DNA of 64,000 nt, taken from Squalus acanthias (lineage: Eukaryota). The stretch spans positions 43,092,001 through 43,156,000 of the forward strand of contig CM059432.1 of assembly GCA_030390025.1 (NCBI GenBank). Reading direction: 5' to 3'. The translations under genes were made by a program, and so were the position numbers. The notes under the pieces were generated by a model. That model ran no database searches and had not been told where the DNA came from. It saw only the letters and a list, made by a program, of their open reading frames with translations. Shown piece by piece: positions 1 through 64,000 of this stretch; the stretch's first letter is position 1; each line of letters starts with the position of its first letter.

Positions 1-479
1 TTCTCTGATTGTGGTTAAAAAGTAATTATACCGTGTAACAACTTCGCCTGGTCGTAGGTGTGGGAAGATCTGATCATCTGATTAGTTTCAATCTGCATAG
101 TCAGTTAAATAGATGCAAAATTCCAGAACTATAGTTGCCTACCTGGATACTTTGAATCTAAGAGAGGTCTTCCACCAGAAAATCATGCTGATGAAAGGAA
201 TAGGAAGGGCTATATATTGGTTATAGTGCCACTGTTGGACTCAGATTCATGGAGCCCCAAGTTTAGATCTTTGCCTCAACCACGGTGTTAGATATTGACA
301 ACTTAACTAATTCTAAAGGGTGAAAATACAAGATGTAATTCTTGTGATATCTGGAGAATGCCCCTTCCCTAGAAATTATTAATTTTTGAAACTTTTGGGG
401 TAACTTTCAGATATGTGCTGGCAGTGGGTGAGGTTCCTCATCATCAGTGCCTACATGGAAAATTTAGGCTTTTATTTGG

Positions 480-627
480 CGTCAGAATAAGGGGTTGGCC
501 ATTTAAGACTGAGATGAGGAGGAATTTTTTCACTCAAAGGGTTGTGAATCTTTAGAATTCTCTACCCCAAAGAGCTGTGGATGCTGAATTGTTGAGTATA
601 TTCAAGACTGAGATAGATAGACTTTTG
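480..627 (+). mobile_element. CR1 LINE 3' fragment, left part, interrupted by Harbinger-1
   Basis: Matches the CR1 ORF2 C-terminus seen in other CR1 copies in the window (ataaggggt...actgagatgaggaggaattttttcactcaaagggttgtgaatct). Resumes after 4915. Confidence 0.8.
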
Positions 628-906
628 GGGCTGGATTTTGATACTGGGGCGGGCTAGGGTCGTGTAATCTGCATTTCGTGTTCGCCATCCGTTTCTAAAT
701 CGATGTGGGAGAATGATGCCATTTTAACCTAATTGGCCAATTGAGTTCCAACGTGTGGGAACCCATGGCCAGTGAGTTTTTCCAGTCTGAAAGTCGCCTC
801 CGATGACGTCATCATTGCTGCTGCATTTAAGGTCTGCAACAAGCCTTGCTTCTTCTGCAGACTGCCAAGCTTTTGCCCTTGCATGTTAGAGGCACCTGCA
901 GGAAGA

Positions 907-2868
907 ATGGCCAGCCAGAGACCTAGGTCTGCACCCCGCTTTGATGATGTTGCCCTGCAGGCTTTAGTAGAGGGAGCAAGAGCAAACAGAGAGGTGCTCT
1001 TCCCTTCTTCAGGTAGGAAGAAGCCTCCCCAGCAAACCAAGGCTGTGTGGATCCAGGTGGCAGAGGAGGTCAACTCTTTGTCAATAACCTGCAGAACCTG
1101 GCTTCAGTGGAGGAAGAGGCTTCATGACCTTCTGCGCACTGGAAAAGTGAATATGAATTTCCCATCACCCTCAATCTGATCCCATTGCCTCTCCTCACCA
1201 GCACTCAGCTTTAGCAATCTCTTCCTCCACATCCCACTTGACACTGACATCAATGCACCCTTTCCCATTCCCTCTCTCTCTATGGTCACATTCACCTAAC
1301 TATTCGACTATGCAGCCCTCACACTCCCTATCACTGTGATGCAATTACAACTTACAACACACAGGGAGGGCCCTTGGTCTTGCCACCTCACTCCATCTTT
1401 GTCTCCTTCTAAGCATCTATGCTATGGATTCTCTACACTCACTCCTTCATTCTCACTCAAACTCCACTTGTCTCCCTCATTGCAGGAAAAGACAGCTCAC
1501 AATAAGAGGGAAAGAGCGAGGACAGGAGGAGGGCCACCCTCAGTAGCCCAGCTCACCACCTGGGAGGAGGCAGTCCTGGAGATGGTGGGAGTGGAGGAAG
1601 ATTCCCAAGTGGGGGACGGACAGACAGGCACATCACAGCAAGCTGGTGACAGAATAGTTTTCCATCTCTCTCAATGACATTGCATGAGTCGCTGATAATG
1701 ATGCTGAAGCTCTAACAGATGGACTTATGATCATCTGCAATATGCAATGTGCATGTAACCTTGGCCTCACATCTCTGACTCTTTCCTTTACTCCCCCCCA
1801 GGACAATCGCAAGCACTCATCCCCACTATCCAGGAGGAAGAGCATGAGCCTCAAGACTCCTCAGAGGAAGCTGCAACCTCTGAGGGCGCAGCATCAGCAG
1901 GAATCAGCGCACCCAGCACCAGCGCAGAGACTCACACCTCGGAGGGAACATCGCGAGATAGAGTAGTGTTGTCACCTGGTGTATCACAGCTCACAAGTGA
2001 GCATCAGCAGATAGTGGAGACAGGGACAGCAGTGGAGAGTCCTAGTCGGAGGGCGCAGGACTCTCCCAGCTCGGCCCAGCTGCATGTCGACCCTCTGCCT
2101 CTGGGTCCATCCAGAAGAAGAGCGGTGCTGGAACTCCAGGAACAGATGCAGGAGTCTCTGGCAGGTTTTGTCTCCAGGGTCGCTGTGAGTGTGGAGCGAA
2201 TGGAGGAGTCCATTGCGAACATGAGCAGAGCCTTTGTGGAGTCATTGGCGCATGAACGCATCACCATGGAAAGGATGGCAACCTCCGTGGAAAGGATGGC
2301 TACAGTAGAGGAGAGGATGGCTACGGCCATGGAGGAGCTAAGTCGCCAGAGTGTAGAAAACATGGTCATTGTTCAGAATAGACTGGCATCTCTTGAGGAG
2401 CGATGGTCAGCTACTGAGCATAGAAACCAGACCTTCATGGAAGTCCTCTGGAGTAGGACTTCCAGTGCAGAAACGGGTCCTCATGGCCCCCCTGAAGGGC
2501 AGCAAGGTGCTGTCAAGCCACCTGCTAGCTCTGAAGTGGGGCTGACCTATGAGAGGGATGTTGGTGGCAGTCAACAAGGAAGTGGGGGCTCCTCTCCAAG
2601 CGCTCAAACAACCATGCCACTGCAAAGCCCTCGGTCAGAGCCCTACCAGAGTCCTCACCCAACTGAGATGGGAGTCTCATACCCTGCACAGCCGCAGGAG
2701 CAGCAGACTGTTGGCGAACCCTCACAGGTTCGCAACCCCAGAGGACGCCCGCCAAAGGTGTCGAGACAGGAGCAGCAAGAAAGTGAGCAAGGGGCCTCCA
2801 CATCTGCTAAAGCCACAGGGGAAGCACCACGTAAGAGCACGCGTAAGAGAAAGACAGTGCACAAATAG
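907..2868 (+). CDS. Harbinger Myb/SANT-like DNA-binding protein, 3 exons (907-1146, 1486-1645, 1802-2868), 488 aa, open
   Basis: Exon 1 encodes APRFDDVALQALVEG..REVLF..W..VAEEVN..RTWLQWRKRLHDL. Exon 2 encodes AHNKRERARTGGGPP (typical post-Myb motif). GT-AG introns in phases 0 and 1 join into one frame ending in a basic NLS-like tail (PRKSTRKRK). Same exon 1/2 lengths in copy 2. Confidence 0.85.
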
Positions 2869-3125
2869 TCACAAGGGTAGTCACTTGGGTGAATTTTGAT
2901 GTTTTATGTTAAAAAGCCATCAGATGATTACTGTAAATAAAAAATCTGATGGCTACTGCTGTAGTTGTGGCGTGTGTCATTTCGCAAATGGGACTTCCAC
3001 ATTGAGAGCTTAGGATTACTTGCAATTGTCAGTATGGTGGTCAAAGTGTTAGGAATCTGCTGGTTCTTGGCCATTGTCGAGGCTCAGGTAAGAAACTGCG
3101 AGGCATAAGTGCTTGATTGGCTAGG

Positions 3126-4395
3126 CTAAGCAAATCTGGCCAAGATGAGTGCATTCCTTGCATCCCGGGCAGCAATGTTCTCGCGTACTGCTGCCGCTGG
3201 TTGATGGGCCTCTGCAAGATGTTCATTCTCTCTCTCCTCCTCCTCCTCCGCCTCCTCCACCTCATCTGAGGAGGATATGTGACGAGCCATTTGGTCCTCA
3301 GGAATCTGCAAGCCACGACACTGTGCCATGTTGTGAAGTGCACAGCAAACCATGACGATTCTGGAGACCCTGACTGCTGAGTACTGCAGGGCTCCACCTG
3401 ATCTAACCAGGCATCTGAAGCGCATCTTCAGCAAACCGATGGTTTGTTCGATTATGGATCTGGTGGACATGTGGCTGGAGTTGTAGCTCTCCTCAGCTTC
3501 GTTGCATGGGCTCTTAAACGGCGTCATTAGCCACGTCTTCAGGGGATAGCCCTTGTCTCCAAGTAGCCATCCGTTAAGTTGGTCTGGCGGACTGAATAGC
3601 GGATGACAACTAGACTGGCGCAGTATGAAGGAGTCATGGCAACTGCCAGGGTACTTGGCACAAACATGCAAAATTTCCTTCTTGTGATCACACACCAGCT
3701 GAACGTTGAGGGAGTGGAAGCCCTTGCGGTTGACAAAAATACCTGGATTGCGATGGGGTGCCTTAAGGGCCACTTGTGTGCAGTCAACGATGCCCTGCAC
3801 CCTTGGAAAGCCTGCCAGATTAGCAAATCCAACCGCACGCGCCGTGACACTTGCTTGATCCTTGGTGAAATGGATGTGAGTGTGTGCGATGGCAAAGAGG
3901 GCATCGGTTACCTGCGTGATGCAAGTGTGTGCGGCCGCCTGGGAGATGCCGCTGATGTCTGCTGCTGATCCCTGGAATTACCCTGAGGCAAAAAAGTGGA
4001 GTGCGGTGGTGACTTTGATGGCCACTGGTAAGGGTTGTCCACCTGGTCCTCTGGGCTCCAGGTCTTGTTGCAGCATTGCGCAGATGTCACCCACTACCTC
4101 TCGCAAAAGTCAGAGCCGCCTTTGGCACTGCTGCTCAGACATGTTGAGGTAGCTGACCCTGTGTCTGTAGACCCTGTTTGGGGGGGTATCTCCTGCACCG
4201 ATGGGCTTCCATGCGCTGGCCCCTTCTGGCCTGTGCAGCTTCAGGTGGGTGAGCAGCAGCTTGGCGCTCCTGTTGTTGCTGCTGCTGTTGTTGCTGCTGC
4301 TGTTGGTGCTGCTGTTGTTCATGGTTGTGCTGATGCTGCGGCTGGTCTTCAACCTCATCTGATGTCCAGAAGGGAAGGAAATAAATGGCTCCCAT
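3126..4395 (-). pseudogene. Harbinger (HARBI1-like) DDE transposase, disrupted
   Basis: Motifs [60 protein letters not shown]. +1 frameshift in the C-run near 4180-4186 and stops at ~4110 and ~3978. Confidence 0.92.
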
Positions 4396-4915
4396 GCTTC
4401 TGGTATATGCCTCAGTTGAGGAAGCGCTCAGTCAAGGTGGCGAGAGGGGTTTCCCAGGAGGTCACACTGGAGATGGTTGTCAGGCTCCAAACTTCCACAG
4501 CTGTGGTTATGCCTTCTAAAAGTTCCCCCAGACCTGAGACAGCAAAGTCCTGCCACCTGCAAATGATGGCTGATCAAATCTCCTATTTAATGGTTGAGCT
4601 GCAGCTGATAGTCAGCAATCCAATTGTGCTACCGTCAGGTTTCACCGTCATGTTTCAGAACAGGCGTGCTTCACGTGGGAAAAGGGTTAAAATCACAAAG
4701 GCCTATCAAAATGGCATTATAGAAGCAATTTAGTGCTTGTTAAGGGCCTTAACGGCCTATCCCGCCTCTTGGAGGCAGGACAGAGACGGGACCAGTAGAC
4801 ACGATTTAATAAAAATTGCGTGGAGGCGGGATGGAGGCGGGGTTGGGCCCGCCCGCCAGTTTTTGCAATTTTAACCACCCACATGCCTCCAATCCCGATG
4901 AAAATCCAGCCCTTG

Positions 4916-5066
4916 GTCTCTAGGGGAATCAAGGGATATAGAGATCAGGTGGGAAAGTGGAGTTGAGGTTGAAGATCAGACATGATCTTATTGAATGGCA
5001 GAGCAGGCTCGAGGGGCTGTTTGGCCTACTCCTGCTCCTAATTCTTATGTTTTTATGGTCTTATGT
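4916..5066 (+). mobile_element. CR1 LINE 3' UTR/tail, right part of the element split by Harbinger-1
   Basis: gaatggcagagcaggctcgaggggc..ggcctactcctgctcct followed by a (ttcttatg)-type tail. Confidence 0.8.
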
Positions 5067-5520
5067 TCTTCGGTCAATAGCTGGAGTAGTATGCAGTACC
5101 AGAGAATTCCACCTGAGGCAGTAAGGGTATCACCCAGCAGAAGGACAACCCCATCCAATCTACCCCCTCCTATGATTGCAGTACATCAGCTTACTTTTTT
5201 TGTAAATTGTTAGATCATTCAGTATCAAATCAGACTGGTTTGGCAGACATGGATGGTATTCAAAAGCCTGTTGCTATTCTAGAATAAAGGCAGGACAATG
5301 ATAATTGTGTTGCAGATAAATGCCAGAGACTGCCAACTTGTGCAGGTTGCACCTTTATATGAGATTGCAAAGTGTTGTAAGGACCAGGAAACCCAATTAC
5401 ACTGGCTTTTGATCTTAGGGTAAATTTAGTGATCCTGCACTGCCAACGGGGAGCCCCAGTCAATGCTGTGACTACCACAACTAGTACTGCTACTGCTACT
5501 ATGATGACTACTTTGATGTG

Positions 5521-5602
5521 ATGATGCGGAGATGCCGGTGTTGGACTGGGGTGGACAAAAATGAGAAGTCGCACAACACCAGGTTATAGTCCAACAGCGA
5601 CT
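5521..5602 (-). mobile_element. Short retroelement terminal stub (probably Penelope-like), 82 bp
   Basis: Flanked by 13-bp direct repeat CTACTTTGATGTG (5508-5520, 5603-5615). Family assignment is from recalled similarity only. Confidence 0.5.
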
Positions 5603-5980
5603 CTACTTTGATGTGGCAAGGGAGGTGAGTAGCAAAATTCAAATAACTAAATCCAGATTGGTGAGCCAGCGGTTAGCTTCAGAAGTGGCTTGGTGCAAGT
5701 CTGTAAGCTACCAAAACATTTCATAATTTAAAAATCTTTATTGAAACTCCTCTTAGCTTTTTCTGCTCCAGTGGAAATAGTCCCAGTATCTCAAGTCTCT
5801 CCTCATAACAATAGTTTATCATCCCTGGCATCAATCTGGTGAACCTACACTATGCGTGCGCTATGATTCTAATGTCCTTACTGCAGTGGGGTGTCAAAAC
5901 TACAAACAGTCCTCTAACTGTTTATTTAATAAATATTTAATATTTTGTACACATTTATCATTATTTCTTACTCTTGTAAT

Positions 5981-6130
5981 CAATGTTTCCTCTAATTTTA
6001 TTTTGGGTGCGTGGCCCCTTTAACGGACTGCATGGCCCATTCAGATTTTCGCGCATGCGCGGTTTTTCCATTTAAAAGCCGGTGAGCGGCCTGTGCGGAA
6101 CATCCAGATCGCAGCATAGGGGCAACATTG
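5981..6130. mobile_element. hAT-type MITE (150 bp)
   Basis: TIR CAATGTT.CC.CTA / TAGGGGCAACATTG. Perfect 8-bp TSD CTTGTAAT (5973-5980, 6131-6138). Inserted in a decayed minus-strand CR1 fragment. Confidence 0.85.
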
Positions 6131-6562
6131 CTTGTAATCTATGTCCACATTTATAAAACCTAAAATGCTGTTGTCCTTTTTTTATGGATTTATCCGTCTG
6201 CACTCGATATGGTAGTCTCGTGGTTATGGTACAGGACTAGCAGCCCAGAGGTTGTGAATTCTAAATTCTGAATTTAATAAATCTGGTAATTTGTGGGTTT
6301 TCACAAAAACACCAACCTGCTGGATTTCTGTAAAGACCTGACTGGGTCATTCTACCTGATCTGGCCTACGTGTGACTCCAGTACCACACTATGTGCTTCA
6401 CTCTTAATGCTCTCAGGGCAACTTCATTGTTTCTGCTTCCAAAACGTGTTACCTCACACTAATCCACATTAAATTGCATTGGCCACCTGTCTGGCTATTC
6501 CGCTAACCAACCTATGTCAACGTGAAGTCTTCAGTATTTATCAGATCGTGCTTCCTATGTTA

Positions 6563-9500
6563 GAAACATAGAAGAAAACATAGAAAAATGGGAGCAGGAG
6601 TAGGCCATTCGGCCCTCCGAGCCTGCTCCGCCATTCAATATGATCATGGCTGATCCTCTATCTCATTACCATATTCCCGCTCTCTCCCATACCCCTTCAT
6701 GCCTTTTGTGTTCAGAAATCTATCTACCTCCTTCTTAAATATATTCAGTGACTTGGCCTCCACAGCCTTCTGTGGTAGAGAATTCCACAGGTTCACCACC
6801 CTCTGAGTGAAGAAATTTCTCCTCATCTCAGTCCTAAATGTCCTACCCCGTATCCTGAGACTGTGACCCCTCGTTCTCGACCCCCCCAGCCAGAGGAAAC
6901 ATCCTCCCTGCATCCAGTCTGTCTAGCCCTGTCAGAATTTTAGATGTTTCAATGAGATCCCCTCTCATTCTTCTAAACTCTAGTTAATACAGGCCTTGTT
7001 GACCCAATCTCTCCTTATATGAAAGTCCTGCCATCCCAGGAATCAGTCTGATGAACCTTCGCTGCACTCCCTCTATGGCAAGTATATCCTTTCTTAGGTA
7101 AGGAGACCAAAACTGCACACAGTACTCCAGGTGTGGTCTCACCAAGGCCCTGTATAACTGTAGTAAGACATCCTTGCTCCTGTACTCAAATCCCCTTGCA
7201 ATGAAGGCCAACATACCATTTGCCTTCCTAACTGCTTGCTGCACCTGCTTGTTTGCTTTCAGTGACTGGTGTACAAGGATACCCAGGTCCCTTTGTACAT
7301 CAACATTTCCCAATCTATCACCATTTAAATAATACTCTGCCTTTCTGTTTTTTCTACTGAAGTGGATAACTTCACATTTATTCATGTTATACTGCATCTC
7401 CCATGTATTTGCCCACTCACTCAACTTGTCTAAATCACCTTGAAGCCTCTTTTATCCTCCTCACAGCTCGCAATCCCACCTAGTTTTGTGTCGTCAGCAA
7501 ACTTGTAAATATTACATTTGGTTCCCTCATCCAAATCATTGATATATATTGTGAATAGCTGGGGCCCAAGCACTGATCCCTGCGATACCCCACTAGTCAC
7601 CGCCTGCCACCGGTGAAAAAGACCCATTTATTCCTACTCTCTGTTTCCTGTCTGTTAACCAATTTTCAATCAATGCCAGTATATTACCCCCAATCCCATG
7701 TGCTTTAATTTTGCACACTAACCTCTTATGTAGGACTTTATCAAAGGCCTTCTGAAAATCCAAATACACCACATCCACTGGTTCTCCCTTATCTATTCTA
7801 CCAGTTACATCCTCAAAAAACTCCAGTAGGTTTGTCAAACACGATTTCCCTTTCATAAATCCATGTTGACTCTGTCTAATCCCATTGATATTTTCTAAGT
7901 GTCCTGTTATCACATCCTTTATAATAGACTCTACCATTTTCCCTACTACTGATGTTAGGCTAACCGGTCTGTAGTTCCCTGTTTTCTCTCTCCCTCCTTT
8001 TTTAAATAGTGAGGTTACATTTGCCACCCTCCAATCTGCAGGAACTGTTCCATAATCAATAGAATTTTGGAAGATGACAACCAATGCATCCACTATTTCC
8101 ATGGCTACCTCATTTAGTACTCTGGGATGCAGATTATCAGGCCCTGGGGATTTATCGGCTTTCAGTCCCATTAATTTCTCCAGCACTATTTTTTTACTAA
8201 TACTAATTTCCTTTAATTCCTCCTTCTCACTAGACCCTTGGTTCCCTAGCATTTCTGGGAAGTTATTTGTGTCCTCTTCCGTGAAGACAGAACCAAAGTA
8301 TTTGTTTAATTGCTTAGCCATTTCCTTGTTCCCCATTATAAATTCTCTCTTTTCTGACTGTAAGGGACCTACATTTGTCTTCACTAATCTTTTTCTTTTT
8401 ACGTACTTGTAGAAGCTTTTACAATCTGCTTTTATGTTCCTTGCAAGTTTACTCTCATACTCTATTTTTCCCCTCTTAATCAATCTCTTGGTCCTTTTTT
8501 GCTGAATTCTAAACTGCTCCCAATCCTCAGGCTTGCTACTTTTTCTGGCAACTTTATATGACTCCTCTTTGGATCTAATACTATCCTTAATTTCTTTTGT
8601 TAGCCATGGTTGTGCCGCTTTTCCTTTTGTGTTTTTGCGCCAGAAAGGAAAGTATAACTGTTGCAATTCATGCATTTGTTCCTTGAATATTAGCCATTGC
8701 CTATCCACCGTCATGCTTTTAATGAAGCTCTCCAAGCTATCATAGCCAACTCACTCCTCATACATTCGTAGTTTCCTTTGTTTAGATTTAGGACCCTAGT
8801 TTCGGATTAGACTACTTCACTTTCCATCTTAATGAAGAATTCTATCATGTTATGGTCACTCTTCCCTAAAGGACCCCACACAACAAGATTATTAATTAAC
8901 CCCTTCTCATTGCACAATACCCAATCTAGGATAGCCTGTTCCCTAGTTGGCTCCTCAATGTACTGGTCTAAAAAACCATCTCGTACACACTCCAGGAATT
9001 CATCCTTCACAGTATTATTGCTAATTTGGTTTGGCCAGTCGCCCATGATTATTGTAGTACCCTTGTTTCATGCATCTCTAATTTCCTGTTTGATGCCATC
9101 CCCTACATTACCACTACTGTTTGGAGGCCTATAGACAACTCACACCAATGTTTTCTGCCCCTTGGTGCTTCTTAGCTCCACCCAGTCTGATTCTGCATCT
9201 TGATCCTTTCTCATCCTTTACTAACAATGCCACCCCACCTCCTTTTCCTTTTTGCCTGTCCTTCCTAAATATTGAATATCCTTGGATATTCAGCTCCCAG
9301 CCTTGGTCACCCTGCAGTCATGTCTCCGTAATTGAAATTATATCATATCCGTTTACATCTATTTGTGTTGTTAATTCATCTACCTTATTACGAATGCTTT
9401 GTGCATTTAGATACAGTGCCTTTAGGTTTGTCTTTTTAACATTTTTAGACATCTTAACATCTTTTTGTACTATGGCCCTATTTGTCTTATTACCATTTTT

Positions 9501-10070
9501 TCATACCCAGACCCTATTTGTTAGTGCACTCTTTTGTTTGTACACTCTGTCCCTTCCTGACACAATCGGGTTATCCTTACCCGAAACACTTTCCTGCACT
9601 GCTTCCTTGTCTTTTCTCTTTAGCATTCTAGATTTCTCTCCACTGGGACCCTCCCCCACTAATTTAGTTTAAAGCCCTATCTACCTCCCGAGTTATTCAA
9701 TTTGCTAGAACTCTGGTCCCAGCATGGTTCAGGTGTAGTCCGTCCCAACGGAACAGCTCTCTCTTTCCCCAGTACTGGTGCCAGTGTCCCATGAATCAAA
9801 ATCCACTTCTCCCACACCAATCTTTGAGCCACGCATTCATCTCCCTGATCCTATTGACCCAATACCAATTTGCTCGTGGCTCAGGTAATAATCCAGAGTT
9901 ATTACCTTTGTGGTTCTGCTTTTTAATTTAGTCCCTCTCTCTCAGCAGATCCTCTTTCTTAGTCCTACCTATGTCGTTGGTACCTACGTGGACCACGACA
10001 ACTGGATCCTCCCCCTCCCACTCCAAGTTCTTCTCCAGTCGAGAGGAGATGTCCTTTACCCTGGCACCTT
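6563..10070 (-). mobile_element. CR1 LINE, near full length, decayed (ORF1 esterase part, APE, RT, 3' tail)
   Basis: ORF fragments: VVVVHVGTNDIG (SGNH esterase), LGKSDHNMIEF (APE), KSPGPD, NYRPVSL, LDFQKAFD, QGSVLGP, KFADDTK, LVRPHLEYC. (catagaa)-type tail at 6563-6590. Confidence 0.93.
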
Positions 10071-10154
10071 GTTCAAGTACAAATCTTCTATCTAACAAAT
10101 GTGCACCCAGCACGATCCCAGGGTACTTCATTTTCAAACTGATTCACAATCTTT

Positions 10155-10515
10155 TTTTATTTCATGGGATCTGGGCATCGCTGGCAAGGCCAGCATTTAT
10201 TGCCCATCCCTAATTGCCCTTGAGAAGGTGGTGGTGAGCCGCCTTCTTGAACTCCTGCAGTCCTTGTGGTGAACGTACTCCCACAGTGCTGTTAGGTGGG
10301 GAGTTCCAGGATTTTGACCCAGCAACGATGAAAGAACAGCGATATACTTCCAGGTCAGAATGGTGTGTGACTTGGAGGGGAAATTGGAGGTGGTGGTGTT
10401 CCCATGCGCCTGCTGCCCTTGTCCTTCTAGATGGTAAAGGTCACGGGTTTGGGAGATGCTGTCGAAGAAGCCTTGGCGAGTTGCTGCAGTGCATCTTGTA
10501 AATGGTACACACTAC
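10155..10515 (-). mobile_element. LINE (CR1/L2 group) 3' end fragment
   Basis: Minus-strand ORF end (TIYKMHCSNSPRLLRQHLPNP) followed by UTR and A-rich tail. Confidence 0.6.
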
Positions 10516-13045
10516 TCCTATGTGTCTGTTATTTTATGTGCCCTTAAATGTGTTTAATAGATAACTAGTAAAGTTTATGAAACTCTGAGACAGCCATGCT
10601 GGAGGGATTGGTTGATTTGACATAGAATAACCTATAGCAGTTAAACCTCTTTAACAACCCACTGAGTCTATGCACAATTCTTATATCAAAATGTGTTTGC
10701 CTTATTATTTTAGAGTGTTTTTAAAAATCTGCTTAATGAATAGCATCTATAGGATATTCATAGAAAGACCTTCATATGGAAGCCAATTCATATCAACTTT
10801 GCAAAAAAAGAACGACAATGGAAATTGAAATATATGGTATACTGATGTTGATTAGCAGGCATTTTGTTCATGTCTGAAATTTGTTTTACAGCTAACAAGT
10901 TGAAATATCTGCAATGACTGGATATCCGAAGTATACAGCCTCTCAAAACTCATTTCATGAAAAAGGAAAAGCAGACTAATCCTATCTTTGGTCTAACTAC
11001 AGGTTTAATTTCTAAGCTGTGATCCAGATGCTAGGATAAAGCATTCCAATGAACAAGGGTATCAGTGTTCATTAAAAGCAAGTTCAAGTAATCTGATATT
11101 AGTAAGGACAAGGCACTTAAGCATGGAAATGGAACACCCACTAGAAACGTCCACAAATCATTAATCAGGTTTAACTTCACAACAAGCCTCAGAAGTCCTC
11201 ATTCAAGGAGGCTTGACAGAGTTCATCTGTCTACTGATTTGTAGCAAAGGCCAAATATGTCAATATGAGCATATTATATAGTTTAAGAAAAGAGGAAGAA
11301 CATCAGATTAAGCCAACAGTCCTGACCACCAACAAGCTATGTTGTACATGATGACTGACAATGCAGCTGCAGTAAACCTCCAAAGAACTCTAATTACTTT
11401 TTCAATTCTCAGAGCACACGGACAGCAGTGTAACATTTCACTCGAGCCATGCTTTACTGATATCCCAGCTTTTTCCCAAAATTGCCTCACTGTTCCAACA
11501 GCACAGAAGGAGACCATTCCACTCATCGTGTGAGTCATCATGTGCCGGCTCTTTGAAAGAGCTAATTTATTTTTTACATTTTTCACCATTATTCTGCCTT
11601 GCTACCATAACACTGTCCCCTTCAACTGGGAGGGCAGTCACACCCTCAATTTCTCCACAACATCTGTTAATGTACCTCCAGACTGGATACCAGAAAGTGA
11701 ACTATGATAGAACCTTATCTGTTTTGCCTTCCCTTGAAATGGAAATTCCCTTCAATATTCTGATGAAATACAGCTACTGATCCAATTAGGAAAGAAAGAA
11801 CCTGCTACAAAATTTCGAGGGTCTCGCTCCACCAGTGGAAGTGCAGCATAGTGGAACTCCAGGCCAGGTAGCTCAGGTCTGTGGACATGACCCCGTCCCA
11901 AATTGTAGAGATGGGATCACTAACATAATTGGCACGGGCAGCCCAGGCCTGTAAAGATGCTTCAGAGGCAACCACGTCACAGCCACTGGGTAAATCAGAG
12001 CAGTGGCATACTACTCAAGCGGCGGAACGGTGCCTGGGAAGGCCGAAGAGTAAATGGGACCACCTTTTTAAAATGTTCCTATGGGAGTTAACCACCATGT
12101 TAGAAAGGTAATTGGTCTGGGATTTGACTACCTTTCCATAGTGTGCAGTCCCGAGCCTGGACTGGGCTCTCAAAAGAACTCACAGCAGCTCTCACTAAAA
12201 CTCCCGGAAAAGCCTAGGAACTTCCCCGGAGATGCGCTCTTGACATGGAAGGGGTTGGGCAGAATCGCCCCTATTCCTCCTTAAACTGGAATTTGTTCCT
12301 TTTTTTGCACAGAGTGGTATTCCAGTGGATCTAGGTTCCACCCCAAATCAGCATCTACCCTGTCAATCCCCCCCAGAATAATGGATAAGTCATTGAGGAG
12401 GAATGAAAATTGTGTGTGATATTCAGGTCTGGGCCCACTGGATACCTTGGTAAAGGATGCTCCAATGCTTTTGTGTTTGAGCCATTTAGAAGGTGCTGAG
12501 GTGTAACTCTTGCCTTGTTCTCCCACACTATCTGGTTTCTGCAGGATAGGCATCACATAGAGTTATAGCACAAGAAAAATATACATTTGATTGCTTTGGA
12601 ATATTTCATCTGTCTCTAATGGGAGAAATTCACCTGTTTAGTATTTGTACCCCTTTTATATTATTTGGCTTGGTTAAAAATGAGATGCAATGATAATTCA
12701 GCTGAAATGAACTGGGAAAAATCATGAATAATTTATATAGTGGAATATATCACAGTAGATGCACACTTAATACATACATTACTTTATAAATGTCTATAAG
12801 AACATTAGCTGTTTACAACTAATTCTAGGTTTGAGTGAATGGTCTGAGAACAGGTCACCACCAAATGCACATCTGTTTAATGTCAAATTTATACTGTGCT
12901 GAATGCAGGATTAGTTCTGTTTTCACAGCAGCGCAAGAGAGGAGCCACGTTTCTACTGCCCAGTCCAGCGCATTTGTAGAGTGCTGCTAGCTGACTGCTG
13001 GTGAAAAGGCCTAATGAGATAGTCAGCTCTTTTTAATTATTATAG

Positions 13046-14105
13046 TGTCAGCCTGGGCTTAGAGGTAGCCATCTTGCTCTGAGTCAGAAGTTTGTAGGTT
13101 TAAAACCCATTCCAGAGACTTGACCACATAATCAAGGCTGACACTTCAGTGCAGTACTGACAGGGTGCTGTACCATCAGAGATGCTAGAGCTGATTTTAA
13201 CACACTATATCCAGCGTAAATGGGACGGTAACGACCTGAAATGATGTTGGGCCACATACCGCCCTGTTTACGCTGACGCTCTGCCTGCTGCCATCTCGGG
13301 TAGGGTCCCGATATGGGCAGATGGAGCGCCTGCCTGCTTTATGTAGGAGCCCACTTGTAATATGCAAATCGGGGTCCTATGATTGCAATTTTAGGATACA
13401 AATAGGTGGAGCATGAGCTGCAGATACTCTGCTCATTTGTACCAGGTGGCGAATTGCTTAAGCAGTGATCCTTAAAGGGACTCACAAAATGGCCTAGGAA
13501 ATGTGCTCCTCCTGGGCCAACAAATAAACTCTGGGCTGTTGTCGGCCTGTCCAAGGTAACCCCCTACCCCATACTGTCAGCCAGCTCAGCAGGGGAGTTG
13601 GTAGATGTCCCGCTCTCCCAGAACCGGTGAGCAGTAGCGCATTGCCTGCTCAGCACCGCAGATTGCCTCCAGCATGTAAATAAATCCTGGGCTGTAAAAT
13701 AGTTTTAATCTCATGCCGGCCCGAACAGGAAGGCAGCGGGCATGCTCCCTCCACTGCCCGCCTGTTCCCCGCCTGTGATTGAAATCAGCCCTGCTGTCTT
13801 ATGGATGAAATATTAAACCAAGGCCCCCTCTGCCCTCTCGGGTCGACATAATATCGCATGACATTATTCAAAGCAAAGCAGTGGAGTTTTCCTGGTGTCC
13901 TGGCCAACACTTTTCCCTCAACATCACTACAATAGATTATCTGGTCCTAATCTCATTGTTGTTTGCGGGACCTTGCTGTGCGCACATTGGTTGCCGCTTT
14001 TCTCTACATTACAGCAGTAATTGCACTGCAAAAGCACTTCATTGGCTGTGAAGCGCTTTGAGACGTTTTGAGATTGTGAAAGGCGCTATATAAACGCAAG
14101 TTCTT
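13046..14105 (+). mobile_element. tRNA-derived Deu-domain SINE (SacSINE1/AmnSINE-like), split by a MITE
   Basis: tRNA-like head, central domain (ttaaaccaaggcccc...gtgtcctggccaa...attatctggtc) and tail tgaaaggcgctatataaa. Collinear with the copies at 19911 and 38395. Confidence 0.8.
13187..13792. mobile_element. Harbinger-type MITE inside SINE
   Basis: TIR AGAGCTGATTTTAA / TTGAAATCAGCCCT. 3-bp TSD GCT. Removing it restores the SINE. Confidence 0.7.
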
Positions 14106-14929
14106 TCAAGTTTCATTAAAATGTGCATTGTGGTACAGTGGAGTTTGTTCCATTTTGAACACTTCTATTTTTTGGTGAGGTTCACACCGGCTCCTATTTC
14201 AATGTACCCAGTGTTCAGTATTACCACCTGTTTGAACAGAATGTTTCATTTTCCCCCTGCTCTGTTTCCTAATTGGACATGTACTGGTTCCAGTTTGTGG
14301 ACTGATGTATGTAAATTATGTCACAATATCATTCATATGATTTTCTGTCATTTCATGCTGTTTCAATCATCTGTTCAGATAATGTGGGAATACAAGGTTG
14401 ATAGCCACTGAACTCCATGCGGAATCAGTTTAAGACACCAGTAGTAAGATTCTCACATTGTCGGGCCACTGCTGAAGCTTTTCTCTTGTTTATTTTCCTG
14501 ATTGCTACCAATGTTTTTTAAAAATCTTTGTGGCAGGCCCCATGGTGCTGCCTTCTTTCTATTCCTGCTGCTTTGGTGCCACAAAGGGTTTTCCATTTGG
14601 AATTCCCCTACATCTCTACTTTGTGGAGGAAGAGGATAAACAACAGGTGGATGCCAGACTGGTCAGGCTATACCACAGGTGCTCTGAACTTCCCTGTCAG
14701 TACTCCCACAGTAGAATATACAGGTAGAGATCCACAAACCTCCACTTGTTTGAGGAGCAGTGCCTATGGAGGTTTCCATTCATTAGGGAAGCCATGCCAA
14801 AGGCTGCAAGCGACTTGCAGACAAACTTGGCCACAGGCACATTACCTTACCTGTAGTTGTAAAAGTCACAACTGCACTGAACTTTTATGCATCGGCATTG
14901 TTTTAAGCTGTCATTGAGGTCATCAAAAG

Positions 14930-15076
14930 GCACAAAAGGTGTCAAGGGGTATGGGGAGAGAGCAGGAATATGGTATTGAGATAGAGGATCAGCCATGATC
15001 ATATTGAATGGCGGAGCAGGCTCGAAGGGCCGAATGGCCTACTCCTGCTCCTGTTTTTCTATGTTTCTATGTTTCT
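14930..15076 (+). mobile_element. CR1 3' tail fragment
   Basis: gatcagccatgatcatattgaatggcggagcaggctcgaagggccgaatggcctactcctgctcc plus (tttctatg)n. Confidence 0.8.
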
Positions 15077-15099
15077 ATCTCGTATATAGCTGTGCCAAT

Positions 15100-15298
15100 A
15101 TGTGTGACTACAGTATTAGAGGGCGGTGGACTTTTACAGAATGGCAGGCTTCTCAAAGTTACAGGAGGTTATAGATTTCGCCTACATAGCTCTATGTGTT
15201 CTCGTATTCAATGCCGCTACACGAATGCTCAGCTCATTTACAACTATCAACAACACGTTATGCAAGTAAATACTCGATTTCCAGGCAGCTGTCACGAT
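15100..15298 (+). pseudogene. Old Harbinger transposase fragment
   Basis: Translates as [26 protein letters not shown], homologous to NVQLVCD..YPGSCHD. Confidence 0.6.
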
Positions 15299-15471
15299 GC
15301 TGGAAAGACTCAGCAGGTCAGGCAGTTTCTGTGGAGGGAGAAACGGAGTTAACATTTCAGGTCGTTAACTCTGTTTCCCTCTCCACAGATGCTGCCTGAC
15401 CTGCTGAGTCTTTCCAGAATTTTCTGTTTTTATTTTGGATTTCCAACATCCGCAGTATTATGCTCTGTTTT
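15299..15471. mobile_element. Penelope-derived fold-back mini element
   Basis: ~55-bp inverted arms made of Penelope terminal sequence. 12-bp TSD AGCTGTCAC(G/A)AT (15287-15298, 15472-15483). Confidence 0.75.
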
Positions 15472-15483
15472 AGCTGTCACAAT

Positions 15484-17333
15484 AAAAAGAATGAAGCTGA
15501 CAACAGGTCGGGCAGCGACTCGAACCCACCAACTTCCGCTTTTAACTGCAGCGCTTTCGGCTGCGTGTGAGAAACCCCCATGGGAGAGGCGGGTTGGCAA
15601 TTGAAAGATGTTAAGAGGCAATTAGAAGCTATTAAGAGGCAGTTACTAGCTGCTTTAACTGCAGATTTGAGTTTTAACTCTGAGCGCACAGGTTTGACGG
15701 GCTTCCTGGAACTCGCCAGTGAAAGCAAGGCAAGATGACAGCGCGAATTGAGGGGGCTGACCAAATGACAGGCAAACAATCCTATAAGTACTCAGACCTC
15801 ACACCTGTTTCCTTGCCTAAGTGAAAGGCTTTTGGAGAGTGTGCTTTCACTACCACGCAACTGATTTCCAGCACTTTGGAGGTCATTTCTCCTACCTTGG
15901 ATTTTTGTGAGTTTGATCTGCCCGTTCCATCTGTCAAGCATCAGTTCAGCATAGGTGCTGCTTATGCAGCTTTACCTTGGACCTCAGCTGAGGACCAATA
16001 TGAGCATCAACAGCAACAGCACCAGCAGCAGGAGCAGCATCAGCAGGAGCAGCAGCCTTCTCCTCACTAACCTGCCGCTCCCCCAGAGAGAGGGGATGAG
16101 CATAGGGATGCAGCTCGCAGGAGGTCATACCCACAACACAAGGTATTTAGGCAGAGGATCAGCTTCCTGGACATGTCGGAGCACCAGTGCCTCAGGAGAC
16201 TCAGGGTATCGCATCAGGTCGTGGCAGACATTTGTAGCCTCCTGGAAGAAGACCTCCTGCCAAGTGGACCTGGTGGGCACGCTTTACCAGTCAAAGTCAC
16301 CACCGCCCTCAATTTCTTCGCCTCTGGCTACTTCCAGGGATCTTCAGGAGATATCTGCAGAATCTCGCAATCTGCTGCCCACAAATGCATCACTCAGGTG
16401 ACAAATGCCATGTTTGCCAGGGCCGGCAATTATGTGCACTTTGCAACCGATGAGGCCAGTCAGAATGTGCAGGCGCTTGGCTTTGTGGCTCTGGCTGGCT
16501 TCCCACAGGTCATGGAGTCATCCATTGCACACATGTGGCAATCAAGGTACCCCCAGAACACCCTGGAGTCTTCATCAACTGCAAGGGCTTCCACTCCATC
16601 AATGTTCAGCTAGTATGTAACCACAAAAAGATCATCATGCAGCTGTGTGCAAGATTCCCAGGCAGTTGCCATGATGCTTTCATCCTGAGCCAGTCCACCC
16701 TCCCAGAGCTCTTCGGACCTTGAAGCAGAGTTAGCGGCTGGCTCCTTGGAGACAAGGGCTACCCCCTGAAGACATGGCTGATGACACCTGTTAGGAGCCA
16801 AAAAAATGAGGCCTAGGAGAGATACAATCAAAGCCACATGACCACGAGAACTGTCATTGAGCAAGCAATCGGAATGCTGAAGATGCGCTTTAGCTGCCTG
16901 GACAGATAGGAATGGGTGTACCTCCAAGGTAAGTATGTATGAGGAGTGATGTGCTGGAGTCGGCTTGGGAAGAGAATCTCCCTGCGGGCCCTTACAGAAT
17001 GCAGCATCAGCACGAGGGAGGCATCATTTAAGTAAGGTGCAGCCTTGCCATGTTGGGACTCCATTAATGCAGTTTCTTCCTCTGTTCCCCTACCTGGACA
17101 ATCCATCAACTTTCATCTTCGCAGGGTCCCTTTTAATATTTCAGCTGAAATAGACACATGCGTGGTGTCATCACACCCACTTGTGTTAATTGGTCGGGAA
17201 ATCCGGAAGTCAGATGCTAATGCTGTGGCTTTGTTAAAAAGCCACTTACAAACGCGCTGCTGAAACTTCCGGGTTCCCTCTGCGCTACAGAGATCCCCCG
17301 CTGCCAGCTCGTCAGACAGTTAAAATTCCGGCC
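15484..17333. mobile_element. Internally deleted Harbinger (transposase pseudogene + strand ~15951-16910; Myb exon-1 stub - strand ~16935-17051)
   Basis: [58 protein letters not shown] with stops and frameshifts. Myb start MESQHGKAAPYLNDASL..RREILFP. TIR-like end TTAAAATTCCGGCC. Left end not identified. Confidence 0.8.
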
Positions 17334-17468
17334 TGGCTATCCACGGTCTTCCTAAGGTTTGACCAGTAAAGCACATCCCGCAGGATCAAGGTTGTTATCT
17401 GCAGCCAAGCCTCAAGTGGTATAACTGAACACAGATATTACATGGTGCAAATCTCCATAAGATATACT

Positions 17469-18930
17469 GGGCCAGATTTTGCATCTCAGAGCATTCGCTG
17501 TTAGTTAGACTTTTTCACCACGCCCTTCAGCTTAAACATTTTTGCCCCGCAGCTTGCTGGGAGTGCGAGCTGATAACGGCGTGTTAAGGACAACGGGGCA
17601 TCTGGGACCTTAGTGAACAGCAGAACCAGCAGTGCATCTCCTTAACCAATGAGATTTAAGGATTGAGAAAGAAACAGGGGAACGACGGAGAATGAGGCTG
17701 AATTAGAGTCAAATCTGATACAGAAAGATAAATAAAGAGAGGGAAAGAAAGATTGAAATAAGGTAGAGAGAAAAAGAGAAAGGAAGGAAAAGCAAAAAAA
17801 ATGTTTTAATTTAAAATTTGACATTGTTAAAATCTCAAGCAACAATTTACTACATGCAGCAATGAGGTTGAACAGTTTAAATTGTTCCCATTCTGGGCCA
17901 GAGAGGTTGATTGACATTGCATTAATAATTATCACGTCATTAAAAAGGTACTAACGCTGTTAAGTCCCAGCCCTAACTCTCTGGGGTGTGTTTAATGGGC
18001 AATTATTGTGCAAATCCACCAGGCTTTTAAAAATAACTTACATAGATACATAGATACATAGAACAGTACAGCACAGTACAGGCCCTTCGGCCCTCGATGT
18101 TGTGCCGAGCATTGTCCGAGACCAAGATCAAGCTATCACACTCCCTATCACTCTGGTGTGCTCCATGTGCTTATCCAATAACCGCTTGAAAGTTCCTAAA
18201 GTGTCCGACTCCACTATCACAGCAGGCAGTCCATTCCACACCCCAACCACTCTCTGAGTAAAGAATCTACCTCGGACATCCCTTCTATATCTCCCCCCAT
18301 GCACCTTATAGTTATGCCCCCTTGTAACAGCTGCCTCTACCCGAGGAAATAGTCTCTGAACATCCACTCTATCTATCCCCCTCATCATCTTATAAACCTC
18401 TATTAAGTCGCCTCTCATCCTCCTCCGCTCTAAAGAGAAAAGCCCCAACTCCCTCAATCTTTCCTCATAAGACCTCCCCCCCAAACCAGGCAGCATCCTG
18501 GTAAATCTCCTTTGCACTCTTTCCAATGCTTCCACGTCCTTCCTATAGTGAGGTGACCAGAACTGCACACAATATTCCAAATGTGGTCTCACCAAGGTCC
18601 TGTACAGTTGCAGCATAACCTCATGGTTCTTAAACTCAAACCCTCTGTTAATAAACGCCAACACACCATAGGCCTTCTTTACTGCTCTATCCACTTGAGT
18701 GGCAACCTTCAGAGATCTGTGGATATGAACCCCCAGATCCCTCTGCTCCTCCACGTTCCTCAGAACCCTGCCGTTGACCCTGTAATCCTTATTCAAATTT
18801 GCCCTACCAAAATGAACTTCAAGGCTAAGAGTGAGATACTGTTTGAGTAAAGCAAGCAGTGGAGTGGCATAACTCAAACTTGCTGGCCGATTTGCACATT
18901 AATAATGGCATGTGTCGTTAACATGCCTGG
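17469..18930 (+). mobile_element. Non-autonomous Harbinger-type element (same family as 54711-59758), split by a CR1
   Basis: Starts GGGCCAGATTTTGC. Shares gggcatctgggacct, ttaaccaatgagatt and gatttgcacat.aataatgg with the 59075-59758 segment. Confidence 0.6.
18040..18816 (-). mobile_element. CR1 LINE, 5'-truncated 3' end
   Basis: ORF 18128-18877: QRDLGV..LVRPHLEYCVQFWSP..LERVQRRFTRM..TRGH..FFTQRVV. (catagata)n tail. Confidence 0.92.
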
Positions 18931-19115
18931 ATGGATCGTGGGGGCACCTTAGCGAGAGTTTCAAGGATTGTTGTTGGCTGCTGCATGCTGTACAATATTG
19001 CTCTGCAAAGAGGTATTGTCACGGAGGCTGTGGAGAAGGAAAGCCCCTTGCTGTAGCAAAGGGACTACCAAAAGGAGCCGGAGCAGCATGAAGTGGCAGT
19101 GGAAGAAAACACTTT

Positions 19116-19880
19116 GGCCCTGAAATTCGCCTCACCGGCTTGCCGCGGGGGTAAGGATCGCGCGTGCACTTGCCTACCGCGCCTGCCGTTGACCTCTGGG
19201 CCCACGGAAACTTCAGCTCCTGGGCCTGCTCCAAGTGCCGGCGCGCAGTGCTTGCGTGTCCCAGGGGCGTAGTTAGTGCGATGCGTCCCCTGGGATCACG
19301 TGGGCCATGGAGAGCCAATGGCAGCAGACCATCTTTCATTCATAGATTTGACAGGAAGACCTGTCAAATCTATGAATTGAAATCGGCCCCAAAAGAACAG
19401 CTAAACTTTAAATAAATTTTTTAAAAACCATCACATTTATAAAATAACTATAAGTTAATTAAATTAACTACTTTAAACAAAAATTTAAATTTCTGAAAAA
19501 GTTAAAATACTTTTTAACAGTGCTAAAAATAAACTTACCTTTCTTTAAAGTATCTAAAAAAGATAAACCTGTTGAAAATTTTTTAAATTATAATTAATTA
19601 ACCACTTACCTTGTTGAAAACGGGTCCTGTGCCTCCTTTTTAAAAGCGCAGGTTCTTCAATACTTACCCTCCCATAGAAACCTGAAAAAAAAACCTAAGT
19701 TTGCTGCATGCGCGCAGCCTCTACCGCGCACGCGGTTCACCTATGAACCGCTCCCTTCACCAGACCGGAAGTTCTGGTTTCCCGCGCATGCGCAGTGTAT
19801 GCAGGAAACCGGCACTTCAGGACGCCTTACGGGTGAGTACACAGTGCGTACTCACCCGGCAAGTGCCGAATTTTTGGCCC
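19116..19880. mobile_element. Harbinger-type MITE family X, copy A
   Basis: Ends GGCCCTGAAATTCG / CGAATTTTTGGCCC. Collinear with 33796-34539 and 52271-53035. TSD imperfect (TTT/TAT). Confidence 0.85.
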
Positions 19881-19910
19881 TATGATGTTCTGAGACAACT
19901 TCCTGCATCA

Positions 19911-20650
19911 GTGTCAGCTGTGGCTCAGTGGGTAGCACACTTGTCACTGCGTCAAAAGATTGTGGGTTCAAGTCCCACTGCAGTCCAAAAATGTGCGGGT
20001 TAGGTTGATTTGGCTATGATAAATTGACCCTTAGTGTTAGGGGGGTATTAAATATGTGGGGTTATGGGGATAGGATGGGATATGTTAGGGGGAATTAAAT
20101 ACGTGGGGTTACGGGGGTAGGGTGGGATATGTGTACTGTGGGGATTAAAGCAGGGACAGGGTACTGGATTTGGATGATCAGCCATGATCGTATTGAATGG
20201 TGGAGCAGGCTCGATGGGCCGAATGGCCTACTCCTGCTCCTAGATTCTATGTTTCTATGCAGGGACTTGAGCACATAAAACTAGGCTGACACTCCAGTGC
20301 AGTGCTGAGGGAGTGCTGCATTGTTGGAGGTGCCGTCTTTTGGATGAGATGTTAAACCAAGGCCCCGTCTGCTCTCTCAGGTGGACATAAAAGAACCCAT
20401 GGCACTATTTCAAAGAAGAGTAGGGGAGTTATCCCCGGCGTCCTGGCCAATATTTATCCCTCAACCAACATAACAAAAACAGATTATCTGGTCATTATGA
20501 CATTGCTGATTATGGGACCTTGCTGTGCGCAAATTGGCTGCCGTGTTTCCCATATTTCAACAGTGACTCCACTTCAAATGTACATCATTGGCTGTAAAGC
20601 GCTTTGAGACATCCGGTGGTCGTGAAAGGCGCTAAATAAATGCAAGTCTT
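19911..20650 (+). mobile_element. Deu-domain tRNA SINE (SacSINE1-like), split by a V-SINE
   Basis: A box tggctcagtggg and B box ggttcaagtcc. Body collinear with 38395-38856. Confidence 0.85.
19984..20257 (+). mobile_element. 5'-truncated V-SINE (HE1-like) with CR1-derived tail
   Basis: V-domain-like tccaaaaatgtgcgggttaggttgatttggctatgataaattgacccttagtgt, CR1 3' tail, TSD TGCAG. Confidence 0.7.
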
Positions 20651-20693
20651 TTTTTCTTTATCTATCTTACTACAACAACAGCTTAGATTTAGT

Positions 20694-21595
20694 GGGGGGG
20701 AAAGTTTGGTTGCTTTGCACCTCCCGTTAGTGCCCTAAGAGGGCGTTAATGGGTCGCAAAGCAACTAGCACCCGGGCACGGTGATGTTTGCGCCGCTCGC
20801 GAAATTGACCAGACATTTTGCGGCGGCGCTAAACACTACTGCCACGATCTCCTGCGCCCGCAGATCGTGATGTCAGTCAAGCGTGCAACGCCCCGGTAGC
20901 GCCCCTGGACCAGATATTGAGTGGCGCCCCCTGCCTTACTGCCTGCCGCTAGCAACGACAGGTTGAGGGGAACGTTTAGCAGTCGGGAAGGGACTGGGGG
21001 AGCGCTATTTAAAGGCGACCACTTCCTGACTTTTTTTGTCGACGACATTTTTGCACCACGCATTCTGAGAGAGAGAGAGAGAGAGAGAGACTTCTGGAGA
21101 GATTCAACACTGTGTGAAGGAGTTTTGGGTACTGAGCTGCACTTTGCAGGTTCATTTTGATTTGTCCTTCCTTGCATCGATTTAGAAGAGACTTGGTGGG
21201 GCTGAACTCTGAGCTCTTTCCCTGGGCCTCTCCATTGTTCTTTCCAGCAGAATTGATGTACAGGTCTCTCCAGGCCGAGATTCAAGGCTGCAATGAGCAG
21301 GGTGTAGATGGAGAGCAAGATCGACCCTCCCCTTTAAGAACTGGCCGGTGCCAGTGTGTCTGTGTTCCATTGCTGACTGACATCACATGAGCTTCGCCAG
21401 CGCTCTGAGTTAGCATCTCGCTCCTCGGCGTTAGCACCTTAAGAGAGGTGTGTAGCGCCTGATTTAGTGCTCCAATCACCTCCAGGGGCAATAGAAGCCA
21501 AGTTTGCAGTCGGAGGCGATAATTAGCACCAGGCGCTAAACTTTGCGCCCGGCCGATAATTGCACCCCAAATGGGCGATACCGAATATCTCCCCC
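20694..21595. mobile_element. GC-rich Harbinger-type MITE
   Basis: G-run/C-run termini with TSD AGT (20691-20693, 21596-21598). Subterminal sequence is the reverse complement of the right end of 47608-48382. Confidence 0.75.
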
Positions 21596-22099
21596 AGTGT
21601 CTTTAATGCAGAAAATGCCCCAGTGTACTTCACAGAGGGGCATTGGGAATGGATGCCTTCAGGAACAGAGAGATTAGTAGATAAAGTGGATAGCTTGGCT
21701 GAAGGGATTTTTAAAGGTAGAGAGATGAACAGATCGAGGGAAAGAGTTCCAGAGAGCAGACCACTGAGACTGAAGGTTCTACCATCAAATGGTGGGATGA
21801 AGCAGTGGGAGCAATGAATAGAAGGCCAGAGAAGATCTTCTCTTGACTTGCATGTATGCTCACTGCATTAACAGACATATCCAGATCTTCCCATGTACTT
21901 CATCCTTGTGCCTGCACCTACTGTGCCTTTCCTTTTTCAATGCAACTCACAAATCTGCCACCTGATGAAACCCATTTCCAAACATTTGCAAGAACACTCT
22001 CAGAACAAGCAACCACTTTAGTGCAATTATTTTTTTTTGTATGTGTGACTATTGTTTTCTACTACAGTACTTCCCCATGGTGACATATACAAAGTATTT

Positions 22100-22912
22100 A
22101 CAGCATAGAAATGGGTCATTCAGCCCAACAGGTCCATGCAGGTCCAACAGGTGTTTATGCTCCATACAAGCCTCCTTCCATCCTTCTTCATCTAACCCCA
22201 TCAACATATCCTTCTATTCTTTTCTCCCCTGTGTGCTTATCTAGCTTCCCCTTCAATGCATCTATACTATTTGCCTCAACTATTCCTTGTGGTAGCAAGT
22301 TCACATTCTAACCACTCTCCGGGTAAAGAAGTTTCTCCTGAATTCCCTATTGGATTTATTAGTGACTATCTTATATTTATGGCCCCTAGTTCTGGTCTCG
22401 CTCGCAAGTGGAACCATCTTCTCTATGTCTACCCTATCAAACCCTTTTATAATCTCAAAGACCTCTATTAGGTCACTCTTCAGTCGTATCTTTTCTACAG
22501 AAAAGAGCCCCAACGTGTGCAACCTTTCCTATAACCTCTCAGTTCTGGTATCATTCTAGTAAATCATTTTTGCACCTTCTCCAGTGCCTCTATGTCCCTT
22601 TTATAACATGGAGACCAGCACTGTTCACAGTACTCTAAGTGTGGACTAACCAAAGTTCAATACAAGTTTAGCATAACTTCTCTGCTTTTCAATTCGATCC
22701 CTCTAGAAATGAACTTCAGTGCTTTGTTTGTTTTTTATGGCCTTATTAACCTGCGTCACTACTTTTAATGATTTGTGTATCTGTACCCCCAGATCCCTCT
22801 GTTTCTCTACTCCATTTGGACACTTACTTTACAAGGAGTATGTGGCCTCCTTATTCTTCCTACCAAAATGTACTACCTCACACTTTTCTATATTGAAGTT
22901 CATTTGCCAATA
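22100..22912 (-). mobile_element. CR1 3' fragment
   Basis: LGLFSVEKIRLKSDLIEVFEII..TRTRGHKYK..RRNFFTRRVV. Confidence 0.85.
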
Positions 22913-25002
22913 TGTGAAGTATGTCCTCTTAACACTAACCTGGTGCTTTGTCTAGGTGCTACCTCAGTGGCAAGGGTGCATGAAGTAGCTGGCAGCTGTG
23001 TGTCAATAGAAGCATCCTGGGATTAAGATGGTCCTCATGTAATAGCAGCTGAATTCTGAGATGGACCTGCTGCAGGCTGCAGCATCTGCTCTATTGCATG
23101 AGCTGCCTGGACCTGCATGCTTCCTATAAACTTTACAATCATTGGTTGGTAGGGGTAGTGGGAATGTTGCCTTCCTGAGAGACAGCATTATCATTCATTC
23201 CCATTCCCGCCATGCCCTTGCTACTGCAACCTGCCTCACCATACCTACTGTTCTGTATCACAGCAAACCTAATAGCAACAATGATATCTGAATTCCAGAA
23301 TCAGGGTTCTCCATCACAGATTCCCAAGCCTATTGAAAGTGGAAAAGGTAGCCTGCTCCATTTTGAAACCTTAGATCTCAATGATGGCATCTGTGGAAAA
23401 ACCCAGACTGCCTTTAGGGTTTTTGGCATGGAGGCTCCACTGTAGTTATCCCTGGAGTTGCCACATGCCATGTGAACTACAGTCTTGCAAAGCTATCCTG
23501 CATGGTACTGTAGCCAGTGGACTCCACCTGAGCCACCATCTGCAGCACACTGTTTGGCACGGCCCACAATGCCCACACCAAGGCTTGATACTCAGAAAGC
23601 ATTTGTCTTTTAAAAACAGAGTCTGTGAGATTCAGATCCCCATGATTATTAGCCAAGGCAAGCTGTCTCTCTGAATGGCAAGTTCCTCCTCCTCCTATGC
23701 CACCACCAGCTGCTCTTGCTCACTCATGTGTGTCTGAGTCGGTGCACTCTATTTTAGCTCGCTCTCTAAATCCCATCAGCATGATGTATCCGAGCTAGTG
23801 CTTGGGAGGAACAGAGTGAATGATGCTGTGTGCTGTGAAATACTGGCATGGCCAGATGTGTTGGGGACTGGCTCATCGCCATCTGGCACATCTAGAGGGG
23901 GATGAAGAAGACAGGTTACAATGGTGTCCTGGTGAGCAGTCTTCGCATACTTCACAACCTTCTTTCAGAAGAAAGTGTGATATGTTAAAGGGCTTCAATA
24001 TAGGCTTTCCTGGCAGTTATTGAATAAAAAAATAGGAAGAGTAGCAAAAGTTGGTCCCAAATTTTGAGCTGGTGGCTCGTCTCCTACTGCCCATCTCTGG
24101 TGCTTTCTATGGCCTCTCTTCCAAGGAATTAGAAGGTTTGTTCCTCATACTGAGTAAAAGGTCTAAAGTTTGGAAGTGCATCACTTATCATTGATATCTC
24201 CCACCTGTTATGGGCTGTCTTCTCATGTAAGAAGAGTGCAAGAAATGAGAGGTTGAAATTAAGATGGCCTGCAGTAATATTCACCATGCACCCATAGTAG
24301 ATGTATTGACTTGTAGATTAGATGGAAGGATTCTTTTGGGCTCAATGCATGTAAGTACGTGAGTGAAGGAACATTTACAGCTGAAATTAGGGGTGTAAAG
24401 AACACCGCACCATCTCGTGGGCATTCATAGTAAGGGTTTGTAAGCAATTTGCGACTGTGAGAGGGGAGGTCATTGTAAATGTCATACACATGTTAGACCT
24501 TTTCCCTGCACTCATTCAATGCCCTCCCATCATCCCCATGCTGCTGTTCTTGGGAGCCTCCTACCAACTACCGAAGAGCAACTGCCTCCTCTATGTCACT
24601 TCTTCCATAATTTATTTTCTTTCTACCTCGTCTGAAAAACAGCTGATCCGTGGCTTTGACTGCCCGGAACAAAAGCTGGCTGGCTTTCCCAGTTTGAAAG
24701 TTCTGGATACCTGGCTCTTTAAGCTGCTAATTGCCTTTAATTCCTGCAGCAGCATGACATTTCCCAGCCCTTCAATGGTTGAACCCCCAATCAGAGGCAT
24801 TTTTCATCCCAGAAACTTGCCTGCCGTATAATAATTAGGTTGACCCTGGAAATTAGGATGAGGTCAGCACACTATAAGTCAAGTGGTGCATCATTGACCA
24901 ATCAGAAAATCTAGCCTCACTATTCTCTACTCTACCTCCAAGTATTAAAATAAAACACAATCAGTATTTTGCTCAATACGAATATTATTTACATTCAGAA
25001 AT

Positions 25003-25690
25003 CTTTGAAGGTGGTCGGATAAGTTGATAAGACTGTTAAAAAGCATACGGGGTCCTTGGCTTTATAAATAGAGATGTACAGAGTACAAAAGCAAGGCAGT
25101 TATGCTGAACCTTTATAGATCACTGTTTAGGCCTCAGCTGGAGTATTGTGTACAATTCTGGGCACCACACTTTAGGAAGGGATTTCAAAGCCTTGGAAAG
25201 GGTGTAGAGGAGATTTTCTTGAAAGGTTCCAGGGATGAGGGACTTCAGTTATGTGGAGAGACTAGAGAAGCTGGGATTGTTCTCCTTCGAGCAGAGAAGT
25301 TAAGGTGGGATTTAATAGAGGCAGTCAAAATAATGAAGGGTTTTGATAGAGTAAATAAGAAGAAACTGTTTCCACTAGCAGAAGGATCAGTAACCAGAGG
25401 ACACAGATTTAAGGTAATTGGCAAAAGAACCAGAGGTGAGAAGAGGAGACATTTCTTTACATAGTGAGCCATTATGATCTGGGAAGGACTGCCTGAAGGG
25501 TGGTGGAAGCAGATTCAATAGTAATTTTCAAAAGGGAATTGGGTAAATATTTGAGTGGAAAAGCCTGTATGGCTATGGGGAAAGAGCAGGAGAGTGGGAC
25601 TAATTGGATAGCTCTTTCAAAGAGCTGACTCAGGCACAATGGGCCAAATGATCTCCTTCTGTGCTGTATCATTCTATGATTCTATGATTA
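25003..25690 (+). mobile_element. CR1 3' fragment
   Basis: LYRSLFRPQLEYCVQFWAP..TRGHRFK, with (attctatg)n tail. Confidence 0.85.
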
Positions 25691-25939
25691 TAAATTCACT
25701 GCAGTCTCCCTGATGAAAATGGTTCAGAAAAAGCAATTGTAATTCAGTTCAATTAAGAACGCTTATGCAAACAATAAATATATTTCAGGCCCAGATTTTT
25801 AAGAAGAGAAGCAATTCCGATAATCAAATATCAATGTAAGATTTTGAAAATTTAACTTGAATATATCCCATGTGCATCATTAATGCTAGAATGAGCTCAT
25901 CAGTACAAACACATACTCACACAACAATTATCAAAGATA

Positions 25940-27480
25940 ATAAAAACAGAAAATGCTGGAAATATTCAGCAGGTCAGGCAGCATCTGTGGAGAGAGAAAC
26001 AGAGTTAATGTTTCAGGTCGATGACCTTTCGTCAGAACTGGATAAAGTTATAGATGTAACAGATTTTAAGCAAGTGCAGGGGCAGGGAAAAGGGGAGGGG
26101 AGGAAAGAACAAGAGGGAAGATCTGTGATAGGATGGAAGGCAGGAGAGATTAAATGACAAAAGGGATGATGGTGCAAGGCAAAAGGAGGTGGTAATGGGA
26201 CAAGTTAAGAAACAAAAGATGAGTCTAGATGAGGTGTAAATGGGAATGGTAGAATCATCAATAGCTGCCATCTGAAATAATAGGGGCAGGGATTATGGTC
26301 TGAAATTGTTGAACTCAATGTTGAGTCCAGAAGGCTGTTAAGTGCCTAATCGAAAGATGAGGTGTCATTCCTCGAGCTTATGTTGAGCTTCGTTGGAACA
26401 GTGTAAGAGGCCGAGGATGGAGAGGTCAGAGTGAGACTGGAGTGGAGAATTAAAATGACAGGTGACCGGAAGCTCAGGGTCATGCTTATGGACTGAATGG
26501 AGGTGTTCCGCAAAGCAGTCACCCAATCTGCGTTTGGTCTCCCCAATGTAGAGGAGACCACACCGTGAGCAGCGAATACAGTATACTAAATTGCAAGAAG
26601 TACAAGTAAATCGCTGTTTCACCTGGAAGGAGTGTTTGGGGCCCTGGACAGTGGGAAGGGAGGGCAGGTGTTGCATCTCCTGAGCTTGCAGGGGAAGATG
26701 CCGTGGGAAGGGAAGGGGGTGTTTGGGATGATTGAGGAGTGGACCAGGGTGTCACAGAGGGAATGCTGAAAGGGGAGGTGAGGGGAAGATGTGTTTGGTG
26801 GTGGGGTCATGCTGGAGGTGGCAGAAATGGCGGAGGATGATCCGTTGAATGTGGAGGCTGGTGGGGTGAAAGGTGAGGACAAGGAGAACCCTATCATGGT
26901 TCTGGGAGGGAGGGGAAGGGGTGAGAGCAGAAATGCGGGAAATAGAATGGACACGGTCAAGGGCCGTGTCAACTACGGTAGAGGGGAATCCTCGGTTGAG
27001 GAAAAAGGAAGACATATCAGAAGCACTATTATGGAAGGTGGCATCGTCAGAGCAGATGTGATGGAGAGGGAGAAACTGGGAGAATGGAATAGAGTCATTA
27101 CAGGAAGCGGGGTGGGAGGAAGTGTAGTCCAGGTAGCTATGGGAGTCAGTGGGCTTATAGTGGATGTTTGTCAATAGCCTATCTACAGAGATGGAGACAG
27201 AGAAGCCGAGGAAGGGAAGGGAAGCATCGGAGATGGACTATGTGAAGGTGAGAGAATAGTACTATTTGGAGAAAAAGTAAATGAAATTTTCTAGTTCAGA
27301 ACGAGAGCAGGAAACGGCGTCAATACAGTCATTAATGTACCGGAAAAAGGGGTGAGGGAGGGGACCTGAGTAGGACTGGAACAAAGAATGTTCCACATAT
27401 CCCACGAAAAGGCAGGCATAGCTAGGACCCATGTGGTTTCCCATAGCAACACCTTTAATTTGGAGGAAGTGAGTGGCATC
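25940..27480 (-). mobile_element. Penelope-like retroelement, 3' part (RT C-terminus, GIY-YIG endonuclease, terminal repeat)
   Basis: GVAMG..GPSYACLFVG..FRYINDC (RT), HYKPTDSHSYLDYTSSHP, FTCTSCNLVYCIRCSRCGLLYIGETKRRL..EH (GIY-YIG). Interrupted by the provirus. Confidence 0.92.
26003..26039 (-). ncRNA. Minimal type I hammerhead ribozyme motif (Penelope terminal repeat), degenerate
   Basis: Minus strand agtt-CTGACGA-aaggtcatcgacct-GAAA-catt-aact. Confidence 0.55.
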
Positions 27481-28666
27481 TGTAGCACCAGCTTTCTGGC
27501 TATTTTTATGAATCATATTTTATATCCAAAACCCAAGAAAGAACTGTACTGTTGGGTAAGCTTGTGGGAGTGGCTTAGGGAATAGGATTGCAAGCCAGGC
27601 TACCCTGACTAAGGTGCATTCATATGCAAATGGCCATCTCACACTGACAGGCTGGGTGGAAGGGAACCCAGGCCGATTGACATCATCACCATCTAACATG
27701 ATTACTGGGAACAATACCCCTAGAGGTAACTCAGAGACACTATGCCCTCACATCAATAAAGCTCAGTCCCAACCAAAACTGGTGGAAGGCAGGAGATGGC
27801 CAGGCCATTGTCTTCCAGGAGATAAGCTAGTTAAGAAAGTTCGGTTTGAGATTGAAACCCATTACCTGCTAATGGGGGCCATCAACTCAGGAAACGACAG
27901 ACATCCAGTAATCAGCACTCATTGTCTCTCCAGGTGCCAGGCCTGGGAGCGGGGAAACGGAATATCATTTTACACAAAGTTTTCAAAGGTCATGAGTTAC
28001 TCCAGGCCACAGGAGGGTCCAGACAGATCACCTGAGTCAATACATCGATCAGCATTGACGGGAGAAAAGGTGTTGGGTTTTGGGTATATCAGGAGCCGTT
28101 CGGGGGCTGCTCTCTCTCTCTCTTCTCCTCGGCATCAATCTACAGCGAGTCTCCCGAGTGGGGCTTGGCTCGACGGAACACCGCCAGAAGCTGAGCGCTG
28201 CTCTTCATCCCTCATCAACGGACCTCGACTCAAACTGGAACTTGGATATCACGTCGGCGGTATGGAACCAGGAGCGAGACGTACAGGAAGAAGCTGCAAG
28301 CAAGACAACGGACAATCGGGGTGAGCATTTTGCCTGCACCTACACATTCACAAGACCACTTAGCTGTGTGAGGGGGTGACTGTAAGTCCCAACCAAACCT
28401 CAGAGGGGTTTAGTGCTGGGGTCCTGTGTTAGTTTATTTCACGGGAGGGTTCTTTTATTAGACTGTGGTAATTTAGCACGGTATGGCTTGTTGGACAAGC
28501 CAGGATTGTATTGTTTTGTACTGTTGCGAGTGTCATTGTTAATCCTATTAAACACAATACAGTTGAGCTCAAATGGGTGTCCGAGTCTGATCTGTCCATA
28601 TAATCCCTATCGTCCAGAACTTGTAGTAAGAGGTGTGTTGTCGGTGTGCCCGAGAAAACCCTTACA
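27481..28666 (+). repeat. 5' LTR (1186 bp)
   Basis: TGTAGCACC...CCCTTACA. Direct repeat of 33358-35281. Confidence 0.95.
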
Positions 28667-28671
28667 GAGAT

Positions 28672-28689
28672 TGGCGACCGCTGGCAGGA
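28672..28689 (+). promoter_or_regulatory. Primer binding site TGGCGACCGCTGGCAGGA
   Basis: TGG start 5 nt after the LTR end. Primer tRNA not resolved (Arg- or Ser-like). Confidence 0.75.
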
Positions 28690-28710
28690 TGATAGATTTT
28701 GTGTCAGATC

Positions 28711-30385
28711 ATGGACAGTTTTAAGGGCAAGAGGCCCGGAATGGAGGATAGGATTTCCTCCTAGGTGTTCAATAAGATTAACGTGTCTCAGTCATGGGTG
28801 CTGGAGATGCTGCGCTCTGAGAGTCCCCGGGATAGGGCTGCAGAGTGGACAGGTAGCAGGGATCACAGGAAGTCAAAGGAGAAAGCGATTTGGCTCCTGT
28901 GTCTGCAGAAGCAAGTTCAACTGCTCAGGGAGTGGGTTGAAAAGCTAGGGAACGAACTTAAAGAGTCTGAGGATAAGTCAGACGCGAGGGAGATAGTCGG
29001 GAGTAGACTATTAGAGGAACTGCACGAAGAAAGGCAGGAAAGACGTGCGCAAGAAGGGACCTCCCGTAACACGGTTGAATACCTACAGTGTCAGGTTACA
29101 GAGGCCAAGTTAAACCAGCAGGCCCTACGGGAAGAAAATGCGAGGCTAATAGCAACAGCTGACAGCTTGGAGGGCCAGCTAAGGGATATAAATATAGCTT
29201 ATAAAGTAGCCAGGAGTAGAGGCTATGAGGAAGCAGATCACGGACAATGTAAGGAAAGGATCCAAAAATTGACCCAAGCCTTGTCCGGAGCCAGAGGTAT
29301 GGCCTGTTTAATGTCACCGGGGGAAACCGGGGTAGACTGGGACAAGGAGGGTCAGGAGCCTGATGATAGGGCTCAGGACAGGGAAGTCCGACAGGCGCCT
29401 GAAGCGCCACCGAGACCAATGTGGCCTCTGCGGCAGCAGAAGTCCGGTCCACCCGCACCAAACGGTGACCAGGGCCCACTGCAGAGCGATTACGTGGTCC
29501 CGTACACAATCCCTCAGCTGCAAGCCATGCTATCAGGGACGCCCAAGCTCAAACGGGACAGGGACCCCTCAGTTCACTTTATGGAAGTAGAACAGGTAGG
29601 GGGGGTCAACGGATGTAGTGAGGGCGAGATCAACAGGCTGATGCTGTTCTCCCTTGATGGGGGATTGTATCAGAGCTTATCTGCAGCCACAAAGCTGGGA
29701 GGGGGCACCACAGAGGGGTTGAAAGACGAGATCCTGAGGGCCTTGGGGCATACCCAGGGTAGCCCGTTCTTACAAGTAGAATGGACCAGGCAGCTGGCCG
29801 GCGAGGCACCAGTTGCATTCGCGGACAGGCTATGGCCTGTGTACATAAAGGCAACTGGAGGGACGCTTGACCGCGCGCAGTTGATAGGGGCCCCCAGGAA
29901 TCACTGGCTCAGGGTCCTTGTGGCGAACAGCTTGCCAAGGATCAGGGTCAGGGCAGAAGCGTGGTTTGACCCCAAGGACCTCGTGAATATGGAGGCAGGC
30001 GTGCTCAGAAAGCTGAGTCTAGCCTTTAAGGCCGATTCCGGGAAGGAGGTCAAATCAAAGGGAAGGGTCCACAAAATGAAAGCCAGTGTGGGTAATAGGA
30101 AGGAATGGCGACAGGAAAGGGTTAGTACTGACACGTCCAGGACTAGTTTCGGGTGTGGGAAGACGGAACACTGGAGGCAAGACTGCCCGTTCCCAAAAGG
30201 GGGGAGACCAGTCCCAGGGGGTCCTCCAGTGCAAACCACGTGTTACAGAGGCAGAGGGGACGACCGACGAGTCGTTCGAGCTTCTGGTGGCCGCCCTACG
30301 GAAGACTATGGGGAAGGACAAAGGCAAGTTAGACGCTGCCGTGAGCAGTGAAGCGCCTTCCGCGCCCGTACGCCCCCCACCCTGA
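28711..30385 (+). pseudogene. gag: gag (coiled-coil N-terminus, capsid-like core, degenerate CCHC knuckle, PSAP)
   Basis: ATG 28711 is in frame with the 528-aa ORF, with a stop at 28762. Knuckle SFGCGKTEHWRQDC (30145-30186, first Cys TGT>AGT). Inferred 1-nt frameshift ~30235 leads to ...SEAPSAPVRPPP-TGA. Confidence 0.8.
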
Positions 30386-32372
30386 CTAGAACGCGCCCAG
30401 CCTGAGTACCTGTGCCCGCTCACGTACGATGAGTGGGGCAGGCCCTGTGTAAAGATGGGGGTGAAGACGGTGCAGGGGAAATATTTGGTGGACACCGGGG
30501 CTTCCAGAACAGTGGTCCATTCAAAAAACCCGACCAATTCACCCTGGTCTAGCAGGGTCCCATTCAGGCTCGTGGGGTTCACAGGGAATGAGCAGGCTGG
30601 GGCAATCTCAAAACCCCTGGCCATAGAACTAGGATCCCTCCATACCACGTGGGAGTGTGTCCTGATACAATGGGAACAGCCAGGATCAGGAGTCCTCGGG
30701 GCTGACTTTATGTTAGCCAGCCGAGTGATTGTGGATTTAAGGAATCACTGCCTATGGGGTGCAGCGGATTCAGATAAAGCCGAGGAGGTGCTAGTGATCC
30801 CAAGAGATAGGGAAGGAAGGGGTAGTGTGTGTACTATGAAGCCCAAGGGGAATTACGACCTAGAGCAGTTGGTCTGTAATACCCCAGCCAAGTATCAGGT
30901 GAACGTGCGGGACAACCTCGCCGCATTCGCCACTCACAAGCACGACTGTGGCAGGGTGACAGGGGTAGAAGTCAGGGTGCAAGGGGACCCCATGTCACGG
31001 CCACAGAAACAGTACAGTTTCCCCAGAGAGGCAGAAGCCGACTTAGAGACGGCACTGGGATCCCTCGTAGAACAGGGGGTGTTGAGGCCGATAGCCACCC
31101 ACGTAAACTCACCACTTTGTCCAGTTAAGAAGCCCGACCAGTCGTGGAGAGCCACCGTGGACTATCGAGTGCTCAATAAAAATATCCCAGCCTGCGCGCC
31201 CACAGTCGCGGCTGTTGCTGACCTCATAGGGAGCATTCCAGCGACCGCAACCACGTTCACAGTGCTGGATATCTCCAATGGGTTCTGGTCGGTTCCCCTC
31301 AAACGGGAAGACCAGTACAAATTTGCCTTTACATTTAAAGGGCAACAGTACACCTGGACATGCCTTCCCCAGGGGTTTCACAACAGCCCCTCCATATTTC
31401 ACCAGTGTATGGCCGACGCACTCAAAGGCTTCAGCCGACCCCACCAGCTAATTCAGTATGTGGACGACTTGCTTTTGTTCTCCGCGGTGGCGGAGGAGCA
31501 CAGGCCACTGCTGGACGAGCTGTTGAGGCTGTTACGGGAGACAGGGTTTAAAGTGAACTCAAAGAAAGCCCAGATCGGTCGGGAGGAAGTCAAATTCCTC
31601 GGGCTGACCATGAGGGCTGGTGAGCGAGCGATAGATGAGGCAAAAAGAAAGGCAGTACAGGAGTTACCAGCGCCCAAGGATGTAACAGGGGTAAGGTCCT
31701 TCCTGGGACTCACAGGGTACTGCAGAGACTTTATAGAGGGTTACGCAGCCACGGCAGCCCCTCTGCTTCAGCTCCTCCGCAAGGGAGTCGGGTGGGAGTG
31801 GGACCAGAACTGCCAGGAAGCGTTCACCCGCCTCAAGGAGAATTTACAGACGGCACCCGCGTTGGGAGCCATTTACAGTAGTGAGGAATTCCTTTTGGAG
31901 GTAGCAGCCAGCGGGGATAGCTTGAGCGCGGTGTTGCTCCAGGAGCGGCACGGCAAGCTAGGACCCGTGGTCTACTCCTCAAGGGTTCTCACTGAGGTAG
32001 AAAGGGGATACTCCAACTGCGAGAGGCATCTCCTAGCCACGTACTGGGCCGTAAAGCTCTCCCAGCTCTTTACGGAATCATCCCTGATAACTTTACGAAC
32101 TCACCACACCCCCACTCAGATGTTGTTAGACGGGAGGATAAAGGACGGAACAGTGAGCAGTTCCCGTATTGCTCGCTGGACTTTATTGCTCTCGCAAATG
32201 AATCAGAGTGCAGGGGTTGACAGAGCCAAAGCTGGCTATGAATTTAATCTACCCAGGGACTGCCCATGCGTGTACTGTAGAAGGGGTGTGGGACGTAGGT
32301 GTGGTATTCCGGGCCGGGATACACCCGACAGGCCGGGACATCTCCGTAGAGGGGTCCAGTTCGGTGGTGGGC
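30386..32372 (+). pseudogene. pol: pro-pol: aspartic protease, RT, tether (inactive RNase H), start of second RNase H; integrase deleted
   Basis: GRP..LVDTGAS..VLGADF (protease). NSP..PVKK..WR..VDYR..LDISNGFW..LPQGFHNSP..YVDD..FLG (RT). Tether LEVAAS/ERHLLA/LRTHH. After an apparent 2-nt deletion ~32200, RDISVEGSS. Confidence 0.92.
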
Positions 32373-32384
32373 AGGTCACAGCGG

Positions 32385-33150
32385 CCAGCACCGGTATACC
32401 GGGTAGAAAACATTGGCGTCCTGAGGATAGGGGTGCACGTGCGGCATAATGGGGCCCCACCGTTTGTAATAAAGTGGGAGCACGCCATGACCGGCACTGA
32501 CCTCAAGGGGTGCCAGAGCAGGGGCGCGCACGTGGTGTTGTGTCCCCAGCACCTGAACGCGTTCGATCGACCGGTGTGTGGGTTTGAATCGGAAAGTGCA
32601 GAGCCCATCAAATGCACCATGGAGGTGATGGCCCAGGGCCACGTTCCACCCCAGATAGCATACACGAACAACGGACGTACTGCGTCACGACGAGTGTGGA
32701 CCAGTATCGGGTACACCACGACACTTGGTGCCCTGTCACTGACAAAACTTTCTGCTTCAAACCCCACACAGAGGTTCAGGTGGCGCAAGGGCGCATCATC
32801 CCCATTTCAGATTTCACCACGGTACACTCACGGTGAACGACACGGTACAGGACCTGCAGCAATACGTAACACGGTTCAGGTATGAAATTCCTCCTCTGCC
32901 TGAACACCTCACAAAACTAATGAAGAAAGTTGAACTGTCTCAAAAACACTTCTACACCCTCGAATAATGGAACAGGGAAGTGGGGGAAGAAATAGAAGAA
33001 ATGGCTTCCCCGCCCTGGTGGGACTTTGATTTGAATGTTGAGATCCCTCCATGGATCCGAATAGTTTCACACACAATGGTAGTAGTAAAACTATTCATGG
33101 TGTTGTACCTGTTAAGGTTATCCTGTAAAAAGAGAAGGAAAGCACTCTGA
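32385..33150 (+). pseudogene. env: env, C-terminal half of a Cys-rich fusion glycoprotein with TM anchor
   Basis: Reconstructed across two frameshifts and one stop: DLKGC..VVLCP..VCG..IKC..TYCVTT..WCP..TFCF..VNDT..helical LTKLMKKVELSQKHFYTLE..PPWW..hydrophobic IVSHTMVVVKLFMVLYLL followed by CKKRRK. Confidence 0.75.
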
Positions 33151-33346
33151 AATCATTCGGAGGCCCTAATAAAAGGGTAACCAGGAGTTGTACTGCCTGT
33201 AAATATGGCGAATTGAATTGTTATAAGAAACGGGACCCCAGGTGTAATTGATAAGTAATGTACAGTTTGGTCGAGACCCACAATGTGCCTCCCGCAGCAG
33301 AAGACGACAAAATCCGTGATATTTCTGGTTTTGGTGACGAAATATC

Positions 33347-33357
33347 AAAGGGGGGAA
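33347..33357 (+). promoter_or_regulatory. Polypurine tract AAAGGGGGGAA
   Basis: Directly abuts the 3' LTR TG. Confidence 0.9.
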
Positions 33358-35281
33358 TGCAGCATCAGCTTTCTGGCCATTTTTATGAATCATATTTTAT
33401 ATCCAAAACCCCAGAAAGAACTGTACTGTTGGGTAAGCTTGTGGGAGTGGCTCAGGGAATAGGATTGCAGGCCAGGCTACCCTGACTAAGGTGTATTCAT
33501 ATGCAAATGAACATCTCACACTGACAGGCTGGGTGGAAGGGAACCCAGGCCGATTGACATCATCACCATCTAACATGATTACTGGGAACAATACCCCAAG
33601 AGGTAACTCAGAGACACTATGCCCTCACATCAATAAAGCTCAGTCCCAACCGAAACTGGTGGAAGGCAGGAGATGGCCAGGCCATTGTCTTCCAGGAGAT
33701 AAGCCAGTTAAGCAAGTTCGGTTTGAGATTGAAACCCATTACCTGCTAATGGGGGCCATCAGGAAACGACAGACATCCAGTAATCAGCACTCATTGGCCC
33801 AGAAATTAAAGACTGAGTGTTGACGCGGGGGTAAGGCTTCCCCGCGATATCTCACTCCGCGCCTACCTTTTTCCTCCGGGCCCACACGAACATTAGTTTC
33901 AAGGCTGCAGCTGTGCAGTGCTTGCGTGACCCAGAGACGCAGTTAGTTCATGCGAGCTCTGGGATCACGTGATTCAGTTAGAGCCAATGGCAGCACACCA
34001 TCTTTCATTCATAGTTTTGACAGGAAGACCTGTCAAAGCTATGAATAATATACCCCCCCAAAAGAACAGCTAAACCTCAATTAAATTTTTAAAAAAGCCA
34101 TCACATTAATAAAATAAGTATAGTTAAATAAATTAACCACTTTAAACAAAAAATTAAATTTTTGAAAAAATTTCAAATCTTTTTAAAAGTTATAAAAATA
34201 AACTTACCTTTCTTTAAAGTCTCTAAAAAAGATAAACCTGTTGAAAAAATTTTAAAATAATACTTAATTAACTACTTACCTTGTTAAAAGAGGGTCTTAC
34301 GCCTCCTTTCTTTATGTGTAAAATCTTCCATGCTTACCTGCGCGTTCAAAGCACTAAGTGCACTGCATGCGCACAGCCTGTAGCGCGCACGCGGTTCACC
34401 TAGGAACCGCCCCCTTTTGAATTCACGAAGTGCCGGTTTCCCGCGCATGCGCAGTGCATGCTGGAAACCGGCAATTGGAGACCTAAAACGCGAGAGTACA
34501 CAGTGCGTACTCTCGCGTATTAGGTCTAATTTTCGGGCCATTGTCTCTCCAGGTGCCAGGTCTGGGAGCGGGGAAACGGAATATCATTTTTCACAAAGTT
34601 TTCAAAGGTCATGAGTCACTCACAGGGGGGTCCAGACAGATCACCTGAGTCAATACATCGATCAGCATTGACGGGAGAAAAGGTGTTGGGTTTTGGGTAT
34701 ATCAGGAGCTGTTCGGGGGCTGCGCTCTCTCTCTCTTCTCCTCGGCATCAATCTACAGCGAGTCTCCCGAGTGGAGCTCGGCTCAACGGAACACCGCCAG
34801 AAGCTGAGCGCTGCTCTTCATCCCTCATCAACAGGACCTCGACTCAAACTGGAACTTGGATATCACGTCAACGGTACGGAACCAGGAGCGAGACGTACAG
34901 GAAGAAGCTGCAAGTGAGACAACGGACAATCGGGGTGAGCATTTTGCCTGCGCCTACACATCCACAAGACCACTTAGCTGTGTGAGGGGGTGACTGTAAG
35001 TCCCAACCAAACCTTAGAGGGGTTTAGTGCTGGGGTCCTGTGTTAGTTTATTTCACGGGAGGGTTCTTTTATTAGACCGTGGTAATTTAGCACGGTATGG
35101 CTTGTTGGACAAGCCAGGGTTGTATTGTTTTGTACTGTTACGAGTGTCATTGTTAATCCTATTAAACACAATATGGTTGAGCTCAAACGGGTGTCCGAGT
35201 CTGATCTGTCCATATAATCCCTATCGTCCAGAACTTGTAGTAAGAGGTGTGTTTTCGGTGCGCCCGAGAAAACCATTTACA
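33358..35281 (+). repeat. 3' LTR (contains MITE 33796-34539)
   Basis: TGCAGCATC...CCATTTACA. Collinear with the 5' LTR once the MITE is removed. Confidence 0.95.
33796..34539. mobile_element. Harbinger-type MITE family X, copy B, inserted in the 3' LTR
   Basis: TIR GGCCCAGAAATT / AATTTTCGGGCC. TSD ATT. Empty site (ctcATTgtctctcc) present in the 5' LTR. Confidence 0.93.
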
Positions 35282-35570
35282 CGTCAAAGGAGAAATTGTT
35301 CAATGTGAGAACAAGTTCAGCCAGGCAGAGGAGGGTGGTGGTGGATGGGGACTGGTTGGGCCTCTGTTCAAGGAAGAAGCGGAGCGCCCTCAGGCTGTCC
35401 TGGTGGGGGATGGAGGTGTAGAGGGATTGGACGTCCATAGTGAAAAGAAGACGTTTGGGGCCAGGAAACTGAAAACTGTCAAAGTGGCGGAGGGCGTCGG
35501 AAGAGTCGCGGATGTAGGTGGAAAGAGACTGGACGAGGGGAGAAAAAATAGAGTCGAGATAGGAAAAAAT
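35282..35570 (-). mobile_element. Penelope RT, upstream part (continuation of 25940-27480)
   Basis: YIRDSSDAL..LLFTMDVQSLYTSIPH..LAELVLTLNNFSF. Confidence 0.9.
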
Positions 35571-36149
35571 TATTAAATTTTTAAAGATTTGTTGGTTTAT
35601 CTTTAAAATGTGCATGGAGAGCTTGCGTGAACAGATCAGAAGTAAAGCCATGCAGGTGACTGATGGCGTAGTTTCATGGAAAGTTTCGACAGAATTTTGT
35701 CATTTTTCCCGAGGAAATTCGTGTGTAACTGATCTACAGCAATTTTATGCCAAAACATTGCTACCAGCAAATTTACTCGAGCATATGCGCCGCTCCCTAG
35801 TTCCAATCACCAAAATCATACTTAGCTCATTAACATAGCTCCACCATCCATGCAAAAGACCAGAGAATGTGAGTTTCCTGCATTTACGTCAGTTCTGATG
35901 GGTGTAAATTTACGCCTAAATTTTATGCACAGTAGAATCTGAAGTCACTATTTCTGATGGTTTACAGCAAAGTTTTGAGCTATTTTGTTCTGTTTCTCCT
36001 TTGTGAGACCTCTATTGTATTTTCTATATCTTTGAATGCCTTTTTATGGTGTCAGAAAAATGTTACATTAAAAATTAATGAGAAAAGCTTCCACAATTGC
36101 ATTTTCTTAAACATGCCGTGCTTAATGTGCACAAATGATAGTTTGATGG

Positions 36150-38175
36150 CTTCAAACTTTAATTTTCATAACATCATTAAGATAAAGAGGGATTTAAAGA
36201 AGATAGGTGGTGTATGTTCCATGTTTTCATCGGGAGAGGGAGGAAAGGGCGAAGGACTCTCAGCAGGAGGCCATATCCTCCTAGGGTGTCCAGGAAGCAA
36301 TTCTCCTACCTGAACCTCAGCGTGGCTGGTGGAAGGCTGCTGACTTTCAGTAGCGGAGACTGCAGATGGCCTTGCAGGACGTCCTTGAGCAGCTCTGGGC
36401 CTAGAAGGTCTGGCTGCGACTGCATCATCTCGACATGGGCGGCAGCAGTCTGGGCTGGCTGCTGACAGGCAACAGCAAGGGCACTGGTGGAGTGACAGTG
36501 GTGGGAGGACGAATGCTGTCATCCTGAGAGAGGACAGCAGGTTCGTGTTCCACTGAGCCACTGCCACTCCCCCGGGGCGATGCCTCAGCATTCCTAGTAA
36601 TCTGTTGGAGGACAGATTGCTGGACTGCTGTGACATCCTGCAAGCCCCTTTGCACACTGTAATCCACAACAAGCTGACCTTGCATGAAAGCAGTCTGAGC
36701 TTCCACTGCAGCACTCAGACGTTGGGTGGCTGCTATTTTTGCTGCAATGGAAGCTGTGACATCGGCCATTAGACGCTGCTTCATGGTTGGGTCCACAAGT
36801 GGGCGAACGGAATTGACCACCACTTCTATGGTGGTAAGGATGGGTTCCAAGCTCTGTGCAAAGCCCTGTGCCAAGTTAGTGCTGGACTCCTCCATGCTCC
36901 TTGATATTGACCGCAGGCTTTCTGGCAGGCTACCCAATGCATCAAGTATTTCATTGTGTATATCCATCAGCGTTCTTCTGTAGGCTGCAACTCAAAGTCC
37001 TCATCTGAGTCCTCTGCAGTGGAACCCTCCAACGAGCTGGCACCTGCATTATCCTTGCCCTGGCTGCAGCCCACTTGTGCCCAGTGTCTCACCACGTGCA
37101 GATCCCGCCTCTAATCTATCCTCTAAGATACACGTGGTGTCAATATCTGAGCTGGGGCTGCGAGTGTGAAATCAAGTGACGGTGCTGTGTCTTCATAATC
37201 TCTTCTTGGTGTTCCTCCAATGCCTGACCAGGTTGCACCTCTTGGGTATCTGAAAGGAAAAAGGCACAAGGGTAAGGTTGTGGTGTGGGGGGGGAGAGGT
37301 GAAGTAAGAGGTGCATGGTTACACCATCTGCAGCTTGTAAATCAGAAGAGAGTGTGGGATGAGGGGGAAGTGAGCTGAGAGGAGAAGGATTAGGTATGAG
37401 GATACCATCATCTTCGATGGTTTCAGCCCCGCCGCTCGCCACGGACTCAGCAATGGCCGACCCAATTGTGGCCAGCACCGTCTCTTCCATGGGGGTTTAG
37501 ACATGCACGCATGCCTGTCCCCTCTCTAGTTAGCTCCTGCAGCCTCCAGTTGTGCGCCACCTTGTCCTGCAAAAGAGAGGGATGTGTGTCAGTGAGTGTG
37601 GTGCAATCTGTTTTGGTGATGTGGCTGTCATGATTGAATAGCTGGCAGTGTGTGCAACCTGTGAGATGTGGGTGTAAGGCTTGCAGCAGTGCTAAGTTTG
37701 TTAGGGTGAGGTGAAGCATATGAATTCTAGATATGAGGCCTGATTGATAGAGATTGTAGGTAGGTGAGTGATGGGTGTGTGGTGCATTGAGCAGTGTGTG
37801 AGGCTAGTGGTACAGTTGGTAGGATATGACATTTGAAGATGCATTCACTGACCTTGACCACTCGTGTGAGGTCATTGAACCTCTTGCAGCACTGGATCCA
37901 GGTCCTTGGGGCTTAACTCCTGGCATTGGGCTCCACGGCTATCTGCTTCCATTGCCCTTTGTCTGTGTGTTTGGAGGGCCTCCTTCCCCCCCCTGCGGAT
38001 ACAGGACATCTCTTCTCCTGTCCACCTCCTCCACCAAGACCTCCAGTGCAGCATCCTAAAATCTTGGAGCCCGCAGGCAGCACATAGTTGGCATGCTGCC
38101 TACATTGCAATCAACAGGCGCGGGTTAATCGCCCATCATGATTCCGTGCCGTTTTCAGGGACTATCAAATTTAGT
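36150..38175 (-). mobile_element. Decayed Harbinger: 3-exon Myb pseudogene (-) fused to a short transposase N-terminal stub (+)
   Basis: Same exon junctions as 40785-42422 (gtcaag|gt, ttgcag|gacaaggtggcgcacaac, cag|atacccaag). Stub RRPYPPRVSRKQFSYLNLS at ~36260-36320. Confidence 0.75.
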
Positions 38176-38394
38176 CCCCATACAGAATAATAGATACCTA
38201 GGAGTGATTTCAAGAAATAAGCCTGGAAATTGCTGTAACTGAGTTTATTGGGATTATTGGGAGAATTCTTGCCTGCCATTAACCCCAGTGCTGCTGTCTT
38301 TTCAATTTTGTGTAAGTTGTGCAAGCTCCTGTAGACTAGCAGGTTGCTAATGAAGTAGCTGTGTATATAAATGGCTCAGGAAGCCATTTAAACC

Positions 38395-38856
38395 ACTGTA
38401 GTGGCTCAGTTGGAAGCACTCTGGCCTCTGAGTCAGATAGTTGTGGGTTCAGACTCCCACTCCAGGGACTTGAGCACAAAAATCGAGGTTGACACTCCAG
38501 GGCAGTGCTGAGGGAGTGCTGCATTATTGGAGGTGCCATCTTTCGGATGCGACATTAAACTGAGGCCCCGTCTGCTCTCTCAGGTGGATGTAAAAGGTCC
38601 CATAGCACTATTCTGAAGAAGAGCATGGGAGTTATCCCCAGTGTCCTAGCCAATATTTATCCCTCAATCAACATCACTAAAAACAGATTATCTGGTCATT
38701 ATCTCATTGCTGTTTGTGGGAGCTTGCTGTGCGCAAATTGGCAGCTGTATTTCCTACATTACCACAGTGACTACACTTCAAAAGTACTTCATTGGCTGTA
38801 AAGCACTTTGGGACGTCCTGAGGTCATGAAATGCACTATATAAATGCAAGTCTTTA
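38395..38856 (+). mobile_element. Deu-domain tRNA SINE (SacSINE1-like), uninterrupted
   Basis: A box tggctcagttgg, B box ggttcagactcc, conserved body, tail ctatataaatgcaagtcttt. Confidence 0.88.
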
Positions 38857-39587
38857 TTTCTTATTTTTGTATTTGCACAGGAGAGAGAAAGGCAGCCGTT
38901 AGCATTTGGTATCTTGAGAACCGTTCACTTCAGTGAATTAGTGCTGGAGCTGCTGATACACAAAGTGCGGGAAAGGAGGGTAGTCTTCTATGGGGCAGAA
39001 GCGTATCGTCATCTGAAGCAGCTGGTGCAAGCGTGGCATCAGATAGCAGGCATGATAAATGCTGCTGTCGAGATGTCGCTGTAGCACCAGAAGAGGTGGT
39101 GAGGGACCTAAAATGGGCAAATATGGCCCGACGAGTGCATGTCCCATTGAAGGCCTCGGTCGAGATCAGTGCCTTCAGTAGGTAAGTGTTTGGGACCAGA
39201 CTAGAGAGTGAGGAGGAGACCTCTATAAGGCTGTCTCCCTTCCCAGGAGGCACTCAGGGCTTTTACTGTTGCTTCCAGCTACCTTCCAAATGGCGAGAGG
39301 GTTGACTTCATATCTGCAATGGTGTTCCTGCAGGTACATCCTCTTAGTCAGTGTGAATCTTGCAGTAGCCTTGATCCCAGTTTGGCTTCTGCCTCCTCCC
39401 CCATTGTCAGGTCTCTTTGTTTAGTAAATGTGTGGCGAATGCAGCAGATGATCATCTTGGAGACCCTGACAGTTGCCAGAGTACTGTGCATTTTCTCTCT
39501 GTCATGCTCCAACAAGCTAGCGACAAAGCGCTATTAAGATGCATTATAAAACAACATTGTAAAATGAAACAAGATGTGAGAATACTT

Positions 39588-40430
39588 ATACGATAGCAAA
39601 ATACTGCGGATGCTGGAAATCCGAAATAACAACAGAAAACGCTGGAAAAACTCAGCAGGCCAGGCAGCATCCGTGGAGAGAGAAAGAGAGTTAACGTTTC
39701 AGGTCGATGACCTTTCATCAGAACTGGGAAGAGCCGGAAATCAAATAGATTTAAGGCCAGGGTAAAGCTGGGAAAAGGGGGAGGGGATAAAGGAACAAAG
39801 GTGGAGATGAAGAGACATTAAGAGACATTAAGAGATATGCAAGGCTAGAGGTGGTGTTAATGTGACAGATTAAGGCTGAATGAAGTGTGAAATCCACTGG
39901 CAGAATGAAGGACAGCTGCCAGCTTCTAGGAGGAAAAAAAAAAGGTGGGGGGGGGGACAAATAAAAGGGTGGATAAAATAAAATATAAATGTGATTGGAG
40001 CTGAGGTTATGATCTAAAATTGTTGAACTCGATATTGAGTCCAGAGGGCTGTAGCGTGCCTAAACGAAAGATGAGGTGCTGTTCCTCGAGCTTACGCTGA
40101 GCTTCCGTGGAACAGTGTAATAGGCCGAGGACGGTGAGGTCAGAGTGGGAGTGAAGCGGTGAATTAAAGTGACAGGCCACCGGGAGCTCGGGGTCCCCCT
40201 TACGGACTGAACGGAGGTGTTCCGCAAAGCGGTCACCCAATCTGCGTTTGGTCTCCCCAATGTAGAGGAGTCCACATCGTGAGCAGCGAATACAGTATAC
40301 TAAATTGCAGGAAGTACAAGTAAATCGCTGTTTCACCTGGAAGGGGTGTTTGGGGCCCTGGACAGTGGGAAGAGGGGAGGTATAAGGGCATGTGTTGCAT
40401 CTCCTGCGCGTGCACGGGAAGGTGCCGGAG
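39588..40430 (-). mobile_element. Penelope 3' fragment (GIY-YIG domain plus terminal repeat)
   Basis: ORF 40007-40336: FTCTSCNLVYCIRC..YIGETKRRLGDRFAEH..RKLEEQHLIFRLGTLQPSGLN. Confidence 0.92.
39689..39725 (-). ncRNA. Minimal type I hammerhead ribozyme motif, best-preserved copy
   Basis: Minus strand agtt-CTGATGA-aaggtcatcgacct-GAAA-CGTT-aact. Stem I agtt/aact, stem II aggtc/gacct, palindromic ACGT stem III. Confidence 0.7.
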
Positions 40431-40784
40431 GATACTTACCTTAGCAACCTTCCAGAGACCAATTAATTTCATCCTCGACTGTTCCCAAGGTAGGTACATT
40501 TAGGGGGCTAAGTTCGATAAGGCCCAAAATCGGGCAGAGGGATCGCGATGCACAATCTGCATGTGCCCGTTGAAAGTAATTAACATGATTGAAGTGCTGA
40601 GCCCAGCGCTGAACATGCTGCTGGTTGGCTCGGCGCTCAGCAGGGGGCCCAATTTTGTGGGAAGTGTTATCCCTATTTAAAGGTTGCCTGCAGTATGAAA
40701 TGCAGTCTACACTTCTTAAAGGGGAGGTGCTTTCTGAAATAAGCACCTCATTGTTACTGTAGCAAAGGAAAGTGGAAGGTATCT

Positions 40785-42422
40785 ATGGCTCAGTAGGGCA
40801 GAGAAAGGCCACCTAGGTTCTCGGACGCAGCACTGGAGGCCTTAGTGCAGAGCGTCAAAGGAGGAGACAGGTCTTTTACCTATAGGGACCCAGGAGACCC
40901 TCCAGACCGACTGTACGAAGGCAGTGGGAGCAGATTGCTGAAGCGGTCAGAGCCACCAGTCTTTCCCCCAGGACCTGGATCGAGTGCTGGAAGAAATTTA
41001 ATGACCTCACACGAGTGGTCAAGGTGAGTGATACATCTTCAAATGCCATATCCCACCAACTGTACCACTAGCCTCACACACTGCTCAATGCACCAGACCC
41101 CCATTACTCACCTAACAACAATCTCTATCCATCACGACTCATAACTCACATTCATAGCTTCAACTCACCCTCACACACTTACCACTGCTGCAAGACTCAC
41201 ACCCACATTTCACACATTTGCACACACTGTCAGCTATTCAACTATGACAGGCACATCACCCAAACACATTGCACCACACTCACTGATACACTTCCCTTTC
41301 TCTTGCAGGCCAAGGTGGCTCATAACTGGTGCCAGCAGCAGTTAACAGGCGGGGGGCAGGCACGGCTGCAAAGCTGACCCAGCTGGAGGAGACAGTGCTA
41401 GAAATCATTGGACGGGGGTCGTCACTGAGACCGTGGTGATCGACGAGGCTGAAAGCATTGATGATGACGGTATGCTCATACCTAAACCTTCTTCTCACAT
41501 CTCATTTCCACCTCATCCTACAATCTCTTCTCACTTACAAGCTGCTGATGGTGTAAGCATGCACATCTTGTTTTCTGCTGCTCCCCTCACCACAACCCTA
41601 TGCTTGTGCCTTTCTCTCAGATACCCAAGAAGTCCAACCAGCCCAGCCAGTGCAGGAAGAACAAGAGGAGGAGAGTGATAGAGAAGAGAGACACCGTCAC
41701 TTGATCTGACACTCGCAGGCACCAGCTGAGAAAATGGCACTGTGCGTACTTTAAAGAGTAGTATAGAGGCAGGATCTGTACGTGGTGAGTCACCGGGCAC
41801 GGGTGGCCTGCAGCCAAGGCAGGGAGAAAGGGTAGCGCAGGTGCCAGCTCACCGGAGGGCGAGGTCACACATGAGTTCTGCTGCAGAGGAGTCAGTTGAG
41901 GACATTGATGGGGCAGGCCTTCAGACAGGCTCATGCAGGCTCAGCTTGCTGCCACGCAAGCTCAGACTGCTGCCATCATGGCTGCATTTACCAGTGTGGA
42001 AAGGGGCTTACAGGGAGTCACAGCAGTCCAGCAATCTGTCCTCCAACAGATTACTAGGATTGCTCAGGCACCGCCCAGGGGGAGTGGCAGTGGCTCCATG
42101 GAGCACGAACCTGCTGTCCTCTCTCAGGAAGACAGCATTCGTACTTCCACCACTGCCATTCCGCCAGTGCCTTCGCTGTTGCCTGTCAGCCAGCCAGCCC
42201 AGACTGCTGCCACCCATGCCGAGGTGGTGCAGTCCGCTTTCGGGCCTTCTAGGCCCAGAGCTGCTCGAGGTCGTCCTGCAAGGCCATCTGTAGTCTCCCC
42301 TACTGAAAGTCAGCAGCCTTCCACCAGCCATGCTGCAGACACTGGGGTAGCACTTTGTAGGAGGACTAGGATAAGCAAAGGAGCACGAAAGTCAGGTACT
42401 AAGGGAATGCACAAGTGTGATT
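40785..42422 (+). pseudogene. Harbinger Myb/SANT gene, 3 exons, disrupted
   Basis: PPRFSDAALEALVQSV..W..C.KKFNDL. Donors ~41023 and ~41470, acceptors ~41308 and ~41620. Several stops and frameshifts. Confidence 0.75.
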
Positions 42423-42599
42423 AGTTTACTTTGTTATGTAGTTTTGGAATGATTCATTTATAAATTATGTTTGGAATGTATCTTTTGTGGTGGCTTTCAT
42501 TTCAGCATTGTGGCCAAGAGGACGTGATGTGATGTTTCGTGACAGAGCCATGATAAGGTGGGGAAGTGTTGAGCAACGGGGATCTGGGGTTTCTTTCAG

Positions 42600-42680
42600 G
42601 GGAACCAGAGTCTGATGATGCGCTTGTGGACAGCCTGTCCAGAATGGGGGATTTACAGGCTGCCTCCTCCCTTCCCCCCT

Positions 42681-42713
<33 letters not shown>

Positions 42714-43750
42714 GAGATGGTCCCGGAACCTGTGGTGAAAGGGCTGCGCCCTCATGATGGCCAAGTTGTGGAGGATGCAACAGATCACCATGAATTGGGA
42801 CACCCACTCTAGCATGTATAGGAGGGCTCCTTCCGAGGGTCAAGGCAGCGGAACTGTTACTTGAGCACTCCGATGGTCTGCTCGATGATGTTCCTCATGG
42901 CAGCAAGGCTCTCATTATATGAGTGCTGGCTGCAAGTGGTGGGGTTACAGAGGCGAGTCATCAGCCTGGTGTAGAGCGGATAGCCCTTGTCGCCTAGAAG
43001 CCACACTCGGTTTCGATGTGGTGGCTGGAGGATTGCTGGCACTGCGGACCTGCACAGGATGAAGGCATCATGACTGCTGCCAGGATACCGGGCATTCACC
43101 ATCATGATGTGCTGGGCTTGATCACACACCAACTGCACACTAAGTGAGTGGTAGCCTTTGCGGTTACAGATCATCACACCATTGATATGCAGCACCGGCA
43201 AAGCCACGTGTGTGCAGTCAATGGTGCCCTGCACCATGGGGAAGCCCGATATCCTGGCAAAACCACATGCACACTCCTCCTGCATCTCTCTGTTTAAAGA
43301 GAAAATAATGAAGTTCCCTCTCCTAGAGTAGAAAGCCTCTGTGACCTCCCAGATGCAACAATGGACAGCGAACTGCGAGATGTTTACTATGTCACCTGTT
43401 CCAGCCCAGAAGGATCCGCTGTAGAAAAATGTCAGGGCCACGGTCAACTTGAGGGCCACTGGCAGAGCCGTGGTCGCCCTACTCTGAGGCTGCACGTCTG
43501 GTTCCAAGTGGTGGCAGAGTTCTTTGACCACCTCCTTGGTGAGGCGGAGCCGTCGAACACACTGCTCCTGGCTTAGTTGCTGGTAGGAGAAATGCTCCCT
43601 GAAGACCCTAGGTGGGTAAGGCCTCCTGCTGAGAGCCAACCCCCTCCTCCCTGTGCGAGCAGCTTGTCTTCTTTGCTGCCTCTGCTCCATCTCCCTGTCA
43701 TACTGCATTGCGAGGGGGACTGCAACTAAAGGCCCCATGACTGGGAGCAA
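42600..43750 (-). pseudogene. Harbinger DDE transposase, disrupted near the C-terminus
   Basis: [55 protein letters not shown], then ICCILHN and a poly-E tail. Confidence 0.9.
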
Positions 43751-45164
43751 GTGGTGTACTCAGAGGCCTTCCAGTAGCAGCCAACACCTTCCCAACGTCC
43801 AGCAGCACTCTCTGCACACTTTAACAACTTGTCTTCCAGCAACCCAGCATTTATACAAACTCTGCAAGAGCCAGTACAAGAGAAATAGTCAACTTACCTG
43901 CAGTTGGATGTGTCCCTTTAAACAGCATTGGTGGGGTGAGGGGGCGGTCCCTCATGCAGCTGACTGCACGTTCAGCTGTATGTGTTTAGGAGAGGGTGTT
44001 GAATGGAGTGGTGACGTCTAAAATGGCATGTCGTGCGTCAAATCAGTGTTACACGCTGACTGACGTCACGATCTGCCTGCTCTGCATACTGCCAGCGCAC
44101 GCACGTCCCGCTCGCGCTATCGCCCTCACCAAGATGGTGAACAGCGTGGGCCACGCCGGATGTGGCCGGAAGCGAGGTGGCCGCCATTTCTTTTCAAACC
44201 CGGCCTTAACTACCGGCGCTGAGGTTTCGAATTTCGCGGCTCAACGGTTTCTTCCAACTCCATCCAGGCTGCTCTGGCACTGCTCTTCCCTGGAGGCTGC
44301 CCTTCGACTCCAGAAAGATCCAGCCTCTTTTGCAAGACCTCCAAAGCTGCTTCACTGGGACCATTTCTCAAGTGTACCCTGGTTCCATCCTCTTCAGTAA
44401 CAGAACAGCCTTAAGGGTAAACGGCAGCCTTTTAAGAGATGCTTGTGCTGTCTGCCTACCCCCGACCTCTGTGCATTCCAGTGCATCATGTACTGGGAGT
44501 GCCAACAATTATTTTAAGCACGCTGACACTCCACTGTGGTCTGCAGCTCAGTCAGGTGGCCATGCAGCACTGCACAGATGCGGGCCATGGGCTTCTTCAT
44601 AGACACCCCCCATACAATACAGGCTGTTTGGCACACTTTCAAATGACTACATGAACTGCTGACGCTGAGCTGCCAATCTGCATTTGTAGGTAGGCCCTGT
44701 GAACTTCAAATTCCTGGGCTGAGCAGCTGAAGGAGCCCTCGGGCAGGCCCTTTAGCCAGCAGGTTACAGCTCTTGCAGTTCCATCTGTTGTAAGCTGCTG
44801 GGGCCGTGGCTCACAATGCTATCTAGGATCTCCTCATCATGGGAACCTATAAGATCATAAGAAGAACATATGTTACAATGCTGCCAATAGTGCTACTTCA
44901 AACACATTGCAAGGTATTGGGTATTATGCTGCTGCAGGCCACTTTACGTCTGTGTTTCACTGAATAAACAAATGAGTAGGAAAAAGTAGAATGAACAAGG
45001 TATGCGCAGTGTCAAAACTATAGAACAGGAGTATATAATCAGTCCATTAAAGTCATAATTTAAATGATATTCTTGGTGTGAATGCTTTAGTTCAATAGGT
45101 AATCATTTAATTCATTCATTGATATTTCAGTAACCTTTGCTGTCTTAATGTTGATAAGAAGAAC

Positions 45165-45410
45165 AACTTGCTATTATATAGCATCTTTCGTGACCTCAGG
45201 AAGTGTGGTCACTGTTGTGATGGGGGTAACTTTCCAGCCAATTTGTGCACAACAAGGTCCCACAAACAGCAATAGTATAATTGACTAGATAATCTGATTT
45301 TGGTGATGTTGGTGGAGAGATAAATGTTGACCAAGACACTGGGAGAACTCCCTGCTCTTCTTCGGATAGTGCCATGGAATGTTTTATGTCCACCTGAGGG
45401 GCAGACAGGA
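45165..45410 (-). mobile_element. Partial Deu-SINE 3' half
   Basis: Reverse complement of the SINE body (aaggtcccacaaacagcaat..ctccctgctcttcttc..atagtgccatgg). Confidence 0.7.
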
Positions 45411-45619
45411 TTTTCCTGTAATTAGTGCCACTAGTTCATGGTGCAGGAATAAGCTAAATTCTGCCCTTGTTATGTAGTGTTCTAGGAATGTTATCAGTGT
45501 TTTGGAGCTTGCATTCCAGAAAAGCAGAGAATAAGTGCCCTTGGTCATTATCAGCTTAATTACAATAATATAGTGGACAAATTAAAATATAATCTTGTAT
45601 TTCTTGTACAACATCAACT

Positions 45620-46330
45620 AACAGCTTGCATTTATATTGTTAAGGTTGTTCACAGAGGTATGAGGAAAATGGAGGCTGAGGCAGGGAGAAATTAGGAGAT
45701 GCTTGGTCAATGAGATGGGTTCTAAGGAGTTTCTTAAAGGCAGAGAGAAAGTTGGTGAGGCAGAATGAATACCGGAGAGTGGGATCCACGCGGCTGTAGG
45801 TTCTGCTGTCGATGGTGGGTTGAAGGGAGAGGAAGGGAGAGGAAGATGCACAAGAAGCCAGATTCAGAGGAACAGAGACTTTGGGAGGGATGTAGGGCTG
45901 GCAAAGGTTACAAACATAATGAGGGCCAAGGTCAGACAGAGATCTAAAGACAAGGACAAGGATCTTAAATTTGAGGCATTGTGGGATGGGGAGCCATTGT
46001 AAGTCAGTGAGGATGGTAGTGATGGACAAGCGGGACTCGGTGCAGGATTGGATAATAACAGTGAATTTGGGGCAAGCTGGAGTTTATAGAAGGCGGAGGA
46101 TAAAGGCCAGCAAAGCATTGGAATAAGTGAGTCTGGAGGTGGCAAAGCTGCATGTGAAGGTTTCATTGACAGAGGGGCTGAGGTGGGGGCTGGAGGTAGG
46201 CAATGTCACGGTGGTGGAAGTAGGCTGAATTTGCGATAGAGAGGATATGGAGCCTGAAGTATACTTCAGGGTCAGACAAGACATTGAGGTTGCGAGCAAT
46301 CTGGTTTAGCCTGAGACAGGGGATGGAACC
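45620..46330 (-). mobile_element. L2 LINE 3' fragment
   Basis: ITTILTDLQWLPIPQCLKFKILVLVFRSL resembles the L2 C-terminal HITP.L..LHWLP...I.FK motif. Confidence 0.75.
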
Positions 46331-46892
46331 ACGTGGATAGGAACAAATTTGTGTCATGGGCTGATGGTACCTGCCAGCTAGCATGCATATCTGAAATAGA
46401 ATACCCTGAGATGTGGAATAATGCTAGAGTAGTGTCTGAGTGCTTTGAAACAACTTCATGTCATGAAGAGGATGAAGATCAGCCAACGGGGGGGGGGGGG
46501 GGGGGGGTGGGGGTCAGCACCGGACCCGCGGGGAGTCCAGGGGTGGGGGGGAGGCAAGGAGGAGATCAGAAGGGGGGTGAGCGGTGGCCGCCAGAGGCCC
46601 ACAGTTTCAATGTGGAGCCTGAAGGAGCACTATATATTCACTGACCATTCTGTTGGCATCCTCCAGCAGTCCATTTAAAAACTGCTGAAATTTAACCATT
46701 CAGTTGGGAAGTAATTTCATAAAGGGGCTTGAAATAGGCATTCGGCCCCCAACTTGTATACGCAATGAGCCTAAAGACAGTTTCAGGCGGGTGCCCTGTG
46801 CAACTACCGGCGTAGAATGAACATGTGCACACCACATACCATATTGGTCCTTTCAGCGCCAGTTTCTTACCTGAAAAATGGATGCTGTGCAA

Positions 46893-47034
46893 CAAGGTTC
46901 TCGTTCATTTTTTTTTTTAGGTTTGCGGGCCCCTTAAGGGGCTGCGTGGCCCATTCAAAATACCACACAGGCACAGGTTTTCCCACTGAAAAGCCGGCTG
47001 CGCGGGAGGTCCAGAGAGCTTAAAGAGAACATTG
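46893..47034. mobile_element. hAT-type MITE, relative of 5981-6130
   Basis: TIR CAAGGTTCTC / GAGAACATTG. 8-bp TSD CTGTGCAA / CTGTGAAA. Shared core ggcccattca..aaaagccgg. Confidence 0.75.
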
Positions 47035-47607
47035 CTGTGAAATCCAGCTTCTCGGCCCTTGTCCATTTCTTTCTTGAAACTCATGATTGTTTCTTGTTCC
47101 ACCACCTGTGTCAGTAAACTGTTGAACATACTTACCACCCTTTTAGGAAAGAAGTTCCTCCTTCATTTCGATTTTCTATTTGCAGAAACATATTAAAAAG
47201 ATGAGCAGAGGGGTAAAGAGAGACCTCAAAAAAGCACAGCAACTGAGGCTCAGCATTATCGAGAGCTGCCAATTCAGGTCAGATATTAGGGTAGATGAGG
47301 TGCTCCTCCACATAGGTGAAGATAACATTAAGAAAGCAAGTCAATTCTCAGCACCCAACCACAGCGTAGGAGTAATTGAGGTGATAGAAGCTTGGGAGTA
47401 TACCAGGATGTTACTCCCTCATCACAGAATAACCACAGAAAAAGGTGAAAAAAGAAAATGTTTTCTTCTCACTTTCCCCCATTTTCTTGAAGCCATTCAC
47501 GCCCTTCTGAGATAGCATATTATGGGCATCTATTTGCCTCCAGCACTTCATTGAAATTGCTGTTATTTTTTTTTGAGTCTCACTTTTTTTTTGTTTGTTG
47601 TCTTTTA

Positions 47608-48382
47608 GGGGGAAAAATGGAGTCGCGCCCCCTTTGGGGTGCTAACTTGGGGTGCTAACTTCGATACTTTTAGCGCCCCGAAAAACTTAGCGTCCCCGCG
47701 GCCGAAATTCATCGGTAGGGCCCAAAGAGGGAAGCGGGGTGCTACTGGAAGCGCCCCGCCTCTCTCTTGGGGCGCTGCGAGTGAATATCACGGCGCGACG
47801 TGCCGCAGCGCCATGCTTTGCGGTACGTCGCACCGCGGTACTGCAGGCCTTCCTCCCCTTCTCAAAGGGGAGGGGCCTTGCGCAGCGCGACCCGGGGCCC
47901 AGCTGGGCCACCAGGGATCGGAGTGCCGGCAAAAGAGCCCAGCACTCAAGAGAAGTGCCGGGCTCACGGAGCGCAGCCGGCACCCCATGGGGGGGGCTGC
48001 TCAGGAGGCCGGGGACGGCAACAGGGGCGGGTGCTGGCAGGCAGCCAGCAACAAAAATGGCCGCCCGGCACCTCGCCTTTAATTAGCGCCACCCTGGCCG
48101 CAGGTAGACCCCCCTTACCCCGTCGGACATAGCGTCCGGCGGTAAGTCAGGGGGCGCTACCGAAGATCGCGGCAGGGCGCGAGCGGGGTGCTGCGTATGG
48201 CGATGACGTCATCGTCGGTAGCGCAGCGCCACGGGGCGCTAACGGTTACTGCCGCCGCTAACCTCTCGCTGAATTTCGCGGGAGGCGTTGGCGGCGCCGC
48301 GCCTGGGCGCTAGTTGCTTTGCGCCCGTAAGCGCCCTCTTAGGGCACTAACGGGAGGCGCAAAGCAACTGAATTTTTAGGCC
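47608..48382. mobile_element. GC/CpG-rich Harbinger-type MITE
   Basis: TSD TTA (47605-47607, 48383-48385). Related in inverted orientation to 20694-21595. Confidence 0.8.
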
Positions 48383-50974
48383 TTAGTCTTTAACTAAGGG
48401 CAGAGGGGTATACGAAAAACTTTAGTTAATTAATCTAACAACTAGAGGCATAGCAGGGCAGCACAGTCCTGTGAAATCCACATCCTGTGCCATGTGGGAA
48501 GTCCTGGATGCTTCGCGTAGCCAGCTGCAGCAACTGGAGCTCCTGGTTTCGGAGCTTGAGTGGCAACTGGAGTCACGGCGGTGCATCCGCGAGGCTGAGA
48601 ACTTCGTGGATAGCACGTTTCTAGAGGTGACCAACCCGCAGCTTAAGAGTGTGCAGGCAGAGAGGGAATGGGTGACCGCCAGACAGAAGGGGAAGACCAG
48701 GCAGGTTGTGCAGGAGTCCCCTGAGTGCATCTCGCTCTCCAACCAGTATTCTGTCCTGAGTACTGGTGAGGGCGATGGTTCCTCTGGGGAGTGCAGCCGG
48801 AGCCAAGTCCACGGCACCACGGGTGGCTCAGCTGCATGGAGGGGAGGAAGAAGAATGGAAGAGCAATCGTAGTGGTGGATTCGATAGTTAGGGGAGCAGA
48901 CAGGCGTTTCTGCATAAGTGACTCCAGGATGGTATATTGCCTCTCTGGTGCCAGGGTCAAGGATGTCACCGAGCGGCTGCAGTGCATTCTGGGGGGAGAG
49001 GGTGAACAGCCAGAGGTCGTTGTCCATATCGGTACCAATGACATAGGTAGAAAGAGGGATGAGGTCCTGCAGGCAGAGTTTAGGGAGCTAGGAAAGAGAT
49101 TAAAAAGCAGGACCTCAAAGGTAGTAATAGATTACTACCAGTGCCACGTGCTAATGAGTACAGAAATAGAAGGATAGAGCAGATGAATGTGTGGCTGGAG
49201 AGATGGTGCAGGTGGGAGGGCTTTAGGTTCCTGAGGCAGTGGGACCGTTTCTGGGGAAGGTGGGACCTGTACCAGCCAGACGGGTTACACCTCAACAGAG
49301 CTGGGACCAATATCCTCATGGGGGGGTTTGCTAGTGCTGTTGCGGGGGGGGGGGGGTTAAACTAGCTTGGCGGGGGAATGGGAACCTGAGAATAGATTCA
49401 GAAGGGAGAGAAGCAAAGTGAATTTGGAAGACAGAGGAAGCAAGGGCTAGAAAATAGACAACAAGGGAGTAAATGGTAGATACTTCAATGCAAGGAGTAT
49501 AGGGAATAAGGCAGATGAGCTGAGAGCACAGATAGACACTTGGGAGTATGATATTATAGCTTTTACTGAGACATGGCTGAACGAAGGGCAGGTATGGCAG
49601 CTCAACATTCCTGGTTACAGGGTTTTCCAACGGGATAGAGAGGGGGGTAAAAAAGGAGGGGGTGTCGCAGTATTGATTAAAGAAACAATTACAGCTGTGA
49701 GGAGGGATGATATGTTAGAAGGATAATCAAATGAGGCCATATGGGTTGAATTGAAGAACAAAAAAGGGGCGATCGCACTGCTGGGAGTGTACTATAGACC
49801 CCCAAACAGTCAGAGGGAGATAAAAGAGCAAATATGTAGGCAAATTGCTGAGAAGTGCAAAAACTATAGGGCAGTAATAGTAGGGGATTTCAACTACCCT
49901 AATATAAACTGAGATAAAATTAGTGTGAAAGGTATAGAGGGTGCGGAATTCCTAAAATGCATTCAGGAGAGCTTTTTTAGCCAGTATGTAACAAGCCCAA
50001 CAAGGGAGGGGGCAGTTCTGGACTTAGTTTTAGGGAATGAAGCTGGGCAGGTGGAAGGGGTATCAGTGGGAGAGCATTTTGGTGGTAGTGATCATAATTC
50101 AGTTAGATTTAGGGTAGTTATGGAAAAGGACAAAGATAGACCAGGAATAAAAGTTTGCAATTGGGGAAAAGCCAATTTTGCTAAGCTGAGATGGGATTTA
50201 GCCAAAGTGGACTGGAAACAACTACTTGAAGGTAAATCAGTGTCAGAGTAGTGGGAGGCATTCAAGGAGGAGATCCTGAGGATCCAGTGCAAGTATGTTC
50301 CCTTAAAGAAAAAGGGTGGGACTAACAAATCTAGAGCCCCCTGGATGTCAAGGGACATACAGGGTAGGATAAAGAAAAAAGGGAGGCTTATGACAGATAC
50401 CGAGGGGTGACTACTACAGAAACCCTAGAGCAGTATAGAAAGTGCAGGGGTGAAATTAAAAATGAAATTAGGAAAGCAAAGAGAGGGCATGAAAAAATAT
50501 TGGCAAATAAAATCAAGGAAAACCCAAAGATGTTTTATAAATACATTAAGAGCAAGAGGATAACTAAAGAAAGAGTAGGGCCTATTAGAGACCATAAAGA
50601 TAATCTGTGTGTGGAGGCGGAAGACATGGGCATGGTTCTTAATGAATACTTTGCATCTGTTTTCACAAAAGAGAGGGGCGATGCAGACATTGCAATCAGG
50701 GAGGAGGCGTGTGAAATATTAAATGAAATAAACATAGTGAGAGAGGAAGTATTAAGGGGCTTAGCAGCTTTGAAAGTGGATAAATCCGCAGGCCTGGATG
50801 AAATGTATCCCAGGCTGTTAAGAGAAGCAAAAGAGGAAATAGCAGAGGCTCTGACCATCATTTTCCAATCCTCATACAATAGCAAAATACTGCGGATGCT
50901 GGAAATCTGAAATAACAACAGAAAATGCTTGAAACACTCAGCAAGCCAGGCAGCATCTGTGGAGAGAGAAACAG

Positions 50975-51011
50975 AGTTAATGTTTCAGGTCGATGACCCT
51001 TCATCAGAACT
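50975..51011 (-). ncRNA. Minimal hammerhead ribozyme motif, degenerate
   Basis: Minus strand agtt-CTGATGA-agggtcatcgacct-GAAA-catt-aact. Confidence 0.55.
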
Positions 51012-51430
51012 GGAAAAAGTTGGAGATGTAACAGGTTTTAACACCTCCGTTCAGTCCATAAGGGTGACCCCGAGCTTCCGGTCGATTGTCACTTTATTTC
51101 TCCCCTCCACTCCCACTCTGACCGCTCTGTCCTCGGCCTCTTACACTGTTCCAATGAAGTTCAACGTAAGCTCAAGGAACAGCACCTCATCTTTCGATTA
51201 GGCACTTTACAGCCTTCTGGACTCAACATTGAGTTCAACAATTTCAGACTATAACCCCCCATTTTTTCAGGCGGCAGCTGTTGATGATTCTGCCATCCCC
51301 ATTTGCAACATTTTATCTCTCCTGAGTTCAATCCTAGCACAGATGATGCCTTTAGTTCCTTTCTCCCCTCCCCTCCCCCCTTTCCTGCCTCTGCACCTGC
51401 TTAAAACCTGTTACATCTCCAAATTTTTCC

Positions 51431-51467
51431 AGTTCTGATGAAGGGTCATCGACCTGAAATGTTAACT
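51431..51467 (+). ncRNA. Minimal hammerhead ribozyme motif
   Basis: agtt-CTGATGA-agggtcatcgacct-GAAA-tgtt-aact. Confidence 0.6.
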
Positions 51468-52270
51468 CTGTTTCTCTCTCCACGGATGCTGCCTGGCCTG
51501 CTGAGTGTTTCCAGCATTTTCTTTTTTCCAATCCTCTCTGGCTACAGATGTGGTGCTGGAGGACTGGAGGACTGCTAACGTTGTACCTTTGTTTAAAAAT
51601 GGAGAAAGGGATAGACCGAGTAATTACAGGACAGTCAGCCTAACCTCGATGGTGGGAAAATTATTGGAAAAAGTTCTGAGGGACAGGATAAATCTTCATT
51701 TAGAAAGACATGGATTAATCAAGGACAGTCAGCATGGATTTGTTAAGGGAAGGTTGTGTCTGACTAACTTGATTGTATTTTTTGAGCAGGTAACAAGGAG
51801 GGTCAATGAGGGTAGTGCGTTTGATGTAGTGTATATGGATTTTAGCAAGGCTTTTGATAAGGTCCCTCATGGCAGACTGGGCACAAAAGTAAAAGCCCAT
51901 GGAATCCAGGGCAAAGTGGCAAGTTGGATCCGAAATTGGCTCAGAGGCAGGACGCAAAGGGTAATGGTTGATGGGTGTTTTTGTGACTGGAGGCTGTTTC
52001 CAGTGGGGTTCCGCAGGGCTCAGTACTAGGTCCCTTGCTTTTTGTGGTATATATCAATGATTTAGACTTGAATGTAGGGGGTATGATTAAGAAGTTTGCA
52101 GATGATACTAAAATCGGCTGTGTGGTTGATACTGAAGAAGGAAGCTGTAGACTGCAGGAAGATATCAATGGACTGGTCAGGTGGGAAGAACAGTGGCAAA
52201 TGGAATTCAATCCGGAGAAGTGTGAGGTAATGCATTTGGGGAGGGCTAACAAGGAAAGGGAATACACATT

Positions 52271-53035
52271 GGGCCAGAAATTCGGCTCCCTGGCTTCCCG
52301 CGGGTGCAAGGATCGTGCGCGCACCTACCTACCGCGCCTGCCATTGACCTCTAGGCCCGCGGGGAATTTGGCTCCTGGGCCTCCTCCAGCTGCCGGCGCG
52401 CAGGGCTTGTGTATCCCAGGGGCGTAGTTAGTGCGATGTGTCCCCTGGGATCACGTGGGCCATGGAGAGCCAATGGCAGTAGGCCATCTTTCATTCATAG
52501 ATTTGACAGGTCTTCCTGTCAAATCTATGAATACAAATCGGCCCCAAAACCTCCCTAAAACTACACATAAATTTAAAAAAAACATCACATTTTTAAAATA
52601 ACTATAAATAACATAAATTAACTATTTTAAACAAAAATTAAAATTTTTGAAAAAAATAATTACACTTTTTAACAGGGCTAAAACTAAACTTACCTTTCTT
52701 TAAAGTAATTAAAAAAGATAAATCTGTGAAAAAAATGTTTAAATTTGAATAAAATCACCACTTACCTTGTTAAAAGAAGGCCTTGCGCCTCCTTTTTCAA
52801 AGTGTATCTTCTCCGTGCTTACCCTCACGGAGGAACCTGTAAAAAAAAACGAAGTGCGAGGTCCACGCGCAGCCTCTCTGGCATGCGCGTTCGACCTCTG
52901 AACCCCTTCCTTCAGGGGAACGGAAGTGCCGGTTTCCCACGCATGCGCAGTGCATGCAAGAAACCGGCACTTTCGTTCCGTCCACGGGTGAGTACATAGT
53001 GCGTACTCACCCGTGGCGAGCCTAATTTCTGCCTC
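52271..53035. mobile_element. Harbinger-type MITE family X, copy C, inserted in CR1
   Basis: GGGCCAGAAATT / AATTTCTGCCTC. TSD ATT (52268-52270, 53036-53038). Confidence 0.9.
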
Positions 53036-53532
53036 ATTAAATGGTAGAGTGCAGGTCCACAGATCCCTGAAGGTAGCAGGCCAAGTAGATAAGGTGGTTA
53101 AGAAGGCATACGGAATACTAGCCTTTATTAGCCGAGGCATAGAATACAAGAGCAGGGAGATTATGCTTGAACTGTATAAAACACTAGTTAGGCCACAGCT
53201 AGAGTACTGCGTGCGGTTCTGGTCACCACATTACAGGAAAGATATGATTGCACTAGAGAGGGCACAGAGGAGATTTATGAGGATGTTGCCTAGACTGGAG
53301 AAGCTCACCATGAAAACCCAGTGTTCAGCAGACTGACAGAGGTGCTGTCAGCACCTTTTAAAGGGACACACACATCTTTCAGGTAAGTCTGCATTTAAGC
53401 TTTTGGACTGGATTTTTAAAATTTTATTTATGTAGTGGCTTGATGCAATACATGTTAAAAGTTTTTTAAGTGTGCAGGAATGCTACTAGATGTGTGCAAG
53501 GCCTCAGAATGTAAAGGAAGGCCTCTGAGGAG

Positions 53533-53672
53533 ACAGAAAATGCTGGAAATATTCAGCAGGTCAGGCAACATCTGTGGAGAGAGAAACAGCATTCACGTCT
53601 CAGGTCGAGATGCTGCCTGACCTGCTGAGTATTTCCAGCATTTTATGCTTTTATTTCAGATTTACAGCATCC
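53533..53672. mobile_element. Penelope-derived fold-back mini element
   Basis: ~37-bp inverted arms aaaatgctggaaatattcagcaggtcaggca.catct / agatgctgcctgacctgctgagtatttccagcatttt. Confidence 0.7.
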
Positions 53673-54382
53673 ACTCGCAGAGGGAAGAGGAAGACACTGA
53701 AGAGGAAGAAGCAGAAGAGGAAGAAGCAGAAGAGGAAGAAGCAGAAGGACGGAAGCAACCCAGACAGCCCCTTTCTGGCCGGGATATCCAGGATGGAATC
53801 ATCCGTCTGCAGTACCAGTGACCACAACCCCAATTCCCCTTTCAACATTTGTCCCACACCTTACCTTCCCACTGTTACTGACCATCACAGCGTCCTCTTG
53901 GCCATGATGCTGAAATAAAATCCACCACAAAGGAAACTTTCCAATCCAACTTTATACATCTATCCATCCAATATGACATCAAGAAATCAACTCATCACCC
54001 TTATGCATTCCCTTAGTGATTGTCTTGTGTGTGCCGTTGCATATCCCACTGATGTCACGCAGTGCTACCCCAGTGGCTGCAGCATGGCTGGTGGAAGGCT
54101 GCTGACTTTCAGTGGGGGACACTGCAAATGCCCTTGCTGGTCGACCTTGAGGAGCTGGTGGCTGGGAGTGTCGTCCGGCACTATACCTTTAGCCAGAGAA
54201 GATTGGAAAATGATTGTCAGAGCATCTGCCAAACCCTATTCTTGCTGAAACAAAGTTCTCTTTCTCGTCCTACCTTCCCACTCCTCTTTCCATCTCTCTC
54301 TCACTCCCTCACCCCGCCGCTACTCTCCTCTCCTACTTCTTATATATATATAAAACACACTTGCGGAAGTAAATTTTCTAAG

Positions 54383-54483
<101 letters not shown>

Positions 54484-55026
54484 GTAGAGAGAAAGAATGT
54501 GAGCCTGTAATGGTGTTATGATTGAACACTGAAGCTCCATTCGGTTGAGTGTGACGACATCTGCTGCAAGTTTATTGACTAATGTTGACTACTGGAAAAG
54601 CACAATTATTATGCATTTAGTACGTGAGTTGCAGACTAAAATAAACCACCTGATCTCCTGTCTCAATATATCAATAAATATGAAATTTCACAGCACTGAT
54701 TTAATTTATTGGACTGGATTTTGCTTAGACTTGCACGTACCCATAGGACTGGATTTTGTCATTGGGGGTGGGTTGGGGTCGGGTCAGGTGGTCGGCGGGT
54801 CCGGACCCCGCCTCCAATGTGAGGCTGGACAAATGAGCAATTTTGCCTGAATTGGGCACTTGATTTCCAGTGTGTGGGAACCCCTGGCCCAATGAGTCTT
54901 TTGATGCTGAAACTCACCTCTGATGACATCATCTATGCAGCTGCATTTAAGGCCTGCAAGCAGCCTTGGTTCTTTTTCAGCCTTTCAACTTTAGCATAAT
55001 GCTTCTGAGGGATTCGTGCTCCAACC

Positions 55027-57033
55027 ATGTCCAGCACCAGACCAAAGTGTGCATCCCGTTTCGATGAGAACTCCCTCCAAGCTCTGGTGGAGGGAGCAAG
55101 AGCGAATAGGGAAGTGCTGTTTCCTTCTTCAGGGAGGAAAAAGCCTCCCCAACAGACCAAAGCTGTGTGGTTGCAAGTGGCACAGGAGGTGAATGCAATT
55201 TCAATGTGCAGCAGAACCTGGCTGCAGTGCAGAAAGAGGTTTCATGACCTTCTCCTCACAGGAAAAGTGAGTATTCCATCCACATGACCCTCAATCTGAT
55301 CCCCAGCGCCTCTCATCACCAGCACTCTGCTTTGTCAACCTCCTCCTCCACGTCCACTTCACCCTTACATCCCTGCACCCTTAACCATTCCCTCTCTCTG
55401 TATGTTCACATTCACTTAACTATTCGACTATGCAGCCCTCATACTCCCTATCACTGTGATGCAATGGCAACAACTTACAACACACAGGGAGGGCCCTTGG
55501 TCTTGGCACCTCACTCCATCTCTCTGTCCTTCTAAGCATCTATGCTATGGATTCTCTACACTCACTCCTTCATTCTCACTCAAATTCCACTTGTGTCCCT
55601 CATTGCAGGAAAAGAGAGCCCACAATAAGAGGGAGAGGGCGAGGACAGGAGGAGGGCCACCCTCAATAGCCCAGCTCACCACTGCAAAGGAGGCAGCCCT
55701 GGAGATCGTGGGAGTCGAGGAGGATGCGCAAGTGAGGGACGGACAGACGGGCGCATCAGAGCAAGCAGGTGACAGAATAGTTTTTCATCTCTCTCATTGA
55801 CATTGCATGAGTGACTGATTTTGATTTTAATGCTCTAACAGATTGACTTATGATCATCTGCACAATTCAATGTGCATGCAACGTTTATCTCACATGTCTA
55901 ACTCTTTCCTTTACTCTCCCACAGGACCATCGACAGCCCCCCTCCCCACTGTCCAGGGGGAACAGCCTGAGCCCCCAGACTCCTCAGCGGAAGCTGCAAA
56001 CTCTGAGGGTGCAGCGTCAGCAGAATTAAGCGCACCCAGCACCAGCGCAGACACTCACACCTTGGTGGGACCTTCGGGACATAGAGTAGTGTTGTCACCT
56101 GGTGTATCACAGCTCACAAGTGAGCATCAGCAGATGGTGGAGACAGGGACAGCAGTGGAGAGTCCTGGTCGGAGGGCGCAGGTCTCTCCCAGCTCGGCTC
56201 AGCTGCATGTCGACTCTGTGCCTCCGGGTCCATCCAGAAGGGGAGCGGTGCTGGAACTCCAGGAGCAGGTGCAGGAGTCTCTGGCAGGTTTTGTCTCCAG
56301 GGTCACTGTGAGTGTGGAGCGAATGGAGGAGTCCATCGCGAACATGAGCAGAGCCTTTGTGGAGGCGTTGGTGCATGAACGCATCACCAAGGAAAGGATG
56401 GCAACCTCCGTGGAAAGGATGGCTAGCTCCGTGGTAAGGCTGGCTACTGTAAAGGAGAGGATGGCTATGGTAGAGGAGAGGATGGCAACGGCCATGGAGG
56501 AGCTTAGTCGCCAGGGTCTTGAAAACATGGTCATTGTTCAGAATAGACTGACATCTCTGGAGGAGCAATGGTCAGCTATTGAGCAGAGAAACCAGACCTT
56601 CATGGAAGTCCTCTGGAGTAGGACTTCCAGTGCAGAAATGGGTCCTTATGGTCCCCCTGAAGTGCAGCAAGGTGCTGTCAAGCCACTTGCTAGCTCTGAA
56701 GTGGGGCTGACCCATGAGAGGGATGTTGGTGGCAGAGAACAATGAAGTGGAGGCTCCTCTCTAAGTGCTCACACGACCATGCCGCTGCAGAGCCCTCGGT
56801 CAGAGCCCCACCAGAGTCCTCACCCAACTGAGATTGGAGTCTCAGCCCCTGCACAGCTGCAGGAGCAGCAGACTGTTGCCGAGCCCTCACAGGCTCGCAA
56901 CCCCAGAGGATGCCCGCCAAAGGTGTCGAGGCAGGAGCAGCAAGAAAGTGAGCAAGGGGCCTCCACATCTGCTGAAGCCACAGGGGAAGCACCACGTAGG
57001 AGCACGCATAAGAGGAAAATAAAGCACAAGTAG
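55027..57033 (+). pseudogene. Harbinger Myb/SANT gene (exons 55027-55266, 55609-55768, 55925-57033) with one nonsense codon
   Basis: Same splice structure as copy 1. GGA>TGA at 56743-56745, and the frame continues to 57033. Confidence 0.85.
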
Positions 57034-57291
57034 TCACAAGGGTAGTCACTTGGCTGTTCTGTTGTGTTTATTTTTGAAAAGACAACCGTGAATTTATATG
57101 ATAAAAAAACTTGATGGCAAACTGTTGAAGTTGTGGGCTGTGTCATTTCGCAAATGGGACTTCCACATTGAGGGCTTAGGGCGGCTTGCAACTGTCAGTA
57201 TGGTGTTCAGAGTGATAGGAATCCGCAAGTTCTTGTCCATTGTCGATGGTCTGGTAAGAAGCTGTGAGTCAAAAGTGTTTGATTGGGCAGC

Positions 57292-58553
57292 CTAAGCAAA
57301 TCTGTCCAAGATGAGTGCATCCCTTGCATCCTGGGCAGCAATGTGCTCGCGTGCAGCTGCGGCTGGTTGATGCGCCTCCGCAAGCTGTTCGTTGTCGCTC
57401 TCCTCCTCCTCCTCCTCCTCATCATCATCCTCGTCCTCATCTGAGGAGGTTATGCGATGAGCCACTTGTACCTCAGGCAGCTGCAAGTCACGATGCTGTG
57501 CCATGTTGTGAAGTGCACAGCAGACCACGACCATTCTGGAGACCCTGGCTGCTGATTACTGCAGGGCTCCACCTGATCTATCAAGGCATCTGAATCGCAT
57601 CTTCAGTAAGCCGATGGTTTGCTCGATTATGGATCTGGTGGAAATGTGGCTGGAGTTGTAGCACTCCTCAGCTTTGTTGGATGGCCTCCTCAACGGCATC
57701 ATTAGCCACGTCTTCAGGGGATAGCCGTTGTCTCCAAGTAGCCATCCGAAAAGTTGGTCTGGCAGACTGAAGAGCGGAGGCACACTAGGCTGCCGCAGGA
57801 TGAAGGAGTCATGGCAACTGCCAGGGTACTTGGCGCCAACATGCAAAATTTCCTTCTTGTGGTCACACACCAGCTGCACGTTGAGGGAGTGGAAGCCCTT
57901 GCGGTTGACAAAAATACCTGAATTGTGATGGGGTGCCTTAAGGTCCACATGTGCGCAGTCAACGATGCCCTGCACCCTTGGAAAGCCTGCCAGATTAGCT
58001 AATCCAACCGCACGCGCGGTTACACTTGCTTGATCCTTGGAGAAGTTGATGTAATTGTGCACGATGGCAAAGAGGGCATCGGTTACCTGCATGATGCAAG
58101 TGTGTGCGGCCGCCTTGGAGATGCCGCTGATGTCTGCTGTTGATCCCTGGGATGAGCCTGAAGCAAAAAAGTTGATTGCGGTGGTGACTTTGACGGCCAC
58201 TGGTAAGGGGTGTCCACCCGCTCCTCTGGGCTCCAGGTCTTGCTGCAGCATTGCGCAGATGTTGCCCACTACCTCTCACAAAAGTCTGAGCCTCCTTTGG
58301 CACTGCTGCTCAATCATGTCGAGGTAGCTCATCCTCTGTCTGTAAACACTGTTTTGGGGTAACTCCTGCGGCGACGTGCTTCCATGCGCTGGCGCCTTCT
58401 GGCCTGTGCAGCTTCAGGTGGGTGAGCAGCAGCTTGGAGCTCCTGTTGTTGCTCCTGCTGTTGGTGCTGCTGTTGTTCCGGGTTCTGCTGCTGCCGCGGC
58501 TGGTCTTCGTCCGAATCTGATGTCCAGGAGCAAAGGAAATAAATGGTTCCCAT
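57292..58553 (-). pseudogene. Harbinger DDE transposase, disrupted
   Basis: GIVDCAH..NRKGFHS..GSCHDSF..LLGDNGY..IEQTIG. Frameshift ~58350 and stop at 57556. Confidence 0.92.
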
Positions 58554-60529
58554 TCTTCTGGTATATACCTCAGTTGAGGAAGCGCTCAGTCAAGGTGGGG
58601 AGAGGGGTTTCCCAGGAGGTCACACTGCAGATGGATCTCAGCCTCAAAACTTTCACAATGAGTAGACCTGCTAAAAGTTCTCCCAGACCTGAGAAAACAA
58701 AGTTCTGCCACCTGCAAATGATCAGTGTTGAAAAGCCCTTTTTAATGGTGGAGCTGCAGCTGTTAGTAAGCAATCTACTTGTGAGCCCGCCAGGATTAAC
58801 TGGCGTGTTCCAGAGGAGACGTGCAGCACGTGGGGAAATGTGTTAAACTTAGAAAGGCCTCTCAAAATGGCATTATAGAGGCAATTAAGTGCTTGTTAAG
58901 GGCCTATCCCGCCTCTTGGAGGCAGGATCGAAACGGGGTCTGAAAGCCTGCTTTTTGGAAAATTGCTCAGAGACGGGTTGGAGGCGGGATCGGAGCTGCC
59001 CGCCATTTTTGCGAATTTAACACCTCACACGCCTCCAAACCCGCCTCCTCGGGCCTGGCAAAATCTAGTCCATAGACTTTCCATGAGCTTTTGCAAGGCA
59101 AGTTGCTGTCAGCGTGGCATCCAAATGGCACGGCGCCCTCTACAGGGCATCTGGGACCTGTGCGAAAAGGGCAAGCAACTGTGTAGCTCTTTAACTAATC
59201 AGATTGAAGAATTGTTAATGAGCAGCGCAGAGTCTGAACCAGGAATTGTAAGTTCGAATAGTGAATTTAATGTCAAATCAGTTACAGAAAGAAAAATAAA
59301 GAGAGGGAAAGAAAGATTGGATTAAGAGTGAGAGAAAAAAGAGAGAGAAAAAAAAAATTATTTTCATTTTAAAATTAATCTCCAACAATAATTAAAATCT
59401 GAAGGAATGAGACTCCACATTTGTTAAATTAATTTTCAGTGCCTCAGAGATTATTTGGCAGTAATTAAGACTTAGCACACTGTTAAAAGGGTACTTAGAC
59501 TGGAATGACTTGCCTTAACTTTTTGTGGCAAGTTTAGTCCGTATCTATGATGTCAGTTCTGGAAATTTACACTGTTCAATACAGCGAGATGTCTTTTTTG
59601 CGCAGCTTACGGAGGAACGGCACATAATGGACAGTAACTTTCAGATTTTCGTGTTTAAATTGCACATGTGCACTTGCCGGAAGTTACTGTCCGATTTGCA
59701 CATAAATAATGGTGAGCGCTGTTAGCCTCAACATTATTTTCACAGCAAAATCCGACCCGTTATCATTTTTATTTAGGTTTTTTTTCAGTTCGTAAAGATA
59801 TATCAATCAAAATTCTGTTTTTAACATTTTAACTGTTAGTAAAATTTTTGTATTGTCTCAGGAAAAGACTCCAGCTCTGGAAATAGAGATGCTGAGTTTC
59901 TGCAGGGTGCTGTAAACTCCAATTACAGTACATAAGCTAATATTTCAGGCAAATAAGAATAATAGCGTTCATTTCTAAGATTGCATGGAGTGTAAGGTGA
60001 TGTTGTTTACCTGCTTTTCTCTTTCATTTTGATTAACTACCAACAATTACAATTAAAGTCAGGCTAGTATTACATAAGACATTCAGATATTTAAAAAAAA
60101 TACCTCAATTGGATTTTGGAAAGAGCTCCTTTGTTACTCTGTGTACAGAATCAACATTATCTGGAGAACACTACAGATGCTCTGCATAATTTAATATCTT
60201 GAAACGTGTTAAGTTATATTCATCCTGTATTATGTTTAATACTGCTCATCCAAATTTGTAGGGAGTTGATCATTTATCCCCGAAGTGTTAAAACTCCATT
60301 TACAAAACATACTGGTCATGTTCTTGTTGTGAACAAGTTGTAACTTCAGCCAACAAAGCTGAGACTCATCAGGATTTGTCCTTGTTTACAAGTTATTGTT
60401 AAATCTTACTTTGTGTGGTGAGTTGGAAAGAAAATATTTCCTGTTAATAGTATGTTTCATTCATTCTGTGTTTCAGCTAGCCAATTACCAGTTGCATTGA
60501 AATAAATAATGGAGTAGTAAATATAGTCC

Positions 60530-60730
60530 CATAGCCCTTCCATTAGATGCTGAAAAGGCATTCAATAACGTTGAATATCTGTTCCATACCCTGGAGAAAT
60601 TAGGCTTCAGCTCCCATATCATCAATTGCATAAAAACAGCTCGCGCAACTTTTTTGTAACTTTAACTACATCAAATGGTATCATCTTACATTCATTTGAG
60701 TTGGATAAGGCCATCTGACAAGGATTCATT
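60530..60730 (+). mobile_element. Ancient L1-clade RT fragment
   Basis: Translates LDAEKAFNNVEYLFHTLEKLGFS..IINCIK (L1-type LDAEKAFD..YLF..L.K.GF). Confidence 0.6.
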
Positions 60731-60907
60731 GCAGAGAATTGCCCGTTGTGCGTGCATCTCTGGAAATTGCAGGAACACGCTCCATGATTTTCCTTGGAGC
60801 CGCTACCTGCAAATTCCTGATAAGCACTTCAGGCTTCACAAGACACACGTCAGAAAATTGGCCCTTATTTGTGGCCCCGATGACTCCAAGGTAAGCACCT
60901 GTATAGC

Positions 60908-63900
60908 TCATAGAAACATAGAAAAATAGGAGCAGGAGTAGGCCATTCGGCCCTTCGAGCCTGCTCCACCATTCAATATGATCATGGCTGATACTCTATC
61001 TCAATACCATATTCCCGTTCTCTCCCCATACCCCTTGATAACTTTTGTGTCTAGAAATCTATCTATCTTCTTCTTAAATATATTCAGTGACTTGGCCTTC
61101 ACAGCCTTCTGTGGTAGAGAATTCCATAGGTTCACCACCCTCTGAGTGAAGAAATGTCTCCTCATCTCAGTCCTAAATGTCCTACCCCATATCCTGAGAC
61201 TGTGACCCCTTGTTCTAGACCCCCCAGCCAGGGGAAACATCCTCCCTGCATCCAGTCTGTCTAGCCCTGTCAGAATTTTATACATTTCAATGAGATCCCC
61301 TCTCTGAATACAGGCCTAGTCAACCCAGTCTCTCCTCATATGACAGTCCTGCCATCCCAGGAATCAGTCTGGAGAACCTTCGCTGCACTCCCTCTGTGGC
61401 AAGTATATCCTTTCTTAGGTAAGGAGACTAAAACTGCACACAGTACTCCAGGTGTGGTCTCACCAAGGCCCTGTACAACTGTAGTAAGACATCCTTGCTC
61501 CTGTACTCAAATCTTCTTGCAATGAAGGCCCACATACCATTTGCCTTCCTAACTGCTTGCTGCACCTGCATGTTTGCTTTCAGTGACTGGTGTACAAGGA
61601 CACCCAGGTCCCTTTGTACATCAGCATTTCCCAATCTATCACCATTTAAATAATACTCTGCCTTTCTGTTTTTCCTACCGAAGTGGATAACTACACATTT
61701 ATACACGTTATACTGCATCTGCCATGTATTTGCCCACTCACTCAACTTGTCTAAATCGCCTTGAAGCCTTTTGCATCCTCCTCACAACTCACAATCCCAA
61801 CTAGTTTCACGTCGTCAGCAAACTTGTAAATATTACATTTGGTTCCCTCATCCAAATCATTGATATATATTGTAAATAGCTGGGGCCCAAGCACTGATCC
61901 CTGCGGTACCCCACTAGTCACCGCCTGCCACCGCGAAAAAGATCCATTTATTCCTACTCTCTGTTTCCTGTCTGTTAACCAATTTTCAATCCATGCCAGT
62001 ATATTACCCCCAATCCCATGTGCTTTAATTTTGCACACTAACCTCTTATGTGGGACTTTATCAAAGGCCTTCTGAAAATCCAAATACACCACATCCACTG
62101 GTTCTCCCTTATCTATTCTACCAGTTACATCCTCAAAAAACTCCAGTAGGTTTGTCAAACACGATTCCCCTTTCATAAATCCATGTTGACTTTGTCTATT
62201 CCGTTGATATTTTCTAAGTTTCCTGTTATCATATACTGATGTAGTTCCCTGTTTTCTCTCTCCCTCCTTTTTTAAATAGTGAGGTTACATTTGCCACCCT
62301 CCAATCTGCAGGAACTGTTTCGTAATCTATAGAATTTTGGAAGATGATAACCAATGCATCCACTATTTCCATGGCTACCTCATTTAGTACTCTGGGATGC
62401 AGATTATCAGGCCCTGGGGATTTATCAGCTTTCAGTCCCATTAATTTCTCCAGCACTATTTTTTTACTAATATTAATTTCCTTTAATTCCTCCTTCTCAC
62501 TGGACCCTTGGTTCCCTAGCATTTCTGGGAAGTTATTTGTGTCCTCTTCTGTGAAGACAGAACCAAAGTATTTGTTTAATTGCTCAGCCATTTCCTTGTT
62601 CCCCATTATAAATTCTTCCGTTTCTGTAAGGGACCTACATTTGAATTCACTAATCTTTTTCTTTTTACATACTTGTAGAAGCTTTTACAATCCACTTTTA
62701 TGTTCCTTGCAAGTTTACTCTCATACTCTATTTTTCCCCTCTTAATCAATCTCTTGGTCCTTTTTTGCTGAACTCTAAACTGTTCCCAATCCTCAGGCTT
62801 GCTACTTTTTCTGGCAACTTTATATGACTCCTCTTTGGATCTAATACTATCCTTAATTTCTTTTGTTAGCCATGGTTGGGCAGCTTTTCCTTTTGTGTTT
62901 TTGCGCCAGAATGGAATGGATAACTCTTGCAATTCATGCATTCGTTCCTTGAATGTTAGCCATTGCCTATCCACTGCATGCCTTTTAATGAAGCTCCCCA
63001 ATATATCATAGCCAACTCACTCCTCATACCTTCGTAGTTTCCTTTGTTTAGATTTAGGACCCTAGTTTCAGATTGGACTTCTTCACTTTCCATTTTAATG
63101 AAGAATTCTATCATGTTATGGTCACTCTTTCCTAAAGGACCCCGCACAACAAGATTATTAATTAACCCCTTCTCATTGCACAATACCCAATCTAGGATAT
63201 CCTGTTCCCTACGTACTGCTCTAATAAACCATCTCGTACACACTCCAGGAATTCATCCTCCACGGTATTATTGCTAATTTGGTTTGGATAGTCTATATGT
63301 AGATTAAAGTCACCCATGATTACTGTAGTACCCTTGTTACATGCATCTCTAATTTCCTGTTTGATGTCATCCCCTACATTACCACTACTGTTTGGAGGCC
63401 TATAGACAACTCCCACCAATGTTTTCTGCCCCTTGGTGCTTCTTAGCTCCACCCAGACTGATTCTACATCTTGATTTTCTGAGCCAATATCCTTTCTCAC
63501 TATTGCTCTGATTTCATCCTTTACTAACAAGGCCACCCCACCTCCTTTTCCTTTTCGCCTGTCCTTCCTAAATATCAAATATCCTTGGATATTCAGCTCC
63601 CAGCCTTGGTCACCCTGCAGCCATGTCCCCGTAATTGAAATTATATTGTATCCGTTTACATCTATTTGTGCTGTTAATTTGTCTACTTTATTATGAATGC
63701 TTCGTGCATTCAGATACAGTGCCTTTAGATTTGTCTTTTTAACATTTTTAGACAACTTATCATTTTTTTTACAATGGCCCTATTTGTCTTATTACCATTT
63801 TTTCTTACCCGGACCCTATTTGTTCGTGCACTCCTTTGTTTGTACGCTCTGTCCCTTCCTGACATAATCTGGTTATCCTTACCCCAATCACTCTCCTGCA

Positions 63901-64000
63901 CTGCTTCCTTGTCTTTTCTCTTTAGCATTCTAAATTTCTCTCCACCAGGACACTCCCCCTGCTTATTTAGTTTAAAGCCCTATCTACCTCCCTAGTTATT
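60908..64000 (-). mobile_element. CR1 LINE (same subfamily as 6563-10070), runs off the window end
   Basis: APE LYLNARS..GGGVAL..VYRPP..MGDFN and RT motifs. Highly similar to 6563-9690. Confidence 0.94.

Follow-up and report, generated by a model that had tools for sequence, protein, structure and literature searches.

We asked which lineage of retroviruses left the provirus that lies in a 64,000-nucleotide stretch of the Squalus acanthias genome (GenBank assembly GCA_030390025.1, contig CM059432.1, positions 43,092,001 to 43,156,000 of the forward strand; hereafter the window). An earlier note on this DNA had taken it for a lokiretrovirus-like provirus in a cartilaginous fish. We concluded instead that the window most probably holds a single old germline copy, now defective, from an abundant elasmobranch ERV family, which by its RT is of canonical Retroviridae and forms a deep clade together with elements of coelacanth and frogs; we give this reading a probability of about 0.8.

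Anatomy and decay of the provirus

The locus is a retroviral provirus, as had been proposed, and its anatomy bore this out (Table 1). Paired LTRs with TG...CA ends, a tRNA PBS, a PPT and a short TSD were all located, together with the order gag-pro-pol-env, which is the structure of canonical Retroviridae. The two LTRs aligned over 1175 positions with 39 differences (K2P 0.034, or 3.4% divergence). The provirus sits inside a Penelope-like element, and in 11 of 11 uninterrupted copies of that element examined the flanks were contiguous around a single [A/C]GTC (empty site GAGTGG[A/C]GTCAAAGG). The 4-bp TSD is therefore real, and the difference between its two copies would be explained by a G-to-A change at a CpG. 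PBS variants were compared in seven family copies. The 3' end of tRNA-Arg(TCG) matched the genome 433 times, and ARAGORN called a tRNA-Arg (tcg) at all three of three loci. The element inserted in the 3' LTR is represented by 40 full-length copies at 98–99% identity, with 2792 first-look candidates in the genome.

Table 1. Features of the provirus, numbered from the first letter of the window
Feature	Position	Strand	Remarks
Left TSD copy	27477..27480	+	CATC
5' LTR	27481..28666	+	1186 bp, TG...CA ends
PBS	28672..28689	+	TGGCGACCGCTGGCAGGA; complementary to 3' end of host tRNA-Arg(TCG); one extra base in window copy
gag open frame	28765..30351	+	528 aa; N-terminal region (aa 36-176) helical, middle capsid-like, knuckle degenerate
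True gag C-terminal end	30080..30385	+	pol frame; in-frame TGA (30383-30385), then CTAG
pol open frame	30386..32449	+	687 aa, then out of frame
Protease	about 30437-30712	+	RVP E 0.0031
RT	31124-31609	+	RVT_1 E 2.3e-35; LPQGFHNSP and YVDD
Tether / dead RNase H	31799-32197	+	RT_RNaseH E 1.8e-18, RT_RNaseH_2 E 9.4e-21
Linker and stub of second RNase H	32181..32372	+	other frame; truncated by deletion
Deletion junction	32362..32369	+	private internal deletion of ~3.54 kb, 8 bp microhomology
env remnant	32364..33177	+	C-terminal third: core-domain end, HRB, transmembrane helix, tail; three frames with stops
Polypurine tract (PPT)	33347..33357	+	AAAGGGGGGAA
3' LTR	33358..35281	+	1924 bp including later insertion; TG...CA ends
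747-bp element in 3' LTR	33792..34538	+	young, non-autonomous, terminal inverted repeats; foreign to provirus
Right TSD copy	35282..35285	+	CGTC; 3 of 4 positions as in left copy

Both RT motifs named in the earlier note were present, and its reading of an N-terminal coiled coil in Gag (residues ~40–170) agreed with a periodicity test, the only test applied, in which residues 36–176 were helix-prone with a heptad periodicity matched by 0.55% of 2000 shuffles. Other claims held for the family but only in part for the window copy. The single CCHC zinc knuckle is complete in relatives, but here it has lost its first Cys (S-x2-C-x4-H-x4-C), its Pfam scores lie under threshold, and gag is frameshifted after it. 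In the ESM Atlas, the only clusters that Gag joined were generic ones of retrotransposon and PEG10-type Gag (0.93 to 0.83). The gag-pol junction, an in-frame stop followed by CTAG, recurred in seven of seven copies examined as a read-through site.

The junction of the internal deletion corresponds to positions 5096 and 8640 of a fuller copy (L013) and was spanned by the window copy alone among 40 scored matches. The deletion took the rest of the second RNase H, the whole integrase and about two thirds of env. The inactive RNase H and the second one described earlier are both found in another fuller copy (L014), but the window keeps the first RNase H-like domain and only a stub of the second: the stub region corresponds to residues 599–662 of the L014 Pol, in which Pfam RNase_H spans 650–793, so that ~13 of its ~144 residues are left. 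Likewise, the fusion-type Env is full-length in other family copies, but what remains in the window covers about residues 501–761 of 782, in three frames. Integrase is absent from the window copy. Because of the deletion and the frameshifts, together with the transposon insertion in the 3' LTR, this copy has lost the ability to produce integrase, functional RNase H and Env.

The family in the host genome

That the host looks like an elasmobranch agreed with fbxo15 exons 80–89% identical to a horn-shark protein and with Env relatives in five sharks and rays. Searches of the 3.7-Gb genome with LTR, Pol and env revealed an abundant and diverse family. The LTR segment gave 1054 first-look candidates, and all 40 that were scored were 93–96% identical; Pol gave 72 scored matches, 75–100% identical to the window Pol (27 of the 72 without a stop in the matched stretch); and env gave 72 matches, 61–100% identical to the Env query (L019). 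From fuller copies in this genome one can read PR, RT, a tether that is a dead RNase H, a further RNase H, integrase and an Env of 782 aa, and the L014 Pol carries the Pfam domains RVT_1, RT_RNaseH, RNase_H, Integrase_H2C2 and rve. The tether was judged inactive from a HMMER alignment with Ty3, in which two of the carboxylate positions read A and H, taking the catalytic residues of Ty3 to be those that we assume. No accessory ORFs were seen in the family.

Judged from the fuller copies, the family would have replicated as a simple retrovirus, with reverse transcription primed by tRNA-Arg(TCG). Its Gag would be helical in the N-terminal region and have a single CCHC knuckle, and Gag-Pro-Pol would be made by read-through of the in-frame stop in its stop-CUAG context. 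Pol would follow the order PR, RT, dead tether RNase H, active-type RNase H and integrase, and the 782-aa Env would have a signal peptide, a furin-type RQRR site and a fusion subunit of paramyxo-/pneumovirus F architecture. The window copy arose when one such element integrated into the Penelope-like element and duplicated 4 bp. The LTR divergence of 3.4% places that event about 17 My ago if 1e-9 substitutions per site per year are assumed, and 34 My ago with 0.5e-9, a rate assumed for a catshark in PMC10699275. Later, 3.54 kb was lost at the 8-bp microhomology, a transposon entered the 3' LTR and several frameshifts accumulated. The locus itself, one dead repeat copy, matters little; of greater use is the family, which is large and diverse, has close counterparts in frogs and coelacanth, and has a well-predicted F-like Env core.

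Placement by reverse transcriptase

The earlier note had put forward an RT phylogeny as one check on its lokiretrovirus reading. Our careful RT-tether tree contained 64 rows and 393 columns: 44 rows of canonical type including the family, two loki-motif proteins and 18 Gypsy/Tat rows. Reference viruses came from IMG/VR, with identities assigned by record length and Pfam content only; thus, the SnRV-sized record, of 10,688 nt, was taken to be snakehead retrovirus (SnRV). The loki reference consisted of two near-identical proteins from one eel, labelled by the match of their motifs to published sequences. Records L081 and L086 (deltaretrovirus-sized) and L083, each matching only part of the RT query, were left out, as were rows shorter than 250 or longer than 520 residues (P0006, P0010, P0011, P0033, P0126, P0131).

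This tree placed the family inside the canonical retroviruses and apart from the loki, Gypsy, foamy and class I rows. The split between the 44 canonical rows, family included, and the loki and Gypsy rows was supported at 100/99, and the family lay within the clade holding the gamma, WDSV-sized, SnRV-sized and foamy references (100/99). The shark elements grouped with P0003 and the coelacanth and frog elements (93/92). The class I clade, which contained the WDSV-sized record and a catshark element, was supported at 97/94 without the family; the SnRV-sized record was its sister (96/92), apart from the clade of the family. Judged by RT sequence, therefore, the family appears to belong to canonical Retroviridae, within a deep clade shared with coelacanth and frog elements. 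Ty3/Gypsy, including errantiviruses, was considered and rejected: all 18 Gypsy/Tat rows, among them an element with a Baculo_F env, separated at 100/99, and the family has a dual RNase H.

The nearest proteins were frog 'NYNRIN-like' entries (43–46% identity) and one from Latimeria (38%), and no named exogenous retrovirus was among the matches of the protein searches. A BFVD search with the model of Pol singled out no virus as clearly nearest, and entries without names had the highest identities. Among the reference viruses, the SnRV-sized record had the highest RT-tether score (253 bits), followed by the WDSV-sized record (218), gamma (184–198) and foamy references (174–183). In the SnRV-sized record, too, gag and pol are separated by an in-frame stop and Env is profile-related, and SnRV and SnRV-like ERVs resemble the family in that Gag has a CCHC motif and Pol is arranged PR, RT, tether, RNase H, IN. 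SnRV, too, is presumably primed by an arginine tRNA, to which we take its PBS to correspond. In contrast, the Pol of the SnRV-sized record is only 33% identical, its Env has 1134 aa versus 782 aa in the family, its LTR has 518 bp versus 1.19 kb, and the absence of visible accessory ORFs sets the family apart from SnRV and its relatives. The PBS sequence differs as well, being of TCG type in the family and TGGCGAGCCAGCCAGGAG in record L063, whose PBS complement had 108 genome matches and a tRNA gene at none of the seven loci examined.

A tree holding the family together with the SnRV-sized record was not rejected (p-AU 0.58 against the quick tree) but lay about 12 lnL under the careful tree. 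Because the careful tree pairs the SnRV-sized record with class I, 'SnRV-like' here denotes similarity and host range rather than a demonstrated sister relation. As summarised in PMC4977317, the SnRV-like clade of Hayward et al. (2015) spans coelacanth, amphibians, zebrafish and lamprey, and in PMC4422223 (Han 2015) CmiERV lineage I of the elephant shark clusters with SnRV. SnRV-like ERVs had already been reported from elephant shark, coelacanth and amphibians, and the family resembles them by its host set of coelacanth, frogs and cartilaginous fish, a match by host distribution only.

The envelope and the competing lineages

The AF2 model of Env had a mean pLDDT of 60 with a well-predicted core. 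A Foldseek search against the PDB returned paramyxovirus F as its top match (E 6e-11), and VIA gave Z scores of 12–14 over 317–358 aligned residues in its first 20 rows, with all 50 of the 50 entries listed being F proteins. The Env core is thus predicted to fold like paramyxo-/pneumovirus F. Foamy Env structures were not among the matches listed by VIA (50 entries) or Foldseek. In BFVD, the Env models of WEHV-1 and WDSV matched at 8e-13 and 8e-11, and that of feline foamy gp130 at 3e-4. With hhalign, the Env profile matched the Env of the WDSV-sized record at 95.8% and that of the SnRV-sized record at 90.4%, the latter in an alignment of 290 columns that takes in the cleavage site and heptad repeat A; the probability against a foamy Env alignment was 48%. 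By sequence search, nothing usable was obtained for Env against Pfam or PDB sequences, and hmmsearch with the Env profiles found none of the reference-virus Envs, SnRV-sized and WDSV-sized included, at E up to 10.

Since epsilonretrovirus, SnRV-sized and foamy Envs match too, an F-like Env is not diagnostic of lokiretroviruses. It is very unlikely that this cartilaginous-fish family belongs to the lokiretroviruses or is their sister lineage. Lokiretroviruses as described in PMC7947760 resemble the family in the order LTR-gag-pol-env, in having a tether with second RNase H, in Integrase_H2C2 and in an Env of Mononegavirales F type, and in a comparison by eye only, part of the Env core looks similar to the Loki-Lch Env as printed. 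However, a tether with a second RNase H is common to all retroviruses and therefore does not discriminate, and the relationship of the family Env by profile is with the SnRV-sized and WDSV-sized Envs. PF00523 (fusion glycoprotein F0) matches the loki Env at 2.2e-7 (PMC7947760), but with E values of up to 10 admitted it matched none of 51 members of the Env family. The RT argues against loki membership in lineage and in motifs: published loki sequences read PFGY[AS]NSPAEFN...IYVDDIL (PMC7947760 supplement), whereas the family reads LPQGFHNSPSIF...QYVDDLLL. Loki rows ranked only 26th and 28th of 159 RT matches, and 65th and 111th of 142 IN matches. Uniting the family and loki as one clade, against the strongly supported split, cost 28.7 lnL (p-AU 0.029); a wider clade of 13 rows beside loki cost 19.5 lnL (p-AU 0.088) and was not rejected at 0.05. 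The screen of Wang and Han found no loki elements in six chondrichthyan genomes (PMC7947760), one of them that of Chiloscyllium punctatum, which carries the present Env family. The proposal that the loki host range extends to cartilaginous fish is not borne out.

Two other readings would keep the family within Retroviridae. Foamy-like ERVs of cartilaginous fish have reportedly been described (by Wang, Chen and Cui, in 2023), and membership of such a class III, spuma-related group is quite unlikely here. The best solved match of the integrase was PFV integrase (106 bits), the highest-placed BFVD entry with a name, for the Pol model, was an equine foamy virus Pro-Pol (E 1.9e-44), and PFV Gag has an N-terminal helical region, as does Gag of the family. 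The foamy Env core is F-like as well, according to PMC11468914. Yet the five foamy references formed a long branch of their own elsewhere in the tree, their RT-tether scores were below those of the gamma, epsilon and SnRV-sized references, and the Env profile reached only the 48% given above. The family joins gag and pol by an in-frame stop, and its Pfam content includes none of Gag_spuma, Spuma_A9PTase and Foamy_virus_ENV, whereas spuma families were found in the foamy records. According to PMC5210030, foamy Gag has no CCHC knuckle and class III elements mostly use tRNA-Lys, in contrast with the full knuckle of the family relatives and with tRNA-Arg(TCG). A divergent epsilon-like (class I) ERV is unlikely, too. 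Its case rests on the Env profile, which matched the WDSV-sized Env best, on RT motifs close to those of WDSV, on gag-pol read-through of an in-frame stop as in record L064, on the 4-bp TSD, and on the fish host range of the epsilonretroviruses WDSV and WEHV. Against this, the class I clade excludes the family, Pfam found neither MLVIN_C nor Gag_p30 in it, and it differs from epsilonretroviruses in lacking accessory genes and in its much shorter Env.

The canonical but separate placement with coelacanth and frog elements is thus the reading that we prefer. Considered alongside its links by profile to the SnRV-sized and WDSV-sized Envs, the predicted Env core suggests that many early-branching retroviruses of vertebrates carry an envelope of F type, which bears on how retroviruses acquired and exchanged envelopes; we found no statement to this effect for SnRV or epsilonretroviruses in the papers searched. 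We tentatively raise the possibility that the shark, coelacanth and frog elements, whose Env is also related to foamy Env by fold, form a deep, unnamed branch of Retroviridae instead of being true relatives of SnRV, and that a paramyxovirus-F-type fusion protein is the common, perhaps ancestral, Env of the retroviruses of aquatic vertebrates. If so, the F-type Env would be no peculiarity of lokiretroviruses and foamy viruses.

As a separate observation on Env relatives, a weak Baculo_F match (E 0.0011) fell within a chimeric horn-shark gene model.

Provirus ends, insertion site and primer

Paired LTRs, a primer-binding site (PBS), a polypurine tract, a 4-bp target-site duplication and reverse transcriptase (RT) had been read in this stretch before, and all were present, whereas the second RNase H and the Env of the same reading survived in the window only as remnants. 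Global alignment of the LTR pair gave 39 differences over 1175 shared positions (K2P 0.034), comprising 32 transitions and 7 transversions; 11 lay in CpG context. The provirus was flanked by CATC and CGTC and had inserted into a minus-strand Penelope-like element, in which GIY-YIG and RT frames were visible. Eleven other copies of that element were examined, and in all 11 the flanks were contiguous around a single [A/C]GTC. We concluded from these empty sites that the 4-bp duplication is real, and that the CATC/CGTC mismatch is a later CpG-type change. A 200-bp probe from the element's flank yielded 1009 first-look candidates, and the 39 other copies scored were 94–96% identical.

Features of the provirus and its surroundings (window positions)
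Feature	Position	Remarks
Penelope-like element, split by provirus	26365-27480 and 35282-35699	minus strand
5' LTR	27481-28666	TG...CA ends; direct repeats
PBS-like site		TGGCGACCGCTGGCAGGA; starts five bases 3' of 5' LTR
gag frame	28765-30351	528 aa; helix-prone N-terminal region
gag-pol boundary	30383-30389	likewise in family copies L013, L014, L015, L016, L018, L020
pol frame	30386-32449	weak protease match, RVT_1, Gypsy-type RNase H-like domain (Pfam)
Polypurine tract		AAAGGGGGGAA; immediately 5' of 3' LTR
3' LTR	33358-35281	TG...CA ends; direct repeats
747-bp insertion in 3' LTR	33792-34538	short terminal inverted repeats GCCC...GGGC or GGCCC...GGGCC

For the 747-bp element in the 3' LTR, the duplication was ambiguous in length, from 3 to 5 bp (ATT or CATTG). 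Because 40 full-length copies were 98–99% identical, and 2792 candidates were found, this family moved very recently.

The PBS variants of seven provirus copies converged on TGGCGACCGCGGCAGGAC. The complement of its tRNA part, the 3' end of the tRNA-Arg, occurred 433 times genome-wide, and ARAGORN called tRNA-Arg (tcg) at all three loci examined. On contig C26 of the host assembly (~38.99–41.88 Mb; loci L048, L052), tRNA-Arg(TCG) genes, each with a tRNA-Ser(GCT) gene after it, formed long tandem arrays that repeated every ~1.62 kb. The PBS complement of an SnRV-sized reference virus was found at 108 scattered places in this assembly (e.g. L104-L110) versus 2 for the reversed control, and tRNA genes were seen at none of the seven loci examined; these 108 sites could serve to prime other ERV families or belong to a repeat.

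Coding content and the deletion in the window copy

Of the coiled coil and CCHC knuckle earlier attributed to Gag, the first was borne out as a helix-prone region: residues 36–176 were 63% E/K/R/Q/L/A, with a 3.5-residue periodicity reached by only 0.55% of 2000 shuffles. In the window, the first cysteine of the knuckle is lost, and Pfam scores for it fell under threshold. In relatives, the true Gag C-terminus lay in the pol frame and ended at an in-frame stop followed by CTAG; the window gag is frameshifted 3' of the knuckle. All seven copies examined carried the stop and CTAG (TGA six times, TAA once), and we therefore concluded that Gag-Pol was made by read-through. In vertebrate genes, a stop codon followed by CUAG strongly favours read-through. 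The SnRV-sized and WDSV-sized records had an in-frame TAG without CTAG.

Pfam matched the window Pol to RVT_1 (2.3e-35) and to the Gypsy-type RNase H-like domain (9.4e-21 and 1.8e-18). When the first RNase H-like domain was aligned with Ty3 in HMMER, two carboxylate positions held A and H; with the Ty3 residues that we take to be catalytic, this domain appears to be a dead tether. The proposed dual RNase H held in the window for the inactive first domain; the second was read in a fuller copy, L014, whose Pol contained RVT_1, RT_RNaseH, RNase_H (PF00075), Integrase_H2C2 and rve.

The nearest copy, L013, was 95% identical to the window provirus, and a junction at 32362–32369 linked L013 positions 5096 and 8640. 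Of Pol the window kept residues 1 to ~662 of 1302; of Env it kept residues ~501–761 of 782, spread over three frames. This protein mapping indicated that the second RNase H (all but ~13 residues), the whole integrase and about two thirds of env were lost. When 40 genomic matches to a 240-bp junction probe were scored, the window alone spanned it and the other 39 ended at the 8-bp overlap; the deletion is private to the window provirus.

Searches covered the 3.71-Gb assembly, and their match counts are lower bounds. At least 72 scored Pol matches were 75–100% identical to the window Pol (27 of 72 without a stop in the matched stretch), and at least 72 env matches were 61–100% identical to the Env of copy L019. 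An LTR segment gave at least 1054 first-look candidates; all 40 that were scored were at 93–96% identity.

Placement among retroviruses

The earlier note had assigned the provirus to the lokiretroviruses. Wang & Han (PMC7947760) define that lineage by RT position, by a tether (the first RNase H-like domain of Pol) plus RNase H, and by Env sequence similarity to PF00523; they report no lokiretrovirus in six chondrichthyan genomes screened. The lokiretrovirus RTs in their supplement carry PFGY[AS]NSPAEFN and IYVDDIL, whereas the provirus family had LPQGFHNSPSIF and QYVDDLLL, as did frog and coelacanth relatives. Two eel proteins (P0140, P0151) matched the lokiretrovirus motif nearly letter for letter, and were therefore taken as lokiretrovirus references. 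Further references came from IMG/VR: the SnRV-sized record (10,688 nt, the same length as the published SnRV sequence), the WDSV-sized record, four gammaretrovirus-like and five foamy-like viruses. Two of the gamma and two of the foamy records were searched with Pfam and had the Gag and Env families of their respective groups.

An RT-tether tree (64 rows, 393 columns) set 44 canonical-type rows, including the provirus family, apart from lokiretroviruses and Gypsy with support 100/99, and grouped the family with database protein P0003 and coelacanth and frog proteins (93/92). An AU test rejected the family and lokiretroviruses as one clade (lnL -28.7, p-AU 0.029), but did not quite reject a wider 13-row clade with lokiretroviruses (lnL -19.5, p 0.088). 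By RT motifs, tree and the first of these tests, the lokiretrovirus assignment was not supported. Among domain matches, the lokiretrovirus rows ranked 26th and 28th of 159 for RT, 65th and 111th of 142 for integrase, 12th and 86th for the tether, and 11th and 26th for RNase H.

The reference virus with the highest RT-tether score was the SnRV-sized record (253 bits), followed by the WDSV-sized (218), gamma (184–198) and foamy (174–183) records. The tree placed the SnRV-sized record as sister to class I (96/92), with the backbone a polytomy; a tree joining it to the provirus family's clade was not rejected (p 0.58). Published work describes an SnRV-like clade that is the predominant ERV type in the coelacanth and also occurs in amphibians, zebrafish and lamprey (PMC4977317), groups SnRV with lineage I of the elephant-shark CmiERVs (PMC4422223), and places ERVs of fish, amphibians, reptiles and birds in a clade whose sole exogenous member is SnRV (PMC12193657). 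The provirus family's relatives fit this clade in host range. The provirus is, we concluded, a defective copy of a retrovirus type already known from fish and amphibians.

Envelope of the family

The fusion-type Env, although a remnant in the window, was confirmed for the family as of Mononegavirales F type by its predicted fold. Env frames of other copies (782–788 aa) encoded a signal peptide and an RQRR site; behind the latter came a hydrophobic stretch, a long heptad region, a Cys-rich region (~250 residues), another heptad region and, last, a membrane anchor. Sequence methods gave no link to known families. An AlphaFold2 model from 51 sequences had mean pLDDT 60, with good stretches at ~235–310 and 420–650. 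Foldseek against PDB placed paramyxovirus F on top (E 6e-11; 227 matches at E <=0.001). VIA-align gave Z 12–14 over 317–358 aligned residues in the first 20 rows (model residues 244–651), and all 50 entries listed were paramyxo- or pneumovirus F. BFVD matches included arli-, lispi- and chu-like virus glycoproteins, baculovirus F, and the Envs of WEHV-1 (8e-13), WDSV (8e-11) and feline foamy virus (gp130, 3e-4). Profile-profile comparison linked the family Env to those of the SnRV-sized (90.4%, 290 columns) and WDSV-sized records (95.8%, 191 columns), and to a foamy Env alignment at 48%.

Foamy Env is known to be of this type (PMC11468914). Because foamy and, here, fish orthoretroviral Envs share it, the F type is not confined to lokiretroviruses but extends beyond them. 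In a literature collection with few subscription journals, we found no paper stating an F-type Env for SnRV or epsilonretroviruses.

Env residues 85–167 (L023:384-2729), where the model was poor, matched Ig_3 weakly (E 0.014), as seen in 4 of 51 family members, and a bamboo-shark relative is named 'Ig-like domain-containing protein'. Named Env relatives came from Pristiophorus, Mustelus, Chiloscyllium, Heterodontus and Rhinoraja. Exons collinear with a horn-shark fbxo15 protein matched it at 80–89% identity in the three best segments and at 59% in two more; we regard the host as an elasmobranch. In other sharks, host gene models (P0056, P0062, P0070, P0082) started or ended with fragments of the Env family; they were a Niban-like protein, a cadherin, a zinc-finger protein and fbxo15 isoform X3. 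Either faulty annotation or exonisation of provirus pieces could account for these fragments.

Follow-up and report, generated by a model that had tools for sequence, protein, structure and literature searches.

Results

A provirus with the rear part of an envelope gene lies within the window

The window, a 64,000-nucleotide stretch of Squalus acanthias DNA, carries on its forward strand a provirus with a long terminal repeat (LTR) on either side, between which lie gag, pol and the remains of an envelope gene (env). Its features are as follows.

27481..28666, + strand: 5′ LTR (TG...CA), 1186 bp, 95.6-95.9% identical to the 3′ LTR by self-BLAST
28672..28690, + strand: primer-binding site (PBS), first six bases the same as in the PBS of snakehead retrovirus (SnRV)
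28765..30382, + strand: gag, open reading frames 28765-30351 and 30080-30385
30383..30385, + strand: single in-frame stop before pol, ending a 101-aa frame directly upstream of pol
30386..32204, + strand: pol, with protease, reverse transcriptase (RT) and tether (the old RNase H), from Pfam domains
32205..32369, + strand: final part of the tether, with what is probably the first strand of a second RNase H (open reading frame 32202-32885; by eye)
32365..32370, + strand: internal deletion junction, where the sister contigs listed either end (32365-32369) or begin (32368)
32370..32672, + strand: env piece 1, Cys-rich beta region, 81% identical to P0003 and 70% to P0097
32675..32827, + strand: env piece 2, Cys-rich beta region, 55-71% identical to sister proteins
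32830..32964, + strand: env piece 3, linker, NDT sequon and start of an HRB-like helix, 64-71% identical to sister proteins
32968..33150, + strand: env piece 4, with the rest of HRB, a Trp-rich membrane-proximal segment, the anchor from ~33055 and a short basic tail
33347..33357, + strand: polypurine tract, read directly from the sequence
33358..35281, + strand: 3′ LTR, split by an unrelated 742-bp repeat at 33797-34538

The LTRs are flanked by 4-bp sequences that match at three of four positions and likely represent a target-site duplication. The PBS may be that for tRNA-Arg. The front of gag appears coiled-coil-like by eye, its zinc knuckle is degenerate (zf-CCHC_2, E 0.0095, below the cut-off), and a frame change seems to be present near its 3′ end. 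The 101-aa frame in front of pol may represent the true end of gag, with the gag-pol junction likely crossed by stop read-through. One in-frame stop between gag and pol is also found in SnRV (L001) and in a second contig, L002; the junction stop (30383-30389) is TGA in the window and TAG in both of these, and the sequence context of the window's TGA presumably favours read-through. Pfam matches within pol comprise RVT_1 (E 2e-35), RT_RNaseH_2 (E 9e-21) and RVP (E 0.003). The pol frame breaks near 32204, and sister contigs from 4/4 runs differ in length at 32202-32204. Both RNase H domains are present in the relatives P0008 and P0015; the stub of the second domain in the window gave no significant match in phmmer comparisons with 11 full Pol proteins.

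At ~32369 the second-RNase-H-like start recognized by eye runs straight into the middle of env. No contig spans this spot among the matches listed, tblastn searches found neither integrase nor the front of env anywhere in the 64-kb window, and the internal region measures only 4691 bp. Missing at the junction are the rest of RNase H, integrase and the env front, ~3 kb by estimate, the lost env front corresponding to the signal peptide, Ig-like domain, cleavage site, fusion peptide and HRA. Since the internal deletion took the integrase and the env front, only the rear of env remains. The window copy is a dead, internally deleted endogenous retrovirus (ERV) that likely makes no functional protein, as it lacks signal peptide, cleavage site, fusion peptide, HRA and integrase. 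The deletion could have occurred after insertion, or an intact relative could have helped the shortened element to be copied.

The K2P distance between the LTRs is 0.034 over 1172 sites, equivalent to ~8 My at a mammalian rate or ~78 My at a ten-fold slower shark rate (rates as given in the available part of PMC4422223). The age of the insertion is consequently poorly fixed. The 742-bp repeat inside the 3′ LTR is 73-78% identical to copies at 19140-19853 and 52389-53014. The provirus itself sits inside an older RT-like remnant on the minus strand (27262-27480 and 35282-35699), which may be Penelope-like by motif. Long direct repeats at ~880-9466 and ~55000-63769, ~54.1-54.3 kb apart and 76-98% identical, are candidates for repeated elements or an old segmental duplication. 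No tRNA genes were found in the 64-kb window, no RNA source was listed for the stretch, and no run contained half of its words (best 0.39), a result that is not informative on expression.

The env remnant consists of four out-of-register pieces

The remnant comprises four env pieces of 101, 51, 45 and 60 aa distributed over three frames between 32370 and 33150 (+ strand). The reading frame changes near 32673 and again near 32828, and a stop follows at 32965-32967; these are the places where a sequence-only reading of this DNA had put two frameshifts and a stop. The same reading had reported a Cys ladder, an NDT sequon, two Trp-rich motifs, a hydrophobic anchor and a basic tail, and all of these are present: seven Cys codons occur at 32511, 32541, 32577, 32613, 32681, 32729 and 32753 in the contexts it had given, the sequon is found at 32836, the anchor reaches a top 19-residue hydropathy of 1.77 starting at 33055, and both Trp-rich motifs are followed by a basic tail with its Cys at 33124 and a stop ending at 33150. 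The order of a Cys-rich beta region, HRB, single anchor and short tail is retained. While the env remnant proposed by that reading is real, it had been overlooked that the remnant is the rear part only, starting at the deletion junction near 32370 and covering residues 465-704 of a 754-aa relative. The reported lack of gamma-type motifs also holds, with CX5-7CC and QNR absent from every forward frame of the remnant. The ~230 residues before the anchor contain no gamma-type CX6CC or immunosuppressive domain (ISD), and none of the five env relatives examined possesses CX6CC or [LI]QNR.

On P0097, an unbroken natural protein from Logan, the four pieces align in order at residues 171-268, 273-323, 325-369 and 373-427, with identities of 70, 55, 64 and 42% when pieces 1-4 are compared separately. 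They also lie in order on P0004, and pieces 1-3 are 67-81% identical to a protein of the sawshark Pristiophorus japonicus. In the comparison with P0079, an intact relative, each piece scored above 100/100 shuffles. Sister copies were checked in contigs from four public runs representing three organisms. Among the matches listed, these contigs differ in length near 32670 in 4/4 runs and near 32826 in 3/3 of the runs covering that point, and where the window has its stop (32965) they carry a different base in 3/3 covering runs. This confirms that the env breaks of the window copy are not common to its sister copies; the reconstructed frame is kept both in these contigs, which lack the breaks, and in P0097.

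The env family is predicted to adopt an F-type fold

P0079, which stands in for the window protein, was modelled with AlphaFold2 on an 18-sequence alignment. The model has a mean pLDDT of 56.6 and a pTM of 0.41, with pLDDT values of ~70-88 over most of residues 380-600, the region of window pieces 1-2, and low values at 1-180 and 601-638. In Foldseek searches against the PDB the best match is hMPV F (E 2.9e-11) and 40/40 of the best rows listed are paramyxo- or pneumovirus F proteins, with TM-scores of only 0.2-0.3 by query length. VIA aligned P0079 residues 189-600 with Langya F over 319 residues (Z 12.5, rmsd 10.8). Among the predicted viral structures of BFVD, granulovirus F ranks top (E 6e-14), accompanied by other F-type glycoproteins, and feline foamy Env matches at E 2e-5. 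The walleye epsilonretrovirus Envs Q9WHI8 and A4GTG3 match the P0079 model as well in BFVD (E 1e-11 and 7e-10). An Atlas search with P0079 was uninformative (0.82, cluster without a name).

Piece 1 of the window maps to P0079 residues 457-539, within the F-aligned range of 189-600, and would by this relative's model be equivalent to F domain I/II. Piece 2 maps to residues 557-598, and a helix at 632-666 in the model is the counterpart of the HRB-like helix of piece 3. A furin-like site is found in 4/4 full-length relatives examined and is followed in the P0079 model by long helices. P0004 and P0079 are 30% identical (E 7e-20), and the F fold of the window env is carried over from the P0079 model by homology at about this level.

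At the level of sequence profiles the link to F is not seen. No match to PF00523 was obtained for the window pieces or their relatives, and Pfam searches with the window env pieces returned nothing relevant. The sole F-family match among 19 relatives is Baculo_F in 1/19 (E 0.0011, 18.1 bits; cut-off 24.1), and neither PF00523 nor PF12259 is matched above its cut-off. Searching PDB sequences with either P0004 or the family profile gave nothing but coiled coils and noise, with no F protein. Based on the model, the env family is predicted to represent an F-type fusion glycoprotein. The likeness to a class I fusion protein proposed by the sequence-only reading is borne out by the structural matches of P0079. 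Its F-type assignment stands by way of this model, but a match to the PF00523 profile was not obtained, and the choice it left among RSV, paramyxovirus and baculovirus F cannot be narrowed: paramyxo-, pneumo- and baculovirus F score alike and there is therefore no preference among the three.

Full-length relatives carry an additional N-terminal region

An exhaustive search with P0004 identified 21 proteins at E <=0.001 including P0004 itself, the last being a chance match as judged by its Pfam domains. Named relatives come from Pristiophorus, Heptranchias, Heterodontus, Rhinoraja, Chiloscyllium, Scyliorhinus, Xenopus and Pelodytes and span several shark orders, a skate and frogs. Full-length members possess ~180 extra N-terminal residues. 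A profile of this env front matches antibody V domains down to E 1e-6, the best single stretch being weaker, and finds Ig clusters in Atlas at 0.89; it reaches no Pfam cut-off. By these profile matches the extension probably holds an Ig-like domain. A probable Ig-like front lies in P0095 (residues 76-186), P0085, the C-terminal part of P0006 and P0078, and possibly in SnRV Env (L001:6221-6421). IgV-like receptor-binding domains occur in gamma-type Env according to the available part of bioRxiv 10.1101/2024.03.17.585361.

The 9.1-kb contig L002 contains at 1440-8889 a class III-like gag and pol together with an env of the window's family, which matches the family profile at E 7e-13. Its RT pairs with that of P0008 in a clade separate from the window. 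P0075, P0005 and P0084 combine env pieces of the family with host gene models (cadherin-related 5-like, GPR139-like and an fbxo15 isoform), for which exonization and annotation artefacts are candidate readings. Chiloscyllium genomes that were negative in a lokiretrovirus screen also contain env fragments of the family (P0089, P0090, P0091 and P0100), which fits a non-Loki carrier.

The reverse transcriptase points to class III, probably on the SnRV side

The window RT carries the motif PQG, as do the SnRV, foamy, gamma and epsilon rows, and its best PDB matches are MLV and foamy RT, ahead of Ty3. By visual comparison the corresponding lokiretrovirus motif is PFG in 8/8 sequences seen. An RT+tether tree was built from 25 rows after removal of Ty3/gypsy, L003, two viral rows on very long branches and redundant entries, and a wider RT tree contained 50 rows including 10 Ty3/gypsy-like ones; the trees carry no lokiretrovirus rows. 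In the 25-row tree the window joins unnamed elements and others from coelacanth and Xenopus at a support of 93/91, with SnRV next to this group at only 59/82. The foamy rows make up a separate clade (100/100) with the window outside, and grouping the window RT with foamy was not rejected (p-AU 0.34). When added in the 50-row tree, Ty3/gypsy rows attach inside the window's group, which may reflect long-branch attraction or a deeper branch.

L001 was recognized as the snakehead retrovirus genome by three motifs that match the published SnRV row. No similarity was detectable between the Gag proteins of the window and SnRV, and SnRV Env compared with the window env family profile remained below significance (hhalign probability 1%, E 0.055). 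A model of SnRV Env (L001:7631-9190) retrieves paramyxovirus F with a best E of 1.5e-5, a result that is partly circular because the model was built on the alignment of the window env family. In a wide VIA search its best match is foamy Env (Z 7.2), the rest being coiled coils, and this is not above background. Words specific to the window RT found no match in IMG/VR. Overall, the element is likely class III and probably lies on the SnRV side, while not being a proven member of any named clade.

An intact env is conserved across three shark orders

Three intact env proteins of 739-754 aa are found outside the window: P0079 (Chiloscyllium punctatum, GCC29952.1), P0095 (Scyliorhinus torazame, XP_072333160.1) and P0096 (Heterodontus francisci, XP_067889054.1). 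At ~28% identity to the window's family they are distant kin and therefore not the product of the window element. Across three shark orders they share 85-88% identity with no gaps, and 17/17 ectodomain Cys residues are invariant. Their HRB/membrane-proximal part is 95-98% identical and their tail only 47-62%. In contrast, two Pristiophorus env paralogs are 61% identical and gapped. Under neutrality the probability of a stop-free frame would be ~1e-6 at 0.05 substitutions/site x three lineages, the divergence being assumed. The pattern of these sequences fits purifying selection since before the three orders split, and would make the three proteins candidates for a domesticated F-type fusogen. 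Recent independent infections by one virus may alternatively account for their conservation.

Discussion

The remnant in the window is very probably the decayed rear env of a dead, internally deleted shark ERV, likely of class III (SnRV/foamy-side), with a predicted F-type envelope. A broader history, for and against which we see about equal grounds, would make F-type env ancestral in retroviruses and keep it with an Ig-like head in SnRV-side class III elements, one such env, captured by an ancestor of galeomorph sharks, having stayed whole in today's bamboo sharks, catsharks and horn sharks.

Were the element a lokiretrovirus (lokiortervirus), or did it belong to a lineage placed between Loki/Odin and the canonical retroviruses, it would be the first in cartilaginous fish, PMC7947760 having scored 0/6 Chondrichthyes genomes, and its F-like env would be the expected Loki env. 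This had been the first reading of the element and was dropped after the RT motif comparison. Loki elements are marked by an F-like env together with a Ty3-like tether in the sections of PMC7947760 that were available, the strong RT_RNaseH_2 match of the window tether is joined by a resemblance to the Loki-Xla tether by eye, and the coiled-coil-like front of Gag, the attachment of gypsy rows within the window's RT group and the origin of the top Pol matches from Xenopus and Latimeria, both Loki hosts, point the same way. Set against this are the PQG motif in place of PFG and an RT core nearer by eye to the SnRV row. The motifs of the Xenopus relatives P0006 and P0094 are not among the Loki supplement sequences seen, and the published Loki-Xla Env is shorter and by eye without the extra N-terminal domain. 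We regard a lokiretroviral origin as unlikely and favour a class III element.

Still less probable is a recent capture of the F-type env from a negative-strand RNA virus or a baculovirus-like donor by a single shark ERV family. The best structural matches are indeed paramyxo/pneumovirus and granulovirus F, stronger than foamy Env, but identity to those F proteins is merely 8-14% and homologous env is distributed over several shark orders, a skate and frogs and stands behind a different class III pol in L002. The partly circular SnRV Env model retrieves F and foamy Env as well, and foamy Env is itself F-like in the accessible part of PMC11468914. A very improbable reading concerns the window copy alone, which might be a retained functional fragment of a host gene such as an infection inhibitor made of a truncated HRB or anchored in the membrane. 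Truncated envs have been co-opted in other vertebrates; here, two frameshifts and a stop absent from sister copies, the lack of a signal peptide and env front, a broken pol and a gag that is probably broken too largely refute such a role.

F proteins work by furin cleavage that releases the fusion peptide; HRA becomes extended, and the folding back of HRB yields a six-helix bundle. By analogy, the ancestral env would have been a trimeric type I membrane glycoprotein that furin cleaves just before its fusion peptide, with the N-terminal Ig-like domain binding the receptor, a task for which paramyxoviruses use a separate attachment protein. Its HRA would stretch out to insert the fusion peptide, and HRB, the helix that the window remnant retains, would then fold back, giving a six-helix bundle and merging the membranes. 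An Ig-like head supplying receptor binding would agree with the view of F as a minimal scaffold that takes receptor-binding modules, as put forward in the available portion of PMC11468914.

F-like envs have already been published for lokiretroviruses (PMC7947760), foamy viruses (PMC11468914) and errantiviruses (bioRxiv 10.1101/2023.10.26.564294), as seen in the accessible parts of these papers. Within a partial coverage of the literature, we found no paper giving SnRV-side ERVs an F-type env and none on an F-type shark env or its domestication. If the modelled fold is correct, the env family would add a further retroviral lineage, besides foamy and loki, with a paramyxovirus-F-type fusogen. 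It would favour an old age for F-type env in retroviruses, with the gamma/beta TM replacing it later, which is one open scenario in PMC7947760 and PMC9040795. If the three-order shark gene is orthologous, it would allow the conversion of an F-type viral fusogen into a host gene to be tested on a concrete example, and if domestication is true, it would be a very old domesticated paramyxovirus-F-type env and a syncytin analogue invisible to gamma-type screens.

Comparison with known systems

The predicted fold of P0079 residues 189-600 resembles paramyxo/pneumovirus F (hMPV 7sem, Nipah 6t3f, hPIV3 1ztm and RSV 3rki) and baculovirus F. In F proteins, the 'class Ib' of Fernandez et al. 2024 (PMC11468914, available part), a cleavage site is followed by the fusion peptide and HRA, then by Cys-rich beta domains, HRB, an anchor and a tail, and by the model of its intact relative the env family would be laid out in this order. 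The env family differs in its 8-14% identity, the lack of a PF00523 match and its encoding as a retroviral env; its full-length members add the ~180 N-terminal residues with the probable Ig-like domain, and it has the Trp-rich membrane-proximal segment.

SnRV and clade Huo ERVs were described by Xu et al. 2018 (PMC6001957) and the lineage I CmiERV of elephant shark by Han 2015 (PMC4422223), SnRV-like ERVs in cartilaginous fish thus being known since 2015, as far as the accessible parts of both papers go. The window element is similar to these in RT motifs, 42% RT-core identity, a weak sister position, the gag-pol stop that we infer and the start of the PBS, and SnRV Env appears weakly alike in being F-like with an Ig-like front. 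In contrast, the grouping with SnRV is unsupported at 59/82, Gag is not detectably similar, env falls below profile significance and the junction stops differ. SnRV Env is also much longer (1134-aa ORF) and is followed by accessory ORFs.

Lokiretroviruses have in common with the element a predicted F-like Env and a well-preserved tether, and probably the dual RNase H (PMC7947760, in the sections available). Their CGIN1-like integrase has no counterpart in the window copy, from which integrase is deleted. Foamy Env and the F-type Env of errantiviruses represent, as here, an F-type fusion core on a reverse-transcribing element, according to the parts of PMC11468914 and bioRxiv 10.1101/2023.10.26.564294 at hand. 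Foamy Env differs by its leader peptide and an inserted receptor-binding domain, with foamy RTs forming a separate clade, while errantiviruses are invertebrate Ty3/gypsy elements. The gamma-type/syncytin-like Envs of sharks (bioRxiv 10.64898/2026.05.06.723177; PMC12813294; bioRxiv 10.1101/2021.11.23.469661) are likewise retroviral envs in cartilaginous fish, some of them endogenized. As described in the available parts of these reports, the screens (Proudley et al. 2026; PMC12813294; Chen et al.) used gamma-type queries or required ISD and CX5-7C. They are not expected to report the window's family, since it lacks these motifs; shark env screens keyed to ISD and CX6CC would miss this whole class of env.
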